DNA of 64,000 bases from Nitrospira sp. (GCA_035281245.1 DATEEH010000119.1:20385-84384), one strand, 5' to 3'; counted from the stretch's first letter, positions 1 through 64,000 are shown. A program made the numbers and translations. Notes: generated by a model from the sequence alone, not told the origin.

Positions 1-588
1 TACCCGCCGGTCGAGATCAAAGACCTGCCGGTGCACGCACAAATCGTTCGCAGCTCACCTCTGCAGGGTAATGATGCGATGTATCGCGTGTTTGTGCAGG
101 CCATCTCCTCGGCGCGCACGTCCATCATGATTTCCACGCCGTATTTGATACCAGGCGAGCAGCTCACCGGTGCATTGTTGGACGCTGCTCGACGGGGAGT
201 CCGCGTCCGGGTGCTGATTCCGAGCGTGGAGAATGGCGAGGGAGTCGAATTTGTCACCCAAGCGTCTCAACGTGACGTGTTCGGCCCTTTGTTGGACGGC
301 GGCATTCAACTGCATGAGTACTCGCCCGCCCTCCTTCACACCAAAATGATGATCATCGACGGTGCCTGGGCGACCGTCGGGAGTGCAAACTTCGATAATC
401 GCTCCATGGCGATGAACGACGAGCTGAACGTGATGATCTACGATCAGTCCATTGCCAAGCGCTTGGAAGAGATTTTCGTCGAGGACGTATCCCAGTCCAC
501 CAAGCTCACGCGGGAGAAATTAGAAAACCGGCAATGGCTCCACCGCGCACTGAGCGTGCTGCTGAGTCCGTTTCATGCCTGGTTTTGA
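1..588 (+). CDS. cls: Cardiolipin synthase / phospholipase-D family protein, C-terminal part (5' end lies outside window)
   Basis: Frame 1 is open from base 1. HKD motif 'HTKMMIIDGAWATVGSANFDNRS'. Stop at 586-588. Confidence 0.85.
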   Translation, partial: YPPVEIKDLPVHAQIVRSSPLQGNDAMYRVFVQAISSARTSIMISTPYLIPGEQLTGALLDAARRGVRVRVLIPSVENGEGVEFVTQASQRDVFGPLLDGGIQLHEYSPALLHTKMMIIDGAWATVGSANFDNRSMAMNDELNVMIYDQSIAKRLEEIFVEDVSQSTKLTREKLENRQWLHRALSVLLSPFHAWF

Positions 589-593
589 GCACG

Positions 594-3203
594 CTATTCT
601 TCTCGTAATCCCTCGCCGACCGGCTGTCGAGCGGCCCACCGGGCAGGCAGGTAGCCTGCCATCCATGCCGCCCCGATGGCCAACAACACCGCCTGGAGCA
701 GCACTTCCATCGGGATCATCATGCGGATCGTCCATCCGAACGATTGTTTATTGATGACGGCGATGAGCACCCAGGCCAGTGCAAGACCTCCCAGAACGCC
801 CAACAGAGCGCCGATCACTCCTAAATAGACCGCCTCCCACAGGACCAAGCGCTCGACCTGCCTCCCACTGGCCCCGATGGCGCGCAGTGTGGCCAACTCG
901 CGCCGTCGCTCCAGCACGGCCGTCACCAGGGTGTTCACGATCCCGAGGACGGCGACGAAGACCGCGATCGCTTCCAGCACATAGGTCAGGATGAAAGTCC
1001 GGTCAAAGATGTTCAGGATCTCCCGTCGAAGCTCCCCATTATTCACCAGGAGCGGCGGAGCCATCGAGGCCTGATTGAGCGCTTGAGTCACCGAACGTTT
1101 GACCCGCTCTTGATCGGCATCAGGATTGAGATACAGCGCGAACACCGTGATACGGTCATCATTCCAAAACCGACGATACATCGATCGCTCCATCACAATC
1201 TTTCCCCCGTCGGTCGCGTAGTCGTAGAAGATCCCTTCAACGACGACTGTCTGTGGTCCTAATGGAGTCGTGATGGTCACGCTTCCACCCCGCTGCAGTC
1301 CCAACCGGTTGGCCAGCACTTCTGAGACGACCACCCCACCGCTGTCGGCCGCCCGCCTGAGGACGGTGGCCCATTCTTCGTCGACCATCAAATAACGCCC
1401 ACGCTCCGCATGAAGCCGCAGATTCCTGGACACCAGTGCTGCCGGCTGTCCGTTCGCCTGGACTTGGACATCGCGATAGGTGTCTACTGCCGCCACGCCA
1501 TCAATGGATGTGAGGGTGCCAAGCCACGAGCCGGGCAAGGTTCTCGACGCATGCCCCACCTGCTTCCCGTGCAACCAGGCCGGTGGCGCAATGATGAGAT
1601 CGGCCATCACCGTCTGATCGACCCACGCCTCGACGGTGTGACGAAAACTGCGTACCATCACGACGACTCCGATCATGATGGCGAGTCCGACCAGCAATGC
1701 GGACACCGTCACGGCGTTTCGCCCGGGATGACGCGCCGCATGATCGGCCGCCATTCGCTTGAGATTTCCAGATATCGCCGGCACCATCTGTCCTCTCTGT
1801 TGCATCGACCACCGCAGCGCAGCAATACAGACAGGGGAGAGAGAGGCAAACGCCCCCAGAAGAAACAGCGTCGCGCCATATCCCAGGATAGGGAGTCCAT
1901 TGATGGGAGGGCCCAAGGCGCAGAGCATGCCAGCCCCCATGAAGACCAGACTCGCGCGTAGATAACGGCCGACCCGTATAGTTTCAGACTGTTCATAATC
2001 GCCAGGCGCAAGCGCCTTGGTCGCGACCGTGCGGCTGGCATCCAGACTGGGTCCGACGGCACCCGCCATGGACACCACGCCGCCGACGAGGATGCCTTCG
2101 CACACAAACGTGAGGCTCTGAAGATCGAGCGTCGTAAACGTCGCCGACGTCAACGGCACATACAGATCGCTGATCGTGCGGCTGACGAGCACCACCAGCC
2201 CTCGAGCCAGCCACAAACCACCAAAGGCTCCGAAGGCGCCGCCGAAACACCCAAACACCCCTGCTTCCAGAAGGAACAGGGCCGCGACACGCCGCTCGGT
2301 CATCCCGAGAGCCCGGTAGATGCCGATTTCACGCCGTCGTTGCGCCACCGAAAAATTCATCGTGTTGTAGACCAGGAACATGCCTACCAGTAATCCGACC
2401 CAACTCAAGACAGCCAGGTTGAGCTGAAACGCTCCCACCATCTTTTCCACCTGGGCTGTGCGTTGAGCCGGTCGTTCAACGACGACAGAGGGAGGGAGCA
2501 CCGCGCGCAGACCGTTGGCAACCTCATCGGCGGTTCGATCACGCGCCGTCACAATTTCCACGCGATCCAGCCTGCCGACCATGTCGAAGGCTAGTTGCGC
2601 GGCAGCGATGTCCATGATCATCACCCGGTTCCAATAGGAGGCGGGTCTATCGCGGCCTTCCACGACGCCGGCCACCCGAAGCCGCAGCAGTCGAGATCCC
2701 GCCCTGACCTCAACCCCACTCCCTTCTCGCAGATTCCATGCGGCACTCAACTCTCGTCCGACGTACACACTGTCCCGTTTCAGCACATCGTTGAACGCCT
2801 CCTCGCGCGCCCCTCGTTCAATCCGAAAGCCAAGCTGTTCGGCTTCTGCCAGCAGATCCAGGCCGTAGACTTGCGCACTCTCCGGACCATACGGACCCTC
2901 CTGCAGGATGAAGGCTTCTTCGATCAAGGGCGACGCCTTGACGACCCCGGGCGCCCTTCGGATTTCGGTGATCAGGGTCTCATCAAGACCAAGATCCTGG
3001 GCTGACACTTCAAGAGTGGCTGGTCCGGCGACCGTCACGACGGCACGCTCAAAGGCACGGAGCACCTCGACGTTGGCCGCTGTAATGGCCACCGACGCCA
3101 AGACTCCCAAGGCCACACCCGTCACGGTAAGGAATGACCGAAATGGTTGTTGAAACGCATGCGCTCGGATCAGCGTTGCTGCAAGGATGAAGAAGGCGGC
3201 CAT
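594..3203 (-). CDS. ABC transporter permease, duplicated FtsX-type (YbbP-like, 869 aa)
   Basis: Two FtsX-like TM blocks, each preceded by a large extracytoplasmic domain. Only long coherent ORF in the region. Confidence 0.85.
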   Translation of the reverse strand: MAAFFILAATLIRAHAFQQPFRSFLTVTGVALGVLASVAITAANVEVLRAFERAVVTVAGPATLEVSAQDLGLDETLITEIRRAPGVVKASPLIEEAFILQEGPYGPESAQVYGLDLLAEAEQLGFRIERGAREEAFNDVLKRDSVYVGRELSAAWNLREGSGVEVRAGSRLLRLRVAGVVEGRDRPASYWNRVMIMDIAAAQLAFDMVGRLDRVEIVTARDRTADEVANGLRAVLPPSVVVERPAQRTAQVEKMVGAFQLNLAVLSWVGLLVGMFLVYNTMNFSVAQRRREIGIYRALGMTERRVAALFLLEAGVFGCFGGAFGAFGGLWLARGLVVLVSRTISDLYVPLTSATFTTLDLQSLTFVCEGILVGGVVSMAGAVGPSLDASRTVATKALAPGDYEQSETIRVGRYLRASLVFMGAGMLCALGPPINGLPILGYGATLFLLGAFASLSPVCIAALRWSMQQRGQMVPAISGNLKRMAADHAARHPGRNAVTVSALLVGLAIMIGVVVMVRSFRHTVEAWVDQTVMADLIIAPPAWLHGKQVGHASRTLPGSWLGTLTSIDGVAAVDTYRDVQVQANGQPAALVSRNLRLHAERGRYLMVDEEWATVLRRAADSGGVVVSEVLANRLGLQRGGSVTITTPLGPQTVVVEGIFYDYATDGGKIVMERSMYRRFWNDDRITVFALYLNPDADQERVKRSVTQALNQASMAPPLLVNNGELRREILNIFDRTFILTYVLEAIAVFVAVLGIVNTLVTAVLERRRELATLRAIGASGRQVERLVLWEAVYLGVIGALLGVLGGLALAWVLIAVINKQSFGWTIRMMIPMEVLLQAVLLAIGAAWMAGYLPARWAARQPVGEGLREE

Positions 3204-3381
3204 TTTCTGAAATTATTACCCAGTAAAAACGCCTAGCTATTTTGACTTGAGTGTCCGCGACATTTCTCAGTATTTATGCGGCAGCAAAGGCACTCTGCAC
3301 AAATCGGCAGTTTCGTTTACAGACTTCCATACCTTTGCTAGACTCGCTTCCAGTTATCGCTGGCAATCGAGGTGGGAAAAC

Positions 3382-3648
3382 ATGAAGACCGCGCTACGAC
3401 GGAAACCTGACACGCTGATCGACGAGCCGGTCGATCTTGATTTGTTGACCCCCCGACAGAGAGACATTCTGCGGCTGGTCTCGGTGGGGCATACGAATCG
3501 CGAAATCGCGAACATGCTGCAAATCAGCGTACGCACCGTGGAAGTGCACCGCTTTAACCTGATGCGAAGGCTGAACGTGCGGAACGTGGCACAGCTGCTC
3601 AGGCGAGCTCTTCAACTCGGTCTACTGTCCAAATCCTTCGGCAAGTAA
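3382..3648 (+). CDS. LuxR/GerE-family HTH regulator, single domain (88 aa)
   Basis: ATG 3382 is preceded by GAGGTGGG. HTH 'LTPRQRDILRLVSVGHTNREIANMLQISVRTVEVHRFNLMRRL'. No receiver or ligand domain. The alternative TTG-start ORF from 3247 is less likely. Confidence 0.75.
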   Translation: MKTALRRKPDTLIDEPVDLDLLTPRQRDILRLVSVGHTNREIANMLQISVRTVEVHRFNLMRRLNVRNVAQLLRRALQLGLLSKSFGK

Positions 3649-3666
3649 CCCCCCGGAACAAGACCC

Positions 3667-4596
3667 TTACTCTAATTCTTTGAGTTTTCCGCGACATTCC
3701 ACTGCGGACCGGTAGCCTTTCCGATCAAGACATTCGGCCAGCTCCTTTTCCAAGCGTGCAAAGACTTGGACCCCTTCCTCTACCAGGGCGGTCCCCACTT
3801 GGACCGCCGAGGCACCACAGAGCAGATGTTCGAACGCATCGACTCCGGTGACGACGCCGCCGGTCCCGATGATCGGCATCTCGCCCTTAAAGTGCTTATA
3901 GAAGGCGCGGACATTGGCCAACGCCACCGGCTTGATGATCGCGCCCCCAAGGCCGCCGAACCCCCCCTTCGGCCTGATCACGACCGTTTCGTCGTCCGGA
4001 TTCACCACGAGCCCGTTTCCAACGGAATTGATCAAATTGAGAAAATCCACGCCGCACCGGGCAATGGCATCGCCTATCAGCTGATGATGCGCCGGGTCAA
4101 AATATGGCGGCAGCTTCACTCCCATGGGGACGGTAATGAGAGGACGCACGCGTTTCATGAGCCGTTCGGAGGCATCGGCATCGTAGCCGATCTGAGGTTT
4201 TCCGGGGAGGTTCGGACAGGAAAGATTCACCTCGATAAGGTCGGGGCCGGCGGCGTTGATCACTCGCGCAATGGTCAGGAAATCGTCTTCGCAAAGGCCT
4301 GCCACGCTGGCGATCACCGGCTTGCCGAACTGTTTCAACTCCGGAATCAGTTTCTCATAGGCACGATAACCGAGATTGGGCAGCCCCATGGAATTGATCG
4401 ATCCTCCGGGAAACCCATAGTAACGAGGCATGGCGTTACCTTGACGGGCCTCGACTGTCATGGACTTCGTGACGATCGCTCCCGACCGGGACCGCCCCAA
4501 GGCCGTTAGTTCCTCACGCGTCACGCATAGGGCGCCGGAGGCATTCATGAAGCAGGCGGGAAATCTCACCCCCGCGATGTTGACCGTGAGATCCAT
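3667..4596 (-). CDS. pyrD: Dihydroorotate dehydrogenase, class 1 (1A-like)
   Basis: 'NASGALCVT', catalytic-Cys loop 'NLSCPNLPGKPQ', 'IIGTGGV'. No pyrK partner adjacent. The start ATG directly abuts the upstream stop (TGAATG). Confidence 0.9.
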   Translation of the reverse strand: MDLTVNIAGVRFPACFMNASGALCVTREELTALGRSRSGAIVTKSMTVEARQGNAMPRYYGFPGGSINSMGLPNLGYRAYEKLIPELKQFGKPVIASVAGLCEDDFLTIARVINAAGPDLIEVNLSCPNLPGKPQIGYDADASERLMKRVRPLITVPMGVKLPPYFDPAHHQLIGDAIARCGVDFLNLINSVGNGLVVNPDDETVVIRPKGGFGGLGGAIIKPVALANVRAFYKHFKGEMPIIGTGGVVTGVDAFEHLLCGASAVQVGTALVEEGVQVFARLEKELAECLDRKGYRSAVECRGKLKELE

Positions 4597-5295
4597 TCAA
4601 ACCCCTCGAGCAGCCGCCGACGGCACCGTTCGCGTCGTGAGCCGCCCGTCCTTCATCGCCCAGATGTAATCGGCAGCTTCCGCAGCGGCGGTACTATGAG
4701 TGACCAGCAAGACCGTGTGGTGGAACTGTTGGACCAAACTCCTGAGCAGCGCGATGATTTCCGCTCCATGATGCGAGTCAAGATTTCCGGTCGGCTCATC
4801 GGCGAGAACAATCTTCGGCTCGTGCACGACCGCCCGTGCGACCGCGACGCGCTGCTGTTCCCCACCCGACAATTCGCTCGGACGATGAGGAGCGCGGTGC
4901 GTCATTCGCACCATCGCCAACACGTCCGTCACGCGTTTTCGAACGGTGGCACCACGTTCCCCGCGCAGGAGCAGTGGAAAAGCGACATTCTCTTCGACCG
5001 TGAGACCCGGGATCAGATGAAAGGCCTGAAAGACAATGCCGATAAAGTGCCGGCGAATTCTCGTCCAATCGTCCGAGCTATAGCCCGAGGTCGATTGTCC
5101 GTCGAGATGGATGGATCCTGACGTTGGAAGATCGAGACCGGCGATCAAATTGAGCAATGTGCTTTTCCCACAGCCGCTTGGGCCAACAAATGCGCAGAAC
5201 GTTCCGGCTGAGACGTCGAGACTGACCTGGTCTACGCCACATATAGGGTCGTTCCCCCGCGTATAGATTTTCGAGACTTCTGTGAGAGTGACCAT
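4597..5295 (-). CDS. ABC transporter ATP-binding protein (LolD/MacB-like clade)
   Basis: Walker A 'GPSGCGKST', signature 'LSGGEQQR', Walker B '[12 protein letters not shown]'. Confidence 0.9.
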
Positions 5296-5392
5296 CGGCG
5301 GATTCGAACCATTCGCGATTAGTTTCGTATATCACACCATTTCGTGACCCCACAACCTTGACAGCCATCGCCGGTTCCCCTAACGTGCCGCC

Positions 5393-6208
5393 ATGCCATC
5401 TCGCCTGTTCGGCGTACGAGGGTTGTGCCGGCTGGCGCTCCGCGCCGTGCTTCCTGTCGATTGCATCAGTTGTGCGCAGCCTCTGCGCATGGATGCCATT
5501 CCCCATTTCTGTGATTGCTGCTGGACGAGAATCGCACCGCTCACCGGTCCCCGTTGTTCCAGCTGTGATCAACCCTTTGCTTCGAAGCACGCAACCTCCA
5601 GGACGCCGGCTCACCGTTGCCAACAGTGTCTCGAGCGGCCGCCCGCCTATGATCGGGCGTGGACGCTTTATCCGTATCTCCCGCCGCTTCAGGACGCGAT
5701 CTGTGCGCTCAAGTATCGAAAGCTTTTTGGCCTGGCGGATTGCCTCTCAAAATTGATGATTCGCGCCTTACCGCCACAGCTCACCGCGGACGTGATCGTG
5801 CCAGTACCGCTGCATCCTTCGCGACTGCGCGCTCGTGAATTCAACCAATCCCTTCTGATGGCCGATCGAGTCGGGCGCCACCTCGTGCGGCCGGTATCCA
5901 CAACGAGTCTGGAACGCACTGTCGCGACGGAATCCCAAACGTCCCTCACAAGGTCGGAGCGTCTTCGGAACTTGCGCCACGCATTCGTGGTCTGCGATGC
6001 GAAGCCTGTTGACGGCCGTTGTGTCCTGCTCATCGACGATGTGTTCACCACGGGCACGACGCTCAATGAGTGCGCCAAGGCGTTGCGCTCGGCCGGCGCC
6101 GCTTCAGTCCTGGCTCTCACGCTGGCCCGGACGATTGACTCAAGCCTCGTACCCGACAGGTGCCTCGCAGAACACGGACAGCGCTGGTTCACCGCAACAA
6201 GGAGTTGA
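5393..6208 (+). CDS. comF: ComF-family phosphoribosyltransferase-domain protein
   Basis: N-terminal Cys-rich zinc-finger region (CxxC...CxxC). PRTase motif 'VLLIDDVFTTGTT'. Confidence 0.8.
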   Translation: MPSRLFGVRGLCRLALRAVLPVDCISCAQPLRMDAIPHFCDCCWTRIAPLTGPRCSSCDQPFASKHATSRTPAHRCQQCLERPPAYDRAWTLYPYLPPLQDAICALKYRKLFGLADCLSKLMIRALPPQLTADVIVPVPLHPSRLRAREFNQSLLMADRVGRHLVRPVSTTSLERTVATESQTSLTRSERLRNLRHAFVVCDAKPVDGRCVLLIDDVFTTGTTLNECAKALRSAGAASVLALTLARTIDSSLVPDRCLAEHGQRWFTATRS

Positions 6209-6211
6209 GCC

Positions 6212-6556
6212 GTGCCGATCTACGAGTATCGGTGTCTGGATTGTCTGAAGCGAAGTAGTATTCTCCAGTTGAGCCGTTCGACGTCTGATCCGCCCCGATG
6301 CATGCATTGCCAAAGCGCAAGGCTCGAGCGGTTGCTGTCTCGGTTCGCGTCTCCCAAATCGGACGAGGCGAGAATGGAGTCCTTGGCCGATGACGACGCG
6401 TTAGCCGGCCTTGACGAACAAGATCCAGAGAGCATGGAGCGTGTGATGAGGCACATGGGGAATGAGATGGGCGAGGATTTTGGCCAGGATATGGCCGAAG
6501 CTATGGATTCTCCGGAAGAAAATGATCCAGGCCTGGACGACTCTGACGGGCTATGA
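6212..6556 (+). CDS. FmdB-family zinc-ribbon protein
   Basis: 'MPIYEYRCLDC...CMHC' CxxC-CxxC ribbon with an acidic C-terminal tail. GTG start 4 nt after the comF stop. Confidence 0.75.
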   Translation: MPIYEYRCLDCLKRSSILQLSRSTSDPPRCMHCQSARLERLLSRFASPKSDEARMESLADDDALAGLDEQDPESMERVMRHMGNEMGEDFGQDMAEAMDSPEENDPGLDDSDGL

Positions 6557-6574
6557 CATATATTGTCATATAAT
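6554..6574 (+). promoter_or_regulatory. Perfect palindrome TGACA-TATAT-TGTCA fused to a TATAAT hexamer (candidate operator/-10)
   Basis: TGACATATATTGTCA at 6554-6568, immediately followed by TATAAT at 6569-6574. TTGACA at 6580-6585. Lies upstream of the HTH-mraZ-rusA genes. Confidence 0.35.
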
Positions 6575-6659
6575 TTCACTTGACAGATCTCTTTGATTTT
6601 ATTAGCCTCAGGCAATCTGGAGCCGACCAATCCTATGGCGAACTTGCGATGGCTGTCCC

Positions 6660-6857
6660 ATGGTGAGAGAGTCCAAGAGCGAGTTGATGACGGCCGAAGA
6701 GACTTGCCGCTACCTCAAGATTACCCAACGCACACTCTACCGCTACTTGCAGAACCATCAGATTCCCGCCTTCAAGCTTGGGAAAGAATGGCGATTCGTA
6801 CGCTCGGATCTAGAGCAATGGATCCGCGAGCGGACCAGAGGCCCATTCGCCTCATAA
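6660..6857 (+). CDS. Excisionase/MerR-superfamily helix-turn-helix DNA-binding protein (65 aa)
   Basis: 'ETCRYLKITQRTLYRYLQNHQIPAFKLGKEWRFVRSDLEQWI' matches the excisionase-type HTH pattern. Confidence 0.7.
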   Translation: MVRESKSELMTAEETCRYLKITQRTLYRYLQNHQIPAFKLGKEWRFVRSDLEQWIRERTRGPFAS

Positions 6858-6873
6858 AGGAGACCTGCCACTG

Positions 6874-7314
6874 ATGTTTGCGGGCGAATACCTCTGCAAG
6901 GTGGATGAAAAGGGACGGTTTATTGTTCCGTCACCTATCCGAGAACAGATCGAATCCCAAGGACAAGCGGTGGTCTTTTTGAAGGGCCCCGAGCAGTCCA
7001 TCCTGATCTACTCCATGAAGGAATGGGAAAAGGTGCTCGAGCGCACCAAAGGCACGCTCGACGAGGAGCAAAGCCGTCTCTTTATGCATTTCGTCGTTTC
7101 GGAGGCCGGCACTTCGGAAATCGACAAGGCCGGCCGGATCTTGATCCCGGGAAAGTTGCGAAAACTGGTCCCGCTGGATGACGATCAGGAAATCATTCTC
7201 GTCGGTCTTTACCACCGCATGGAAATCTGGAACCCCAGCGAGTGGCGGCGCTACATAGCACGTTCCGAAGATCGCTACGAACAAAACATGGCCAAGATCC
7301 TCAATCTCTTATAA
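6874..7314 (+). CDS. mraZ: Transcriptional regulator MraZ
   Basis: Two MraZ repeats with DxxxR motifs, 'VDEKGRFIVP' and 'IDKAGRILIP'. 146 aa. Confidence 0.85.
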   Translation: MFAGEYLCKVDEKGRFIVPSPIREQIESQGQAVVFLKGPEQSILIYSMKEWEKVLERTKGTLDEEQSRLFMHFVVSEAGTSEIDKAGRILIPGKLRKLVPLDDDQEIILVGLYHRMEIWNPSEWRRYIARSEDRYEQNMAKILNLL

Positions 7315-7345
7315 GACGCGGGGCCTGTTACACGTTCGCAACTCT

Positions 7346-7894
7346 ATGCCCAGGTACCGCCGCTCCATTCACCTTCCGGCCTCAAAACTTCCGCTTCATC
7401 TGAATGGTTCTCATCGCCTCACTCCCCCGAGTACGAATGGGCGCACTGCCAGGCGACCGTCGACATCATTGAAATCCACTGTTCCTCCGTTGCTCCTTGA
7501 TCGTGAGAAGCAGAGGATCGCATTGACCCTGCCCATCCCTCCAAGCATTAATCACCAGTATGCCACCGTGAACGGTCGCCGCCTGCTCTCCTCGACCGGC
7601 CGTTCATACAAGGCCCAGGTAGGACAACTGATCTGGTTGACGTTGACGGCGTTTCCGCATCGGGCTGCGCTGTTGTATCACCTGCAGTCCAGCTGTTTAG
7701 CCCTGTCGATCCGCTTCTATTTTACGTCCGCGTTGCGACGGGATGTGGATGGGGGACTGAAGATCGCCCAGGATGCCCTGTGCGAGGGGTTGGGATTGAA
7801 CGATAACCGCATCATCGAAACACACTTGTACAAACACGTCGACCGGGCAAACCCGCGCATCGAGGTCTTCCTGGCCCCTGCGTATCTTTCTTAA
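7346..7894 (+). CDS. rusA: RusA-family Holliday-junction resolvase-like protein (start uncertain)
   Basis: 'LTLPIPPSINHQY', 'RRDVDGGLKIAQDAL' and 'LNDNRI' align with RusA core motifs. The first ~55 residues look non-native and there is no clear RBS. Confidence 0.6.
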   Translation: MPRYRRSIHLPASKLPLHLNGSHRLTPPSTNGRTARRPSTSLKSTVPPLLLDREKQRIALTLPIPPSINHQYATVNGRRLLSSTGRSYKAQVGQLIWLTLTAFPHRAALLYHLQSSCLALSIRFYFTSALRRDVDGGLKIAQDALCEGLGLNDNRIIETHLYKHVDRANPRIEVFLAPAYLS

Positions 7895-7929
7895 TCGACC
7901 CGCACGAAACGATCGATTCTCCGACCGTC

Positions 7930-9165
7930 TCATTCGTACCGTAAGGCATCGATGGGATTGAGCCGCGACGCTTTGTTGGCGGGATACAGGCCGAAGAAAA
8001 GCCCGACCGCGAGCGAGAACACGAACGCCACAACGATGACATCGGTCGAGATGACCGTGGGCCACCCGGCCACGACCGTCGTGAGCTTTGCGCCGATGAC
8101 GCCCAATATGATGCCCAAGATGCCTCCCGAAAGACTGAGCGTCATGGCTTCGATGAGGAATTGCATCAGGACGTGGACGCGCTTTGCTCCCACCGCCATA
8201 CGGACGCCTATTTCCCTGGTCCGCTCCGTCACAGAGACGAGCAGGATATTCATGATGCCGATTCCGCCCACCAACAGTGAGACGGACGCGATGGAAAACA
8301 GCATTATCGTCAATGTTTGGCTGGTTCCCTCCTGAACCTTTCCGATATCCACCTGGGTTTTGACCGTAAAGTCGTCATGCTGCTCACTCTGCAGACGATG
8401 ACGGCCGCGAAGCACCTCGCGGATGCGATCGACGGCTTCGGGGAGATCCTCCGCACGATCGGTCGATGCGAACATCGCTCCGACAGAACCCAGAAACGCC
8501 GTGCCGAATACCTTGCGCTCCGCCGTCGTGAATGGAATAAAGATGACGTCGTCCTGGTCGGAGCCTTGAGCCGATTGGCCCTTGGGAGTCAGAACCCCGA
8601 CGACGCGGAATGGAACATTCTTGATCCGGATGACGGCTCCCACCGGCTCTTCCCCTTCATCGAAGAGGTTGTCCACGATGGTTTGGCCGATGAGCGCCAC
8701 ACGCGCGGCGCTGTCGAGATCAGGCTGTGTAAAGGCCCCTCCGCTGGAAAACGACCAGTCTCGAATCGCGAGGTAGCCGGGCGAGACCCCATTGACCGGA
8801 CCGTTCCAGTTCCGGTTCCCATTCACGATTTGCATCACCTCTCTCCTGGCCCATCCGGTTTCTGCAAGCAGGGGAATCTTTTTTTTCAGATCTAACGCGT
8901 CGGCGACCGTCAAGGTCACGGCACCGCCTTGACCGCCCCGGACACCGCCCACCGTCGTGGCCCCGGGCCAAACGATGATGACATTGGTGCCCATCGTCGC
9001 GATTTGGGCTTGCACTGCCCTCTTCGCTCCTTCCCCGATACCGACCATGGCAATCATCGCTCCGACTCCAATGATGACGCCCAACATCGTCAGGCCGGCG
9101 CGCAACCGATTGCGGGCGAGGATTCGTAAGGCGGTGAGGACAGTCATCCAGACAAATGCCGGCAT
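7930..9165 (-). CDS. MacB-type ABC efflux permease (FtsX family)
   Basis: N-terminal TM, MacB-like periplasmic core, C-terminal FtsX 3-TM block. 411 aa. Confidence 0.9.
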   Translation of the reverse strand: MPAFVWMTVLTALRILARNRLRAGLTMLGVIIGVGAMIAMVGIGEGAKRAVQAQIATMGTNVIIVWPGATTVGGVRGGQGGAVTLTVADALDLKKKIPLLAETGWARREVMQIVNGNRNWNGPVNGVSPGYLAIRDWSFSSGGAFTQPDLDSAARVALIGQTIVDNLFDEGEEPVGAVIRIKNVPFRVVGVLTPKGQSAQGSDQDDVIFIPFTTAERKVFGTAFLGSVGAMFASTDRAEDLPEAVDRIREVLRGRHRLQSEQHDDFTVKTQVDIGKVQEGTSQTLTIMLFSIASVSLLVGGIGIMNILLVSVTERTREIGVRMAVGAKRVHVLMQFLIEAMTLSLSGGILGIILGVIGAKLTTVVAGWPTVISTDVIVVAFVFSLAVGLFFGLYPANKASRLNPIDALRYE

Positions 9166-9876
9166 TCAGACCTCGACGCGTCCCGCTGTCCGCCTGGTCA
9201 CATGATCGCTCAACACCTGGCCGTCTTTCAGTAAGATCTCCCGGCGGGCATATGCGGCGATGTCGGCGTCGTGCGTCACAAGGATCACCGTGAGCCCTTC
9301 CTGATTGAGCCCTTCCAGGATCCTCATGATTTCTCCGCTCGATTCGGTATCGAGGTTGCCGGTCGGCTCGTCCGCCAGCAAAAGGGACGGGGCAGTGATC
9401 AGTGCGCGGGCAATGGCCACGCGCTGCTGTTGGCCGCCTGACAACTGGGAGGGGAAATGATGCTCTCTCCCGCCGAGGCCGACCCGCGTGAGCGCCGCCG
9501 CGGCCTTCGCTCGTTGCTCGGCAAGCGGTAGTCCTCGGTAAAACAAGGGAAGCTGTGCATTTTCCAGAGCGCTGGTGCGCGGGATCAGATTGAAGCTTTG
9601 AAACACGAAACCGATTTGGCGGTTGCGAATCTCAGCCAATTGATCGAAACCCAGTTTGCTGACCTCGAGGCCAGCCAGCCGATACTGACCCTCGGTCGGC
9701 TGGTCCAGACATCCCAGGATGTTCAACAAGGTGGATTTCCCGGATCCGGACGATCCCATCACGGCCACAAATTCGCCTTGTGCAATCGTCAGACTGAGCC
9801 GTCTCAAGGCATTGATCTCCACATCTCCCACGCGATATCGCTTCCAGATGCGGTCGCATTCGATGAGCCTGCTCAT
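9166..9876 (-). CDS. ABC transporter ATP-binding protein (MacB-type ATPase, separate polypeptide)
   Basis: 'GSSGSGKST', 'LSGGQQQR', '[12 protein letters not shown]'. Directly abuts the permease gene. Confidence 0.9.
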
Positions 9877-9950
9877 AGATCGATCAATCGGATGTGCTGA
9901 GGCCGGTTCATTAAGGCGGGAAGAGCTATCTCCTTCACAGAGAGAGCCGG

Positions 9951-11231
9951 TTAGAGACCTCGGTCGCGTGACCGACGTTGTCCACCGGACGCCCCAAACC
10001 CTGGGGGGAGCTCACCGGTTTTCTTGGCGCCACGCGGCTGCTCGATTCCCACGATGACCTCATCGCCGTCGGCGAGGCCCTCCGAGACAATTTCCGTATA
10101 GGTTCCGTCGGATATGCCGGTCTGCACCTTGAGGGCCACCGGCTCTCCGTTGTCGCTTTGTTTCCAGATCGGACGGCCCGACGGCCCACCGCCGGTCCCC
10201 GAGAGGCGAGTTCCGGCTTCCTCCTTCGCAGAGGTTCCCTCCATGGGACGAGAGGCAGGCAGCTCGGATTTCGGCGGGACAAATCGCAGCGCGGCGTTGG
10301 GTACCTTGAGCACATTATCGCGTTGCGCCACCACAATCGAGACATTGGCCGTCATCCCGGGCTTCAGACGGAGATCCTTGTTATCCACGCCGATGACCAC
10401 GTTATAGGTCACGACGTTTTGAACGGCAATCGGAGCCAGACGCACTTGACGAATGGTCCCCGCAAATGGCACGCCCGGATAGGCGTCGACGGTGAACGTC
10501 GCCTCTCTTCCCTCCGCGATTCCACCGATATCCGATTCGCTGACATAGGTGTCGACCTGCATCTTGGTGAGATCGAGCGCAATGAGAAAGAGGTTCGGCG
10601 TCGCGAAACTGGCTGCGACCGTCTGTCCCACCTCCACATTTCTCGCGACGACGATACCGTTCACCGGCGAACGAATGGTGGTGTATTTGAGATCCAGCTC
10701 GGCGGCATTCAACGTGGCTTCGGCCTGCTTCACCTGAGCCATCGACACGTTGACCTGGGCAGTTGCGCCCTGCGCGTTGGTCACGGCCATATCGACGTCA
10801 TTTTGAGAGACAAATTGCTGCGCGGCGAGAGACTGCGCACGAGCCAATTCACGTTGGCGTTGCGCCTGCTCGTTCTTGGCCCTGGCCATATTGGCCTTGG
10901 CCATCTCCAGATTGCTGGCCGCCTGGTCGCGCCTCGCTCTAAACGGCTCGGGGTCAATGATCGCGACAATGTCCCCGGCTTTCACGATCGAGTTGAAATC
11001 CGCATGCAGGCTTTTGATCATGCCGGAGACCTGAGTTCCGACCTGTACGGACACGACTGGATTGATCGAGCCGGTCGCCGTCACGATGGACACGACCGAG
11101 CCCCGTTCGATCGCAGCGGTACGATACCGAATCGGCGGCTTTCGCTCTCCATTAAAGAAGACGTAGCCGCCGATCGCGAATCCAACGAGCACCACGGCGC
11201 TGATAAGGAGGAAACGGCGCATAGACCTCAT
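9951..11231 (-). CDS. Efflux periplasmic adaptor subunit (HlyD/MacA family)
   Basis: N-terminal membrane anchor, long coiled-coil hairpin (Ala/Gln-rich), beta-barrel and C-terminal domain. First gene of the adaptor-ATPase-permease operon. Confidence 0.9.
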   Translation of the reverse strand: MRSMRRFLLISAVVLVGFAIGGYVFFNGERKPPIRYRTAAIERGSVVSIVTATGSINPVVSVQVGTQVSGMIKSLHADFNSIVKAGDIVAIIDPEPFRARRDQAASNLEMAKANMARAKNEQAQRQRELARAQSLAAQQFVSQNDVDMAVTNAQGATAQVNVSMAQVKQAEATLNAAELDLKYTTIRSPVNGIVVARNVEVGQTVAASFATPNLFLIALDLTKMQVDTYVSESDIGGIAEGREATFTVDAYPGVPFAGTIRQVRLAPIAVQNVVTYNVVIGVDNKDLRLKPGMTANVSIVVAQRDNVLKVPNAALRFVPPKSELPASRPMEGTSAKEEAGTRLSGTGGGPSGRPIWKQSDNGEPVALKVQTGISDGTYTEIVSEGLADGDEVIVGIEQPRGAKKTGELPPGFGASGGQRRSRDRGL

Positions 11232-11453
11232 TACCGCTTCCCCGTTGGAAGCCGGCTCATTCTAGCAAGAAGGGCTTGGTGAATCATCTCCAGCACACAC
11301 CGGACGAAACGCAACAGGCCGCCCGCCGGTCGGCGGACGGCCTGTCATTCGTTTCGCAGGCTGGCAGGATGGTCAAAACGGCCGTTTGTTGTCCCCTCCC
11401 GGACCTCGGCGCGCCGAGACGCGCCTTTGCCGCTCAAGGCAGCACCATCCTAC

Positions 11454-12161
11454 CTAAGGACTGACGCTGATGCGATCCTTGATCATGTCGAACGTTTCTT
11501 TTGGCACGACGTTTTTGGCGACGAGCTCCCCCTTGACCTTGTAGGGGCGATTGCCGACGATTCGGTCGGCCACATCCTTGGACAACCCCAGCACGAGCAC
11601 CATTTCGCTGGACGACGCCCGGTTGACGTTCATGATGCCTCCGGGAGCCGGAGCCATGTCAGGTGGCTTTGAAGCGGAAGGGGCCGGTGGGGCCATGGAT
11701 CCAGCCGGCGGCATGGTTGGCGCCAGCGTTCCACCGGCGGAACGAGATTGATCCTTTAGTTCTTTTTGGTAGCGCGCCACCAGGGATTTCAACGTCTCGT
11801 TGTGGCGCTTCGTGTCTTCATATTCTTGCCGCAACGATCGGTTCTGGGCGGCCAGCTGCTTCACTCGTTCTTCCAGTTCCTTGGTCCGGGTCTCGGCACT
11901 TCCGCGTTCCTTATCGCGTCCGTATTGAATGCGCTCCAATTCATCGCGGGCAGCCTGCGCTTCGTTGCCGAACTTGACATTGAGGTCTTTCAGCGTCTTG
12001 ACTTGTTGCTCGAGTGCGCTCTTCTGCGCCCGCGTGGTGGCCAATTCCGTCTTGGCGGACTCCGTCTCGGCCAGAGCTTCCTGGTACTTCCGGTCCGAGA
12101 CGCAACCCGCCATGGTCATGGTCCCTGCGATGATGATTGCCGCCAGCCACACAGGATTCAT
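11454..12161 (-). CDS. Lipoprotein with long coiled coil and C-terminal ComEA-like helix-hairpin-helix domain
   Basis: Lipobox 'TMAGC'. ~130-aa heptad-rich segment, Pro/Ala linker, and HhH tail 'NVNRASSSEMVLVLGLSKDVADRIVGNRPY'. Confidence 0.7.
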   Translation of the reverse strand: MNPVWLAAIIIAGTMTMAGCVSDRKYQEALAETESAKTELATTRAQKSALEQQVKTLKDLNVKFGNEAQAARDELERIQYGRDKERGSAETRTKELEERVKQLAAQNRSLRQEYEDTKRHNETLKSLVARYQKELKDQSRSAGGTLAPTMPPAGSMAPPAPSASKPPDMAPAPGGIMNVNRASSSEMVLVLGLSKDVADRIVGNRPYKVKGELVAKNVVPKETFDMIKDRISVSP

Positions 12162-12332
12162 GCGAACCTCCCCTTCCCCCAGACGGTGTGCATGGATTAC
12201 CGGAAAGCCGCCCGATTGCCGGACCTTCTGGTCGTCCGGGGACCCTCCGTATCGTCACTGTGTATGCCAAGGCCAATGCTTTGTCAATATAATTAGGAGC
12301 CATCTGTCCTCGATCGCACTTCGGTCATTCCC

Positions 12333-12361
12333 TTGACGGAACGTGGCCACTTTGTGATTAT
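12333..12361 (+). promoter_or_regulatory. Candidate sigma70-type promoter for uppP
   Basis: TTGACG (12333-12338), 17-nt spacer, GATTAT (12356-12361). 50 nt upstream of the uppP ATG. Confidence 0.35.
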
Positions 12362-12411
12362 GCGGAGACCCTCGTGCACCGCCTGCGGTTTTCACTCAAC
12401 AGGGACATCGC

Positions 12412-13290
12412 ATGAATGAATGGGGCCCAGCCCTTGCGGTCATTCTCGGCATTGTGGAAGGGCTGACGGAATTTCTGCCGGTCTCGTCCACCGGACACCT
12501 GATCTTGGCGGGCCATGCGTTCGGTTTCACGGGAGAAGTCGCCGCGAATGCCGAAATCTCCATTCAATTGGGGGCCATCCTTGCCGTCGTGGCCTATGAA
12601 CGAGAAAAATTACGATCGCTGTTCTCGCGCGCGCTCGGCGAACAGGCGGAGCTGCGGCAATCGCTGAGTGATCCGGCAAGCTCGTCGCGCATCGCAGTCA
12701 TCCGCCGCTCCATGATCGTGCATTCCCATCTCTGGTTTCTCATCGGCTTGGGCGCCGCATTTCTCCCGGCCGGCCTGATCGGCTTTGCGACGCATGGCTG
12801 GATCAAAGCGAACCTGTTCAGCCCCCAGACCGTGGCCGTCACGTCCGTGCTGGGTGGAATCATCATCCTTCTCGTCGAATCACGCCGCACGGCGGGAACG
12901 GTGCACCAACTCGAGCAGGTCAGGCTTCGGGATGCCGTCTACATCGGCCTGGCACAATGCGCTTCGCTGATTCCCGGAATGTCTCGTTCGGGATCGACGA
13001 TCATCGGCGGGTTGCTGGTCGGCCTCGATCGAAAAGTGGCGACAGAATACTCATTTTTTCTGGCGCTCCCCACCCTCATCATCGCCACGTGTTATCAAAT
13101 GTGGAAGTCACGCGACGTGTTCCGGTCCGAGGATTTTGTGGCGCTTGGGATCGGCTTACTCGTGTCTTTTCTCGTCGCATGGATCGTCATTGCTGCTTTT
13201 TTGACGTTCGTGAAACGTCACACGTTACGACCCTTTGCCTACTATCGTATCGTCATGGGAGTGATGGTCCTGTACCTGTTCGGCATCTGA
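12412..13290 (+). CDS. uppP: Undecaprenyl-diphosphate phosphatase
   Basis: 'GIVEGLTEFLPVSSTGHLIL' and 'PGMSRSGSTI' BacA/UppP motifs. 8 TM. Confidence 0.92.
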   Translation: MNEWGPALAVILGIVEGLTEFLPVSSTGHLILAGHAFGFTGEVAANAEISIQLGAILAVVAYEREKLRSLFSRALGEQAELRQSLSDPASSSRIAVIRRSMIVHSHLWFLIGLGAAFLPAGLIGFATHGWIKANLFSPQTVAVTSVLGGIIILLVESRRTAGTVHQLEQVRLRDAVYIGLAQCASLIPGMSRSGSTIIGGLLVGLDRKVATEYSFFLALPTLIIATCYQMWKSRDVFRSEDFVALGIGLLVSFLVAWIVIAAFLTFVKRHTLRPFAYYRIVMGVMVLYLFGI

Positions 13291-13361
13291 CGCCTCCGGC
13301 CGCCGGCGACAGCGAGAAGATCTCTCCATAGGCAGACCTAGCTGGTGCGTGGGAAATCTGT

Positions 13362-13889
13362 TCAACACCCTGTGGGTGGAGGAGTATCCGGCGCCGGCAA
13401 AGGCGCCTCTTTCCGTTCGAACGCAAAGTGGATGATCAAGCAAACTACGCCGACGCTGATCGCTGAATCGGCCACATTGAATGCCGGCCAGTGGTAGGAC
13501 TCCACATAGACGTCCAGAAAATCGATGACTTCACCGAATCGCAATCGGTCGATGAGGTTACCGACGGCCCCGCCCAAAATGCCGGCAATGCTGAGTTGCC
13601 CGACCCAATCCTTGTGGGGCAATCGCACGAGGATCGTCCCGAGCAACGCCAATGCAAACAGTGACGTCACACCGAAAAAAACCGTGCGAAACGCGTTGCT
13701 GCTGCCGGCCAGGAGGCCGAATGCCGCCCCCGGATTCCGGATGTACGTAAAGCTGAAGAGATTGGGAATAATCGGGACGGATTCATGCAGTCGCATCGAC
13801 TGCGTAATCCAATATTTCGTCGCTTGATCCAGGATGATGACGGTCAGGGCGATCACTGTCAGCAGGACATACCTAGACCCTCGTGTCAC
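13362..13889 (-). CDS. lspA: Lipoprotein signal peptidase II
   Basis: 'LDQATKYW', 'IRNPGAAFG', 'GNLIDR', 'FNVADS' motifs. GTG start forms a GTGA overlap with the ileS stop. The longer ORF to 13976 overlaps ileS and is rejected. Confidence 0.85.
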
Positions 13890-16705
13890 TGCACAGCCTC
13901 CACGCAGCGGTCGCAGAGCGTCGGATGAGTCGCGTTGGTGCCGACCGCCTTCCGATAATTCCAGCAGCGCTCGCATTTATTCGCCGTCGCTTTCGTGACG
14001 GTCACAAGAAGCTCCCGCTGATCACCGGGCGGGAGAACGGCCGCGAGTCTGACTCCTGACACAATAAAGAGCGCGGCCAAGTCGGACTCGTAAGGTTTGA
14101 GAAACTCATAGGTGTCCTGATTGGCCTGTAGCTCGACATCGGCTTCGAGCGATGATCCGATCACCTTGTTGCGACGTTGCTCCTCCAGAGCGGCTTGCAC
14201 GGAGACCCGAATGTTCAGAAGCCGCTCCCATCGCTTCGCCAACCCCTCATCCTGCCACTGTGGCTCCGGCGCTGGAAACGCGGCCAGATGCACGCTCTGT
14301 GGCTCCAGAGCCTTGGCACGTTGACCGGAAAGAGACCGCCAAATCTCTTCCGCTGTAAAACTCAAGATCGGCGCCATCAGCTTCGTCATGGCAAGAATGA
14401 TTTCGTAGAGCACGGTTTGCGACCCACGTCGTGCCGGCGAGTCGGCCCGGAAGGTGTAGAGTCGATCTTTGAGAATGTCGAGATACACCGCGCTCATATC
14501 GACGGAGCAGAAATTATTCAGCGCATGATAGATCGCATGAAATTCAAACTCCTCATAAGCCCGCCGTACTCTGCTTTTCAATCCTTCCAACCGTCCCAGC
14601 GCCCAGCGGTCGAGCTCGGGCAGCCGATCAACGGGCACACGGTCCCGCCCAGGATCAAAATCATACAGATTGCTCAACAGAAATCGACAGGTGTTGCGAA
14701 TTTTGCGATATGCTTCGATGAGATGATTGAGAATCTCCGATGAGATACGCACGTCGTCCCGATAGTCTTGCGCGGACACCCAGAGGCGAAGAATCTCTGC
14801 CCCGGATTGCTTGATGACGTCCTGCGGTGCGACGACGTTGCCGGCCGATTTGGACATCTTTTTGCCCTGCCCATCCAGCACGAAACCATGGGTCAACACC
14901 GCCTCGTATGGCGCCCGGCGATCGGTGACAACGCCGGCCAATAAAGCGCTGTGGAACCAGCCACGATGCTGATCCGATCCTTCAAGGTACAAATCGGCCG
15001 GCCACCATCGACAGGGCTTCAACACTGCCGCATAACTGACCCCGGATTCGAACCACACGTCGAGGATGTCCCGCTCCTTCTCAAAGTCGGTACCACCACA
15101 GTGAACACAGAGCGTACCCGCCGGCAATAACGCCGCCGGGGTTCGCTTGAACCAGGCATCGGCGCCTTCCTGCTCCATGATCGCGGCAATGTGCTCGATG
15201 ACCACGGGATGCGCGAGCACGCGGCGACAATTGGTGCACATGAAGGCTGGAATCGGTACGCCCCATACCCGTTGTCGCGACAGACACCAGTCGGGACGAT
15301 TGGCAATCATCCCGTTGATCCGGTCCTTGCCCCAGGGCGGGATCCATCTGACCCGATCGATCTCCCCGAGAGCCTCTCGCCGCAAGTCGTTGATGTCCAT
15401 CGAGACGAACCACTGTTCGGTCGCCCGAAAGATCACGGCGCTCTTACAACGCCAGCAGTGGGGATAGGAATGGGCGAGGGAGCCGTGCGCCAAGAGTCTG
15501 CCGTTCGTCCGGAGCCTGTCGACAATCGCCGGGTTGGCTTTAAAGACATGCTGACCGGCGAATTCGGGAACCGCCTCCGTAAAGCGTCCGGCATCATCGA
15601 CCGGCGCCAGGATCTCGAGCCGTTCTCCCGGCGACGCCTTCGCGTTGTGCTCCAAGACGAGCAGGTAGTCCTCCATGCCGTGACCGGGGGCGATATGCAC
15701 ACATCCAGTGCCTTGCTCCAGCGTCACGAAGTCGCCCAGCAGCACCGGTGACAAGCCGGTCGTGAGGGGACGCTGGGTTTCCAACCCTTCGAATCCCTCG
15801 CTGCCTTTTTTCACGGCCGCGACGCGGTACTCTTCGACCTTGCATGACTTCGCAACGGCATCCAGGAGCTTCTCGGCGATGATCAAGACTTCCGAGCCGA
15901 TGTGGACAAAGGCGTACTCGATGTCCGGATGCAGACAGACGGCCTGGTTGGCCGGCAAGGTCCACGGCGTCGTCGTCCAGATCACGACTGAGACCGATTT
16001 CACGTCCGCGGCCAATGTGACGGAAGGGAATTTTGCCGCGATCGCAGCCGCTCCGCCGGCGACGGGGAACCTGACGTAAATGGAGGGCGAGACATGGTCT
16101 TCGTACTCGACCTCCGCTTCCGCCAATGCCGTTTGATCCTGGGTACACCAGAGAACCGGCTTCAATCCTTTGTAGACGCCCCCGCGTTCGACGAACTTAC
16201 CGAACTCGCGCACGATCGTCGCCTCATAGGCGCGATGCATCGTCAAATACGGGTTCTGCCAGTCGCCCAGCACGCCCAATCGTTGAAATTCTTCGCGCTG
16301 GATGTTGTGAAACTTTTGGGCATACTCGCGACACAGCGTGCGGATGGCCATCTCATCGAGGGAATGCTTTTTCGCACCCAAGTCCTTCAACACCTGATGC
16401 TCGATCGGCAGCCCATGGCAGTCCCACCCCGGAACATAGGGCGCGTGAAATCCCGCCATGGTCTTCGACTTGACAACGATATCCTTCAGAATCTTATTGA
16501 GGGCGTGGCCGATATGAATGCGCCCGTTGGCATAGGGTGGACCGTCGTGCAGCAGGTAGCGGCGACGGCCCTTGCCCGCCTCTTGAATGCGGGCATACAG
16601 GCCGAGCTCTTCCCACCAGGAGAGCAGCTCCGGTTCCCGTTGCGGGAGGTTGGCCTTCATCGGGAAGTCGGTTTTTGGCAGATTGAGCGTCGACTTATAA
16701 TCCAT
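13886..16705 (-). CDS. ileS: Isoleucine--tRNA ligase
   Basis: 'HIGHALN' and 'KMSKS' class-I motifs. C-terminal CxxC...CxxC zinc site. 939 aa. Confidence 0.97.
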
Positions 16706-16869
16706 GATTGCACAGCAATAGGAGCTGTCAGCCTTCAGCAGTCAGTGCGTATCGGAAAGATAAGAGGAGGCTTCGGGCGCAGCTGGACAGAAATATACCG
16801 GAATGGAGGCGGGAGGCACCAGTCCTTTTCGATGGAGGAGGACGGCTGAGGGCTGACTGCTGCCGGCTA

Positions 16870-17973
16870 CTAGCTTACCGACATCATCCGGTCCAGTGCC
16901 ACCCTGGCCCAATGCTTGTCGTCATCAGGCACGACGATGTGATTTACCACGTGGCCGTCGGCGAGGTTCTCCATCGCCCAGCACAAATGGGGGGCGTCAA
17001 TCCGGAACATCGTAGCGCACTGGCACACGGTCGAGGAGAGAAAGAACACCTTTTTGTCCGTCAAATCGCGCTTCAGACGATTGACGAGATTCAGCTCCGT
17101 CCCGACGGCCCATACCGTCCCCGCAGGCGCTGCTGTGACGGTCCTGATGATGAATTCGGTAGACCCGGACAGATCCGCCTTGTTGACGACATCCTCATGA
17201 CATTCCGGATGCACGATGACCTTGCCCTCCGGATACTGCTTGCGGAACTGGTCCACGTGCACGGGCTGAAACATCTGATGCACGCTGCAATGACCCTTCC
17301 ACAGAATCAATTTTGCGCGGAGGATGGCGTCACTCGTATTCCCGCCGTTCGGCTGGAACGGATCCCAGACGATCATCTCTTCTCGCGGCAGACCCATCTT
17401 GTTCGCAGTATTGCGTCCCAGGTGTTCGTCGGGAAAGAACAGAATTTTTTCACGCCGCGCCCAACACCATTCGATCACGGCTTTCGCATTGGACGACGTG
17501 CAGGTGATGCCTCCGTGCTCGCCGCAGAAGGCCTTCAGCACGGCCGCGGAGTTCACATAGACCGCCGGCATCACGGTCTCCTCGACGGGGAGGATACGTC
17601 CCAGTGTCTCCCAACACTGATCCACTTGCTCAATCGCCGCCATATCGGCCATCGAACAGCCGGCCGCCATGTCGGGGAGAATAACGGTTTGCTGACTCCG
17701 GCTCAGGATATCGGCGGTTTCCGCCATGAAATGCACACCGCAGAACACGACATAGGGGCGTTCCGAGCGTTCGGCCGCCAATTTGGAGAGCAGGAGCGAA
17801 TCACCCCGGAAATCCGCATGTTCGATGACTTCGTCGCGCTGATAATTGTGTCCCAACACCATCACCCGATCGCCCAACGTTCGCTTCGCATTCACGATAC
17901 GATCGTGGAGCTCCTCGCCCGTCAGCGACTGATAGTCCGTAATGGGTTTGGGAAGTGTAGGGACGGCGTTCAC
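16870..17973 (-). CDS. nadA: Quinolinate synthase
   Basis: 'VLGHNYQ', 'FCGVHFMAETA', 'CSMADM', and conserved Cys residues for the 4Fe-4S cluster. Confidence 0.93.
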   Translation of the reverse strand: MNAVPTLPKPITDYQSLTGEELHDRIVNAKRTLGDRVMVLGHNYQRDEVIEHADFRGDSLLLSKLAAERSERPYVVFCGVHFMAETADILSRSQQTVILPDMAAGCSMADMAAIEQVDQCWETLGRILPVEETVMPAVYVNSAAVLKAFCGEHGGITCTSSNAKAVIEWCWARREKILFFPDEHLGRNTANKMGLPREEMIVWDPFQPNGGNTSDAILRAKLILWKGHCSVHQMFQPVHVDQFRKQYPEGKVIVHPECHEDVVNKADLSGSTEFIIRTVTAAPAGTVWAVGTELNLVNRLKRDLTDKKVFFLSSTVCQCATMFRIDAPHLCWAMENLADGHVVNHIVVPDDDKHWARVALDRMMSVS

Positions 17974-18107
17974 GGTGGTCCTCGGGGTAACTCTGTAACT
18001 TCATTGTACGACACGCATCCTCGGCCAATCAATGAAACGGCGGCCGCGCAGAAGACCTCGTGCGAGAGGACCCTTCGGTGCCATCCGAAGCTAGGCCTAT
18101 TAACCCG

Positions 18108-18137
18108 TTGACTTCATAAGAAAGCAGGCGATACCAT
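18108..18137 (+). promoter_or_regulatory. Candidate promoter of the thiamine operon leader
   Basis: TTGACT (18108-18113), 18-nt spacer, TACCAT (18132-18137). Sits just upstream of the riboswitch aptamer. Confidence 0.3.
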
Positions 18138-18144
18138 CGGACTC

Positions 18145-20213
<2,069 letters not shown>

Positions 20214-20273
20214 CCAGGAATCGGCTGGATGCCTCATGAGGCGTGTTCCGGCATCCGCGAAGGAGTGATTGCG

Positions 20274-21074
20274 ATGGGAAAACCAAAACCTGCGCCGCTG
20301 CGCGAGCGCGATATCACGAGGCAGATCGCGCGCGAATACTACAAAGAATTTGATCAGCTGATCGAAAGCGATGTGATTATCGTTGGCGCCGGTCCGTCCG
20401 GTCTCATTTGCGGTCGTGATTTGGCGGACATGGGCTTCCGGACGGTGATCGTCGAGCAAAGCCTCGCGCTGGGTGGCGGGTTCTGGCACGGCGGCTATCT
20501 GATGAACAAGGCCACAATCTGTGCGCCGGCACACAAAATATTGGAGGAAATCGGCGTCCCTTGTAAGAGAGTGAAAGACTGTGAAGGCATGTATATTGTC
20601 GATCCGCCGCATGCCACGGGCGCGCTCATCGCCGCCGCGTACTCTGCGGGCACGAAGGTCCTCAATCTGACGCGGGTTGTCGATCTCATTCTTCGCCGTG
20701 AGGGCGTCCTCGAAGGTGTCGTGGTCAACAATACGACCGCCGAGATGGCCGGCCACGACATTATCCATATCGACCCGATCGCTCTCGAAAGCAAAATCGT
20801 CGTCGATGCGACGGGGCATGACGCCGTCATCGTGAACTTGTTGCATCGGCGAAACCTGTATACGGAGGTCCCGGGCAACGGCGCCATGTGGGTGTCACGT
20901 TCTGAGGAAGACGTCATGGACCACACCGGCGAAGTGTATCCCAACTGTTTTGTGATCGGCCTCGCCGTGGCCGCCGTGCATGGAACGCCGCGCATGGGGC
21001 CGGCCTTCGGATCCATGCTGTTGTCCGGCCGCTATGGAGCGGATCTGATCAAGAAAAAGCTCAAGAACGAGTAG
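20274..21074 (+). CDS. thi4: Thi4-family thiazole synthase (non-Cys, His-type)
   Basis: FAD/NAD fold 'DVIIVGAGPSGL', 'VVDATGHDA', 'RMGPAFGSMLLSG'. AAGGAG RBS before ATG 20274. Confidence 0.88.
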   Translation: MGKPKPAPLRERDITRQIAREYYKEFDQLIESDVIIVGAGPSGLICGRDLADMGFRTVIVEQSLALGGGFWHGGYLMNKATICAPAHKILEEIGVPCKRVKDCEGMYIVDPPHATGALIAAAYSAGTKVLNLTRVVDLILRREGVLEGVVVNNTTAEMAGHDIIHIDPIALESKIVVDATGHDAVIVNLLHRRNLYTEVPGNGAMWVSRSEEDVMDHTGEVYPNCFVIGLAVAAVHGTPRMGPAFGSMLLSGRYGADLIKKKLKNE

Positions 21075-21081
21075 TATCCAT

Positions 21082-21597
21082 ATGGACGTCAAAGATTTTC
21101 TAGTGCAGGGAGAGGGCCGCGAAGAAGACAAGCGCGAGGCGTGGGAACTCTTCCAGAAGGCCTATCAACAACAGATGAAAGGCGAATTGGAGGAGGCCGT
21201 CTCCCTCTATCGACAATCGCTCGCCGCACATCCGACTGCCGAGGCGCATACCTTTCTGGGCTGGACGTATAGTTTCATGGGCAGGCTCAACGATGCGATC
21301 GAAGAATGCCATCGGGCGATTGCCCGGGACCCGGAATTCGGCAATCCGTACAACGATATTGGCGCGTACTTGATCGAGAAGGGCGAACTCGACGAAGCGA
21401 TTCCCTGGTTTCAAAGGGCCATGCATGCCAAACGATACGAAAGCCCGGCGTTTCCCCATCTGAATCTCGGACGAGTGCATGAAAAAAAGGGCAATTGGAC
21501 CGAAGCCATTGCGTCCTATAAGCAGGCGTTGGCGTTGAACCCGGATTATGTGCTGGCGAAACGGTCTCTTGGGCGACTGGTGAGCATGCTGAACTGA
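21082..21597 (+). CDS. Tetratricopeptide-repeat protein
   Basis: Four or more TPR units (e.g. 'AEAHTFLGWTYSFMGRLNDAIEECHRAIARDP', 'GNWTEAIASYKQALALNP'). Confidence 0.8.
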   Translation: MDVKDFLVQGEGREEDKREAWELFQKAYQQQMKGELEEAVSLYRQSLAAHPTAEAHTFLGWTYSFMGRLNDAIEECHRAIARDPEFGNPYNDIGAYLIEKGELDEAIPWFQRAMHAKRYESPAFPHLNLGRVHEKKGNWTEAIASYKQALALNPDYVLAKRSLGRLVSMLN

Positions 21598-21608
21598 ATT
21601 GGTCTATT

Positions 21609-21642
21609 TGGTCTGTCTCGTTGATCTGGTCAATCTCGTTGA
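21609..21642 (+). repeat. Tandem 16-mer direct repeat (18-bp register) just upstream of the pseudo-receiver gene
   Basis: TGGTCTGTCTCGTTGA (21609-21624) and TGGTCAATCTCGTTGA (21627-21642). An extra TGGTCT at 21600-21605. Confidence 0.6.
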
Positions 21643-21646
21643 AACC

Positions 21647-22087
21647 ATGACGGCACATTCATCCCAGACAGACAAGGTAGAAAAGACAGATCAGAAGACC
21701 GTGCTGGTCGCCGTGACGGACATTTTTTTCTATACGAAAGTCAGGGATGCCCTCCTCCCGAACGGCTACACCCTCGAACGGGCCAGATCACAGGACGACA
21801 TCGCACTGAAAACCTCGACCCTCCACCCTGCGGCCGTTATTCTCAATATGAACGACGAAACGCTGAACGCGTTCAAAGCCCTGGAAACGCTTCGGGCCAA
21901 TCCACGGTTGCGTGGGCTTCCGATCCTGGCCTTTGCGAATCATGAGGAGGTCGACACCTGGAACCGAGCCAAATCCATGGGCGTCACGAAGATCGTGTCG
22001 AGAAATGAGTTTTCAACGCGGACCAGAGACTTGATCGAACACATCATGACTATCCGCGATCAGTCGGCCGCAGACAGCCCCAACTGA
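21647..22087 (+). CDS. Stand-alone receiver-like (pseudo-receiver) domain protein
   Basis: CheY-like layout 'VLVAVTD...AAVILNMND...LPILAFAN...', but Asn sits at the expected phospho-Asp position. No output domain. Confidence 0.6.
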   Translation: MTAHSSQTDKVEKTDQKTVLVAVTDIFFYTKVRDALLPNGYTLERARSQDDIALKTSTLHPAAVILNMNDETLNAFKALETLRANPRLRGLPILAFANHEEVDTWNRAKSMGVTKIVSRNEFSTRTRDLIEHIMTIRDQSAADSPN

Positions 22088-22120
22088 AAGCTACAGCTGA
22101 TCGCTTATTCGCGAGCCCTT

Positions 22121-23200
22121 ATGAAACGCTCTCGTCTCCATGATCACCACGCCAAACTGAACGCCACCTTCGATGAAGTGACCGAGTGGCAGGTGGCGGT
22201 TCACTACGGCGACATGCTGGGCGAATATCGAGCTGTCCGTGACGCCGTCGGCATCGCCGACCTGTCACATCGGGGCAAAGTGCGCGTGACCGGCGACGAT
22301 CGGGTCAAATGGCTCCAAAGCGTCATCAGCAATGATCTTCTCTCTCTGCAGAGCGGACAGGGGCAGTACTCGAGTTTCCTGACCCATAAAGGCAAGATGT
22401 TGACCTATTTCCGTTGCTATCTGCTGACCGATGCGGTGATGCTCGAGGACGTCGGTGAAATTGGCGATCAGACCTATGCGGCGCTGCGAAAATTCCTTCT
22501 CTATGGAACGAAAGCCAAAATGGAGAACTGCCGGGAGAGCTGGGGGCTATTGCTGGTCAGCGGCCCGAAGGCCGCGGCGGTCCTCAACTCGGCCTTCGGT
22601 ACACACGTCGAAGACCTGAAACCCGTCAACTTCATCCCGGCCATGATTGGCGGTCAAACGGCCCTCGTCATCCGCACTGAGGAAACCGGGGAACCTGACT
22701 TTGAAATCTTGATTCCGTCGGACGGGCTTGGTGCGGCATGGGAGCGGTTGATGGAAACCGGGGCGTCCCATGGCATCCGACCGTTTGGCAGCCAGGCTCA
22801 TGACGCCCTGCGCATTGAGGCCGGCCTTCCGAAAGCAGGGGTGGAACTCAACGAAGAAATCGTCCCTCCGGAGGCCAATCTGGAAGGGAAAGCCTTCAGT
22901 TTGACAAAGGGCTGTTATCCCGGCCAGGAGGTGGTGGCCCGCATGGATACCTACGGTCACGTACGGCGGCACTTGGTGGGACTCGTGTTGGAGGAGACCA
23001 CGCTCCCGCGGAAGGGTGCCAAACTTTACAGCGGAGATCGCGAAGTGGGTTGGATCAGCAGTGCCGTGAATTCTCCGAAACTGGGCCAGAGTATCGCGCT
23101 CGGCTTCCCGCTGCGCGACTTCAGCACGCCCGGCACCGAACTGAGCGTCGAAATCGAGGGCGCACGGCTCCGGGCAACCGTGCACGCACTTCCCTTTTAG
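22121..23200 (+). CDS. ygfZ: Folate-binding GcvT-fold protein (YgfZ-like)
   Basis: Aminomethyltransferase fold. C-terminal 'KGCYPGQEVVARM' YgfZ-type signature. Confidence 0.8.
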   Translation: MKRSRLHDHHAKLNATFDEVTEWQVAVHYGDMLGEYRAVRDAVGIADLSHRGKVRVTGDDRVKWLQSVISNDLLSLQSGQGQYSSFLTHKGKMLTYFRCYLLTDAVMLEDVGEIGDQTYAALRKFLLYGTKAKMENCRESWGLLLVSGPKAAAVLNSAFGTHVEDLKPVNFIPAMIGGQTALVIRTEETGEPDFEILIPSDGLGAAWERLMETGASHGIRPFGSQAHDALRIEAGLPKAGVELNEEIVPPEANLEGKAFSLTKGCYPGQEVVARMDTYGHVRRHLVGLVLEETTLPRKGAKLYSGDREVGWISSAVNSPKLGQSIALGFPLRDFSTPGTELSVEIEGARLRATVHALPF

Positions 23201-23335
23201 GCGGGCTGGCGAACGATCAGCTTCGCCATCTTCTCTGCCAAGACACCTCCCGGCCGGTGATGACGTTCCCGAACCGAACGAAGCTGAAAGTTGCCGGAGA
23301 ATGGAGCCGTGGTCCGGACGTGATTGTGCGGGGTG

Positions 23336-23818
23336 CTAGCGTTCCGGATTGCGCGCGGCAGACACTGCCGATGCGAACTTGAGCACACTCGCCCGTTCTT
23401 CATCATCCAGGCCAAGCAACAAATGCGCTTCCTCCCCATGCATGAGGCGGAGGCTCAGAAACGGCTCTTCGCGCCGCTTTTCCTTGTTATCCCACATGGC
23501 GTCGATCAGCTGCACCTTATCGAGTTGGACGACTGAGACGACGTCATAGCGGAAATAGCTGTCCCCGATGACCATGTCGAATAACACGTGACCTGCCGTC
23601 AACAGGAGAATGTTGAACCGGCCTTGCTCTTCATATCCCTCAGGGAGAAACTTATTGATGTGACACAACGCCACTTTGCGGTCAGCCAGCGCGGCGCGGA
23701 TTTTTTCCCGCAACGCCGGATAATCGATTTGCAGCGGCTTTTCGTCAGGACTCGTTGCCGCGACAGCCGCGGCCTGTACTTTTTCAAAGATTTCTTCCGC
23801 CGACATCAACCCTGCCAT
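23336..23818 (-). CDS. Hypothetical protein (160 aa)
   Basis: Coding-like composition and no competing ORF. I recognise no motif. Confidence 0.5.
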   Translation of the reverse strand: MAGLMSAEEIFEKVQAAAVAATSPDEKPLQIDYPALREKIRAALADRKVALCHINKFLPEGYEEQGRFNILLLTAGHVLFDMVIGDSYFRYDVVSVVQLDKVQLIDAMWDNKEKRREEPFLSLRLMHGEEAHLLLGLDDEERASVLKFASAVSAARNPER

Positions 23819-23843
23819 TCCAGTACTCCTTCATTGAATGGGA

Positions 23844-24098
23844 TTAGTGCTTGTGTTTCGATCGAATGGCGCGGGCCACGCCGATGAGCGCCACGCCGGC
23901 CCACGCGAACTCCAACAAGATGAACCCTGCACGTTGATCGACGACCGCAACGATGCCGAGCATGAGAGAGCCTACAATGTTCAGCGTGAGATAGCCCGCA
24001 TGAAGCTCCCGCCAAATCCCGCCCTGGTTGAGCCCATAGGCGGCAAGCACCATCAAGGCCCCGACGACCGACATGACCTGTAACAGCATGCGGAACAT
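23844..24098 (-). CDS. Small integral membrane protein (84 aa, 2-3 TM)
   Basis: Hydrophobic segments 'VMSVVGALMVLAAYGL', 'LNIVGSLMLGIVAVV', 'ILLEFAWAGVALIGV'. Confidence 0.55.
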   Translation of the reverse strand: MFRMLLQVMSVVGALMVLAAYGLNQGGIWRELHAGYLTLNIVGSLMLGIVAVVDQRAGFILLEFAWAGVALIGVARAIRSKHKH

Positions 24099-24241
24099 TC
24101 CTTCTCAAACACACTGATGCCAGCCTTCCCGTCGCCATTTTCCGTGCCTGGAAGTGAAAGATGAAGCCGAGTGGGCTTTCCAGCATCCTATGAACGAAGG
24201 TACCGTAACTGGTGCATAACCCAGAATGCAAGTGGCGCCCG

Positions 24242-25825
24242 CTACCGCGGTTGCTCCTCCTGGCGCGCGAGAATGCGATGGGAGAACCGCGTCTTTCCCT
24301 CGACGTCCAGGATGGACACCGCCAACGCCTCCTTGGTCACACGAACCAGTCCGAAGTTGTCATATCCCCCTTCATTGATCAAGGTGTTGGGATGCAAGAC
24401 AGGACTTGGAGTGGTCAGACGTCCGGGGCTCGCTGACAACGGCCCGCTGACGAATTCATGAAAATCCACCACGCCGTCCTGATTGGGATCGTACCTGTTG
24501 GCTTGGACCCAATGGATGTCACCGGCGAGAAAGACCACATTCGCGACCCGCTTCTGTACGATAGCATCGACGATGACCTGTCGTTCACGCTCAAAGCCGG
24601 TGCCGTCCGTCCCACCGGCCCAACCGTCGTGGCCGGGCACGGCAAGTCCGCCGCCTTTGGGAACGGACAACGGCACACTGGTGACAATGACTTTCCACGT
24701 CGCCGTTGAAGCCGGCATCTCTTCGAGCAGCCACTGTAACTGAGCGGCGCCAAGCATGGTCTTCGCCGGACCATCTGGCTCGGCATTCTTGCTGCGGTAC
24801 TGTCTGGTGTCGAGCAGGAAAATTTCCAGATCCGACCCGTAGCGAATGCTTCGATACAACCGGTTCGGATCCGAGACATCGCTGCGGATCGGCCAGTACT
24901 CGCGCAAGGCCTGCCGACCGGCGGGCATCTGCGCTTCGGACGGACCCGAAAAATTGTTCTTCACTTCATGATCGTCCCAGGTGACGTAGACCGGCACCGT
25001 GTCCAGCAATCGGCGCAGCGCAGCGGCTCCCCGCTGGTAATGGTGCTTGGCGCGATATTCAGACAACGTCGTGGCGATGAAATTGGCGCCGGGATCGTTG
25101 GGTGGTGACGGACAGACATTGTCGGCGTAAATGGTGTCGCCGAGGAAGAGAAAGAAATCCGGCTTCTGCCGGCGAATGGTGTCGAATATAGGGTACCCCG
25201 CTTCACCCTGCCGGCAGCGATCCTGTCCGCCGACGTCACCGCTCCAGGCGAACGTGACCGGTGCAGATGTGTCGGATTTCGGCAGCGTCGAAAATTCTCC
25301 CTCTGCGGCAGCGCGCTGTCGGGAGGGAGCCGTCCCCGGACCTGGGTCGCTCATCAGGATGTAGTAGCGATAGCGCGTCTGAGGCGAGAGACGGTCAAGG
25401 GAAATCGTGCGGGTGAAATCGGTCTCGGGGCCAGTCACCACGCGCGGCGTGCGGCTAGCAGCCGACTGCACGGACGCCATTGCCGAGATTTTTTTCCATG
25501 CGTCGACCGAAGCCCATTCAACCTGAATCTCTCTTGGTCCGTCGGTCCTGAGCCATAGCTCGGCGGAATGACTCGTGACGTCGCCGACCGCTGTTCCATC
25601 GGGCAGACCGGGCTTTTGCAGCTCGGTCCGATCGGTGAATGGACTGCCCGGAGGCAGTCCTTCCCTTGAAGCCGAGACACAGCTTGGGAGCAGGAGAAAC
25701 GCAGCGTAAATGACAGCGCCATAAAAGAATGTACTCCACACCTCTCTCACGGTTGAAAATCGGACCGAGCGTCCTGCATACTGGCTCCTATCGGGAGTCG
25801 ACATCATGAACGAGCTGACCTGCAT
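24242..25825 (-). CDS. phoD: PhoD-family alkaline phosphatase/phosphodiesterase
   Basis: 'LFLGDTIYADN', 'WDDHEVKNNF', 'VFLAGDIHW' metallophosphatase motifs. N-terminal hydrophobic signal. The start may be Met 7 or 8 (25807/25804). Confidence 0.85.
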   Translation of the reverse strand: MQVSSFMMSTPDRSQYAGRSVRFSTVREVWSTFFYGAVIYAAFLLLPSCVSASREGLPPGSPFTDRTELQKPGLPDGTAVGDVTSHSAELWLRTDGPREIQVEWASVDAWKKISAMASVQSAASRTPRVVTGPETDFTRTISLDRLSPQTRYRYYILMSDPGPGTAPSRQRAAAEGEFSTLPKSDTSAPVTFAWSGDVGGQDRCRQGEAGYPIFDTIRRQKPDFFLFLGDTIYADNVCPSPPNDPGANFIATTLSEYRAKHHYQRGAAALRRLLDTVPVYVTWDDHEVKNNFSGPSEAQMPAGRQALREYWPIRSDVSDPNRLYRSIRYGSDLEIFLLDTRQYRSKNAEPDGPAKTMLGAAQLQWLLEEMPASTATWKVIVTSVPLSVPKGGGLAVPGHDGWAGGTDGTGFERERQVIVDAIVQKRVANVVFLAGDIHWVQANRYDPNQDGVVDFHEFVSGPLSASPGRLTTPSPVLHPNTLINEGGYDNFGLVRVTKEALAVSILDVEGKTRFSHRILARQEEQPR

Positions 25826-26045
25826 GATCCAAGGCTGTCAGGCGAAGGTCTATTCGCCCGCCGGCACCCAGCACGTATGCAAAGAGCATTTTCTCAACTT
25901 CCTCACCTGGCGACGACGCAAAGGCCCCCAGATGTTCATCCATTACGCCGGTCTGACCATGGATCAGCGCGACGCCATCGCTGCCGAATGGTCCAAGACC
26001 GTCTCCATCGTCGAAGCGCCCTCCGGCCAGACCCAAAAAGCCTGA
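25806..26045 (+). CDS. Hypothetical small Cys/His-containing protein (79 aa)
   Basis: 'CMIQGC...HVCKEH' is a possible zinc site. Coding-like codon usage. Overlaps the longest PhoD start by 20 nt. Confidence 0.4.
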   Translation: MNELTCMIQGCQAKVYSPAGTQHVCKEHFLNFLTWRRRKGPQMFIHYAGLTMDQRDAIAAEWSKTVSIVEAPSGQTQKA

Positions 26046-26068
26046 CTTTCCCTTTTCCCCTTTTCTCA

Positions 26069-26100
26069 AAGCGGGTGGCGTCGATCGATTATTCGCACCC
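26069..26100 (+). repeat. Copy 1 of a 32-nt imperfect intergenic direct repeat
   Basis: AAGCGGGTGGCGTCGATCGATTATTCGCACCC versus copy 2 at 26244-26275 (about 24/32 identical, first 11 nt identical). Confidence 0.55.
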
Positions 26101-26243
26101 AACCCCGCCCTGCGCACGCCGAGACGTGCGCTTTACCCAATCTCACCCGCCCAACCCACCGATTGCTTCGCAATCGATTTCCCGGGACGCGGCTTTTACC
26201 AGGCGCGCGCAGCGGAAATGCATCTCCCAGACTTTTCATTCTT

Positions 26244-26275
26244 AAGCGGGTGGCCTCGAATGATCGTTCGCCCGC
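26244..26275 (+). repeat. Copy 2 of the 32-nt imperfect intergenic direct repeat
   Basis: AAGCGGGTGGCCTCGAATGATCGTTCGCCCGC. Overlaps the left arm of the long hairpin at 26254-26324. Confidence 0.55.
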
Positions 26276-26346
26276 AGTGGGGTCCCCACACCGGGCGGCG
26301 TACGAGGACGAACGATCATCGAGGACAGGACCCGCGGACCCGCGCC

Positions 26347-26739
26347 CTAACCCATCACGGGACTGCCGTGATGATGGATCATCAACCACTCATCACCAAT
26401 GCGCTCGAACAGATTGGTAGCGAGCACCCGGCTTTGCTGTGGTTCGTCCGATTGTTGCGTCGTGATGTTTTCCACGCAAATCACCCACGCCATGTCGCCC
26501 GCCACCTGAACAATGGACTCGGTCAGCTCGAACTTCATGGAAAAGGTGTTGTTGAAAATGAGCACCCACGAGTCGCGCACTGCCGGCCACTCAGCGCGAA
26601 GGGTCCAGCCGGGATGAACGCAAGTGACATACTCGAGATGTGCCCAAACCTCGTCCATTTTGGCAATGTCGAGGCTTTCAAACGCATCGTAGAATTTCCG
26701 GTTCGCTCTCGAGACCTCTTGAATGCGTCGTTCGATCAC
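26347..26739 (-). CDS. NTF2/SnoaL-like fold protein
   Basis: 'ANRKFYDAFESLDIAKMDEVWA...VTCVHPGW' is typical of the NTF2-like (DUF4440/SnoaL-like) family. 130 aa. Confidence 0.7.
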   Translation of the reverse strand: MIERRIQEVSRANRKFYDAFESLDIAKMDEVWAHLEYVTCVHPGWTLRAEWPAVRDSWVLIFNNTFSMKFELTESIVQVAGDMAWVICVENITTQQSDEPQQSRVLATNLFERIGDEWLMIHHHGSPVMG

Positions 26740-26846
26740 GCCAACTCCTTCTCAGTCACGAGCGATCGACAGGTGCGTCATCGCCCCGATCAAGCGCGTT
26801 ATCATACTGGAATCCCCACTGTGAGCGCGAGCAAAGATTGGGCAGG

Positions 26847-27791
26847 CTATGACTTGGAGAATCTGGAGGTCTGCAGATGCACGACCCACACGCCGCAGAG
26901 GATCAACACGATTCCGATGATTTCCGCCTCGCCCACGGGTTCTTTCAAAATGATGGCGGAAAGCGCCACCGCTGCGACCGGGGTGAGATTGCCGAGCACG
27001 GAGGCGCGCGAGGGGCCGATACCTTTGACGCCGAACAGCCAGGCCTGTTGAGCAATCGCCGTCGCGAACAACACCAAGTAGGCCAGCGCAAGCCAGTCGG
27101 AGGGCGCAACCGAACCGACTCCTGCATGCAACATTTTTTGGTCCGTCCAGAGCAAAGGGAGCTGCAATGCGGTCGCCGAAAATAGCGTCGTCCAGTTGAC
27201 CGTCAGCGCCGGCAGCCGCTCCATGATGGTCCGGCTGCCGATCGTGTAGAGCGCCCAACTCGCCACACCCAAAAACACGAGGATGCCGCCGAGCAACGGC
27301 TGTTCTCCCGCGGCGTTGAATCCGGCCACTGACACTACTCCCACCCCGAAGAACGACAACAGGCTACCCGCCCACACCGCACGGAGCGGCACGTCTTGGA
27401 TGAAGAGCGCCGACAGCAACGCGGTGACAACCGGCAACGATCCGATGATCACCCCCGCCACGGCGCCGCTCACATACTTGAGGCCAATCAAGATCAACAA
27501 GTGATTCCCGAGCACTCCCAGGCCCAGGAGTGCGAGCGTTCGATAATCGCGCAGCGTCAAGCGAGCAAGCGATTCGCCCTGCCACCACCAGGTGGCGATC
27601 AGAATACAGAGCCCGCCGATATCGCGTAACACCGAAGCCTCGACTGGGGAAAATCCGCTCAATGCGAGCTTCTGCGCGACGATCGATCCACCCCATAATA
27701 CAGCTGCAAGGACGATCGCTCCGTAGCCAACCCCCAATGACCCTTTTCTCATGATCACGGCATACATGCCTTCTTCAAAGTGGTCAAGCAT
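26847..27791 (-). CDS. DMT-superfamily (EamA) transporter
   Basis: Ten TM segments in two EamA-like halves. 314 aa. Confidence 0.85.
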   Translation of the reverse strand: MLDHFEEGMYAVIMRKGSLGVGYGAIVLAAVLWGGSIVAQKLALSGFSPVEASVLRDIGGLCILIATWWWQGESLARLTLRDYRTLALLGLGVLGNHLLILIGLKYVSGAVAGVIIGSLPVVTALLSALFIQDVPLRAVWAGSLLSFFGVGVVSVAGFNAAGEQPLLGGILVFLGVASWALYTIGSRTIMERLPALTVNWTTLFSATALQLPLLWTDQKMLHAGVGSVAPSDWLALAYLVLFATAIAQQAWLFGVKGIGPSRASVLGNLTPVAAVALSAIILKEPVGEAEIIGIVLILCGVWVVHLQTSRFSKS

Positions 27792-27960
27792 ATTCGGCCC
27801 GAGGCTCGTGTTTCCAAAGCGTTTACCGGATATGTCGGCGCATGGACCTTCAGTGCATCTTGCTTTCGTCGTGAACGCTTGCGCAGGCGTCGCGAGGCAT
27901 GCCCTCGTCCTCGGGACTTTGCTAGGTGTTTTTAAGGGGACGATTCCGTTTTATGGAAGC

Positions 27961-28779
27961 ATGAACGGCTCGCCTTCAGAGCGCGCCTCGGCCGCCACCA
28001 GAGAATCCGACCGTCTCAATTTTGAGACGTATGACGCCGTCTTGAGTGACCTGGATGGCGTGATCACTCAAACGGCTCGATTGCACGCCGCCGCGTGGAA
28101 GCGTCTGTTTGACGACTACCTGTGCCATGTCGCCGCTCAAACGGGAACCGCATGTCAGCCGTTCGACCTTGAAGAGGACTACCGATTGCACCTCGATGGG
28201 AAACCACGGCAAGACGGTGTACGGGACTTCTTGCAATCCCGCGGGTTGACTCTCCCTCTCGGCTCTCCCAGCGACAGCGGCGATCGAGACACCCTGTATG
28301 GGATGGGCAATAGGAAGGACGGATATTTTGAGGCCGCCTTACGGGAGACCGGTGTCGCTGTGTATCCCACCACGGTCGCATTCCTGCGTGTGGCCAAACA
28401 AGCCGGCTTGAAGATGGCCGTCGTCTCGTCGAGCCATCATTGCGCCGAAATCATCGAGGCGATCGGTTTGACGCCCCTCTTTGAAGTTCGCATCGATGGA
28501 CACGAAATCGACCGACTCCGTCTTCCCGGCAAGCCTGCTCCAGATGCCTTTGTGGAAGCGGCGCGGCGGTTGACCGTCGAACCGCGGCGGGCCATTGTCA
28601 TCGAGGACGCGTTATCGGGTGTTCGCGCTGGACGCGCCGGGGGTTTTGGGCTCGTCATCGGCGTCAACCGGCGCAACCAGGCTCAGGCGCTGCGAGACCT
28701 GGGTGCGGATGTGGTCGTCAACGACCTTGGTGAACTCTTGCCAGGATCAACCGAATCTCCAACTCCCGCGTCGCGGTAA
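27961..28779 (+). CDS. pgmB: Beta-phosphoglucomutase-family HAD hydrolase
   Basis: HAD motif I 'LSDLDGVIT', 'GKPAPDAF', 'IVIEDALSGVRAGRAGG'. ATG 27961 chosen; upstream alternative starts are possible. Confidence 0.8.
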   Translation: MNGSPSERASAATRESDRLNFETYDAVLSDLDGVITQTARLHAAAWKRLFDDYLCHVAAQTGTACQPFDLEEDYRLHLDGKPRQDGVRDFLQSRGLTLPLGSPSDSGDRDTLYGMGNRKDGYFEAALRETGVAVYPTTVAFLRVAKQAGLKMAVVSSSHHCAEIIEAIGLTPLFEVRIDGHEIDRLRLPGKPAPDAFVEAARRLTVEPRRAIVIEDALSGVRAGRAGGFGLVIGVNRRNQAQALRDLGADVVVNDLGELLPGSTESPTPASR

Positions 28780-28802
28780 CCAGTTCACAGGGAAACGATC
28801 CA

Positions 28803-31217
28803 ATGATCCATCGTCCTCGGTTTCATCCGCCTCCGCACATTTATCCTCCCGATGAATGGAACCTCATCGAGAAACGCTTCATGCCCGACCTGCTGGAACA
28901 AGACGAGACCATGTTTGCGCTGGGCAACGGCTATCTCGGCATGAGGGGATGCTTCGAAGAGGGCGGACCCATCGGTCAGAACGGCACCTTCATTAACGGC
29001 TTCTACGAAAGCTGGAAAATCGTCTACCCCGAAGATGCCTATGGCCTGGCGACGACGGGCCAAACCATCGTCAACGTGACGGACACGAAGAACATCAAGC
29101 TCTACGTCGATGACGAACCCTTCTGGCTTCCGCACGCCAACGTGCGCAGCTTCGATCGGCGACTCAACATGAAATCAGGAACCCTCGACCGGGAGGTCGT
29201 CTGGGAGACTCCAGCGGGCAAGCAGGTCTCGATCAAATCACGCCGCCTGGTATCGTTTGAGCACCGTCACGTCGCGGCCATCTGGTACCAGATCACGCTT
29301 CTGAATGCCGCGGCACCGGTCGTGCTCTCGTCCGAAATGATCGCCAACGAGCCGACCCCGCGACGGGGCAATTACGATCCACGACAAGCCAAGGTGTTCA
29401 TCGAAAAGGTGCTGAAACACCACCTGAGCTATGCCAAGGGCCAGCGGATGGTATTGTGCCACGCGACCAACAAGAGCGAGCTGATCCTGGCCTGCGCGAT
29501 CGACCACACGCTCGACACCCCGTTGCACGTCGAGTGGAAAACGAATTACACAGCTGACGCCGGCCAAGTCGTCGCGACCATTGCTGCCGAACCCGGGCAA
29601 CCGATTACGCTGGTGAAGTACGTCGTGTATCATACGAGCCACACGGCGCCTCCCGAGGAAGTGTGTGCGCGTGCAGAACGCACGCTCGACCGGGCCGTCG
29701 ACACCGGATTTTCCTCTCTCCTGGGCGCTCAGGAACGTTTCATGGAGGACTTCTGGCAACGGAGCGACGTCAAGGTCATCACGAACCCCGATCGAGCCAA
29801 AGCCTCGACGACCGCTGTTCAGCAGGCGCTTCGGTTCAATCTGTTTCATATCCTGCAAGCCTCTGCCCGCGCGGAAAATACCGGCGTACCCGCAAAAGGA
29901 CTGACCGGCGGCGCGTATGAGGGACATTATTTCTGGGACACCGAAATTTACGTGCTGCCGTTCCTGACCTACACCGCACCGCGTATCGCGAAAAATCTCC
30001 TGAGGTTCCGACACGGCATGTTGGACAAAGCCCGCGCACGCGCCCGAGAGCTGAATCAACAGGGAGCCATGTATCCCTGGCGAACGATCAATGGCGAAGA
30101 GGCTTCAGCCTATTACGCGGCGGGCACGGCCCAATATCACATCAATGCCGACATCATGTACGCGTTGAAAAAGTACATCCAGGCCACGGAAGAGAATGAA
30201 TTCTTGTTCGATGAAGGCGTGGAGATGCTGGTAGAAACCGCCCGACTCTGGCGATCACTCGGCTTCTATTCGCCGCGGAAGGACGGCCAATTTTGCATTC
30301 ATTGTGTCACCGGACCGGACGAATACAATACGGTGGTCGATAACAACGCCTATACCAACCTCATGGCGAGGGAGAACCTTCGCTATGCGGCCGAGACCGT
30401 GGAACGCGTCCGTGAACAGCGGCCGGATCTCTTTATCGCATTGGTGCATAAGACACGATTGGATCCCTCCGAGGTGCTGGAGTGGAAGCAGGCGGCGGAT
30501 CGAATGTACGTGCCGTATGACGAGCGCCTGCGGATTACCCCGCAGGACGACCAGTTTCTAGAGCAACAGCCATGGGATTTTGATCGCACCCCGGCCGACA
30601 AGTATCCGTTGCTTCTCTATTTCCACCCCCTGACCATCTATCGCTATCAGGTGATCAAGCAGGCCGATCTCGTCCTCGCCATGTTTCTCCTCGGACATGA
30701 ATTCGATCCGGAGCTCAAGCGGAGGAACTTCGCCTTCTACGATCCCATCACCACCGGCGACTCATCGCTCTCGGCCTGCATACAAAGCATCATGGCCGCG
30801 GAAGTCGGCGAAATGGACAAAGCCCTGGAGTACGGCCGGGTGGCGACGCTGATGGACCTCGGCGACGTGGCGGGGAATGTGAAAGATGGATGCCATATTG
30901 CCGCAATGGGCGGCGTATGGATGATCTTTGTGTATGGCTTTGCGGGATTACGCGACTACGGCGGTCAGCTGTGCTTCTGGCCGGCGTTGCCCGATGTGCT
31001 TCATTGCATCCGCTTTCAGCTCCAGTATCGAGGTCAGACCCTCGAGGTCAATGTGGGACAAGACACGACGGAGTATCGTTTGCAAAGGGGAACGGGGTTG
31101 ACGATCCGCCATCGAGACGAAGAGCTCAAATTATCCCCCGACCTGCCCTCGGTCGAACGGCCGAACGGGACCCTCACAGCTTTCTACGAACGACAAGCAC
31201 GCCGTCGCGAAGCGTGA
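28803..31217 (+). CDS. Glycoside hydrolase family 65 disaccharide phosphorylase (kojibiose/trehalose/maltose phosphorylase type)
   Basis: 804 aa. Conserved GH65 segments 'GYLGMRG', 'HYFWDTEIY', 'TGPDEYNTVVDNNAYTN', 'IKQADLVL'. Paired with a beta-PGM gene. Confidence 0.9.
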   Translation: MIHRPRFHPPPHIYPPDEWNLIEKRFMPDLLEQDETMFALGNGYLGMRGCFEEGGPIGQNGTFINGFYESWKIVYPEDAYGLATTGQTIVNVTDTKNIKLYVDDEPFWLPHANVRSFDRRLNMKSGTLDREVVWETPAGKQVSIKSRRLVSFEHRHVAAIWYQITLLNAAAPVVLSSEMIANEPTPRRGNYDPRQAKVFIEKVLKHHLSYAKGQRMVLCHATNKSELILACAIDHTLDTPLHVEWKTNYTADAGQVVATIAAEPGQPITLVKYVVYHTSHTAPPEEVCARAERTLDRAVDTGFSSLLGAQERFMEDFWQRSDVKVITNPDRAKASTTAVQQALRFNLFHILQASARAENTGVPAKGLTGGAYEGHYFWDTEIYVLPFLTYTAPRIAKNLLRFRHGMLDKARARARELNQQGAMYPWRTINGEEASAYYAAGTAQYHINADIMYALKKYIQATEENEFLFDEGVEMLVETARLWRSLGFYSPRKDGQFCIHCVTGPDEYNTVVDNNAYTNLMARENLRYAAETVERVREQRPDLFIALVHKTRLDPSEVLEWKQAADRMYVPYDERLRITPQDDQFLEQQPWDFDRTPADKYPLLLYFHPLTIYRYQVIKQADLVLAMFLLGHEFDPELKRRNFAFYDPITTGDSSLSACIQSIMAAEVGEMDKALEYGRVATLMDLGDVAGNVKDGCHIAAMGGVWMIFVYGFAGLRDYGGQLCFWPALPDVLHCIRFQLQYRGQTLEVNVGQDTTEYRLQRGTGLTIRHRDEELKLSPDLPSVERPNGTLTAFYERQARRREA

Positions 31218-31818
31218 GCAATACGGCTGACATGTCGGAGTCACCGGCAACGGCTCGATTCAATTCCTGAATGGCGGCCGTTCGTTCGTCGGGGGGCGGT
31301 TGTAAAATCACGTCTCCATCCCAGAGGACATTGTCGATCAAGATGACACCGATGGGGGAAAGCAGCTCTTTCGCCCTCCGGTAATAGTTCAGGTAATTTT
31401 GCTTATCGGCATCGATGAAAATGACGTCAAATCGTCCATCGAGCGTCCGCATCGTCTCAAGCGCCGGGCCCATGCGAACGATGATCTTGTGTCCGTCAGG
31501 TGAGGCCGCAAAATAACGGCGGGCAACGGCGGCTGAGGGTTCGTCGATTTCGCAGGTGGTCACCGTACCCTCATCGGGCAGGGCCTCGGCGAAACACAAG
31601 GCGCTGTAGCCGGTGAACATGCCGATCTCGAGGACGTGAGTGGCGCGGACCATCTGAGTCACCATTTTCAAAAACGCCCCTTCCAGCGGCCCAACCACCA
31701 TTTGTGGACAGTCCATCTGCCGGTACGTTTCTGCACGAAGGTCGCGGCAGGTGTCGGACTCATCCATGGAATGCGCGGTCGCGTACGCTTCGATTTCAGC
31801 GGAAACTAACGCCTTCAT
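31174..31818 (-). CDS. Class I SAM-dependent O-methyltransferase (cation-dependent, CCoAOMT-like)
   Basis: 'VLEIGMFTGYSAL', 'FDVIFIDADK', 'ILIDNVLWDG'. Confidence 0.85.
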   Translation of the reverse strand: MKALVSAEIEAYATAHSMDESDTCRDLRAETYRQMDCPQMVVGPLEGAFLKMVTQMVRATHVLEIGMFTGYSALCFAEALPDEGTVTTCEIDEPSAAVARRYFAASPDGHKIIVRMGPALETMRTLDGRFDVIFIDADKQNYLNYYRRAKELLSPIGVILIDNVLWDGDVILQPPPDERTAAIQELNRAVAGDSDMSAVLLTLRDGVLVVRRKL

Positions 31819-31903
31819 GGGGTCCTCCCGGTTTGAAAAATGGCCCGCTGCGTGCGAGACTGCATAAGGCTGTCGTGAGATCGCTCCGCGGCACGATCAT
31901 AGC

Positions 31904-33469
31904 ATGCAGCCCATAGAGGAAGTGGTCGAGATGAAAACACTCCATACCCTACAGTCGCTTACGGACCGGCTCCTCGAAATACAGCGCATCAACAGTGCCG
32001 CCTCTGTCCTGTCCTGGGACCAGGAGACGTATATGCCGGCAGGCGGAGGTGCGGCGCGCGCCGAACAAATTGCGACGCTTCAGGGAATCGCGCACCAGCA
32101 TCTGGTATCGGCGGAGACCGGTCGGCTCCTCGGAACGTGGCTCGATCTCGATACCGGGCTTCCTCTTGAGCAAGACGGAGAGCTTTGGGATGAGTCGTCC
32201 GGCGCGCTGCTTCGTGAAGTGTGGCGGGACTACAGCCGTGCAAAAAAACTCCCCTCCGAGTTTGTCATGCGGTTGAGCAGGGAATGTAGCCTTGCGCAAC
32301 AGGTCTGGGCCGAAGCCAAGACACAAAACAATTTCAAATCGTTTCTGCCGAATCTGCGTACGGTGTTGGCGCTCAAACAGGAGGAAGCCCACTACCTCGG
32401 ATTTGAAGGGACGCCCTACAACGCATTGCTCGATGTCTACGAGCCGGGGTCGACGGTCGCCGCATTGCGGCCGCTGTTTACGCAACTGAAAACCCGCCTC
32501 GTTCCGTTGTTGAAGCGCATCCAGCACAGTCCCATTCAGTTCGACGATACCTTCTTGTACCACGCCTACGACCAAGCCCGACAAATGGAATTTGGCCGGC
32601 TCGTGCTCATCGCCATGGGGTACGATTTCGAAAAGGGCCGATTGGATCTGTCGGCCCATCCCTTTACCACTTCCTTTCATCCCACCGACGTCCGTGTGAC
32701 CACTCGGGTCTACGAACACGACCTTCCCTCATGCCTCTTCAGTTGCATCCACGAGGGTGGCCACGGATTGTACGATCAGGGGCTTGATCCGACGCATTAC
32801 GGGACGCCGTTGGGCGAATCGGTATCCCTGGGCATCCATGAGAGCCAGTCGAGATTGTGGGAAAATTGCGTCGGCCGTTCACGAGCGTTTTGGCGATTTT
32901 TCTACCCAATTCTCCAGGCGACCTTCCATCATCAGCTGCGGGCAGTGGACATGGAACAGTTCTATGCGGTCATCAACCGGGTCAAACCCTCCTTGATTCG
33001 CGTGGAAGCGGATGAGCTGACTTACAATCTCCACATCATGTTGCGGTTCGAGATCGAGCAGGACCTCATCGAGGCCAGAACGAACCTTGACGACCTTCCC
33101 GAGATCTGGAATCACAAGATGAAGGAGTACCTGGGCATCGTGCCGTCCGCAGACGGTGAAGGCGTCTTGCAAGATGTGCATTGGTCGATGGGAGCGTTCG
33201 GATATTTTCCGACCTATACGTTGGGGAATCTCTACGCCGTGCAGTTCTACGAGCAGGCGAAACTCGAGATTCCTCACATCGAAGACGAAATCGCGGCGGG
33301 ACAGCTCATGATCCTGCGCCGTTGGCTGGCTCAGAAAATTCATCGGTGGGGCCGCATGTTCACCCCTGATCACCTGACACAACGGGTCACGGGGGTGAGC
33401 ATCAGCCCCGAGCCATTTCTACGGTATATCGAACGAAAATACGGCGAGCTCTACCAGCTAGAAAAGTGA
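31904..33469 (+). CDS. M32-family metallocarboxypeptidase (Taq-like)
   Basis: 'HEGGHGLY' HExxH site, 'HESQSRLWEN', 'IRVEADELTYNLHI'. Alternative start at ATG 31931. Confidence 0.9.
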   Translation: MQPIEEVVEMKTLHTLQSLTDRLLEIQRINSAASVLSWDQETYMPAGGGAARAEQIATLQGIAHQHLVSAETGRLLGTWLDLDTGLPLEQDGELWDESSGALLREVWRDYSRAKKLPSEFVMRLSRECSLAQQVWAEAKTQNNFKSFLPNLRTVLALKQEEAHYLGFEGTPYNALLDVYEPGSTVAALRPLFTQLKTRLVPLLKRIQHSPIQFDDTFLYHAYDQARQMEFGRLVLIAMGYDFEKGRLDLSAHPFTTSFHPTDVRVTTRVYEHDLPSCLFSCIHEGGHGLYDQGLDPTHYGTPLGESVSLGIHESQSRLWENCVGRSRAFWRFFYPILQATFHHQLRAVDMEQFYAVINRVKPSLIRVEADELTYNLHIMLRFEIEQDLIEARTNLDDLPEIWNHKMKEYLGIVPSADGEGVLQDVHWSMGAFGYFPTYTLGNLYAVQFYEQAKLEIPHIEDEIAAGQLMILRRWLAQKIHRWGRMFTPDHLTQRVTGVSISPEPFLRYIERKYGELYQLEK

Positions 33470-33521
33470 TCAGCGATGCCTCTTGTCGCTTTTCATGCAT
33501 CACGCATCATGATCACTGTCT

Positions 33522-34085
33522 TTAATAGCCCATGGCCTGGTTGAGCTTGGACATGAGCGCGGGCGGGAACGTGAACTCCGCTTGGACGTCAATTCGATGG
33601 GGCACCAAGAGCGTGGTATGGAAGACGATGTCACGGATGGGAATTTTGAATTCGGGGTCCTGCGGGGTGCTCAATTCGACCGCCTCGACCGATGAGGTAA
33701 TGGCACCGCTGTCCTGTGGACCGTAGGTCGTGATCACCGCCTTCAGAATGTCCATCACCTTTTCATTTGTCTCGATACCGGTCACTCCTTGCTCGATCAG
33801 GGGAAGGACTTCTTCTTGCGCCTGATCGGAAAGCGTGAAATTTTCCACCCGCTCTTTGCGTCGAAGTGAGGTCAAATCATTGTCCAGATCCTTGCTGAAT
33901 GCCCCGTAGGCGAACCGGAAATATTCGAAATGAAATCCCTTCAAGCCCTTGCCGAACATCTGCAACTCGGAGAGGAAACAGAGCTGTTGAAGCTTGACGT
34001 CGCTCAGCAGGCCGTGCGGTTCGGCCAGATGCAGCGCGTAGAGCAAGAGGGCGCGATCGACGGTGATCTGTTGCGGCTGACGCAT
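33522..34085 (-). CDS. Hypothetical protein (187 aa), divergent from fur
   Basis: Coding-like. 'VKLQQLCFLSELQ...FRFAYGAFSKDL' is only a weak by-eye resemblance to Panacea/SocA-like (DUF4065) domains. Confidence 0.5.
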   Translation of the reverse strand: MRQPQQITVDRALLLYALHLAEPHGLLSDVKLQQLCFLSELQMFGKGLKGFHFEYFRFAYGAFSKDLDNDLTSLRRKERVENFTLSDQAQEEVLPLIEQGVTGIETNEKVMDILKAVITTYGPQDSGAITSSVEAVELSTPQDPEFKIPIRDIVFHTTLLVPHRIDVQAEFTFPPALMSKLNQAMGY

Positions 34086-34162
34086 CGGCTGTACATCCTT
34101 CTGCAGCGGCCCCCGGCGGGCGCTGCACTATAGACAGGGCAGCACACCCCGTCAATCGCCCC

Positions 34163-34192
34163 TTGACCGAAACGGGGATTTTTGTCTTTAAT
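34163..34192 (+). promoter_or_regulatory. Candidate fur promoter
   Basis: TTGACC (34163-34168), 18-nt spacer, TTTAAT (34187-34192). GGAGG RBS at 34204-34208. Confidence 0.35.
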
Positions 34193-34216
34193 GGCCACCG
34201 GTTGGAGGCAACTGAT

Positions 34217-34654
34217 ATGGCGGCCGGGAAATTCGCGAAAGAAATGAATGTCCTGAAGGAACATTTGGGCAAGCATCAGCTGAAATTCACACGCCAGCGG
34301 GAACTCATTCTGACGGCGTTTCTCCGGCAAGAGCACATCACTGCCGAAGCGATGTACCACCAACTCGCCAAGACCGATCCCCATTTGGGGCTGGCGACCA
34401 TTTATCGAACGCTCAACTTGTTTTGCGACGCCGGCATCGCGCAGGCCAGGCATTTTGGCTCCCAAACGCAATACGACAACGTCTCCCATAAGGGCCATCA
34501 TGATCACCTGATCTGCACCGGTTGCGGGAAGATCGTCGAGTTTGAGAACTGTGAAATCGAAAAGCTGCAAGAGGAAGTTGCCTCACGCAACGGCTTCACC
34601 ATCCAGACCCACCGGCTTGAACTGTACGGTCTTTGCTCCCGCTGCCGTCATTGA
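34217..34654 (+). CDS. fur: Fur-family ferric uptake regulator
   Basis: Winged-helix 'LATIYRTLNLF'. Metal sites 'HKGHHDHLICTGCG' and 'CSRC'. ATG 34217 has a GGAGG 8 nt upstream. Confidence 0.88.
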   Translation: MAAGKFAKEMNVLKEHLGKHQLKFTRQRELILTAFLRQEHITAEAMYHQLAKTDPHLGLATIYRTLNLFCDAGIAQARHFGSQTQYDNVSHKGHHDHLICTGCGKIVEFENCEIEKLQEEVASRNGFTIQTHRLELYGLCSRCRH

Positions 34655-34685
34655 CGATCGTCCCCGCTTCTGATATCTTTTTGAG

Positions 34686-35732
34686 ATGGCTTATCAATTT
34701 CAATTACTCGCTTTTGCGGGGAGACGCCGCATGGTGCTGGTGTTCGCGTCTCTGCTCGCGCTCGTTCTCCCCTCCTTTCCCGCCGTGGGGGCGGACAAAC
34801 TGACCGTGTATTCGGGGCGATCCGAACGGCTGATCAAACCAGTGTTGGACGAGTTCACGGCGAAGACGGGCATTGGTGTGGACCTCCTCTCGTCGGGAAC
34901 CACCGAACTCGTCAACCGCCTCAAAGCGGAAGGCGATCGCACACCGGCTGATCTCTTCTTGACCAATGACGCCGGGAGCCTGGAGCAGGCTCGAGGTGCC
35001 GGCATTCTCCGCCCCTTGAACATGCGGGAAGTCGACCGGGCGATTCCACCGCAATTCCGCGCCCCCGACAACGCCTGGGTCGGTCTTTCCGGTCGGTTCT
35101 GGATCATCGTCTACAACACGACGCTGGTCAAACCGGAGGAACTCAAGTCATTGCTTGATCTCCGCGATCCCAAATGGAAAGGGAAGCTCGCCATCCCCAA
35201 TGCCGGGAGCGAATACCTGCAGGCCGGCGTATCCGTCATCCGCGCGGCCTACGGCGACGCCAAGACCACGGAGTTTCTGATCGGCCTCAAGGACAATGCC
35301 GGCGCTCAGGTCTACCAGAAGAGTTCACAAATCGTGGAGGCGGTCGCCAAGGGGCAGGCCTTGCTTGGCATCGTCAACCATTACTACATCTATCGTCATC
35401 TGGCGACGCAGCCGACGGCGCCTATCGCCGCCTTCATGCCCGATCAGCAGGAAGGCGGCATGGGCGCGATCATGAACGTCGCCGGTGTCGGCATCGTGAA
35501 GTCCACCAAGCACCTCGAATCGGCCAAGCTCCTCGTCGAATTTCTGGTGGCGCAAGCGGGCCAAAAGCTCTTCGCCGACCTCGACAAAGAGTATCCGCTG
35601 CATCCGGAGGTGAAAGCGGATCCTGCGCTGGTGGAGCGAAAGAGTTTCCGTGCCGCACAAGTGCCTCTGACAAGGCTGGCTGAATTGCGGGAGCCGACCC
35701 TCACGCTCATTGAACAGGTGGGACTTCGATAA
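34686..35732 (+). CDS. Fe(III) ABC transporter periplasmic substrate-binding protein (FbpA/AfuA-like)
   Basis: Signal peptide '...RRRMVLVFASLLALVLPSFPAVGA'. Iron-SBP-like 'VYSGRSERLIKPVLDEF', 'LFLTNDAG'. Alternative start ATG 34731 has a GGGGAG RBS. Confidence 0.85.
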   Translation: MAYQFQLLAFAGRRRMVLVFASLLALVLPSFPAVGADKLTVYSGRSERLIKPVLDEFTAKTGIGVDLLSSGTTELVNRLKAEGDRTPADLFLTNDAGSLEQARGAGILRPLNMREVDRAIPPQFRAPDNAWVGLSGRFWIIVYNTTLVKPEELKSLLDLRDPKWKGKLAIPNAGSEYLQAGVSVIRAAYGDAKTTEFLIGLKDNAGAQVYQKSSQIVEAVAKGQALLGIVNHYYIYRHLATQPTAPIAAFMPDQQEGGMGAIMNVAGVGIVKSTKHLESAKLLVEFLVAQAGQKLFADLDKEYPLHPEVKADPALVERKSFRAAQVPLTRLAELREPTLTLIEQVGLR

Positions 35733-35747
35733 GCGGACGAGGCCCAC

Positions 35748-37331
35748 GTGATCACCACTCGCTCCCAACTCACTTCGCCCTTGCAGCTCGTCACACTGGC
35801 CAGCGCCGCGCTCATCCTTCTGCCGCTCGGCTACGTCACGTCACAGGCCTTGTCGGCGGATCCCGCGGTCTGGAGTCGCCTGTGGACCACGCGCATCCCC
35901 GAGCTGTTGGGCAATACGATCTGGCTCGCCGCCAGCGTCGCCTGCTTAACGCTGGTGCTCGGCGTCTCCACCGCTTGGCTCGTCACGCGAGTGGAGCTTC
36001 CGGGACGGAGACTTTGGGAGGTGGCGCTCGTCCTCCCGCTGGCGATGCCGACCTATGTGCTGGCGTACATCTATTCGTACCTTCTCGGATTCGGCGGCCC
36101 CGTGGAGCATCTCTGGCAATTGGTGGCGGGGCCCCAAGCGCGGATCGTTTCACCTCACAGCTATCTCGGCGCCACGCTGGTCATGACCCTGGATACCTTC
36201 CCTTTCGTCTACCTGCTGAGCCGGAGCGCCCTACTTAATATGAACGTGTCGTTCGAGGAAGTCTCGCGCGCAAGCGGCGTCTCTCGCATGAAAACGTTGT
36301 GGCTGGTCACGCTTCCCCTCATGCGTCCATCCATCGCCGCCGGTCTGGCGTTGGTCGTTCTCTATGTGGTGTCTGATTTTGGCGCCGTCTCGTTGTTGCG
36401 ATATCAGACCTTGACCTACGCGGTCTTTCAACAGATGACCGGTCGGTCCGACAACACGGCGGCCAGTATCCTGAGCATCCTTCTCGTGGGATTGGCGTTG
36501 TTGTTTCTGATCACGGAACGATGGTTCCGCCATCGTAGCCGGTTTTACCAGACGACCGGACGCTATCGCCGGCCGGAGCGACACCGATATGGCTGGCTGG
36601 GGACAAGCCTGGTGACCGGCTACCTGCTGTTGGTCGTCGGTGCATCGTTCGGACTGCCGGCCTACCTCCTGGTGGTTTGGAGCCTCTCGCCGGAAGCGCA
36701 GGCCACGATCGACAGCCGCTTCTTCGCATTCTTGTGGAATAGCGGCTTTCTCGCGGCTTGTGCGGCGACCGGCGGCGTATTGATCGGCCTGCCGCTTGCC
36801 TATATGGCGAGCCGCCGTCCTAACTGGCTCAACCTGGGCTGTTTGCAAGCCGCCTATGCAGGCTACGTGCTCCCCGGCCCCGTTGCGGCGCTGGCGGTTT
36901 TGGTCCTGTGCTTGAATCTGACGCCGTTTCTGTACGGATCGGTGTTGGTCCTCATTGTGGCCTACGTGATTCATTTCCTGCCGGCAGGACTGCAATCATT
37001 GGAGCCGGCGTTGCAGCAGATCACGCCCAACCTCGAAGAAGTCGCCCGAACCCTGGGACTTGGCGTGAGACAGACGTGGCAGCGCGTGACGCTTCCGCTG
37101 ATGTGGACCGGTTTCATCGTGGCGTGGGTCCTCATGTTCCTCCAGACAATGAAAGAACTGCCCGCCACCCTGCTCTTGCGGCCGGTGGGATTCGACACCC
37201 TCGCGATTCGTGTCTGGATGGAGGCGAGCGAAGAATATTATCAGCTGGCGGCGCCGTCAGCGCTATTGATCGTGCTCCTCGGGCTCCCGACGTTGCTGTT
37301 ATTATTGTCAAAGGATTGGCGCGCGGCGTAA
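35748..37331 (+). CDS. Fe(III) ABC transporter permease, duplicated (FbpB-like)
   Basis: 527 aa with two tandem type-1 ABC TM domains (~12 TM). Confidence 0.88.
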   Translation: MITTRSQLTSPLQLVTLASAALILLPLGYVTSQALSADPAVWSRLWTTRIPELLGNTIWLAASVACLTLVLGVSTAWLVTRVELPGRRLWEVALVLPLAMPTYVLAYIYSYLLGFGGPVEHLWQLVAGPQARIVSPHSYLGATLVMTLDTFPFVYLLSRSALLNMNVSFEEVSRASGVSRMKTLWLVTLPLMRPSIAAGLALVVLYVVSDFGAVSLLRYQTLTYAVFQQMTGRSDNTAASILSILLVGLALLFLITERWFRHRSRFYQTTGRYRRPERHRYGWLGTSLVTGYLLLVVGASFGLPAYLLVVWSLSPEAQATIDSRFFAFLWNSGFLAACAATGGVLIGLPLAYMASRRPNWLNLGCLQAAYAGYVLPGPVAALAVLVLCLNLTPFLYGSVLVLIVAYVIHFLPAGLQSLEPALQQITPNLEEVARTLGLGVRQTWQRVTLPLMWTGFIVAWVLMFLQTMKELPATLLLRPVGFDTLAIRVWMEASEEYYQLAAPSALLIVLLGLPTLLLLLSKDWRAA

Positions 37332-37343
37332 CAGGCATGTCAG

Positions 37344-38474
37344 ATGAAGCCGCCACATTCACTCATGGCTGAACCCACCCTGCAAGCCGACCTGTACCGG
37401 CCGGTGTCATCAGTGCTGGAGTTGCGCGGCGTGTCTTGCGCCTATGAGGTCGGGCGCCCTGCCGTGCGCGACATCTCTTTTGCCGCTCATGAGGGAGAGA
37501 TCCTCTGTCTGTTGGGACCATCAGGCTGCGGGAAAACCACCATCCTCCGCGCCATCGCCGGATTCGAGCCCGTCCGGTCAGGCCAGATCTTTCTGTCAGG
37601 ACAACTCGTGTCATCTGCCCAAGAGATGACGCCGACCGAAGATCGTCACGTCGGCATGGTCTTTCAAGAATATGCATTGTTCCCCCATCTGCGTGTGCAG
37701 GAAAACATCGCGTTTGGCCTGCGCCGCCTGAGCCGGAGAGAGCGCAGAGTGCGCATCCAGGACATGCTGCGTCTGGTCGGCCTTGAAGGCTTCGAGCGGC
37801 GGTACCCCCATGAGTTGTCTGGTGGCCAACAGCAGCGCGTGGCTCTCGCCAGAGCGCTCGTCCAACATCCGGTGCTCTTGCTGCTGGATGAACCCTTCAG
37901 CAACTTGGATCCGGATATGGCGAGCCGGATGCGCCAGGAACTTCACGATCTGCTGCGCCGCACGAAGACGACGACGATTCTCGTCACGCACGATCACGAC
38001 GAGGCCTTTGCCATGGCGGATCGCATTGCCGTGCTGAACCAGGGCCGACTCGAGCAATTTGACACACCGGAGACGATCTACCATATGCCCGCAACTCCGT
38101 TCGTGGCGGATTTCGTCGGACAAGCCGACTTCATCCCCGGCACCGTGTCCAATGGGATGGTTCATACGGAACTCGGTGAGTTTCCGAATACGCTCGCTTG
38201 CGAGGACGGCACGGCAGTCGTCGTCATGATCAGACCGGATGACATCCATTTGGTGCCGACGAAGGGCGCCACCTCACACGTGGTCTCCCGTCAATTCAGG
38301 GGATCGGAAAATCTGTATGCGGTCAGCCTTCCCTCCGGACAAATCGTCCACAGCAGTCAGGCCTCGACGAGCGTCTACCAAGAAGGCACGCCGGTTGAAT
38401 TGCGCGTGTTGGCTTCACATACGGTGCTCTTCAAGCAGGCTGGTCCGGCGACTCACATCGAACCGGAACATTGA
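37344..38474 (+). CDS. Fe(III) ABC transporter ATP-binding protein (FbpC-like)
   Basis: 'GPSGCGKTT', 'LSGGQQQR', 'LLLDEPFSNLD', plus a C-terminal TOBE-like domain. Confidence 0.9.
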   Translation: MKPPHSLMAEPTLQADLYRPVSSVLELRGVSCAYEVGRPAVRDISFAAHEGEILCLLGPSGCGKTTILRAIAGFEPVRSGQIFLSGQLVSSAQEMTPTEDRHVGMVFQEYALFPHLRVQENIAFGLRRLSRRERRVRIQDMLRLVGLEGFERRYPHELSGGQQQRVALARALVQHPVLLLLDEPFSNLDPDMASRMRQELHDLLRRTKTTTILVTHDHDEAFAMADRIAVLNQGRLEQFDTPETIYHMPATPFVADFVGQADFIPGTVSNGMVHTELGEFPNTLACEDGTAVVVMIRPDDIHLVPTKGATSHVVSRQFRGSENLYAVSLPSGQIVHSSQASTSVYQEGTPVELRVLASHTVLFKQAGPATHIEPEH

Positions 38475-38559
38475 CAGCGGTTTTCCGCTTCTGGCAGAGT
38501 CATCAGCCAAGATCCGTCCACCCACCATTTTCGCATCAGGCATCAGAAAAGGAGCCTTC

Positions 38560-38991
38560 ATGGAGGCGCTGAACAATGCGGTAGACTACGGCATTATTGG
38601 GCTGCTCTTGGCCCTCAGTGTGTGGTCCGTTGCGATTGCGATCGAGCGCTGGCTTTACTATCGACGGATTGATCTGGCCAAATTCGCCTCTCAGCAAACG
38701 CTGGAAATTGCGCTGACGAAACGGCTGGTGGTCATCGGCACCGTGGCTGCCAATGCGCCCTATATTGGCCTCCTCGGGACAGTCCTTGGCATCATGCTCA
38801 CGTTTCACACCATGGGAACGTCGGGGACCATGGCCGTCAATACGATCATGATTGGATTGAGTCTGGCGCTGAAAGCCACCGCGGTCGGACTGCTCGTGGC
38901 CATTCCCTGCGTCGTCCTGAACAATATCCTGCGCCGGAAAGTGACCGAGTTGGTGGCGCATTATAAGGTGATGCATGGATCGCGAGCTTGA
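38560..38991 (+). CDS. exbB: MotA/TolQ/ExbB-family proton channel (short, 143 aa)
   Basis: ATG 38560 preceded by AAAAGGAG. 3 TM. 'APYIGLLGTVLGIM' family signature. Confidence 0.85.
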   Translation: MEALNNAVDYGIIGLLLALSVWSVAIAIERWLYYRRIDLAKFASQQTLEIALTKRLVVIGTVAANAPYIGLLGTVLGIMLTFHTMGTSGTMAVNTIMIGLSLALKATAVGLLVAIPCVVLNNILRRKVTELVAHYKVMHGSRA

Positions 38992-39349
38992 TCAGATCAA
39001 CGTCATTCCGCTGGTGGACGTGATGCTGGTGCTCCTTGTCATCGTGTTGACGACGGCAACTTTCATCAGCACGGGTCAGATTCCCGTCAATCTCGCGAAA
39101 GCCAAGGAAGCCGGCGACCGGAAGGACGTGCCCATCATCATCACACTCAATGCCGACGGCCTCCTCTTCGTCAACGACCGGCCGGTGACGCTGGATGGGT
39201 TGAAGGATACCCTTCGAGCGGAAACCCGTGAATCGGCAGTCGTGGTGCGGGCGGATAAAACGACATTATTGGAACGTTTTGTCTCACTCGTCGATGATGT
39301 GCGAGGGCTGGGCTTTCTACACGTGAGTCTCGAGGTGGTTCGGCTCTGA
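38975..39349 (+). CDS. exbD: ExbD/TolR-family biopolymer transport protein
   Basis: 'INVIPLVDVMLVLLVIVL' TM plus a periplasmic domain. 17-nt overlap with exbB. Confidence 0.88.
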   Translation: MDRELDQINVIPLVDVMLVLLVIVLTTATFISTGQIPVNLAKAKEAGDRKDVPIIITLNADGLLFVNDRPVTLDGLKDTLRAETRESAVVVRADKTTLLERFVSLVDDVRGLGFLHVSLEVVRL

Positions 39350-39418
39350 TCGTTGGTGAAAGCGGTGCAACCGCCGCCAACTGACGAGCCGAAGGGTCAA
39401 AAGACGATGCGACCTCTC

Positions 39419-39724
39419 TTAGCAGGACACTTGTTGCCAATCACGTAGCACATTGTGTCTGTCAAAGGTGAGCTGATAGGCGTGACATGACTCCCCTCTC
39501 GCGATGCCCGTATAACCAACCGTCCCGCTGCTTCGCTTGAAGTACGTCCATCGCGCCTGGTCTCCTTCAAGCTCTTCGATCTTATGAGGGGCGCCATAAC
39601 GTTTACTCACATGGTCCGTGGTCACCTCGTTGATCTTTTTTCTGAAATATTCACCCTCGTCTGAGCACGAGAGTATTCCTCCGAGCAATGCCGACGCTGT
39701 AAGCACCAACAACATTCGTCTCAT
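39419..39724 (-). CDS. Small lipoprotein (101 aa), function unknown
   Basis: Lipobox 'GGILSC'. ATGA start/stop overlap with apbE. Confidence 0.55.
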   Translation of the reverse strand: MRRMLLVLTASALLGGILSCSDEGEYFRKKINEVTTDHVSKRYGAPHKIEELEGDQARWTYFKRSSGTVGYTGIARGESCHAYQLTFDRHNVLRDWQQVSC

Positions 39725-40767
39725 GGCTGTTGTCCCTTTAGTAAACGATCAGACGGAATACCAACGCGATTCCGCAGGCCGGATGAAATGAGCAGACGTC
39801 CTGCATTGTCGACAATAATGGCCTCAACATCTTCTAAGTGCTCGACTAATTCCATCCCCCGCTTGGCTCCCAGAACAAAAATCCCCGTATCCAACCCATC
39901 CGCCCATACCCCTTCTTTGGCAATCACGGTCACGCTTTGACATCCCTGTGCTGGCTGCAGTGTATTCGGGTCTAAAATGTGATGATAGCGTATGCCGTCT
40001 TTTTCAAAGAACCGTTCGTAATCTCCGGCGGTCGAAATGGCCTCGTCATGCAACGTGATTTCCGCAAGAATTTCGCCCTCCTTCCTGGGATGCCGGATCT
40101 CGACTGGAAATGCCCCAACATCCGGCAACCAGCCGAATGTCTTGATATCTCCCGACAGGGCCACAACCCCGGCTAGGGCCCCGCTCTTCTTCATGACGCT
40201 GACGGCTTGGTCGGCAGCATAGCCTTTGCCGATACCACCCACGTCGATTCGCATACCGGGTTTTTCAAGAAAAATTGTCCGCTCCCAGACGTCCGTTTGA
40301 ATGTGCTGTAGATCCACCAACGGCTTGAGCGCGGCTAATTCTTCAGCAGTCGGGAGTCGAGGTTCGGCCGAAATATTCCATGCATCGACGGCCGGGCCAA
40401 TGGCAATGTTGAACGCTCCTTCGGTCATTTCGGCGACTTGCAGCGATTTTCTGACGACCGTCATCGTCTCAGGACTCACGCGAACGGCGGTTCGGCCCGC
40501 CGCCGCGTTCACGCGGGAGAGTTCGCTGGCGGGGATCCAGGTGCTCAGCAATTGCTCAAGACGCTTCACCTCCTCAAAGCCAGCCATGATAGCGGTGTTT
40601 GCCTCGTCGGTCGTCCGAGCGACGGCGGTGATCGAAACCAGCGTGCCCATATGCACCTGTGCCCGTTTGACTGTCACCAATGAAGTGCCGGAAGATCCGG
40701 CTTTGACGCAGGACAGGACGGCCAAGGGCAGACAGGTGACAAGCAATATGATGACTTGACGATTCAC
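39721..40767 (-). CDS. apbE: FAD:protein FMN transferase (ApbE family), lipoprotein
   Basis: Lipobox 'AVLSC'. 'IDVGGIGKGYAAD', 'ISTAGDYERFF'. GTG start at 40767 chosen because the longer ORF overlaps the upstream gene. Confidence 0.88.
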   Translation of the reverse strand: MNRQVIILLVTCLPLAVLSCVKAGSSGTSLVTVKRAQVHMGTLVSITAVARTTDEANTAIMAGFEEVKRLEQLLSTWIPASELSRVNAAAGRTAVRVSPETMTVVRKSLQVAEMTEGAFNIAIGPAVDAWNISAEPRLPTAEELAALKPLVDLQHIQTDVWERTIFLEKPGMRIDVGGIGKGYAADQAVSVMKKSGALAGVVALSGDIKTFGWLPDVGAFPVEIRHPRKEGEILAEITLHDEAISTAGDYERFFEKDGIRYHHILDPNTLQPAQGCQSVTVIAKEGVWADGLDTGIFVLGAKRGMELVEHLEDVEAIIVDNAGRLLISSGLRNRVGIPSDRLLKGQQP

Positions 40768-40777
40768 GTGGGAAATT

Positions 40778-41389
40778 TCACCACCAATGGCGACGAAAAT
40801 ACCGTGGGACTCGGGGATAAGGCATGACTTCAAAAAGGCGCGTTCGCACTTGTGGTGGATTCGGCAACACCGTAGCCACGACACGCCCATCCAAAGATGC
40901 GTTGTTCAGAGAGAGTGTTTCGAGCGCTTCTGCTCGGTCTTCTTCGTCATTCACCATGGAAACGGATACCATACGACCATATTGAGGAGCATCGATGCCG
41001 AAGTGCCAGACTCCAAGATAGGTGACCGGATCTGGTCCAATGGAAAATGTCGAACTCAGTTCTGCAATCGACAAAAATGGACCTTCATTAATTTGAACGC
41101 GGGTTAATTCATACTCGCCAGGTGCAAGAGACACAATGAATCGCTCATCATCCGACTGTATATCAACCGTAAAGCGCTCTTTGGTCTGCCGATTCTCCAC
41201 CTCAAAGAATCGGACGGATGGCTCGTACTTCCTGCCCCGCTCCCCCGTCAGCACGGCACGCACGCGCCCAACAGTAACAGCAGCCTGCGCAATCTCCTCC
41301 TGAGGCACCGCAGCAAGTTCCTTGACACAGGCCGATAGCAGCATGAGCGACGCTAGACCGACACACCATGTCCATGACAACCGAACCAT
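40778..41389 (-). CDS. Lipoprotein (203 aa), function unknown; first gene of the apbE operon
   Basis: Lipobox 'MLLSAC'. Beta-rich mature part, ends 'RRHWW'. I recognise no motif. Confidence 0.55.
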   Translation of the reverse strand: MVRLSWTWCVGLASLMLLSACVKELAAVPQEEIAQAAVTVGRVRAVLTGERGRKYEPSVRFFEVENRQTKERFTVDIQSDDERFIVSLAPGEYELTRVQINEGPFLSIAELSSTFSIGPDPVTYLGVWHFGIDAPQYGRMVSVSMVNDEEDRAEALETLSLNNASLDGRVVATVLPNPPQVRTRLFEVMPYPRVPRYFRRHWW

Positions 41390-41440
41390 GGTTGATTATA
41401 CGGCACCCCCCGGAGTCAGCAGGACTCTTACGGCCACCTA

Positions 41441-41469
41441 TTGACAGTATAAAAGCGCGACGCTATACT
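41441..41469 (+). promoter_or_regulatory. Near-consensus sigma70 promoter of the com-porin-FMN operon
   Basis: TTGACA (41441-41446), exactly 17 nt, TATACT (41464-41469). Confidence 0.6.
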
Positions 41470-41482
41470 CGTCGACGATTTT

Positions 41483-41503
41483 AATAATTGTTCTCAATAT
41501 CAA
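41483..41503 (+). promoter_or_regulatory. Fur-box-like operator candidate
   Basis: AATAATTGTTCTCAATATC (41483-41501) matches 13/19 positions of GATAATGATAATCATTATC. Sits 14 nt downstream of the -10. Contains the 12-mer TCTCAATATCAA shared with the fbpA and bfr upstream regions. Confidence 0.4.
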
Positions 41504-41506
41504 GGA

Positions 41507-41713
41507 ATGTATACACCGATGATTGGATCGACATCGCAGGAGAGCGCGTATGTCTCGGAAACCCGTTGTGAATGCGGCCAGCTGATCGCGAAAGTCCGAG
41601 GCCAGGGCTTGGAACTCAAGTGTAAGCGATGCAAACGCATCGTCATCATCCCCTTCAACGCCATCGAAGGATGGACGGCCGAATCTTCCGCAAAGATTCA
41701 CGAGAAAGTCTGA
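41507..41713 (+). CDS. Com-family (phage Mu Com-like) zinc-ribbon protein
   Basis: 'RCECGQLIAKVRGQGLELKCKRCKRIVII' fits the Com pattern C-x-C...(I/L)E(I/L)KC-x-RC-K. High GC3 coding look. Alternative start ATG 41519. Confidence 0.6.
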   Translation: MYTPMIGSTSQESAYVSETRCECGQLIAKVRGQGLELKCKRCKRIVIIPFNAIEGWTAESSAKIHEKV

Positions 41714-41783
41714 ATCAACATGACCAGAGGCCATCGAGTCCAGAGTCAAACCCATTACCATGGTTCCATGGAGGAGGTTTGCT

Positions 41784-43283
41784 ATGAGGACTCGCTGGGT
41801 CTTGTGCGCTCTCATAATTTGCAGTCTACAGGCAATGCCGGCGCTAGCCGTGGATATGACTCCTGAGGAAATCCAGAGAATGGTCGACGAAGCCGTCAAC
41901 AAGAGGCTCAAGGAACACGAGCAGCGTGAGAGCGCTGGAGAACGTGCGATGGAGCAAAAACCCGGTCAGCCCTCAACACAGTATCCCACGGCTACAGGTC
42001 CCATCACTGACATTAAGGTCGAGCGAAAGGGGGAGGAAAGAGTTCCACTGGGCTTCGGATCAACCGGTTCAGGAAAGTTGGTCTATGCCAAACCGTTCTT
42101 GTCTGTTCCCAAGGCGACCATCGGTGGATATGCCGACTTTAAATACGTTGCGGCCACGGGGCCCACACTGGATAACCCAAGCAGAAATTCCTTCACGCAG
42201 GAACGGATGGTGCCGTTCATTTACGCCGACATCACGGATCGTGTGAAGTTCGCAACCGAAATTGAAATTGAGCGCGGAGGGCCCAACTCGCCGGGTCAGA
42301 GCGGAACAAATACGGGATCGATGCAACTGGAATTCGCTCAACTCGATTATCTGGTCACCGAAGCCATTAACATTCGAGGCGGCATCTTATTGATGCCGGT
42401 CGGCAAGTTCAATCTCTTGCATGACTCCCCGCTCAACGATCTGCCTGACCGGCCAATGGTCGACCGGCTGGTCATTCCAAGCACCTGGTTTGAATCGGGG
42501 GCTGGTGTGTATGGAACGCTCTATCCCTCGAGTCTTTCCAAATTGGACTACGAACTGTATTTCGTAAATGGCATGGGATGTAACGCCCAAGGCGCAACGA
42601 TCACGGACCTGACAGGAACAAGGCCATGCCGTGGCAGCGTCTCCCGCGACCTCAATGACAACAAAGGAGTGGTGGGACGTGTCGCCTTCAGTCCATTCCT
42701 CGGCGTTGAAATTGCCGGCTCCTCATTTTACGGACAGTACAGCAACAGAAACGCGGCCGGCGTGAATAATCAAGATAATAATGTCGGCATCTATGCTCTC
42801 GACTGGACGCTTCAACGCGGCCCCTTTGAAGTGATCGGAGAGGCTGCTTGGTCACGCGTCACGGGTAACCAGGGGGCTACCTTTGCCACACAAGGGCCGG
42901 ACGGGATGTTCGGGTACTACATTCAAGGCAATTACCACTTCATGCCCGAATGGATCAGGAAGTTGGCGCCGACCCACTTCGGTGAATCTTCGACGTTCAC
43001 TGCCACAATACGCTGGGAAACAGTCGACACTGATACCGGGAACAAGACCAGATTGCCCAGCGGCCAGGTTAGCCATCAGCGTGATCTGGAACGGTTAACC
43101 TTGGGACTGAACTTCAGGCCGATCGAAGATACCGTCTTTAAGTTCAGTTACTTCTTCAACACGCAGAAAAACACGACGGCCTCGACGTTTGTGAATGCGC
43201 CGGGCAACGGGGCCCCTCTCAACACGTCAGGTCTGCGCGTTGACGGGAACGGATTCCTGTTCATGGCCGCCACCTATTTCTAG
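41784..43283 (+). CDS. Porin-like outer-membrane beta-barrel protein with N-terminal coiled coil (paralog 1)
   Basis: GGAGG RBS. Signal peptide 'MRTRWVLCALIICSLQAMPALA'. Charged helical segment followed by alternating beta-strand pattern. C-terminal 'AATYF' (terminal Phe). Confidence 0.75.
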   Translation: MRTRWVLCALIICSLQAMPALAVDMTPEEIQRMVDEAVNKRLKEHEQRESAGERAMEQKPGQPSTQYPTATGPITDIKVERKGEERVPLGFGSTGSGKLVYAKPFLSVPKATIGGYADFKYVAATGPTLDNPSRNSFTQERMVPFIYADITDRVKFATEIEIERGGPNSPGQSGTNTGSMQLEFAQLDYLVTEAINIRGGILLMPVGKFNLLHDSPLNDLPDRPMVDRLVIPSTWFESGAGVYGTLYPSSLSKLDYELYFVNGMGCNAQGATITDLTGTRPCRGSVSRDLNDNKGVVGRVAFSPFLGVEIAGSSFYGQYSNRNAAGVNNQDNNVGIYALDWTLQRGPFEVIGEAAWSRVTGNQGATFATQGPDGMFGYYIQGNYHFMPEWIRKLAPTHFGESSTFTATIRWETVDTDTGNKTRLPSGQVSHQRDLERLTLGLNFRPIEDTVFKFSYFFNTQKNTTASTFVNAPGNGAPLNTSGLRVDGNGFLFMAATYF

Positions 43284-43332
43284 GGAGTGATTTGTACTGT
43301 CCGCACGCGTGAACAGCACAATTTGAACGATC

Positions 43333-43803
43333 ATGAATGGCTTGCAGAGATCCAGATTTGGCTTTCTGGTCTTCGGACTGTCTGTGCTGTTGACAGGCTG
43401 CTCCTCGCTCGCCGGCGTGCAGGAGCGTTATACGGTCTGCTCCTATGATCACGTCTGGGATGCTGCCATCGATAGTGTGAAGGACCGGTCCATCAAAGTG
43501 CAGGAGAAAGAGAAAGGGGTCATTGAAACGAGTTGGCTGGAGATTCCGATGCCGGGGCGGACCTTCGGCGCATTCCAGCGTGAGATGGCTGAAAGCAAGG
43601 ACCGCTCACGGATCATCATGAGGGTCAAACAGATGAGCGACGTGACGAACGTCAACTTTCATGAGGAACGGCAGCGATGGGCCTTTCGTGGAGGCTCACG
43701 GCTGTTTGGCTGGGCGGATGCCGAGCCGTCTCAAGAAGTCATCGCCGATATCAATCATCGCTTGGACGCGAAGCTGAAGGAACGCGGATGCACATTGGCC
43801 TAA
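43333..43803 (+). CDS. Lipoprotein (156 aa), function unknown
   Basis: Lipobox 'LLTGC'. No recognised motif. Overlaps the next gene by 16 nt. Confidence 0.6.
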   Translation: MNGLQRSRFGFLVFGLSVLLTGCSSLAGVQERYTVCSYDHVWDAAIDSVKDRSIKVQEKEKGVIETSWLEIPMPGRTFGAFQREMAESKDRSRIIMRVKQMSDVTNVNFHEERQRWAFRGGSRLFGWADAEPSQEVIADINHRLDAKLKERGCTLA

Positions 43804-44471
43804 AAACGTTGATGTTAGCCGCCCTCTTCGGTGTCTGCCTCCCGAGCCCGGTGCGGGCGGTCGAACGCATTTGGGACAACGAACTGCGCCGCTATCTGAC
43901 GGAATCCGAGCTCGAGCACGCCGAAGTTTTCATGAGTGAGGAGGAAGCAGTCAAGCTTATGCTGCCGAAATCGCAGCGGATCAGGCGGGAGCTGATTCGC
44001 CTGACTCAAGAAAAAAAAGTACTGATCGAAGAGCGGATTGGGTGGAAGTTTCCCGAGGAGTCGTTCGAGGTATATATCGGGGAATCAGGCGATAAAGTGG
44101 ACGGCTACGCCTTGCTCCACAATACCGTCGGGAAACATCGCCACATGACCTACATGGTCGGTGTGGACAGTGAAGGACGTTGCAGCAACGTGGAACTGTT
44201 AGTGTTCCGCGAGGCAAAAGGAAGCGAGGTGGGCAAGAAACGGTTCAACTCCCAGTACGAGGGCAAAACGGTCTCGGACCCGATCCGGATCAATAAGGAC
44301 ATCATCAATATTTCCGGAGCCACCATGTCCGTGCGATCGATCAGCGCCGGTGTGAAACGCGTCCTTGTGCTCGTGGATGAGTTTTATCTGAAGCCCCGCG
44401 GACTTGGCAGTGACACCGTGGCAGCCCGCAGAGCCGAGAAAGGTTTCTTCGGCTCGATCTTTGGAAATTAA
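43788..44471 (+). CDS. Secreted FMN-binding-domain protein (predicted ApbE substrate)
   Basis: Sec signal 'MHIGLKTLMLAALFGVCLPSPVRA'. FMN_bind-type C-terminus 'FNSQYEGKTV...INISGATMSVRSISAGVKRVL' with the SGAT flavinylation motif (Thr codon 44322-44324). AAGGA RBS. Confidence 0.8.
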   Translation: MHIGLKTLMLAALFGVCLPSPVRAVERIWDNELRRYLTESELEHAEVFMSEEEAVKLMLPKSQRIRRELIRLTQEKKVLIEERIGWKFPEESFEVYIGESGDKVDGYALLHNTVGKHRHMTYMVGVDSEGRCSNVELLVFREAKGSEVGKKRFNSQYEGKTVSDPIRINKDIINISGATMSVRSISAGVKRVLVLVDEFYLKPRGLGSDTVAARRAEKGFFGSIFGN

Positions 44472-44516
44472 TCCTTTCAGATGGACGCAGAGTAAGAGGA
44501 CCGAGCGTCCCCAGCC

Positions 44517-45047
44517 ATGCGCAACTTCAATCAACGGTTCAAACTCAGGGACTCGGATCGTCATATCAGGATGTTGTACACCCTGTTCCTCATGTTGATG
44601 CTGGCAGGCTTTTGTTTTTCCTTCTTCTGGGCACACAGCATGACGGGCCTTTCGCCGTCAGGCATCGCAGACCATTATCGAGGGTCCGATACGACGTTTG
44701 GCGAGCCCATGTCGTTTCGAGAGCTTGCTGAGGTTACCCACTTCCATTTGTTCACGATGCCCGTCGTCTTCATGATTCTTGTTCATGTCACGTATCTCAC
44801 GAACGCGAGGCATGGACTCAAGACTTTCGTGACGTGGGGAGGCTTCGGCGGTGTCATGCTCGACCTCGTGTCGCCTTGGCTTATCACCTATGTCTCGCCC
44901 ATCTTCGTGCTGAGCATGCTGACTGGCGACATACTGATGACGCTGAGCTTTCTCGTGATGATGGCGATCCCGCTGTATGAGATGTGGATCCTACAACAAC
45001 CATTAATGGCGGGGAAACGACCGGACGACTCGATGCATACGCGCTAA
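44517..45047 (+). CDS. His-rich 4-TM membrane protein, function unknown
   Basis: Four hydrophobic helices. His cluster 'FFWAHS', 'EVTHFHLFTMPVVFMILVHV'. Last gene before the terminator. Confidence 0.65.
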   Translation: MRNFNQRFKLRDSDRHIRMLYTLFLMLMLAGFCFSFFWAHSMTGLSPSGIADHYRGSDTTFGEPMSFRELAEVTHFHLFTMPVVFMILVHVTYLTNARHGLKTFVTWGGFGGVMLDLVSPWLITYVSPIFVLSMLTGDILMTLSFLVMMAIPLYEMWILQQPLMAGKRPDDSMHTR

Positions 45048-45089
45048 CGTTCGCACAATTTAGATCGGCCAGAGGTTATCAGCCCAGAG

Positions 45090-45126
45090 CCAGGAATCAC
45101 CCTCAACGGTGATTCCTGGCTTTTTT
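45090..45126 (+). terminator. Intrinsic terminator
   Basis: Perfect 12-bp stem CCAGGAATCACC / GGTGATTCCTGG, 6-nt loop, then C + T6. Confidence 0.8.
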
Positions 45127-45208
45127 ATGTGGGTTGGATCGAAGAAATAAGCAGGCCAGAGGCCCCAGAGCCCCGAGTCAGGCACCCTCAGCAAGATAGG
45201 AGGTTTTT

Positions 45209-46726
45209 ATGAGGACGCGGCCCTTACTCGTGGCGCTAAGTCTATTAGTGACATCGCCCCTTCTCGCGTTGGCAGAAGACCCTGCATTGGAGCAGCGGAT
45301 GAAGAAACTCGAGGAAGACGTCCGCCAGTATAAAGAGGAATTGAGAACGTACCAGGAACGCGAGCGCCGCGAAAGCCCCGCCGAACGAAGAATGGAGGAA
45401 AAAGAAGGTCCCGCCGGCAGTCAGTATCCCATGGCCACAGGTCCCATGACCGATGTCAGGGTCGAGAGAAAGGGAGAAGAAAAGGTTCCGCTGGGCTTCG
45501 GCTCGACCGGATCAGGCCGTCTGGTCTATGCCAAACCGTTCGTGGCTGCTCCGAAGGCCATCGTCGGCGGCTACATGGACATTCAATATCGGGCGCAGCA
45601 AAAAGCCAGCATTGAAAATGGCTACGGGGGGACGACAAACGGCTTCGACCAACAGCGCTTCGTCCCGTTCATTTACGCCGACATTACGGAGCACGTGAAA
45701 TTTGCCTCGGAAATCGAGATTGAGCATGGCATTCGCGAAGACGCCACTCAGGGCGCCGAAATCGGATTGGAGTTTGCGCATATTGACTATCTCGTCAACG
45801 AACCGTTCAACCTGCGGGCCGGCATTCTGCTGGTTCCGATCGGCAAATTCAATCTGCTCCACGACTCCCCGCTGAACGATCTCACTGACCGTCCCTTGGT
45901 CAGCCGGTTCATCATCCCATCGACGATGGCGGAGACCGGAGCCGGATTCTATGGAACGTTGTATCCGGGTCGTACCAGCAAACTGGACTACGAATTGTAT
46001 GTGACCACCGGCCCTTGCGGGTACGACAACGATGGCACACCGCGCGTGAATGAGAGCGATGGGACACGTGGATCTCGTCAGCGAAAATGTCCGGCGGATG
46101 ACGGACTCGATATCAACAACGGCAAGGCCGTCGCCGGTCGTGTCGCCTTCAGCCCGATGCTCGGCGTCGAAATTGCGGGATCGGGCTACTATGGCAATGC
46201 TGCACCACACGGCAATTACAACCCGCTCAGCATTGCGGCGCTCGACTGGACCCTTCAAAGAGGTCCGTTCGAACTCATCGGTGAAGCGGCTTGGTCCTAT
46301 GCCAGAGGTAACTCCCGAGCTATTCAAGCCCCCGGAAGCACGTTCGCACCAGGCTCGCTGTTAACAGGAATCGACGGCAACAGCGGCATAGGCATTCCTC
46401 CACAACGCATGAACGGTTTTTATATTCAGGGTAATTACCACTTCATGCCGGATTTCTTGGCGAAGTGGTCGCCCAAGCGATTTGGCGAAGGTTCCACCTT
46501 CACGGCTGTCATCCGTTACGACAGGGTCAATACGAACCTGGATAACAGCAACGGCACAGGCGGGTTCGGCAATCTGGAACAGATCTCCTTCGGCCTGAAT
46601 TATCGGCCGGTTGAGGACGCGGTATTCAAAATCAGTTATCAGTATCAACCGCAAGCCTTCGATCCAAACACGAGTACCAGAATTCATGACAGCGCATTCG
46701 TGATTTCAGCGGCAACTTATTTCTAA
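45209..46726 (+). CDS. Porin-like outer-membrane beta-barrel protein with N-terminal coiled coil (paralog 2)
   Basis: Same architecture as 41784-43283, with long identical blocks ('KVPLGFGSTGSG.LVYAKPF', 'VPFIYADIT', 'GKFNLLHDSPLNDL'). C-terminal 'AATYF'. Confidence 0.75.
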   Translation: MRTRPLLVALSLLVTSPLLALAEDPALEQRMKKLEEDVRQYKEELRTYQERERRESPAERRMEEKEGPAGSQYPMATGPMTDVRVERKGEEKVPLGFGSTGSGRLVYAKPFVAAPKAIVGGYMDIQYRAQQKASIENGYGGTTNGFDQQRFVPFIYADITEHVKFASEIEIEHGIREDATQGAEIGLEFAHIDYLVNEPFNLRAGILLVPIGKFNLLHDSPLNDLTDRPLVSRFIIPSTMAETGAGFYGTLYPGRTSKLDYELYVTTGPCGYDNDGTPRVNESDGTRGSRQRKCPADDGLDINNGKAVAGRVAFSPMLGVEIAGSGYYGNAAPHGNYNPLSIAALDWTLQRGPFELIGEAAWSYARGNSRAIQAPGSTFAPGSLLTGIDGNSGIGIPPQRMNGFYIQGNYHFMPDFLAKWSPKRFGEGSTFTAVIRYDRVNTNLDNSNGTGGFGNLEQISFGLNYRPVEDAVFKISYQYQPQAFDPNTSTRIHDSAFVISAATYF

Positions 46727-46805
46727 TCTCACGCCAGGGGAGCCTCCCTCTGCGAGGCCTTCCCCGAACTACAAGGAACGGAGATTTCTATCTCTAAAGG
46801 ACAAC

Positions 46806-47501
46806 ATGCCGGTCACGGTACACACGACTCATCCAGCAGCGCTGAAAATCTTTGCGATCCTGGAAAAGGTTAACACTCTTCAACCGATGAAGCACGACGT
46901 GGAAGAATTCATGGTCACGCAAGTGACACGCCTCCTCGACGAGGTGTTGCCTTGGCAACGCGGACATGGCTTTCGGACCGCACAAATCGCACGAAGGCTT
47001 GGCGCGGCTGCAGGATTTGCATCGGAGATCTTGCATCATTTGACGCTCGCCTCGCTGCTTCACGACGTTGGTCTCTTGGCCTTGCCCGAGCAGTTCACTG
47101 CTCATTCTGAATGTGTGGATCTCGAATCATATGCCTTCATTCAATGCCACCCGCGCGTCGGAGCACAATGGCTCGAGCCGTTTGCCTTCCTCAAACGGGC
47201 GTCGGTGATCATCGCGCATCACCACGAGCGATGGGATGGTTCAGGATATCCCTATGGAATCCGGGGAACCTTTATTCCCATAGAGGCGCGCGTCCTCGCG
47301 ATTGCGGATGCGTTTGATGCGATTACAGTGCCCGGCGTAGAGGACCCGAACCTGCGGGACGCTGTGGCACATCGGATCGTCCGAGCCGCCGCCGGCACGC
47401 AATTCGATCCGCACCTTGTCGAATTGTGCCGCGAAGCCTGCACCTGCCATTTCACAGGATCTGATGGCTGTAACACATCAGTTCTAGGCTTGGACGACTA
47501 A
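46806..47501 (+). CDS. HD-GYP domain protein (putative c-di-GMP phosphodiesterase)
   Basis: 'LLHDVGLL', 'HHERWDGSGYP', 'IADAFDAIT'. No receiver domain. Confidence 0.85.
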   Translation: MPVTVHTTHPAALKIFAILEKVNTLQPMKHDVEEFMVTQVTRLLDEVLPWQRGHGFRTAQIARRLGAAAGFASEILHHLTLASLLHDVGLLALPEQFTAHSECVDLESYAFIQCHPRVGAQWLEPFAFLKRASVIIAHHHERWDGSGYPYGIRGTFIPIEARVLAIADAFDAITVPGVEDPNLRDAVAHRIVRAAAGTQFDPHLVELCREACTCHFTGSDGCNTSVLGLDD

Positions 47502-47514
47502 CTGGGAGCCATTC

Positions 47515-49239
47515 ATGAGAGACTCGGGCTCTGGACCGATACTGCGTACTTCTCTGCTAGCGCTTTTGGCTCTCACACTCCTGACAGGTTGCTCAGGCGG
47601 TGGCTCTTCCGCACCTACGACGGCCAGTGTCACGGGAACTCCAGGAGCGGAGCAGGCCCTTGGCGAACGATTGTTTATGGAAACCCGCTTTGCCCAAGCG
47701 TTCAAGGCATTTATAGATGCCGGAGGAGACCTCAACGATCCGAACGCGGGCGATCCGGTCGTGGATTCGGTGGAAACCTTGGGAACTCCGATCACCGCCG
47801 AGGCGCCCTTCAAAGGGATGTCGATGAACTGCCGATCCTGTCACTTCGTCGACGACCTCTTGACGGCTCCGGGAGGCGGCATGCGGACCTACACCGACTA
47901 TGCACGACGAAGTCCGATTCCCGCCCGCGCTGACGGCAAGACTCACGCACCCCGCAATTCACCGCCGCTGGTCAATGCGACGCTCGACCGTCCCGGCGGC
48001 ATCCTGCTGCATTTTGACGCGGAATTTAACTCGACCGAAGAGCTCGTCGCCGGAACCTTTACCGGCAGGAATTTTGGCTGGCTTCCTGGTGAGCGAGCGC
48101 AAGCCATTGCTCATATCGCGAGGGTCGTCCGGGAAGACGACGGATCATTCGATCCCTCCGATCAGTTCGATGGCCTCTCGTACCGCACACTTTTTACCGG
48201 TAACCATCCGGGCATCCCAGATGAATTTCGGTTGCCGCCAGAGTTCCGCACATTAGCGGGATCGGCCTCGGATCAAGAGATTTTCGATGCAGTTGTCAGG
48301 GTGGTGGCCGCTTACGTACACGGCCTGCTCTTCTCTCAGACCGAGGACAGTGGCGCGCCGATTCGTTCTCCATTTGACGTGTTCCTCCAGAGAAACGGAC
48401 TGCCTCAACAACCGGATCTCAACGAGGCGCCTATCGACTATAGCCGGCGCCTGCGGATGCTCGTCAATAATTTGACGAGCCCACAGTTTGTGACGTCAAA
48501 TCCCAACCGATCAGATGGTCAATTTCAATTTCACTCGCAACCATTTCAATTCGGTCCGACCGAACTGGCCGGACTGAAAATGTTTCTGGCGGAACCGGCA
48601 AATCCAATTGCGTCACCGACTGAACTGAACGACGGGAAAATCGGCAATTGCATCGCCTGCCATTTGGCGCCCAACTTTACCGATTTCAAGCTGCATAATA
48701 CCGGGACAACCCAGAAGGAATACGATAGTTTTCCCAATCATGGCCCTGGAGCGTTCTTGGCTCTGTCCATTCCCACGCTGGCAACGAGAACCGCCAATGA
48801 TCTCCCGGCGACGGAGGCGCATCCAACGGCAAGTGAACGCTTCCGTTCCATTCCGTCGAACAATACCTCACTGACGGACTTGGGAGTCTGGAACATCTTT
48901 GCTAACCCCGACATGCCGGCCGCTCAAGCGAAAATTCGCACCATTCTGTGCGACGATCAACAGCCCTGCCCGTTAACTGACAGTGTACTGCTCGATCGTG
49001 CCATCGCCCGATTCAAAACTCCGGGACTGCGTGATCTCAGTCATTCCGCACCCTATATGCACAACGGGCAGTTCGCAACCCTCGACGAGATCATTACCTT
49101 CTATCGAGATATGTCGTCGCTTGCACGCGCGGGCGCGCTGAGAAACGGAGCTCCAGATTTGCAAGGCATTGCGCTCACGGCATCAGACAACGCCTCGTTG
49201 GTCGCATTTCTTAGATCGTTGAACGAGGACTATCAATAA
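47515..49239 (+). CDS. Di-haem cytochrome c peroxidase/MauG-family lipoprotein (574 aa, extended)
   Basis: Lipobox 'LLTGC'. Two haem c sites 'CRSCH' and 'CIACH'. 'APYMHNGQFATLDEI' family segment. Confidence 0.85.
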   Translation: MRDSGSGPILRTSLLALLALTLLTGCSGGGSSAPTTASVTGTPGAEQALGERLFMETRFAQAFKAFIDAGGDLNDPNAGDPVVDSVETLGTPITAEAPFKGMSMNCRSCHFVDDLLTAPGGGMRTYTDYARRSPIPARADGKTHAPRNSPPLVNATLDRPGGILLHFDAEFNSTEELVAGTFTGRNFGWLPGERAQAIAHIARVVREDDGSFDPSDQFDGLSYRTLFTGNHPGIPDEFRLPPEFRTLAGSASDQEIFDAVVRVVAAYVHGLLFSQTEDSGAPIRSPFDVFLQRNGLPQQPDLNEAPIDYSRRLRMLVNNLTSPQFVTSNPNRSDGQFQFHSQPFQFGPTELAGLKMFLAEPANPIASPTELNDGKIGNCIACHLAPNFTDFKLHNTGTTQKEYDSFPNHGPGAFLALSIPTLATRTANDLPATEAHPTASERFRSIPSNNTSLTDLGVWNIFANPDMPAAQAKIRTILCDDQQPCPLTDSVLLDRAIARFKTPGLRDLSHSAPYMHNGQFATLDEIITFYRDMSSLARAGALRNGAPDLQGIALTASDNASLVAFLRSLNEDYQ

Positions 49240-49260
49240 GGAAGGGTTGCGCTCAGCACG

Positions 49261-49327
49261 CGAGCGGGAGGGGACTTGCCCCCGCTCCAGGGGCGTGGGC
49301 CCTCGTTTCCTCCTGAGGGCCCCGCCC
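49261..49327. terminator. Two GC-rich hairpins between convergent genes (probable bidirectional terminator region)
   Basis: GAGCGGG...CCCGCTC (49261-49286) and a 14-bp stem GGGGCGTGGGCCCTC / GAGGGCCCCGCCCC (49289-49327). No clean U-tract. Confidence 0.45.
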
Positions 49328-49333
49328 CCGTTC

Positions 49334-49810
49334 TTACGATTCTTTCTTGATCTGCTCAGCGAGATAGTTCTCGAGGCCGACCTGCTCAATAGTACGGAGC
49401 TGCGTTTCAAACCAGTCCACGTGCTCTTCTGAGTCCTTGACCATATCCTCGAGTTTATGCCTGGTGGTAAAGTCCATCACCTTGGCGCAGTGCGCAATGG
49501 CTTTGCGGAGAGCCTCGACGTCCTGCAGCTCGAAACGGAGATCCGCCTCGAATAGGGCTTCTAGGGATGCTCCTCTGCTCACCTCATCGACCTGATCGAC
49601 GTCGGGATCTCCCTCAAGATAGAGAATATGATCGATCAGCTGCGCACTGTGCTCCACTTCTTCCGACGCCAACTCCCGAAACTCGTGCTGCAGCCGGTCA
49701 TAACCCCAATTACCGCTCATCGCGGCATGCAACAGGTATTGATGGACTGCCGTCAGCTCGGCCCGTAGAATCCCGTTGAGATGGTCGAGGACGCCTTCCT
49801 TCGCCTTCAT
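49334..49810 (-). CDS. bfr: Bacterioferritin subunit, ferroxidase-type (lacks the haem-ligand Met52)
   Basis: 158 aa, gapless alignment to E. coli Bfr as I recall it. E18, E51, H54, E94 and H130 are present. Position 52 is Val and position 127 is Ser (Glu at 128/129). Confidence 0.9.
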   Translation of the reverse strand: MKAKEGVLDHLNGILRAELTAVHQYLLHAAMSGNWGYDRLQHEFRELASEEVEHSAQLIDHILYLEGDPDVDQVDEVSRGASLEALFEADLRFELQDVEALRKAIAHCAKVMDFTTRHKLEDMVKDSEEHVDWFETQLRTIEQVGLENYLAEQIKKES

Positions 49811-49834
49811 GGGATCCTCCGTTTCAGCGTGAGA

Positions 49835-50311
49835 TCAGCTCTCTTTCTTGATTTGTTCGGAGAGATAGTTTTCCAAGCCCACCTGCTTGATCGTTTCCAT
49901 TTGCGTTTCGATCCAATCGATGTGATCGTCGACGTCTTTCGCCATATCCTCGAGCATGTGGCGGGTCGTGAAGTCCAACACTTTTGCGCAATGGACGACG
50001 CCATCATTCAATAGAGCCAGCATCTCCTGTTCTGCCTTTAAATCAAGTTTGAACTGTTCAGGCACGGTCTCCCCGACGTGAACCGTATTCATCCGTTGGA
50101 CGTTCGGAACGCCTTCGAGATAGAGAATGTGACCGATCAATTCATCGGCATCCTTCATTTCGTCAATGCTGCGCTCGCGGACCTTGTGATACAGGCGTTC
50201 GTACCCCCAGTTCTCGCACATTTTTCCGTGGACAAAATATTGGTTAATGGCCGTCAGGTCTGCTGTGAGAATCTTGTTGAGAAGGTTTACAACGCCTTCC
50301 TTTGCTTTCAT
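49835..50311 (-). CDS. bfr: Bacterioferritin subunit, haem-binding type (degenerate di-iron site)
   Basis: 158 aa. 'SIDEMKDAD' keeps Met52. Di-iron positions read D18, E51, D54, E94, V127, H130. Confidence 0.9.
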   Translation of the reverse strand: MKAKEGVVNLLNKILTADLTAINQYFVHGKMCENWGYERLYHKVRERSIDEMKDADELIGHILYLEGVPNVQRMNTVHVGETVPEQFKLDLKAEQEMLALLNDGVVHCAKVLDFTTRHMLEDMAKDVDDHIDWIETQMETIKQVGLENYLSEQIKKES

Positions 50312-50422
50312 AGCGGCCTCCCTTCGACGAAAGTGTAGGAATCCGTGTGCACTCCCTTAGGTCATTATCATCGTGACTCCCGTGCGCGTCAACTTGCCTC
50401 ATCGTGCCGTTTTGATTTCATC

Positions 50423-50456
50423 TCTCAGTTTCGACGACACGAATTCTCAATTTCGA
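50423..50456 (+). repeat. Direct 12-mer repeat upstream of the bfr pair (candidate operator)
   Basis: TCTCAGTTTCGA (50423-50434) and TCTCAATTTCGA (50445-50456), 22-bp register. 112-145 nt upstream of the bfr start at 50311. Confidence 0.45.
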
Positions 50457-50546
50457 AACTATCCTTCTGCGCGGGACGAAGAAATAGCGCATGGTCACGA
50501 AGGGAATGGCATGGGGAGAGAGCTGAAGGCAGGTCGCTTGAAAGGA

Positions 50547-52886
50547 TTATCCCGCTTCGCGGTAGCCGCAATCCTCATTGCGGCATTGCACGCTGCGGCC
50601 TGTTTGCTTGCTCACTTTTTCGATGAGGAATGGTGCACTGCAGGTCGGGCAGGCCTTGGGGATGGGACGATCCCATAGGGCAAACTCACAGGCCGGATAT
50701 TTGCTGCAAGCGAAGAACGAACGGCCTTTCCGCGTGCGCTTTTGGACAAGGTCACCCCCACAGCCGGGCTGCGGGCATTTCACTCCAAGCGCCAAAGGTT
50801 TCGTCGTCTTGCATTCCGGGTACGCGGAGCAGGCGATGAATTTTCCGAAACGGCCCGTCTTCACCACCATCGGACTCCCGCATTTTTCGCAGACCTGATC
50901 GGTCGTGAGTTCCTGCTTGGGAATGATCTTGATCGTCCCGTCAGGCAGCTTCTCGAAGTTTTGCGTATTTTTGCAGGGGGGATCGTCCTTATAGCCAGGA
51001 CAGGCCAGAAACTTGCCGTTGCGCCCCCATTTGATTTCCATCATCCGGCCGCATTTCTCGCAGGGAATGTCCGTGGGCGGCTCGACCGTGTCCTTCGGGC
51101 CCGGGATGCCTTTGGCCTTCTCCAGGTCGGCGGTGAACGGATCATAGAAGTCGCGCACGGCATCGACCCAGGGCTTGTTGCCCTCTTCGACTTCATCAAG
51201 CTCCGCCTCAAGCTGCGAGGTAAAATCGACGTTGACCACGTCGGGGAATCCCTTCAGCAGAAAGTCATTGACCGTCTTTCCCGTTTCGGTCGGGACGAAT
51301 CTCCCATCCACCTTTTCGACATACTTACGTTCTTGAATGGTCGAAATGATGGCCGCATACGTTGACGGACGTCCGATGCCCTTCTCCTCTAGCTCTTTGA
51401 TCAGCAACGCCTCGTTGTAGCGCGGAGGCGGTTGTGTGAAGTGCTGTTTGGAGGTCACGCCGGGGACGGTCTGCTCAGCCTGTTCGACGAGGCGCAACCG
51501 TTCACCTTCCGTCAATTCAGGCAGTTGTCGCTCGGCGCTTTCTTCGACTTCCTCTTCCTGCTTCGCTTTTTGGGCGAAGAGTTCCTTGTCGACGCCTTCC
51601 ATATAGACGATCGTGTGGCCGGGGAACTTCACGATCGTGCCGCTGGAACGGAATACATATCTGGCATCGGTCTCCAACGGCGACGATTCCACGCGGGTGA
51701 CGTCCAAGATGGCCGGCACCATCTGCGAAGCGATGAAGCGATTCCAAATCAGCTTGTACAGATTGTATTGGTCCTGCTCGAGATACGGCCGGATGGATTC
51801 GGGATCACGCCCCGCGGATGTCGGCCTAATGGCCTCATGCGCTTCCTGAGCCGCCTTCGAGGTCTTGTAGACGTTCGGCTGGTCCGGAAGATATTCGGCT
51901 CCGAACCGCTCTTGGATGACTTGTCTTGCGTCGGCCATTGCTTCCTGGGAAATCCTTGGCGAGTCCGTTCTCATATAGGTAATGAGTCCTGTGGACCCTT
52001 CCGCGCCGATCTCCACACCTTCGTACAGCTGCTGCGCGAGCGTCATGGTCTTCTTGGGTGTGAAATGCAGTTTACGGGCCGCCTCCTGCTGCAAACGGCT
52101 GGTGATGAAGGGAGCGACGGGATTCCGTTTCTTTTCCTTCCGTTCAATCGATCCAACGACGAAGGCTTTACCCTGGATAGCGGAAACGATCTGGTGCGCT
52201 TGCTCCGCGTTTCCGATCGATGCCTCTTCACCATTAATACTATGGAGCTTGGCTTCGAACGGGGGCGGATTGGCGCCGGCCAGCAAGGCGGTGATCGACC
52301 AGTACTCCTCGGCACGAAACGCCTCCCGTTCGGCCTCTCGCTCGCACATGAGCCGCACGGCCACTGACTGGACTCGCCCCATCGAGAGGCCGCGACGGAC
52401 CTTGTTCCACAGCAGCTGACTGCCTTGGTAGCCGACGATACGATCGAGCACACGGCGAGCCTGCTGGGCGTTGACCAGCTTCATGTCAATCTGGCCGGGA
52501 GACTGCAATGCCTGTTTGATCGCTCGCTCGGTGATTTCATTGAAGAGCACGCGAAAGACTTTCCCGTCACTTTTCTTTTTCGACTTGCCTCGAAGTTCTT
52601 CGGCGAGATGCCAAGCGATCGCCTCCCCTTCGCGGTCCGGGTCGGGGGCCAGAAAGATCTTATCCGCGTCTTCCGCCTTCTTTTTGATGTCGGCGAGGAC
52701 CTTGGACTTACCCTTGATCGTCACGTACTGCGGTTTGAAATTGTGTTCGAGGTCCACCCCGAGCTTGCTCGTCGGCAGATCCTTGATATGTCCCACCGAC
52801 GCCATCACGGTGTAGCCCCGCCCGAGATACTTCGTGATCGTTTTCGCCTTCGTGGGAGACTCAACGATAATCAGCGATTTCGCCAT
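50547..52886 (-). CDS. topA: DNA topoisomerase I
   Basis: Toprim 'LIIVESPTKAKTI', active-site 'TYMRTDS', multiple C-terminal Cys4 zinc ribbons. Confidence 0.96.
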   Translation of the reverse strand: MAKSLIIVESPTKAKTITKYLGRGYTVMASVGHIKDLPTSKLGVDLEHNFKPQYVTIKGKSKVLADIKKKAEDADKIFLAPDPDREGEAIAWHLAEELRGKSKKKSDGKVFRVLFNEITERAIKQALQSPGQIDMKLVNAQQARRVLDRIVGYQGSQLLWNKVRRGLSMGRVQSVAVRLMCEREAEREAFRAEEYWSITALLAGANPPPFEAKLHSINGEEASIGNAEQAHQIVSAIQGKAFVVGSIERKEKKRNPVAPFITSRLQQEAARKLHFTPKKTMTLAQQLYEGVEIGAEGSTGLITYMRTDSPRISQEAMADARQVIQERFGAEYLPDQPNVYKTSKAAQEAHEAIRPTSAGRDPESIRPYLEQDQYNLYKLIWNRFIASQMVPAILDVTRVESSPLETDARYVFRSSGTIVKFPGHTIVYMEGVDKELFAQKAKQEEEVEESAERQLPELTEGERLRLVEQAEQTVPGVTSKQHFTQPPPRYNEALLIKELEEKGIGRPSTYAAIISTIQERKYVEKVDGRFVPTETGKTVNDFLLKGFPDVVNVDFTSQLEAELDEVEEGNKPWVDAVRDFYDPFTADLEKAKGIPGPKDTVEPPTDIPCEKCGRMMEIKWGRNGKFLACPGYKDDPPCKNTQNFEKLPDGTIKIIPKQELTTDQVCEKCGSPMVVKTGRFGKFIACSAYPECKTTKPLALGVKCPQPGCGGDLVQKRTRKGRSFFACSKYPACEFALWDRPIPKACPTCSAPFLIEKVSKQTGRSVQCRNEDCGYREAG

Positions 52887-52972
52887 GTCGACTCCAATTC
52901 GCGAACAGCTTACCCTAACATCCGTACCAAATATAGCAGATCAGTGCAACCAGCCGCTTCAAAATGGATGCT

Positions 52973-54118
52973 TTACGTCCTCAGATACCGTTGCCCCGGT
53001 AGTTGTCGGACGCGTTGTTGAAGTTCAAGCGATAACAACGATGCCATCACCGATGGCACCGAAAGCCGTGTCCGTTCGAGAAGATGATCAACGGTGAGCG
53101 GCTCGTAGCAGAGCGCATCATACACCAGCCGTTCATGATTTCCCAAATGCTCGACCGGTGCATGCGGCAGGGGCGCAGCAGAGAGCCGCGATTTCATCGC
53201 CGGCTCGAGCTGCGGCAAGATGACGTCTATTACGTCTTGCGGCTGCTCGACCAACGCCGCTCCCTCCTTGATCAACGCGTGTGTTCCTCGACTCGTTTCG
53301 CTGTCGACGCTTCCCGGAACGGCAAACACCTCTCTCCCCTGCTCAGCAGCCAGCCCCGCCGTAATCAAGGATCCGCTGTCGATCGCAGCCTCAGCGACAA
53401 CGACGCCGAACGACAGTCCGCTGATGATCCGATTTCTGCGCGGAAAGTGTCCGCTGTGCGGAGGAGCGTCCAATGAGAGTTCGGAAAGCACGGCGCCGTG
53501 TGCTTCGATCTCGCGTCGAAGCCGCTCATGTTCAGGCGGATAGGTGCTTCCAAGGCCGCATCCCAGCACGGCCAGGGTGCGACCGCCGGCCGCAAGCGCA
53601 CCACGATGCGCCGCCGCATCAATGCCTCGTGCCAAGCCGCTGACGATCGTGAACCCCGCCTCCGCCAGTCCGCGGGCCAGGCGTTCCGTGACCAGCCCTC
53701 CAGCCGGCGTCGCACGTCTGGCGCCCACGACGGCGATGGCCAGTTCGTCTGACTCATGCAGTGACCCGGCAATGTAGAGCAGCGGCGGCGGATCGGCTAT
53801 CGTCAGCAACCTGCGAGGATAGTTGCAATCCAGAATGCTCCGCACCTCGATGCGCCTACGCTCGATGCCATGGAGTTCTCGGGCAATGCGCCGACAGGCG
53901 TCACGGTCCGGTCCATGGACGACGGCGTCGGCCAGTTTGGCGCTGCAGCCCTTGTGCATCAACTCCGCAGCCGTAGCGCGAAGCACCGCCTCCGGCGTTC
54001 CCCACTCGCGGACCAATACCAACGCGATGTGATCGCCCACCCCTGCAATCGCGCGAAGCTTCATCCAGGCTTCGAGCGATGCGGACAAGGATGTTCGACC
54101 CGTTTCAGGATTCATCAT
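52973..54118 (-). CDS. dprA: DNA-processing protein DprA
   Basis: 'SGLARGIDAAAHRGAL' and 'PRRNRIISGLS' DprA/Smf core. C-terminal winged-helix-like tail. Confidence 0.9.
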   Translation of the reverse strand: MMNPETGRTSLSASLEAWMKLRAIAGVGDHIALVLVREWGTPEAVLRATAAELMHKGCSAKLADAVVHGPDRDACRRIARELHGIERRRIEVRSILDCNYPRRLLTIADPPPLLYIAGSLHESDELAIAVVGARRATPAGGLVTERLARGLAEAGFTIVSGLARGIDAAAHRGALAAGGRTLAVLGCGLGSTYPPEHERLRREIEAHGAVLSELSLDAPPHSGHFPRRNRIISGLSFGVVVAEAAIDSGSLITAGLAAEQGREVFAVPGSVDSETSRGTHALIKEGAALVEQPQDVIDVILPQLEPAMKSRLSAAPLPHAPVEHLGNHERLVYDALCYEPLTVDHLLERTRLSVPSVMASLLSLELQQRVRQLPGQRYLRT

Positions 54119-54183
54119 CCCTCACAGGACAGAAGGGCAGAATGGCACCGCGCGCGGCAATTCGCCCCGCACGATGCTCCTGC

Positions 54184-55692
54184 CTATATCACCACGAGAT
54201 CGTATTGTTCGAGGTGCAATTGCTCATCCGGCATGACAAGGACTTTGGCAGCGCATTCACGCTCCAAAGCTTCAATGCCCTGACGTTCCTCGTCCTGCAG
54301 GAGACCGGCCACGGAAGGATGGGCGCCCACCACGATCCGCTGCTGCTCGTTTCCTCTTCCGATTTTTCTGATCTCTCGGAAGATCTCGTAGGCTACCGTT
54401 GTCGGCGACTTGGTGTAGCCTCTGCCTTCGCAGTATCGGCAGGGTTCGGAGAGCGAGCGCAACAGGTCTTCTCGCACGCGCTCGCGGGAGATTTCAATCA
54501 ATCCGAGGTCGGAGATGCGGGAAATGCGGGTGCGGGCCTTGTCCGAGGCCATCGCGTCCACCAGGGCATGATAGACCTTGTCCCGGTTCTTTTCCCGTTC
54601 CATGTCGATGAAGTCGACGATGATGATGCCTCCGATGCCGCGCAATTTTATTTGATAGGCCACTTCCTTGGCCGCCTCGAGGTTGTTACGCAGGATCGTT
54701 TCCTCCTGGTCCCGTTTCCCCACGAAACGCCCCGTGTTCACGTCGATGACCGTCATCGCCTCCGTGTGATCGATGACGAGGTAGCCGCCCGACTTGAGCC
54801 AGACCTTGCGGCTCAAGGCTCTGGCCATTTCCTGTTCAACCCCGAGGTAGTCAAAGAGGCTCTCATCCTTGTCGTAAAAGTGAATCCGCGATGTCTGTTC
54901 CGGCGAAAAACGCTGGACGAAATCACGCACGGCGTCGTATTCCTGCCGCGAGTCGATCCACAGCCGCTCCACCTTCTTCCCGAACAAATCGCGCACCACG
55001 CGGAAACTGAGGCTCAGGTCCGTATGCAACAGTGCCGGCGCCGGCTGTTGATCCCGCTTGGTCTTGATGTCCTGCCAGAGGACGTGAAGAAAATCGACGT
55101 CCGACCGCAACTCGTCTTCCTTCACTCCTTCGCTGACCGTGCGCACGATGTATCCGCATCCGGGATGGCGAACCCGCTTCATGATGTCCTTGAGCCGCGC
55201 CCGCTCTTCGTCACGGGCAATACGTCGCGACACGCCAATGTGCTCCACATTCGGCATGAAGACCAGATAGCGCCCCGGCAGAGACACATACGTCGTCACG
55301 CGAGGGCCTTTGGTGCCGATCGGCCCCTTCGAAATCTGTACCATCAACTCCTGACCCTCTGTCAGCAACTGTTCGATGGGCTTGCTGCTTTCACGTCGCG
55401 GGCGCAGCTCATCCGCATCTTTGTCGTCCTCATCAGAATCCAACAAGGTGTCATTCGGTTCGGCATCCAGCGACAAGTCCGAGACATGCATGAACGCCGC
55501 CTTTTCCAAGCCGATGTCCACGAAAGCCGCCTGCATGCCGGGCAGCACTTTTGCCACCTTCCCTTTATAGATGTTGCCGACGAAATCTTTATATTTGGCG
55601 CGGTCCCCGAAGAGATCGGTGACGACGCCGTTATCCAATACGGCCACACGGGTTTCCTCCCGTGCGACGGTGATAGCAATCTCCACACCCAT
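54184..55692 (-). CDS. rng: Ribonuclease G/E-family endoribonuclease
   Basis: S1 domain 'GNIYKGKVAKVLPGMQAAFVDIG', 'VIDVNTGRFVG', 'GIGGIIIVDFIDM'. Confidence 0.92.
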   Translation of the reverse strand: MGVEIAITVAREETRVAVLDNGVVTDLFGDRAKYKDFVGNIYKGKVAKVLPGMQAAFVDIGLEKAAFMHVSDLSLDAEPNDTLLDSDEDDKDADELRPRRESSKPIEQLLTEGQELMVQISKGPIGTKGPRVTTYVSLPGRYLVFMPNVEHIGVSRRIARDEERARLKDIMKRVRHPGCGYIVRTVSEGVKEDELRSDVDFLHVLWQDIKTKRDQQPAPALLHTDLSLSFRVVRDLFGKKVERLWIDSRQEYDAVRDFVQRFSPEQTSRIHFYDKDESLFDYLGVEQEMARALSRKVWLKSGGYLVIDHTEAMTVIDVNTGRFVGKRDQEETILRNNLEAAKEVAYQIKLRGIGGIIIVDFIDMEREKNRDKVYHALVDAMASDKARTRISRISDLGLIEISRERVREDLLRSLSEPCRYCEGRGYTKSPTTVAYEIFREIRKIGRGNEQQRIVVGAHPSVAGLLQDEERQGIEALERECAAKVLVMPDEQLHLEQYDLVVI

Positions 55693-55842
55693 ACTAACTC
55701 CTTCCGTTCAGCGCGTCGTTCGAAGCGACGTGAGGATGGAACGCGGGAAACCCCAGGTTCCAATGTCACTCAAGTCCTCGTCGATTCGAGGATGCGCACA
55801 ATCAATAACATGTCGGGCGTCGCAGCCTGCGCCGCCCTTCGT

Positions 55843-57006
55843 TCAATAAAATAGACTCAATCGCCGCCGTTTCACGTTCAGCAACAGTCCGAGCGAGGCC
55901 ATCGTCATGATGGTCGCGCTGCCACCATAACTCATCAGCGGAAGCGGGATGCCGACGATCGGAAACATGCCGGCAGTCATGCCGATATTCACGACGACGC
56001 AAAAGCACAGCATGGAAATGACGCCGACCGCCAATAGGGCGCCCAGCTCGTCTTTCGCGCGGGTGGCGATTTCCAGGGAGAGCCATATGAGCGCGACGAA
56101 TAAGACGAGCAAGAGCAATACTCCAAGAAACCCCCATTCTTCCGCAAACACCGAAAATACAAAATCCGTGTGCCCTTCCGGGAGGAATTTCAGCTGACTC
56201 TGCGTGCCTCCGTACAGCCCCTTGCCGGTCAATTCTCCCGCGCCGATGGCAATCCGGGACTGCAGCGCATGATAGCCCTTCCCGCCGGGATCATAGTTCG
56301 GATCGACGAACGCCATGATGCGTTGCCGTTGGTAATCATGCAACGAGCCCCACATGACCTCCCACGCGAAGGGAAAGAGCATGAGGGAAAACAACAAAAT
56401 CACACCGAGCGCCTGGGACCGCATGCCCACCATCAACAACATGGCGGCATAGACGGCCATGAAACTCAACCCGCTGCCAAGATCCGGCTGCTTCAAAATC
56501 AATAACAATCCTGGCAACATCAAGGCGCCGGGAATGACGACGCGCTGCAGCCACCCGACTCGCGGCGCCTTGGAATAATAATGGGCCATCACCAGGATCA
56601 AGACCAGCTTGGCAAACTCGGACGGCTGGAACGCAAAGGGACCGATCGGAATCCAGCGTTGGGCTCCACGGCTCGTCTTCCCTTCGAACAGCACGACCGC
56701 CAACAGGATCAAGATGATCGCATAGGCAGGATACGCTAATCGTGCAATGCGGTGATAGTCCCAGACCAGCATGATCAGGAAGGCCAGCGCGCCGAGCAGG
56801 ATCCACACCAATTGCTTCGCAAAAAACGGGAGTCCCGGCCCTCCCTGATCGTGAGTCACACTGTAGATCGAAAGTACGCCGATCGAGAGGATGGCAAAGA
56901 TCAACCCGAGAAATCGCAGGTCGAAGCTGTCAAACCCCCTCCGGTCCATCATGCGGTCAATCATGGCGCCCCACCTTAGCCACTTGGACCGGCGCGGGAA
57001 TCGCAC
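55843..57006 (-). CDS. rodA: Rod-shape peptidoglycan polymerase RodA (SEDS family)
   Basis: 'GAQRWI', 'QPSEFAK', 'LPEGHTDF'. 10 TM. Alternative start ATG 56964 gives an ATGATTGA overlap with the mrdA stop. Confidence 0.92.
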   Translation of the reverse strand: MRFPRRSKWLRWGAMIDRMMDRRGFDSFDLRFLGLIFAILSIGVLSIYSVTHDQGGPGLPFFAKQLVWILLGALAFLIMLVWDYHRIARLAYPAYAIILILLAVVLFEGKTSRGAQRWIPIGPFAFQPSEFAKLVLILVMAHYYSKAPRVGWLQRVVIPGALMLPGLLLILKQPDLGSGLSFMAVYAAMLLMVGMRSQALGVILLFSLMLFPFAWEVMWGSLHDYQRQRIMAFVDPNYDPGGKGYHALQSRIAIGAGELTGKGLYGGTQSQLKFLPEGHTDFVFSVFAEEWGFLGVLLLLVLFVALIWLSLEIATRAKDELGALLAVGVISMLCFCVVVNIGMTAGMFPIVGIPLPLMSYGGSATIMTMASLGLLLNVKRRRLSLFY

Positions 57007-58828
57007 CCGCGTGGGAGGGTTTGGCAGCCGAGAGTTTCATATAAGTCTCAATGACCTCTTTGGCAAGGGGGGCCGCCGCAGATCCGCCATGGCCCATGTG
57101 TTCGGCCAGTACGGCGACCGCGATCTTCGGATGTTCGACAGGCGCAAACGCCACGAACCAGGCATGGTCTCGCAACTTCTTTGGGATGTCCTTTTCCGGC
57201 CCCGTGCGGAGAGCAGCCGTTTGGGCGGTCCCCGTCTTTCCGCCGATCGTCACGATCGAAGATTTGGCTCTGCCGCCGGTGCCCTCGGTCACCACTCCAG
57301 CCAGCGCTTCCCTGATCAACTTGAGCGTGTCCGGTTTCACCGTCAATTTGGCCTTGGGTACCACTGGCAACTGCTGGAGCTGTGCGGTCGTCCGATCCAT
57401 GATGGCCTGTACCAACCGAGGCCGGTAGGTGACGCCGTCATTGGCGACAGTGCCGATCAGGCTGGCCATCTGGAGCGGTGTCACCGTGACATAGCCCTGG
57501 CCGATCGCCGCCGAAATCGTTTCTCCAGGCAGCCATGCTTCGTGCTTCACCTTTTGCTTCCATTCCGTCGAGGGTACAATGCCCACCCGCTCAGACGGCA
57601 GCTCGACGCCGGTTTCCTCCCCGAGACCGAACTGATGCGCAAAGGCCGCCATCGTATCAATGCCCATGCGCTGTCCAACCGTGTAAAAATACACGTCGCA
57701 CGAATGGACCAGCGCCTTGCGCAGGTCGACCGAGCCATGTCCGGTTGCTTTCCAGTCGTGGTATACGCGACGCCCGAACTGATAGCCGCCATTGCAGAAG
57801 ATCGTCGACGAGGGCGTGACTGTCCTCGTTTCGAGGGCCGCCGCCGCCATCATGACCTTAAAGGTGGACCCTGGCGGATACTGCCCTTGCGAAGCCCTGT
57901 TGTTCAGCGGCCGGCCTTCGTCCTGCACGATCTCAACCCATTGTTTTGGGGTCAACTCTCGTGACAGCACGTTCGGATCGAAGCCCGGCCGGCTGGCCAT
58001 CGCGAGGATATCGCCGTTCGTGGGATCCAACGCGACAATGGCGCCTGATTCCTGGCCGAGCAGGTCTTCCGCGACTTTTTGCAGCCGCAAGTCGATCGTC
58101 AGATACAGATCGTCCCCTGCGTGCGGTTGATCCACCAACACGGTCCGCTTTTCGTGTCCCAAGGCGTCGACCTCGATGCTTTTCTGGCCTGCCAGGCCTC
58201 GGACGATCTGATCAAAGAATTTTTCGACGCCGTATTGGCCGACGATGCTGCCTTGGTGCAGTTCGGCAAACTCCGGCTTTTCCAACTGCTCGGCAGAGAC
58301 TTCGCCCACATAACCCAATACGTGCGAGGCCGCCATCCCCCCGAGATAGTTGCGGCGTGATTCGACCTGAATCATCACACCGGGCAGATCGAGGCGATGC
58401 GATTCGATCAAGGTCGCTTCCTTCAACGTCAACCGGTCTTTGATCTTTCGCGGCAGCTGCTTCGCTCCCCGGACCGCCAGTTTTTTGCGCACGAGCTCCG
58501 GATCTATTCCGATCAATCCGCTGAGTTCAGCGATGAGCACCTCGCGGTCTTTGACGTCCTCGAGCGAGACGTACAGGCTGAAGCTCGGCACGTTGTTCGC
58601 CAGCAACACGCCGTTTCGGTCATAGATGAGCCCGCGTGCCGGCTCGAGAATCACCGAACGGGTCCGATTGTTTTCGGAGAGGTCTCGATAGTACGGCCCC
58701 TCACGGATCTGCAGGTGCCACAGCCGCAAGGCCAGTAGCGCAACCACCAACAAGAGTCCGACGCGCAGCACGACCAATCGGCGCTGCAGTTCGGCAAAGT
58801 CAGAATCTTGTAGACTGGAGGTCGCCAT
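56957..58828 (-). CDS. mrdA: Penicillin-binding protein 2
   Basis: Transpeptidase motifs 'GSTFK' and 'KTGTAQ'. N-terminal anchor and dimerisation domain. Confidence 0.93.
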   Translation of the reverse strand: MATSSLQDSDFAELQRRLVVLRVGLLLVVALLALRLWHLQIREGPYYRDLSENNRTRSVILEPARGLIYDRNGVLLANNVPSFSLYVSLEDVKDREVLIAELSGLIGIDPELVRKKLAVRGAKQLPRKIKDRLTLKEATLIESHRLDLPGVMIQVESRRNYLGGMAASHVLGYVGEVSAEQLEKPEFAELHQGSIVGQYGVEKFFDQIVRGLAGQKSIEVDALGHEKRTVLVDQPHAGDDLYLTIDLRLQKVAEDLLGQESGAIVALDPTNGDILAMASRPGFDPNVLSRELTPKQWVEIVQDEGRPLNNRASQGQYPPGSTFKVMMAAAALETRTVTPSSTIFCNGGYQFGRRVYHDWKATGHGSVDLRKALVHSCDVYFYTVGQRMGIDTMAAFAHQFGLGEETGVELPSERVGIVPSTEWKQKVKHEAWLPGETISAAIGQGYVTVTPLQMASLIGTVANDGVTYRPRLVQAIMDRTTAQLQQLPVVPKAKLTVKPDTLKLIREALAGVVTEGTGGRAKSSIVTIGGKTGTAQTAALRTGPEKDIPKKLRDHAWFVAFAPVEHPKIAVAVLAEHMGHGGSAAAPLAKEVIETYMKLSAAKPSHAGAIPAPVQVAKVGRHD

Positions 58829-58846
58829 GAGATTTCGATTGAATCC

Positions 58847-59353
58847 TTACGAATACCGGTCCAGCATGCCAAATCGCGGCGAGGCCAAGCGCCGCTCGTA
58901 CAGCCAGAGCAGTCCGGCACCCACCACAGCGTCGAAACACGCCTGCGGGATGACAACGAACTGCATCATCCACCAGGACACATCCACCGTCGCATGTGTC
59001 ATGCTCAGCACCGCGACGAGGCCGCCAGCCAACGAGAGGACGAGGAGACCTCCAAAGAGAATCGTCGGTGTAATTTCGGCGACTTGCTTGGCCAACAACC
59101 CGGCGAACAACCCCGCGCCGCCGGTCGTGACAAGATTCAACCAGAGATCGCCCGCCGAATACAAATTCAGAATCCATCCAATCGCCAGCCCGACGAGAAG
59201 TCCTTCCAACTCGCCGGCGAGCACTCCGATGAGCGCGGCAACGACGAGCCCCAAATCAGGCTTGATGTCCCAGATGGCAACGTGTGGTAGCAGCGTCGTC
59301 TGCACGGGGACGAGCAGCAACACCAGCCCTCCATAGAGCAAAAACTTTTTCAT
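58847..59353 (-). CDS. mreD: Rod shape-determining protein MreD
   Basis: 168-aa polytopic membrane protein between mreC and mrdA. 4-nt overlap with mreC. Confidence 0.85.
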   Translation of the reverse strand: MKKFLLYGGLVLLLVPVQTTLLPHVAIWDIKPDLGLVVAALIGVLAGELEGLLVGLAIGWILNLYSAGDLWLNLVTTGGAGLFAGLLAKQVAEITPTILFGGLLVLSLAGGLVAVLSMTHATVDVSWWMMQFVVIPQACFDAVVGAGLLWLYERRLASPRFGMLDRYS

Positions 59354-60231
59354 GGCTGTACCTTCGCTCCAGGGTCCGGTTTCACGCCCGTCTCCTCCGA
59401 TTGGCCGTGAGTCGCTTGAATGACGAGCACCTCTTCCACCCGGTTCAGGTCCACCTCAGGAACGAGTTCGGCGGTTTGAAACAAGGCACCTTCCTCCCGG
59501 TCGATCGTGGTAATCGTGCCTATGGCCAGCCCACGCGGGAACCCGCCCACCAAGCCCGAGGTCACCACGCGGTCCCCCTCTTTCACCGCCGACAACATGG
59601 GGATGTACTTCAATTTGGCCCGGCCCTGCGGAATGCCCTCGACGATCCCTTCGTCTCTCGTGCGCTGGATCAACCCGGCAATGGCATTATTCGGATCGGT
59701 GAGCAGCAACACGACCGACGTGGCGCCGGTCGTCTTGACCACACGGCCGACCACACCTGCCGGCGTGATGACGCCCATGTCTTTTTGAATCCCGTCGCTT
59801 TCTCCTTTATTCAAAACGACGGACTTGTACCGATTGCTGGAATCACGACCGATGACTTGGGCCGCCACCATGGCAGGCAAGGCCTGTTCTTTGAACTGAA
59901 GCAGAGACGTCAGCCGTTGAGTCGCGGCCGCCGCCTCGCGTAACTGATTGTTTTCGCCGCGTAGCCAGTCCATTTCCTGGCGCAGCAGGCGGTTCTCATC
60001 GGCGACGTGTTGCAGCGACACGTACTGTTGCCACATGGCGGAGATACCTTGATCGATCGAGGACACGGCTTCGAGCGGCAACCGGACGAGCTGACCCACC
60101 GGACCGTCGAAATACTCGAGGAGTCCTTGGCTTTGTCCTGGAAAAAGGAGAAGGGCGGCCAGGAGCAGAGCAAACATTCCTAGCGCCAGACGCCTAGCAC
60201 CGTGGGAAGAACGCACGTTGACCATCCACAT
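59350..60231 (-). CDS. mreC: Rod shape-determining protein MreC
   Basis: TM anchor, coiled coil 'ENRLLRQEMDWLRGENNQLRE', beta-barrel repeats 'VVTSGLVGGFPRGLAIG'. Start moved to Met26 (60231) because the longer ORF overlaps mreB. Confidence 0.88.
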   Translation of the reverse strand: MWMVNVRSSHGARRLALGMFALLLAALLLFPGQSQGLLEYFDGPVGQLVRLPLEAVSSIDQGISAMWQQYVSLQHVADENRLLRQEMDWLRGENNQLREAAAATQRLTSLLQFKEQALPAMVAAQVIGRDSSNRYKSVVLNKGESDGIQKDMGVITPAGVVGRVVKTTGATSVVLLLTDPNNAIAGLIQRTRDEGIVEGIPQGRAKLKYIPMLSAVKEGDRVVTSGLVGGFPRGLAIGTITTIDREEGALFQTAELVPEVDLNRVEEVLVIQATHGQSEETGVKPDPGAKVQP

Positions 60232-60247
60232 GTATCGGGATGGAACC

Positions 60248-61312
<1,065 letters not shown>

Positions 61313-61364
61313 CTAAGCTGTGCGCCGGAGTCGGCGACGTATCGATAGCGCGCGCAGCACTCTC

Positions 61365-61871
61365 TTAGTCAGGCACGGCCAATCGCCCGGCATCCAGCAC
61401 CTGTGTTCCGGCCAGCTCGTCGCCCAAACGACGGCCTTGCTCGTTGCCAATGATCAAGATCGCTTCAAAGCCCACAATCGCGGCCGATGCCAGCCAGCCG
61501 ACATAGGGTACGGCAAAGAGTAACTGAGCCGCCGCAAAAGGAATATTGCGAATGATGGATTCCCGAAAGCCTGCCGGTTCACGGATCTCTGGCAGTACCG
61601 TCTGAAGCCCGATGAGCCGCTTTCCGATGCTTCGACCGCCTGCAAATCCGTCAGCGACAAACAGATAGGCAACACCTGCAAGGAATCCTACAGAGGCAAT
61701 GACTTCCGCCGCCGCTGCTGCGAGAAACACGTCGATCAATTTGGCAATAAACCGATTCAGAACCGTCGCCTTGGGGTAGATCCCTGTGCCCAATGGATGG
61801 ATCCCTACCTGCTCTGCCAAGGATCTCCTCGTAATTAGGGGCAAAGTATAACAAAGACGAGGACCTAGCAC
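61365..61871 (-). CDS. RDD-family membrane protein
   Basis: 'NRFIAKLIDV', 'GKRLIGL', 'RRLGDELAGTQV' in an RDD-like layout with 3 TM. Confidence 0.65.
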   Translation of the reverse strand: MLGPRLCYTLPLITRRSLAEQVGIHPLGTGIYPKATVLNRFIAKLIDVFLAAAAAEVIASVGFLAGVAYLFVADGFAGGRSIGKRLIGLQTVLPEIREPAGFRESIIRNIPFAAAQLLFAVPYVGWLASAAIVGFEAILIIGNEQGRRLGDELAGTQVLDAGRLAVPD

Positions 61872-61990
61872 AAACGAATCACCATTCTTTGACGTCGTAC
61901 GACGAAGAATCCCGAGATGCGCCGCACTTGCCTTTGACGGCGTCGCTGCCGTACAATCCGCGCCTCCTCACACGAGATGTATGGCGAACG

Positions 61991-62689
61991 ATGATTAAAA
62001 TTCTCCGCTTCGCAAACGAAAAATATCCGTGGTTCCTAGCCATCACGATGGGCTTCATTGCCGTCACCTTCATCGTCGGCATGGGTTGGTGGGGCTTCGG
62101 CGAACATTCCGGGTCCGTCGTCGCCACCGTCGGCGATCTGTCGATTTCCTCGGACGAATTCAAGCGCGCCTACGAAAACACCTACCGCTTCTATAAAGAA
62201 AAAGTGCCGGGAGAATTCAAGGACGAGACCATCAAGCAATATGTGGTTGAGCAACTTGTGGATAACCGTGTCTGGCTCATTGCGGCGCACAACATGGGCC
62301 TGACCGTGACGAATGACGATTTGCGCGAATCGATCCTGCAGGTCCCCGAGTTCCAGAGAAACGGCCGCTTCGATCCCGAACACTATCAACGGCTGCTCGC
62401 GGCCAATCACCTGACGCCTTCGATGTTTGAAGCGACGCAGGCCAAAGAACTGCTCAGCCTCAAGGCACGGATCATGGTCAGCGACGCCGTCGCGCTGACG
62501 CCGGCCGAACTCGCGGAAGCCCAAGCCCTCACACTCAGACAACAAGATCCGGACCCGGCGAAAGCCGCCGCGGCCAGGGAACGCGCCATTCAGGACGTCT
62601 TGTTCCAGAAACAGCAACGGACGTTGGCCGCCTACGCTCAATCGCTCAAGGCCACCCTTCCCATTACCATCAAGCGCGAGTTGCTCTAA
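61991..62689 (+). CDS. SurA N-terminal-domain chaperone-like protein (PpiD-like, no PPIase domain)
   Basis: N-terminal TM 'WFLAITMGFIAVTFIVG', then a SurA_N-like helical domain 'VGDLSISSDEFKRAYENTYRFYKEK'. Only 232 aa. Confidence 0.7.
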   Translation: MIKILRFANEKYPWFLAITMGFIAVTFIVGMGWWGFGEHSGSVVATVGDLSISSDEFKRAYENTYRFYKEKVPGEFKDETIKQYVVEQLVDNRVWLIAAHNMGLTVTNDDLRESILQVPEFQRNGRFDPEHYQRLLAANHLTPSMFEATQAKELLSLKARIMVSDAVALTPAELAEAQALTLRQQDPDPAKAAAARERAIQDVLFQKQQRTLAAYAQSLKATLPITIKRELL

Positions 62690-63729
62690 TCTCTCTCCGA
62701 CGCCGGGTCTCGATCGGTTATCAGCATGGCGTCTCCATAGCTATAGAACCGGTACCGCAGTCTCACCGCCTCCTCATAGGCCTGGCGAAGGAACTCGGTT
62801 CCCGCAAATGCGGAGACCAGCATCAGCAAGGTCGTCTGCGGGAGATGAAAATTCGTCACCATGGCATTCACAATCTGAAACCGGTATCCCGGCGAGATGA
62901 ACAGGCCCGTCTCTCCCCGATACGCCCGTATGGTGCCCGGCCCGGACGCCGCTGATTCCAGCGCCCGCACGACGGTGGTTCCCACGGCCACGATTTTTCC
63001 TTGGCGTTGCTTGGCCCGTTCAATGGCCTGAACCGCCGCCGGACCGATGTCCACCCACTCGGCCTCCATACGGTGTTCTTCAATGCGATCCACGGTCACG
63101 GGTTTGAAGGTTCCGACTCCGACATGCAGCGTCACCGTCGCCAATTCGATGTGCCGTTCTGCCAACCGGCTCAGCAAGGCAGGAGTGAAATGAAGGCCGG
63201 CCGTAGGAGCCGCAATCGCACCTTCATCCTTGGCGAAGAGCGTCTGGTACCATACGCGGTCCTGCTCGTTCGGCGGCCGCTTGATGTAGGGAGGCAACGG
63301 CATGCAGCCATGGGCCTTGAACCACTGATCGACCGGAACGGTCCCTTCGATGCGGACTACCGTCCGCCCGCCTTCCCGAACGAGGACGGTCAGCTGCGCA
63401 TCGGCATCGACATTGATGACCTGCCCCGCTCGCCAGTTGCCCTTGATCAATACTTCCCAGTCGCGATCGGCCACTGCCTTGATAAAGAGCATATCCGCGC
63501 GTTTGCCTGATGTTTTCCGCCCGATGACCCGGGCCGGCCGCACCCGCGTGTCGTTCACGACGAGCAGATCGCCTGGCCGCAGGAGGGCTGCCAGATCGGC
63601 AACGTGTTGATGCATCATCGATCGATGCCGTGGGTCGAGAACGAGCAGTCTCGCCCGTTCCCTCGGGAATACGGGTTCCGTGGCAACGAGCGACGAGTCG
63701 AACGGAAAGTTGAATTGAGACAGCTGCAT
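62686..63729 (-). CDS. queA: S-adenosylmethionine:tRNA ribosyltransferase-isomerase
   Basis: 'TAGLHFT', 'HVGVGTFKPV', 'VAVGTTVVRALES', 'FYSYGDAMLI'. Confidence 0.95.
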   Translation of the reverse strand: MQLSQFNFPFDSSLVATEPVFPRERARLLVLDPRHRSMMHQHVADLAALLRPGDLLVVNDTRVRPARVIGRKTSGKRADMLFIKAVADRDWEVLIKGNWRAGQVINVDADAQLTVLVREGGRTVVRIEGTVPVDQWFKAHGCMPLPPYIKRPPNEQDRVWYQTLFAKDEGAIAAPTAGLHFTPALLSRLAERHIELATVTLHVGVGTFKPVTVDRIEEHRMEAEWVDIGPAAVQAIERAKQRQGKIVAVGTTVVRALESAASGPGTIRAYRGETGLFISPGYRFQIVNAMVTNFHLPQTTLLMLVSAFAGTEFLRQAYEEAVRLRYRFYSYGDAMLITDRDPASERD

Positions 63730-63789
63730 TACGCTACTTGCGAGCTAGTGACGAAGGCGGCCTTCGCGAGGGTCATGTGCGCCCATGAC

Positions 63790-64000
63790 CTAGGACGTCG
63801 GGGGAATCGGCTGCTTGGTGAGAGACATATCTTGGAGGTCTGTTCCCGGGTAATAATACGCCAGAATGGTCGAGAAGGAATACCCCAATTCGGCCAGTTC
63901 TTTCGCACCCCATTGGCACATGCCGACGGCATGACCGGCGCCATATCCCGACAGCACGATGTCCTGGCCAAGAGCGTCGATGGTGAATTGAGTGCTGGGC
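63790..64000 (-). CDS. SpoIID/LytB-domain protein, C-terminal part (5' end outside window)
   Basis: Not in the ORF track because no start is in the window. The reverse frame reads '...GYGAGHAVGMCQWGAKELAELGYSFSTILAYYYPGTDL...PPTS*' with the stop at 63790-63792. Confidence 0.7.
   Translation of the reverse strand, partial: PSTQFTIDALGQDIVLSGYGAGHAVGMCQWGAKELAELGYSFSTILAYYYPGTDLQDMSLTKQPIPPTS

Follow-up and report, generated by a model that had tools for sequence, protein, structure and literature searches.

An iron-uptake island in Nitrospira sp. carries a gene set that encodes an outer-membrane porin, a secreted flavin protein, the flavin-attaching enzyme ApbE and a small membrane protein, raising the question of what these proteins do together. 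No description of this porin, flavoprotein and four-transmembrane-helix (4-TM) set was found in the literature searched. Here we show the gene content, motifs, co-conservation and iron-regulatory context of the module, which we located in a 64,000-nucleotide stretch of DNA (the window) and compared with related loci. The most likely role, to which we give about even chances, is that of a periplasmic flavin reductase under Fur control that serves iron assimilation and receives membrane electrons through the 4-TM protein.

Organization of the module

Every gene, motif and coordinate of the original prediction, which had been made from the sequence alone, was recovered. The module consists of two divergent operons and their control elements, and is followed by a second porin gene:

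39419–39724, minus strand: lipoA, small lipoprotein (lipobox ILSC), last gene of the ApbE operon
39721–40767, minus strand: ApbE, FAD:protein FMN transferase, a lipoprotein with a GTG start (PF02424, E = 5e-82)
40778–41389, minus strand: lipoB, lipoprotein (lipobox LSAC), first gene of the ApbE operon
41441–41469, plus strand: sigma-70-like promoter of the porin–FMN–4-TM operon, TTGACA-17 nt-TATACT (11/12 consensus positions)
41474–41501, no strand assigned: Fur-box-like operator overlapping the predicted transcription start (14/19 Fur consensus)
41507–41713, plus strand: small CxC...CxxC zinc-ribbon protein, first ORF of the operon (Cys pattern)
41760–43283, plus strand: OMP1, 16-strand porin of the Porin_O_P superfamily with an N-terminal coiled coil (PF07396, E = 0.0017)
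43333–43803, plus strand: lipoC, lipoprotein (lipobox LTGC) between the porin and FMN genes
43788–44471, plus strand: secreted RnfG-like FMN_bind protein (PF04205, E = 1.4e-7)
44517–45047, plus strand: Aq_1264_TM 4-TM inner-membrane protein, 176 aa (PF27139)
45086–45123, plus strand: intrinsic terminator, 16-bp stem followed by a T run
45209–46726, plus strand: OMP2, a second porin and OMP1 paralogue just past the terminator

ApbE, with the lipobox VLSC and the motif GGIGKGYAAD, lies as predicted between two genes that both encode lipoboxes, and its closest solved relatives in the PDB are FAD:protein FMN transferases (E = 6e-48). The original prediction had called it an orphan; the term does not fit if it means an enzyme without a substrate, because the likely substrate, the FMN_bind protein, is encoded next door. 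LipoA has no Pfam match, was found by tblastn in none of 18 other loci and is rare outside this genome, with matches in only 2 of 60 Nitrospira-like metagenomic loci. LipoB, for which Pfam gives a weak transthyretin-like match and nothing else, is present in 11 of these 60, and a 53% identical homologue adjoins ApbE in locus L005. LipoC occurs in 47 of the 60, and its homologues in L005–L008 are 44–47% identical and occupy the same position. Both lipoB and lipoC are Nitrospirota accessory genes.

The opposing operon contains the predicted zinc ribbon, porin, lipoprotein, FMN_bind protein and 4-TM protein, and ends in the strong terminator that had been called. The zinc-ribbon ORF is kept in L007/L008 (78%), in L005 (61%) and in 21 of the 60 Nitrospira-like loci; the label 'Com-type' finds no support in any Pfam or NCBIfam model, its basis being the cysteine pattern only. 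For OMP1, PF07396 is precomputed on many homologues, and the AlphaFold model has 16 strands and matches OmpM1, OmpC, OprP and OmpF in Foldseek (E = 1e-12 to 1e-10). Module porins are homologous to OMP1 in seven of eight other loci compared (E = 1e-24 to 1e-151), the exception being the L015 protein, which fell below the blastp cut-off, and the loop between strands 5 and 6 is the most conserved segment of the homologous porins. OMP2 is 50% identical to OMP1 and 71–73% identical to the in-operon porins of L005 and L007.

The signal peptide of the FMN_bind protein ends in VRA, directly before VE. Its predicted flavinylation site is T179 in ISGATMS, encoded by the very codon (44322–44324) originally proposed, and the motif GAT.S with the putative flavin-bearing threonine is invariant in 9/9 aligned family members. 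The closest solved relatives are RnfG structures (PDB 9eri_G, E = 4e-7; 7zc6_G, E = 1e-4), and the protein scores 24–27 bits against NCBIfam RnfG models with cut-offs of 102–205.

The gene set recurs across lineages

Co-conservation outside this genome had been set in advance as a test of the prediction, and the strong co-conservation observed does not refute it. The FMN_bind gene adjoins the 4-TM gene in 47/47 metagenomic loci with adequate flanks (at least 800 bp on both sides), 30/30 of them Nitrospira-like and 17/17 from other lineages. A homologous 16-strand porin and ApbE also recur, usually adjacent and in distant lineages as well: the porin in 17/17 Nitrospira-like and 4/7 other loci, and ApbE in 5/5 and 1/3, respectively. 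All four families are found together in loci assigned by name to Nitrospirota and Bacteroidota as well as in distant lineages, a family member is also named from a Deltaproteobacteria bacterium, and gene fusions join ApbE to FMN_bind or to the 4-TM protein. This arrangement is not due to chance, since more than 100 independent contigs show the families side by side.

The prediction had also noted the lack of an Nqr, Rnf, NosR or reductase partner. No Nqr, Rnf, NosR, PepSY, MsrQ, NapH or DsbD partner was present in 11 contexts with annotated neighbours, or in an aggregate Pfam census of neighbours in other lineages, which makes a self-contained flavin module the simplest reading.

The 4-TM protein carries invariant histidines on one helix

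The 4-TM protein belongs to an uncharacterised Pfam family (PF27139, Aq_1264_TM), which is precomputed on all listed homologues. Its AlphaFold model (pLDDT 92.7) consists of four long helices, in agreement with the four predicted in 176 aa, and one short periplasmic helix, with no cytoplasmic domain. The predicted histidine cluster is present, with H75 and H77 in THFHLF and H90 in LVH:

44739–44741, plus strand: codon of H75
44745–44747, plus strand: codon of H77
44784–44786, plus strand: codon of H90

Across 100 diverse family sequences, H75 and H77 are invariant, G56 is kept in 98% and H90 in 72%. The suggestion that this protein might carry haem b gained no positive support: it matches no known membrane cytochrome, including cytochrome b, in sequence or fold, H90 is absent from 28% of the family, and the conserved histidines share a single helix, which leaves a monomer unable to provide bis-His ligation from two helices. 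Sequence and fold comparison also detected no relation to electron-transfer families or to any solved structure, transporter folds included.

These features bear on an alternative that we consider unlikely, namely that the 4-TM protein is an Fe2+ permease or a metal-binding site and not an electron carrier. The flavoprotein would then reduce Fe(III) with electrons from unlinked periplasmic donors, and Fe(II) would enter by way of the segment E-x-x-E-x-x-H-x-H, at the end of TM2 that faces the periplasm. The two invariant histidines, together with E69 and E72 (in about 65% of the family), all sit at the periplasmic mouth, and both the missing cytochrome similarity and the minimal fur, FMN, porin and 4-TM operons that have no other inner-membrane transporter (L090 and L094) fit such a role. 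However, the acidic residues are not invariant, no transporter fold resembles the protein, dedicated iron importers (FeoAB, FbpABC-like) already adjoin the module, and a permease would leave the conserved module without an electron source for its periplasmic flavin.

The 4-TM protein could instead be a maturation factor that exports FAD for ApbE, or tethers ApbE and its substrate to the membrane, while the true redox partners are encoded elsewhere. The 4-TM+ApbE fusion and the overlap of the two genes in L012 speak for this proposal, and for most Gram-negative bacteria no route is known by which periplasmic ApbE obtains its FAD (PMC12052999). We nevertheless judge it quite improbable: the 4-TM protein pairs with one FMN_bind subfamily throughout, often with no ApbE nearby (for example, in L010), Rnf, Nqr and NosR genes were seen in no annotated context, and separate candidates for a flavin exporter adjoin the 4-TM gene in some clusters, which is evidence against the protein itself being the exporter. 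One such candidate is an EetB (PF07456)+CbiQ fusion in a single cluster (L017), where a NusG_II-domain gene that may be EetA-like also lies next to the module; the other is a MATE transporter, which adjoins the FMN/4-TM pair in six loci. EetB is an FAD-export subunit (PMC9973259), and Bfe, the FAD exporter of Shewanella, is a MATE protein (PMC3551548).

The module lies in an iron-regulatory context

In the window, the module is preceded by fur, an FbpABC-like transporter and exbBD and followed by two bacterioferritin genes:

34163–34654, plus strand: Fur-family regulator gene, start of the iron island (PF01475, E = 2e-34)
34686–38474, plus strand: FbpABC-like ABC importer (binding protein 34686–35732, fused permease 35748–37331, ATPase 37344–38474)
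38560–38991, plus strand: ExbB (PF01618, E = 1.2e-26)
38975–39349, plus strand: ExbD (PF02472, E = 4e-24)
46806–47501, plus strand: stand-alone HD-GYP (HD_5) protein (PF13487, E = 6e-33)
47515–49239, plus strand: MbnH/MauG-like di-haem lipoprotein (NCBIfam MbnH, E = 9e-14, below cut-off)
49334–49810 and 49835–50311, minus strand: two bacterioferritin genes (PF00210, E = 2e-28 and 1e-31)

The best NCBIfam model for the Fur-family protein is the ferric uptake regulator, with a score below the model cut-off. The importer's binding protein matches the SBP_bac_6/8/1/11 families, and its permease and ATPase domains were read from the syntenic locus L007. No TonB gene follows ExbD in the window; one does in the syntenic L007 and L089. 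The HD_5 gene adjoins the module in 36 of the 60 Nitrospira-like loci and is directly upstream of the porin in L010, and the di-haem and bacterioferritin genes are kept beside the module in L007 and in 15–17 of the 60.

The operator at 41474–41501 is the best Fur-consensus match in the window (shuffles lead one to expect 0.43 such matches per 64 kb), and a near-identical sequence is found at the corresponding place between genes in L005 and L007/L008, two further Nitrospirota contexts. In L052, fur, fbpABC, porin, lipoC, FMN and 4-TM genes run in one direction, the importer array being directly fused to the module. Four loci outside Nitrospira (L090, L094, L122 and L125) have a fur-family gene immediately before the FMN gene and in the same orientation. 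In L051 such a gene is next to the FMN gene, and fur-feoA-feoB precedes the module in the Bacteroidota locus L012. Eight of eight fur-family neighbours score highest on ferric uptake regulator models, all below NCBIfam cut-offs. The proposed iron link is thus backed by the fur gene, the FbpABC-like transporter, the bacterioferritins, the Fur-box-like site and the fur and feoAB genes elsewhere. Of the original interpretation, co-conservation, the self-contained flavin module and the iron context are supported, and the haem b carrier is not.

The neighbourhood also holds the evidence for a possible different substrate. The module might reduce another oxidant (Cu(II), Hg(II), chromate, quinones, peroxide-derived species or free flavin shuttles) in detoxification or extracellular electron transfer, which would make the iron link secondary. 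Many loci (L002, L003, L005, L014, L015 and L019) have no iron genes nearby; L010 lies among copper, mercury and heavy-metal genes (HMA, MerC, CusB, DsbD, Rrf2), L019 has a cupredoxin-like gene upstream, a MauG/MbnH-like di-haem gene is adjacent in Nitrospira, and two other loci encode RoxA-like cytochrome domains. Yet the fur-family genes that immediately precede the FMN gene in several lineages score best as Fur and not as PerR or Zur, FeoAB or FbpABC-like transporters are adjacent in two phyla, and the promoter has a conserved Fur-box-like site; another oxidant seems to us an improbable main substrate.

A proposed model for periplasmic Fe(III) reduction

For the preferred reading, a Fur-controlled periplasmic flavin reductase whose components extend across the cell envelope, we infer flavinylation, docking, the direction of electron flow and the substrate as follows. 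ApbE, a periplasmic lipoprotein, would place FMN on T179 of the secreted RnfG-like protein, and the flavoprotein would dock on the periplasmic face of the Aq_1264_TM protein, which bears H75 and H77, both invariant, as well as the PW motif and the conserved loop YYRG-x-E. The 4-TM protein would then transfer membrane electrons, taken from the quinol pool or passed through a His-held cofactor. The dedicated 16-strand porin, with its conserved eyelet loop, would admit the substrate, most likely a small Fe(III) complex, which the module would reduce to Fe(II), freeing the iron for uptake. ApbE clusters with PepSY-like, MsrQ-like and P19 partners have been implicated in iron reduction (PMC8238504), and genomic reasoning of the same kind identified DUF4405 as an electron carrier of the membrane (PMC11334425).

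Several points count against this reading. Nitrospira has no obvious need of a reduction step, since importers of the FbpABC type take up iron as Fe(III), and electron flow from quinol to FMN is thermodynamically uphill if the quinol is ubiquinol. The many loci that lack iron genes and the copper/heavy-metal or cupredoxin settings of L010 and L019 weigh in the same direction, as do the one-helix histidines of the 4-TM protein, the absence of H90 from 28% of its family, its lack of electron-transfer relatives and the below-cut-off scores of all Fur matches.

Comparison with known systems

Known ApbE-flavinylation clusters contain PepSY-like (FoxB/VciB), MsrQ-like or DUF4405/FezC membrane cytochromes (Meheust 2021, PMC8238504; Huang 2024, PMC11334425). 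Like the module, they place ApbE beside a secreted [S/T]GA[S/T] substrate and a small membrane protein without a cytoplasmic domain, they associate with iron regulators and transporters, and they were found by the same genomic logic. By contrast, the membrane partner here is a PF27139 protein with four TM helices and conserved histidines on only one of them, with no match in sequence or fold to PepSY_TM, MsrQ, DUF4405 or cytochrome b561; the module also has a dedicated porin, and its substrate is an FMN_bind protein instead of DUF2271 or Flavodoxin_4. RnfG and NqrC, to which the FMN protein is closest among solved structures, share its flavinylation motif and predicted ApbE dependence but have a TM anchor in place of a cleavable signal peptide, and no RnfA–E or NqrA–F genes occur in the window or related loci.

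The Listeria extracellular electron transfer locus (FmnB, PplA, EetA, EetB, FmnA, Ndh2) likewise combines an ApbE-type enzyme with small membrane proteins, and has a flavinylated extracytosolic protein that reduces ferric iron; it is Gram-positive, has neither a porin nor an Aq_1264_TM protein, and draws its electrons from Ndh2 and demethylmenaquinone. The porin-cytochrome conduits MtrCAB and Pcc also co-encode an outer-membrane barrel with periplasmic redox proteins for metal reduction. Their barrel is a 26-strand sheath around a multihaem protein, whereas that of the module is a classical 16-strand diffusion porin; the module has no multihaem cytochromes, and a single FMN cannot span the outer membrane. 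FoxB and FpvG, siderophore or ferric reductases of the periplasm, and the FtrABCD and P19-FTR1 systems belong to protein families unrelated to those of the module, and the window contains no P19, FTR1, cupredoxin or polyferredoxin genes; these systems nonetheless perform Fur-regulated redox steps in the envelope that free or convert iron before it is transported across the inner membrane, as we propose for the module.

An ApbE operon with a predicted flavoprotein substrate

The original prediction placed an ApbE lipoprotein between two other lipoproteins, divergent from an operon that encodes a zinc ribbon, a porin-like protein, a third lipoprotein, an FMN-binding protein and a four-helix (4-TM) membrane protein and that ends in a terminator. 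Open reading frame (ORF) listing and profile searches recovered all of these elements.

Features of the locus
39419–39724, minus strand: lipoA, a 101-aa lipoprotein
39721–40767, minus strand: ApbE, with a GTG start, the lipobox VLSC and the motif GGIGKGYAAD
40778–41389, minus strand: lipoB, a 203-aa lipoprotein
41441–41469, plus strand: promoter-like site, 11 of 12 consensus positions
41507–41713, plus strand: zinc-ribbon ORF (CxC...CxxC), 68 aa
41760–43283, plus strand: OMP1, the in-operon outer-membrane protein, 507 aa
43333–43803, plus strand: lipoC, a 156-aa lipoprotein
43788–44471, plus strand: FMN_bind protein (FMN protein), 227 aa, signal peptide ending VRA|VE
44517–45047, plus strand: 4-TM membrane protein, 176 aa
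45086–45123, plus strand: terminator with a 16-bp stem

ApbE matches PF02424 as a full-length domain (E = 5e-82, profile positions 1–266 covered) and aligns with solved FMN transferases (PDB 7esa_A, E = 6e-48). Its N-terminus, VNRQVIILLVTCLPLAVLSC, is a lipobox-bearing lipoprotein signal, as expected of an extracytosolic enzyme. The FMN protein matches the FMN_bind profile PF04205 (E = 1.4e-7; 32.5 bits, cut-off 22), carries a signal peptide and contains SGAT at residues 176–179 within the motif ISGATMS. The acceptor threonine, T179, is encoded at 44322–44324, the codon named in the original prediction, and the GAT.S flavinylation segment is invariant in 9 of 9 aligned FMN_bind proteins. With an FMN_bind domain, an [S/T]GA[S/T] motif that includes the threonine and a secretion signal, the FMN protein is a predicted ApbE substrate. 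In an Rfam search, neither an FMN riboswitch nor any other type was detected near the locus. Its sole match, unrelated to the module of porin, FMN protein, 4-TM protein and ApbE, is a TPP riboswitch (RF00059, 71.5 bits) at 18142–18244, upstream of a 645-aa ORF at 18276–20213.

The FMN protein resembles RnfG in the Protein Data Bank (PDB; E = 4e-7). Its assignment as an RnfG or NqrC subunit was rejected, as the NCBIfam RnfG models score it at 18–27 bits against cut-offs of 102–230, with one model giving 27 bits where 205 are required. The absence of Rnf and Nqr partner genes, as first proposed, holds for the window and for 11 annotated contexts of related loci.

The Aq_1264_TM membrane protein

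The 4-TM protein can be placed in the Pfam family PF27139 (Aq_1264_TM), an entry with no function attached, through its homologues: among the matches listed, all carry the precomputed assignment, both those 79–90% identical to it and distant ones, while a Pfam and NCBIfam scan of the window protein itself gave no match, PF27139 being newer than the Pfam version scanned. Close homologues bear the name Nitrospira sp., which places the source of the window in that genus. An exhaustive search resolved the family into 469 clusters at 50% identity. H75 and H77 are present in 100% of the 100 full-length members compared; G56 (98%), W121 (86%), Y54 (84%) and H90 (72%) follow. In one member of 298 aa (P0210), H75 and H77, otherwise invariant, are replaced by W and Q, and the C-terminus extends into a long, Arg-rich tail; this protein may be a paralogue that has degenerated or been repurposed.

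An AlphaFold model (pLDDT 92.7) consists of four long helices and one short helix, the latter within periplasmic loop 1. Basic residues at the N-terminus, together with the K/R-rich loop at 94–102, indicate an N-in topology, which would place the YYRG-x-E loop, E69, E72, H75, H77 and the PW motif at the periplasmic side of the membrane, with H90 and the PLxEMW motif at the cytoplasmic side. There is no cytoplasmic domain, Arg-rich tails being the sole additions in longer members.

Searches of the PDB with this protein returned nothing significant, by fold (Foldseek; best E = 0.42, TM-score below 0.5) or by sequence, where no membrane cytochrome was matched. When 66 family members were compared with Pfam at E values up to 10, the 25 families with the most matches, of 52 matched, did not include PepSY_TM, the MsrQ/ferric reductase domain, DUF4405/FezC or cytochrome b561. 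Within the scope of these sequence and fold searches, the protein does not belong recognisably to the PepSY, MsrQ, DUF4405 or cytochrome b561 classes.

The sole conserved histidines, H75, H77 and H90, all lie on TM2, so no axial pair is contributed by different helices and bis-His ligation of haem would require an oligomer. Helical periodicity puts H75 and H90, which are 15 residues apart, at about 60 degrees from one another, and H77 on the opposite face. Spaced in this way on almost one face of TM2, H75 and H90 could accommodate two haems in a homo-oligomer, but 28% of members lack H90 and there is no second helix with a conserved histidine. Equally possible, on the predicted periplasmic face, is a quinol site or a metal site of His and Glu residues.

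Conservation of the gene set

Gene order was compared at loci on other contigs whose 4-TM proteins are 29–42% identical to that of the window (L numbers denote related loci throughout).

Gene order at related loci
L001–L003 and one further contig: porin, FMN_bind–ApbE fusion, 4-TM (upstream gene of L001 cut by the contig end)
L010: HD_5, porin, FMN_bind, 4-TM
L012 (Bacteroidota): porin, FMN_bind, 4-TM, ApbE
L014: porin, FMN_bind, 4-TM, 115-aa ORF, ApbE
L015: 4-TM, outer-membrane-sized ORF, FMN_bind
L017: 4-TM, porin, FMN_bind, ApbE
L019: cupredoxin-like gene, porin, FMN_bind, 4-TM, ApbE

By blastp, the FMN proteins (8/8) and ApbEs (5/5) of other loci are homologous to those of the window, as are the porins at seven of eight other loci; the outer-membrane candidate of L015 fell below the blastp cut-off against the window porin. 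One family member is a fusion of the 4-TM protein to ApbE, with a fifth hydrophobic segment in the linker that would keep ApbE outside the cytoplasm.

A degenerate-pattern scan of metagenome contigs yielded 120 loci, 117 of which encode a 4-TM protein, 60 of them Nitrospira-like and 57 at only 24–49% identity. Where at least 800 bp of flank was available on both sides of the gene, FMN_bind adjoined the 4-TM gene at 30/30 Nitrospira-like and 17/17 other loci, so that the two genes occur together well outside this genome and form the obligate core of the gene set. By the same count, a porin is adjacent at 17/17 Nitrospira-like and 4/7 other loci, and ApbE at 5/5 and 1/3; porin and ApbE thus usually accompany the core. 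Nameable hosts are Nitrospirota, Bacteroidota and a ‘Deltaproteobacteria bacterium’, with Aquifex known from the Pfam name only.

The accessory genes have a narrower range. On sequence grounds, lipoB, lipoC and the zinc ribbon are accessories specific to Nitrospirota. The match to lipoA extends to only 2 of 60 Nitrospira-like loci and to none of the fully inspected related loci; neither lipoA nor the zinc ribbon has a Pfam or NCBIfam match. At 38975–39724, no TonB gene comes after ExbB and ExbD; lipoA lies there on the opposite strand, ending the ApbE operon. At the syntenic Nitrospira loci L007 and L089, a TonB gene follows ExbD.

A porin of the 16-strand type

OMP1 scores 18.1 bits on PF07396, below the cut-off of 20.9, and many close homologues carry a precomputed PF07396 assignment. 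Its model, of moderate confidence overall (pLDDT 62, near 80 in the barrel), begins with a disordered coiled-coil N-terminus and continues into 16 strands, and its Foldseek matches are the trimeric porins OmpM1, OmpC, OprP and OmpF (E = 1e-12 to 1e-10). Family and predicted barrel both place OMP1 in the Porin_O_P superfamily of 16-strand trimeric porins. We considered an MtrB-like porin–cytochrome conduit and rejected it, as the barrel has only 16 strands and the operon lacks CxxCH-rich genes; as modelled, OMP1 is a diffusion channel and not an MtrB-type sheath.

Across phyla, conservation of the porin peaks in the loop that joins strands 5 and 6 (N-x-x-H-[DE]-x-P...R-P...IP[ST]TW), which in classical porins is the eyelet loop. 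Its conservation suggests that the module porins share a conserved solute. A second porin, OMP2 (45209–46726), lies past the terminator and shares 71–73% identity with the porin found inside the operon in other Nitrospirota, against only 44–46% for OMP1. Because OMP2 is the closer orthologue, the operon porin seems to have been duplicated or replaced in this genome.

Iron genes and candidate Fur control

A Fur-family gene that was not part of the original prediction lies directly upstream of an FbpA-like binding-protein gene. With fur at 34163, the stretch from 34163 to 50311 reads as an iron island of about 16 kb.

Content of the iron island
34163–34654: fur (PF01475, E = 2e-34)
34686–38474: FbpABC-like importer
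Further content: exbB, exbD, the module, an HD-GYP gene, a MauG/MbnH-like di-haem lipoprotein and two bacterioferritin genes

Within the 64 kb, the Fur-box consensus is matched best (14/19) at 41483–41501, just downstream of the –10 element; weaker matches that begin at 41474 overlap it, and block shuffles give 0.43 expected 14/19 matches per window. A near-identical sequence occupies the same intergenic place in L007/L008 and in L005, where the module stands in a completely different genomic neighbourhood and the candidate Fur box is retained. Right after the Fur-box-like site, the zinc-ribbon ORF (41507–41713; 6924–7091 in L005 and 6997–7146 in L007) is the conserved first ORF of the operon in Nitrospirota. 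In the distant lineage of L003, a near-perfect palindrome, ATTGAGACTCAAT, with 14/19 identity to the Fur box, lies at 1200–1218, 29 bp upstream of the porin start, and beyond the downstream end of the module lies a divergently oriented ECF sigma factor gene.

Fur-family genes also adjoin the module elsewhere. In L090, L094, L122 and L125 one immediately precedes the FMN gene in the same orientation, and in L051 one lies between the 4-TM and FMN genes. L052 carries fur, fbpA, fbpB, fbpC, porin, lipoC, FMN and 4-TM genes in a single direction. In L012, from Bacteroidota, fur-feoA-feoB precedes the module by a few genes in the same orientation, and a gene for FeS assembly lies downstream. For each of the eight fur-family neighbours, the top-scoring models were those of ferric uptake regulators, not PerR, Zur or Irr, at values below the curated cut-offs. 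At several loci iron genes are lacking, and the set of L010 stands among Cu, Hg and heavy-metal genes.

Nitrospira has a high demand for Fe–S and haem enzymes. Since FbpABC-type systems import Fe(III), it is not obvious that Nitrospira needs a reduction step.

Two further genes recur beside the module. A stand-alone HD-GYP (HD_5) gene adjoins it in 36 of 60 Nitrospira-like loci (46806–47501 in the window; 10619–11299 in L007), and at the unrelated locus L010 an HD_5 gene (5408–6136) is directly upstream of the porin; this neighbour may signal a link to c-di-GMP or iron sensing. The gene at 47515–49239 encodes a 574-aa lipoprotein that has two CxxCH sites, weakly matches MbnH/MauG-type di-haem peroxidases and is conserved beside the module in 17 Nitrospira loci. 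RoxA-like cytochrome domains occur in two non-Nitrospira neighbourhoods of the module.

Proposed role of Aq_1264_TM

We infer all functional roles of the module from sequence and gene context. A periplasmic flavin requires an electron source, and the 4-TM protein is the only inner-membrane protein co-conserved with the flavoprotein. Because it is that sole partner and has no cytoplasmic domain, the simplest reading is that Aq_1264_TM would be the point of electron entry from the membrane, by analogy with DUF4405, for which the case has been argued likewise (PMC11334425).

Export of FAD, the other role considered for Aq_1264_TM, is unlikely because other candidate flavin exporters adjoin it: an EetB (PF07456)–CbiQ fusion in L017, and a MATE transporter beside the FMN and 4-TM pair in six loci (L031, L032, L046, L063, L073 and L117), where no porin or ApbE was detected nearby. 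These MATE neighbours may be Bfe-like FAD exporters, Bfe being the MATE-family FAD exporter of Shewanella (PMC3551548). The L017 fusion looks like a one-polypeptide version of EetB–FmnA, the FAD exporter of Listeria (PMC9973259); with a NusG_II-domain gene it occupies 6383–7977, directly upstream of the 4-TM gene. In L032 and L063, a membrane-anchored ORF of 121 aa directly follows the 4-TM gene. An apparently conserved neighbour of the MATE genes (‘X’) was discarded, as its Arg/Ser/Pro-rich translation resembles that of the strand opposite a genuine gene.

Combining electron entry through Aq_1264_TM with the other components gives a joint reading that we put forward tentatively and, taken whole, regard as doubtful. 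Aq_1264_TM would be a membrane redox protein of a structurally new, four-helix class, in which the invariant HxH site would hold haem, a metal or a quinone in an oligomer, and it would pass electrons to the covalently flavinylated periplasmic protein. With a substrate-specific porin, this would make up a self-contained system of reductive iron acquisition, independent of TonB and siderophores, and such a pathway would be spread across several bacterial phyla, including Nitrospira, a nitrite oxidiser of global importance. The genomic ties of the module to Fur, FeoAB and an FbpABC-like transporter offer a testable answer to how Nitrospira and other diderm bacteria could supply themselves with iron without siderophore receptors. 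A function hypothesis is also gained for PF27139, a Pfam family as yet uncharacterised, with about 470 clusters when grouped at 50% identity.

Comparison with known systems

ApbE-dependent flavinylation is an established extracytoplasmic electron route whose membrane partners are still being catalogued. DUF4405 joined the list of these partners only in 2024 (PMC11334425). The module matches the overall logic of two sets of described clusters, the flavinylation-associated iron-reduction clusters with PepSY-like, MsrQ-like and P19 proteins (Meheust 2021, PMC8238504) and the DUF4405 flavinylation clusters (Huang 2024, PMC11334425). The main text of these two papers and of a review of ApbE (PMC12052999) makes no mention of porins, Nitrospira or PF27139, and literature searches on aq_1264, on Nitrospira with ApbE and on flavinylated ferric reductases returned no description of the arrangement and no mention of aq_1264. 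The locus would define a further partner family, one without a recognisable relative, and would be the first module of this kind to include a porin of its own. We therefore rate the module as an addition to the known ApbE-flavinylation systems, which it would extend by a new family of membrane partners and by a dedicated porin.
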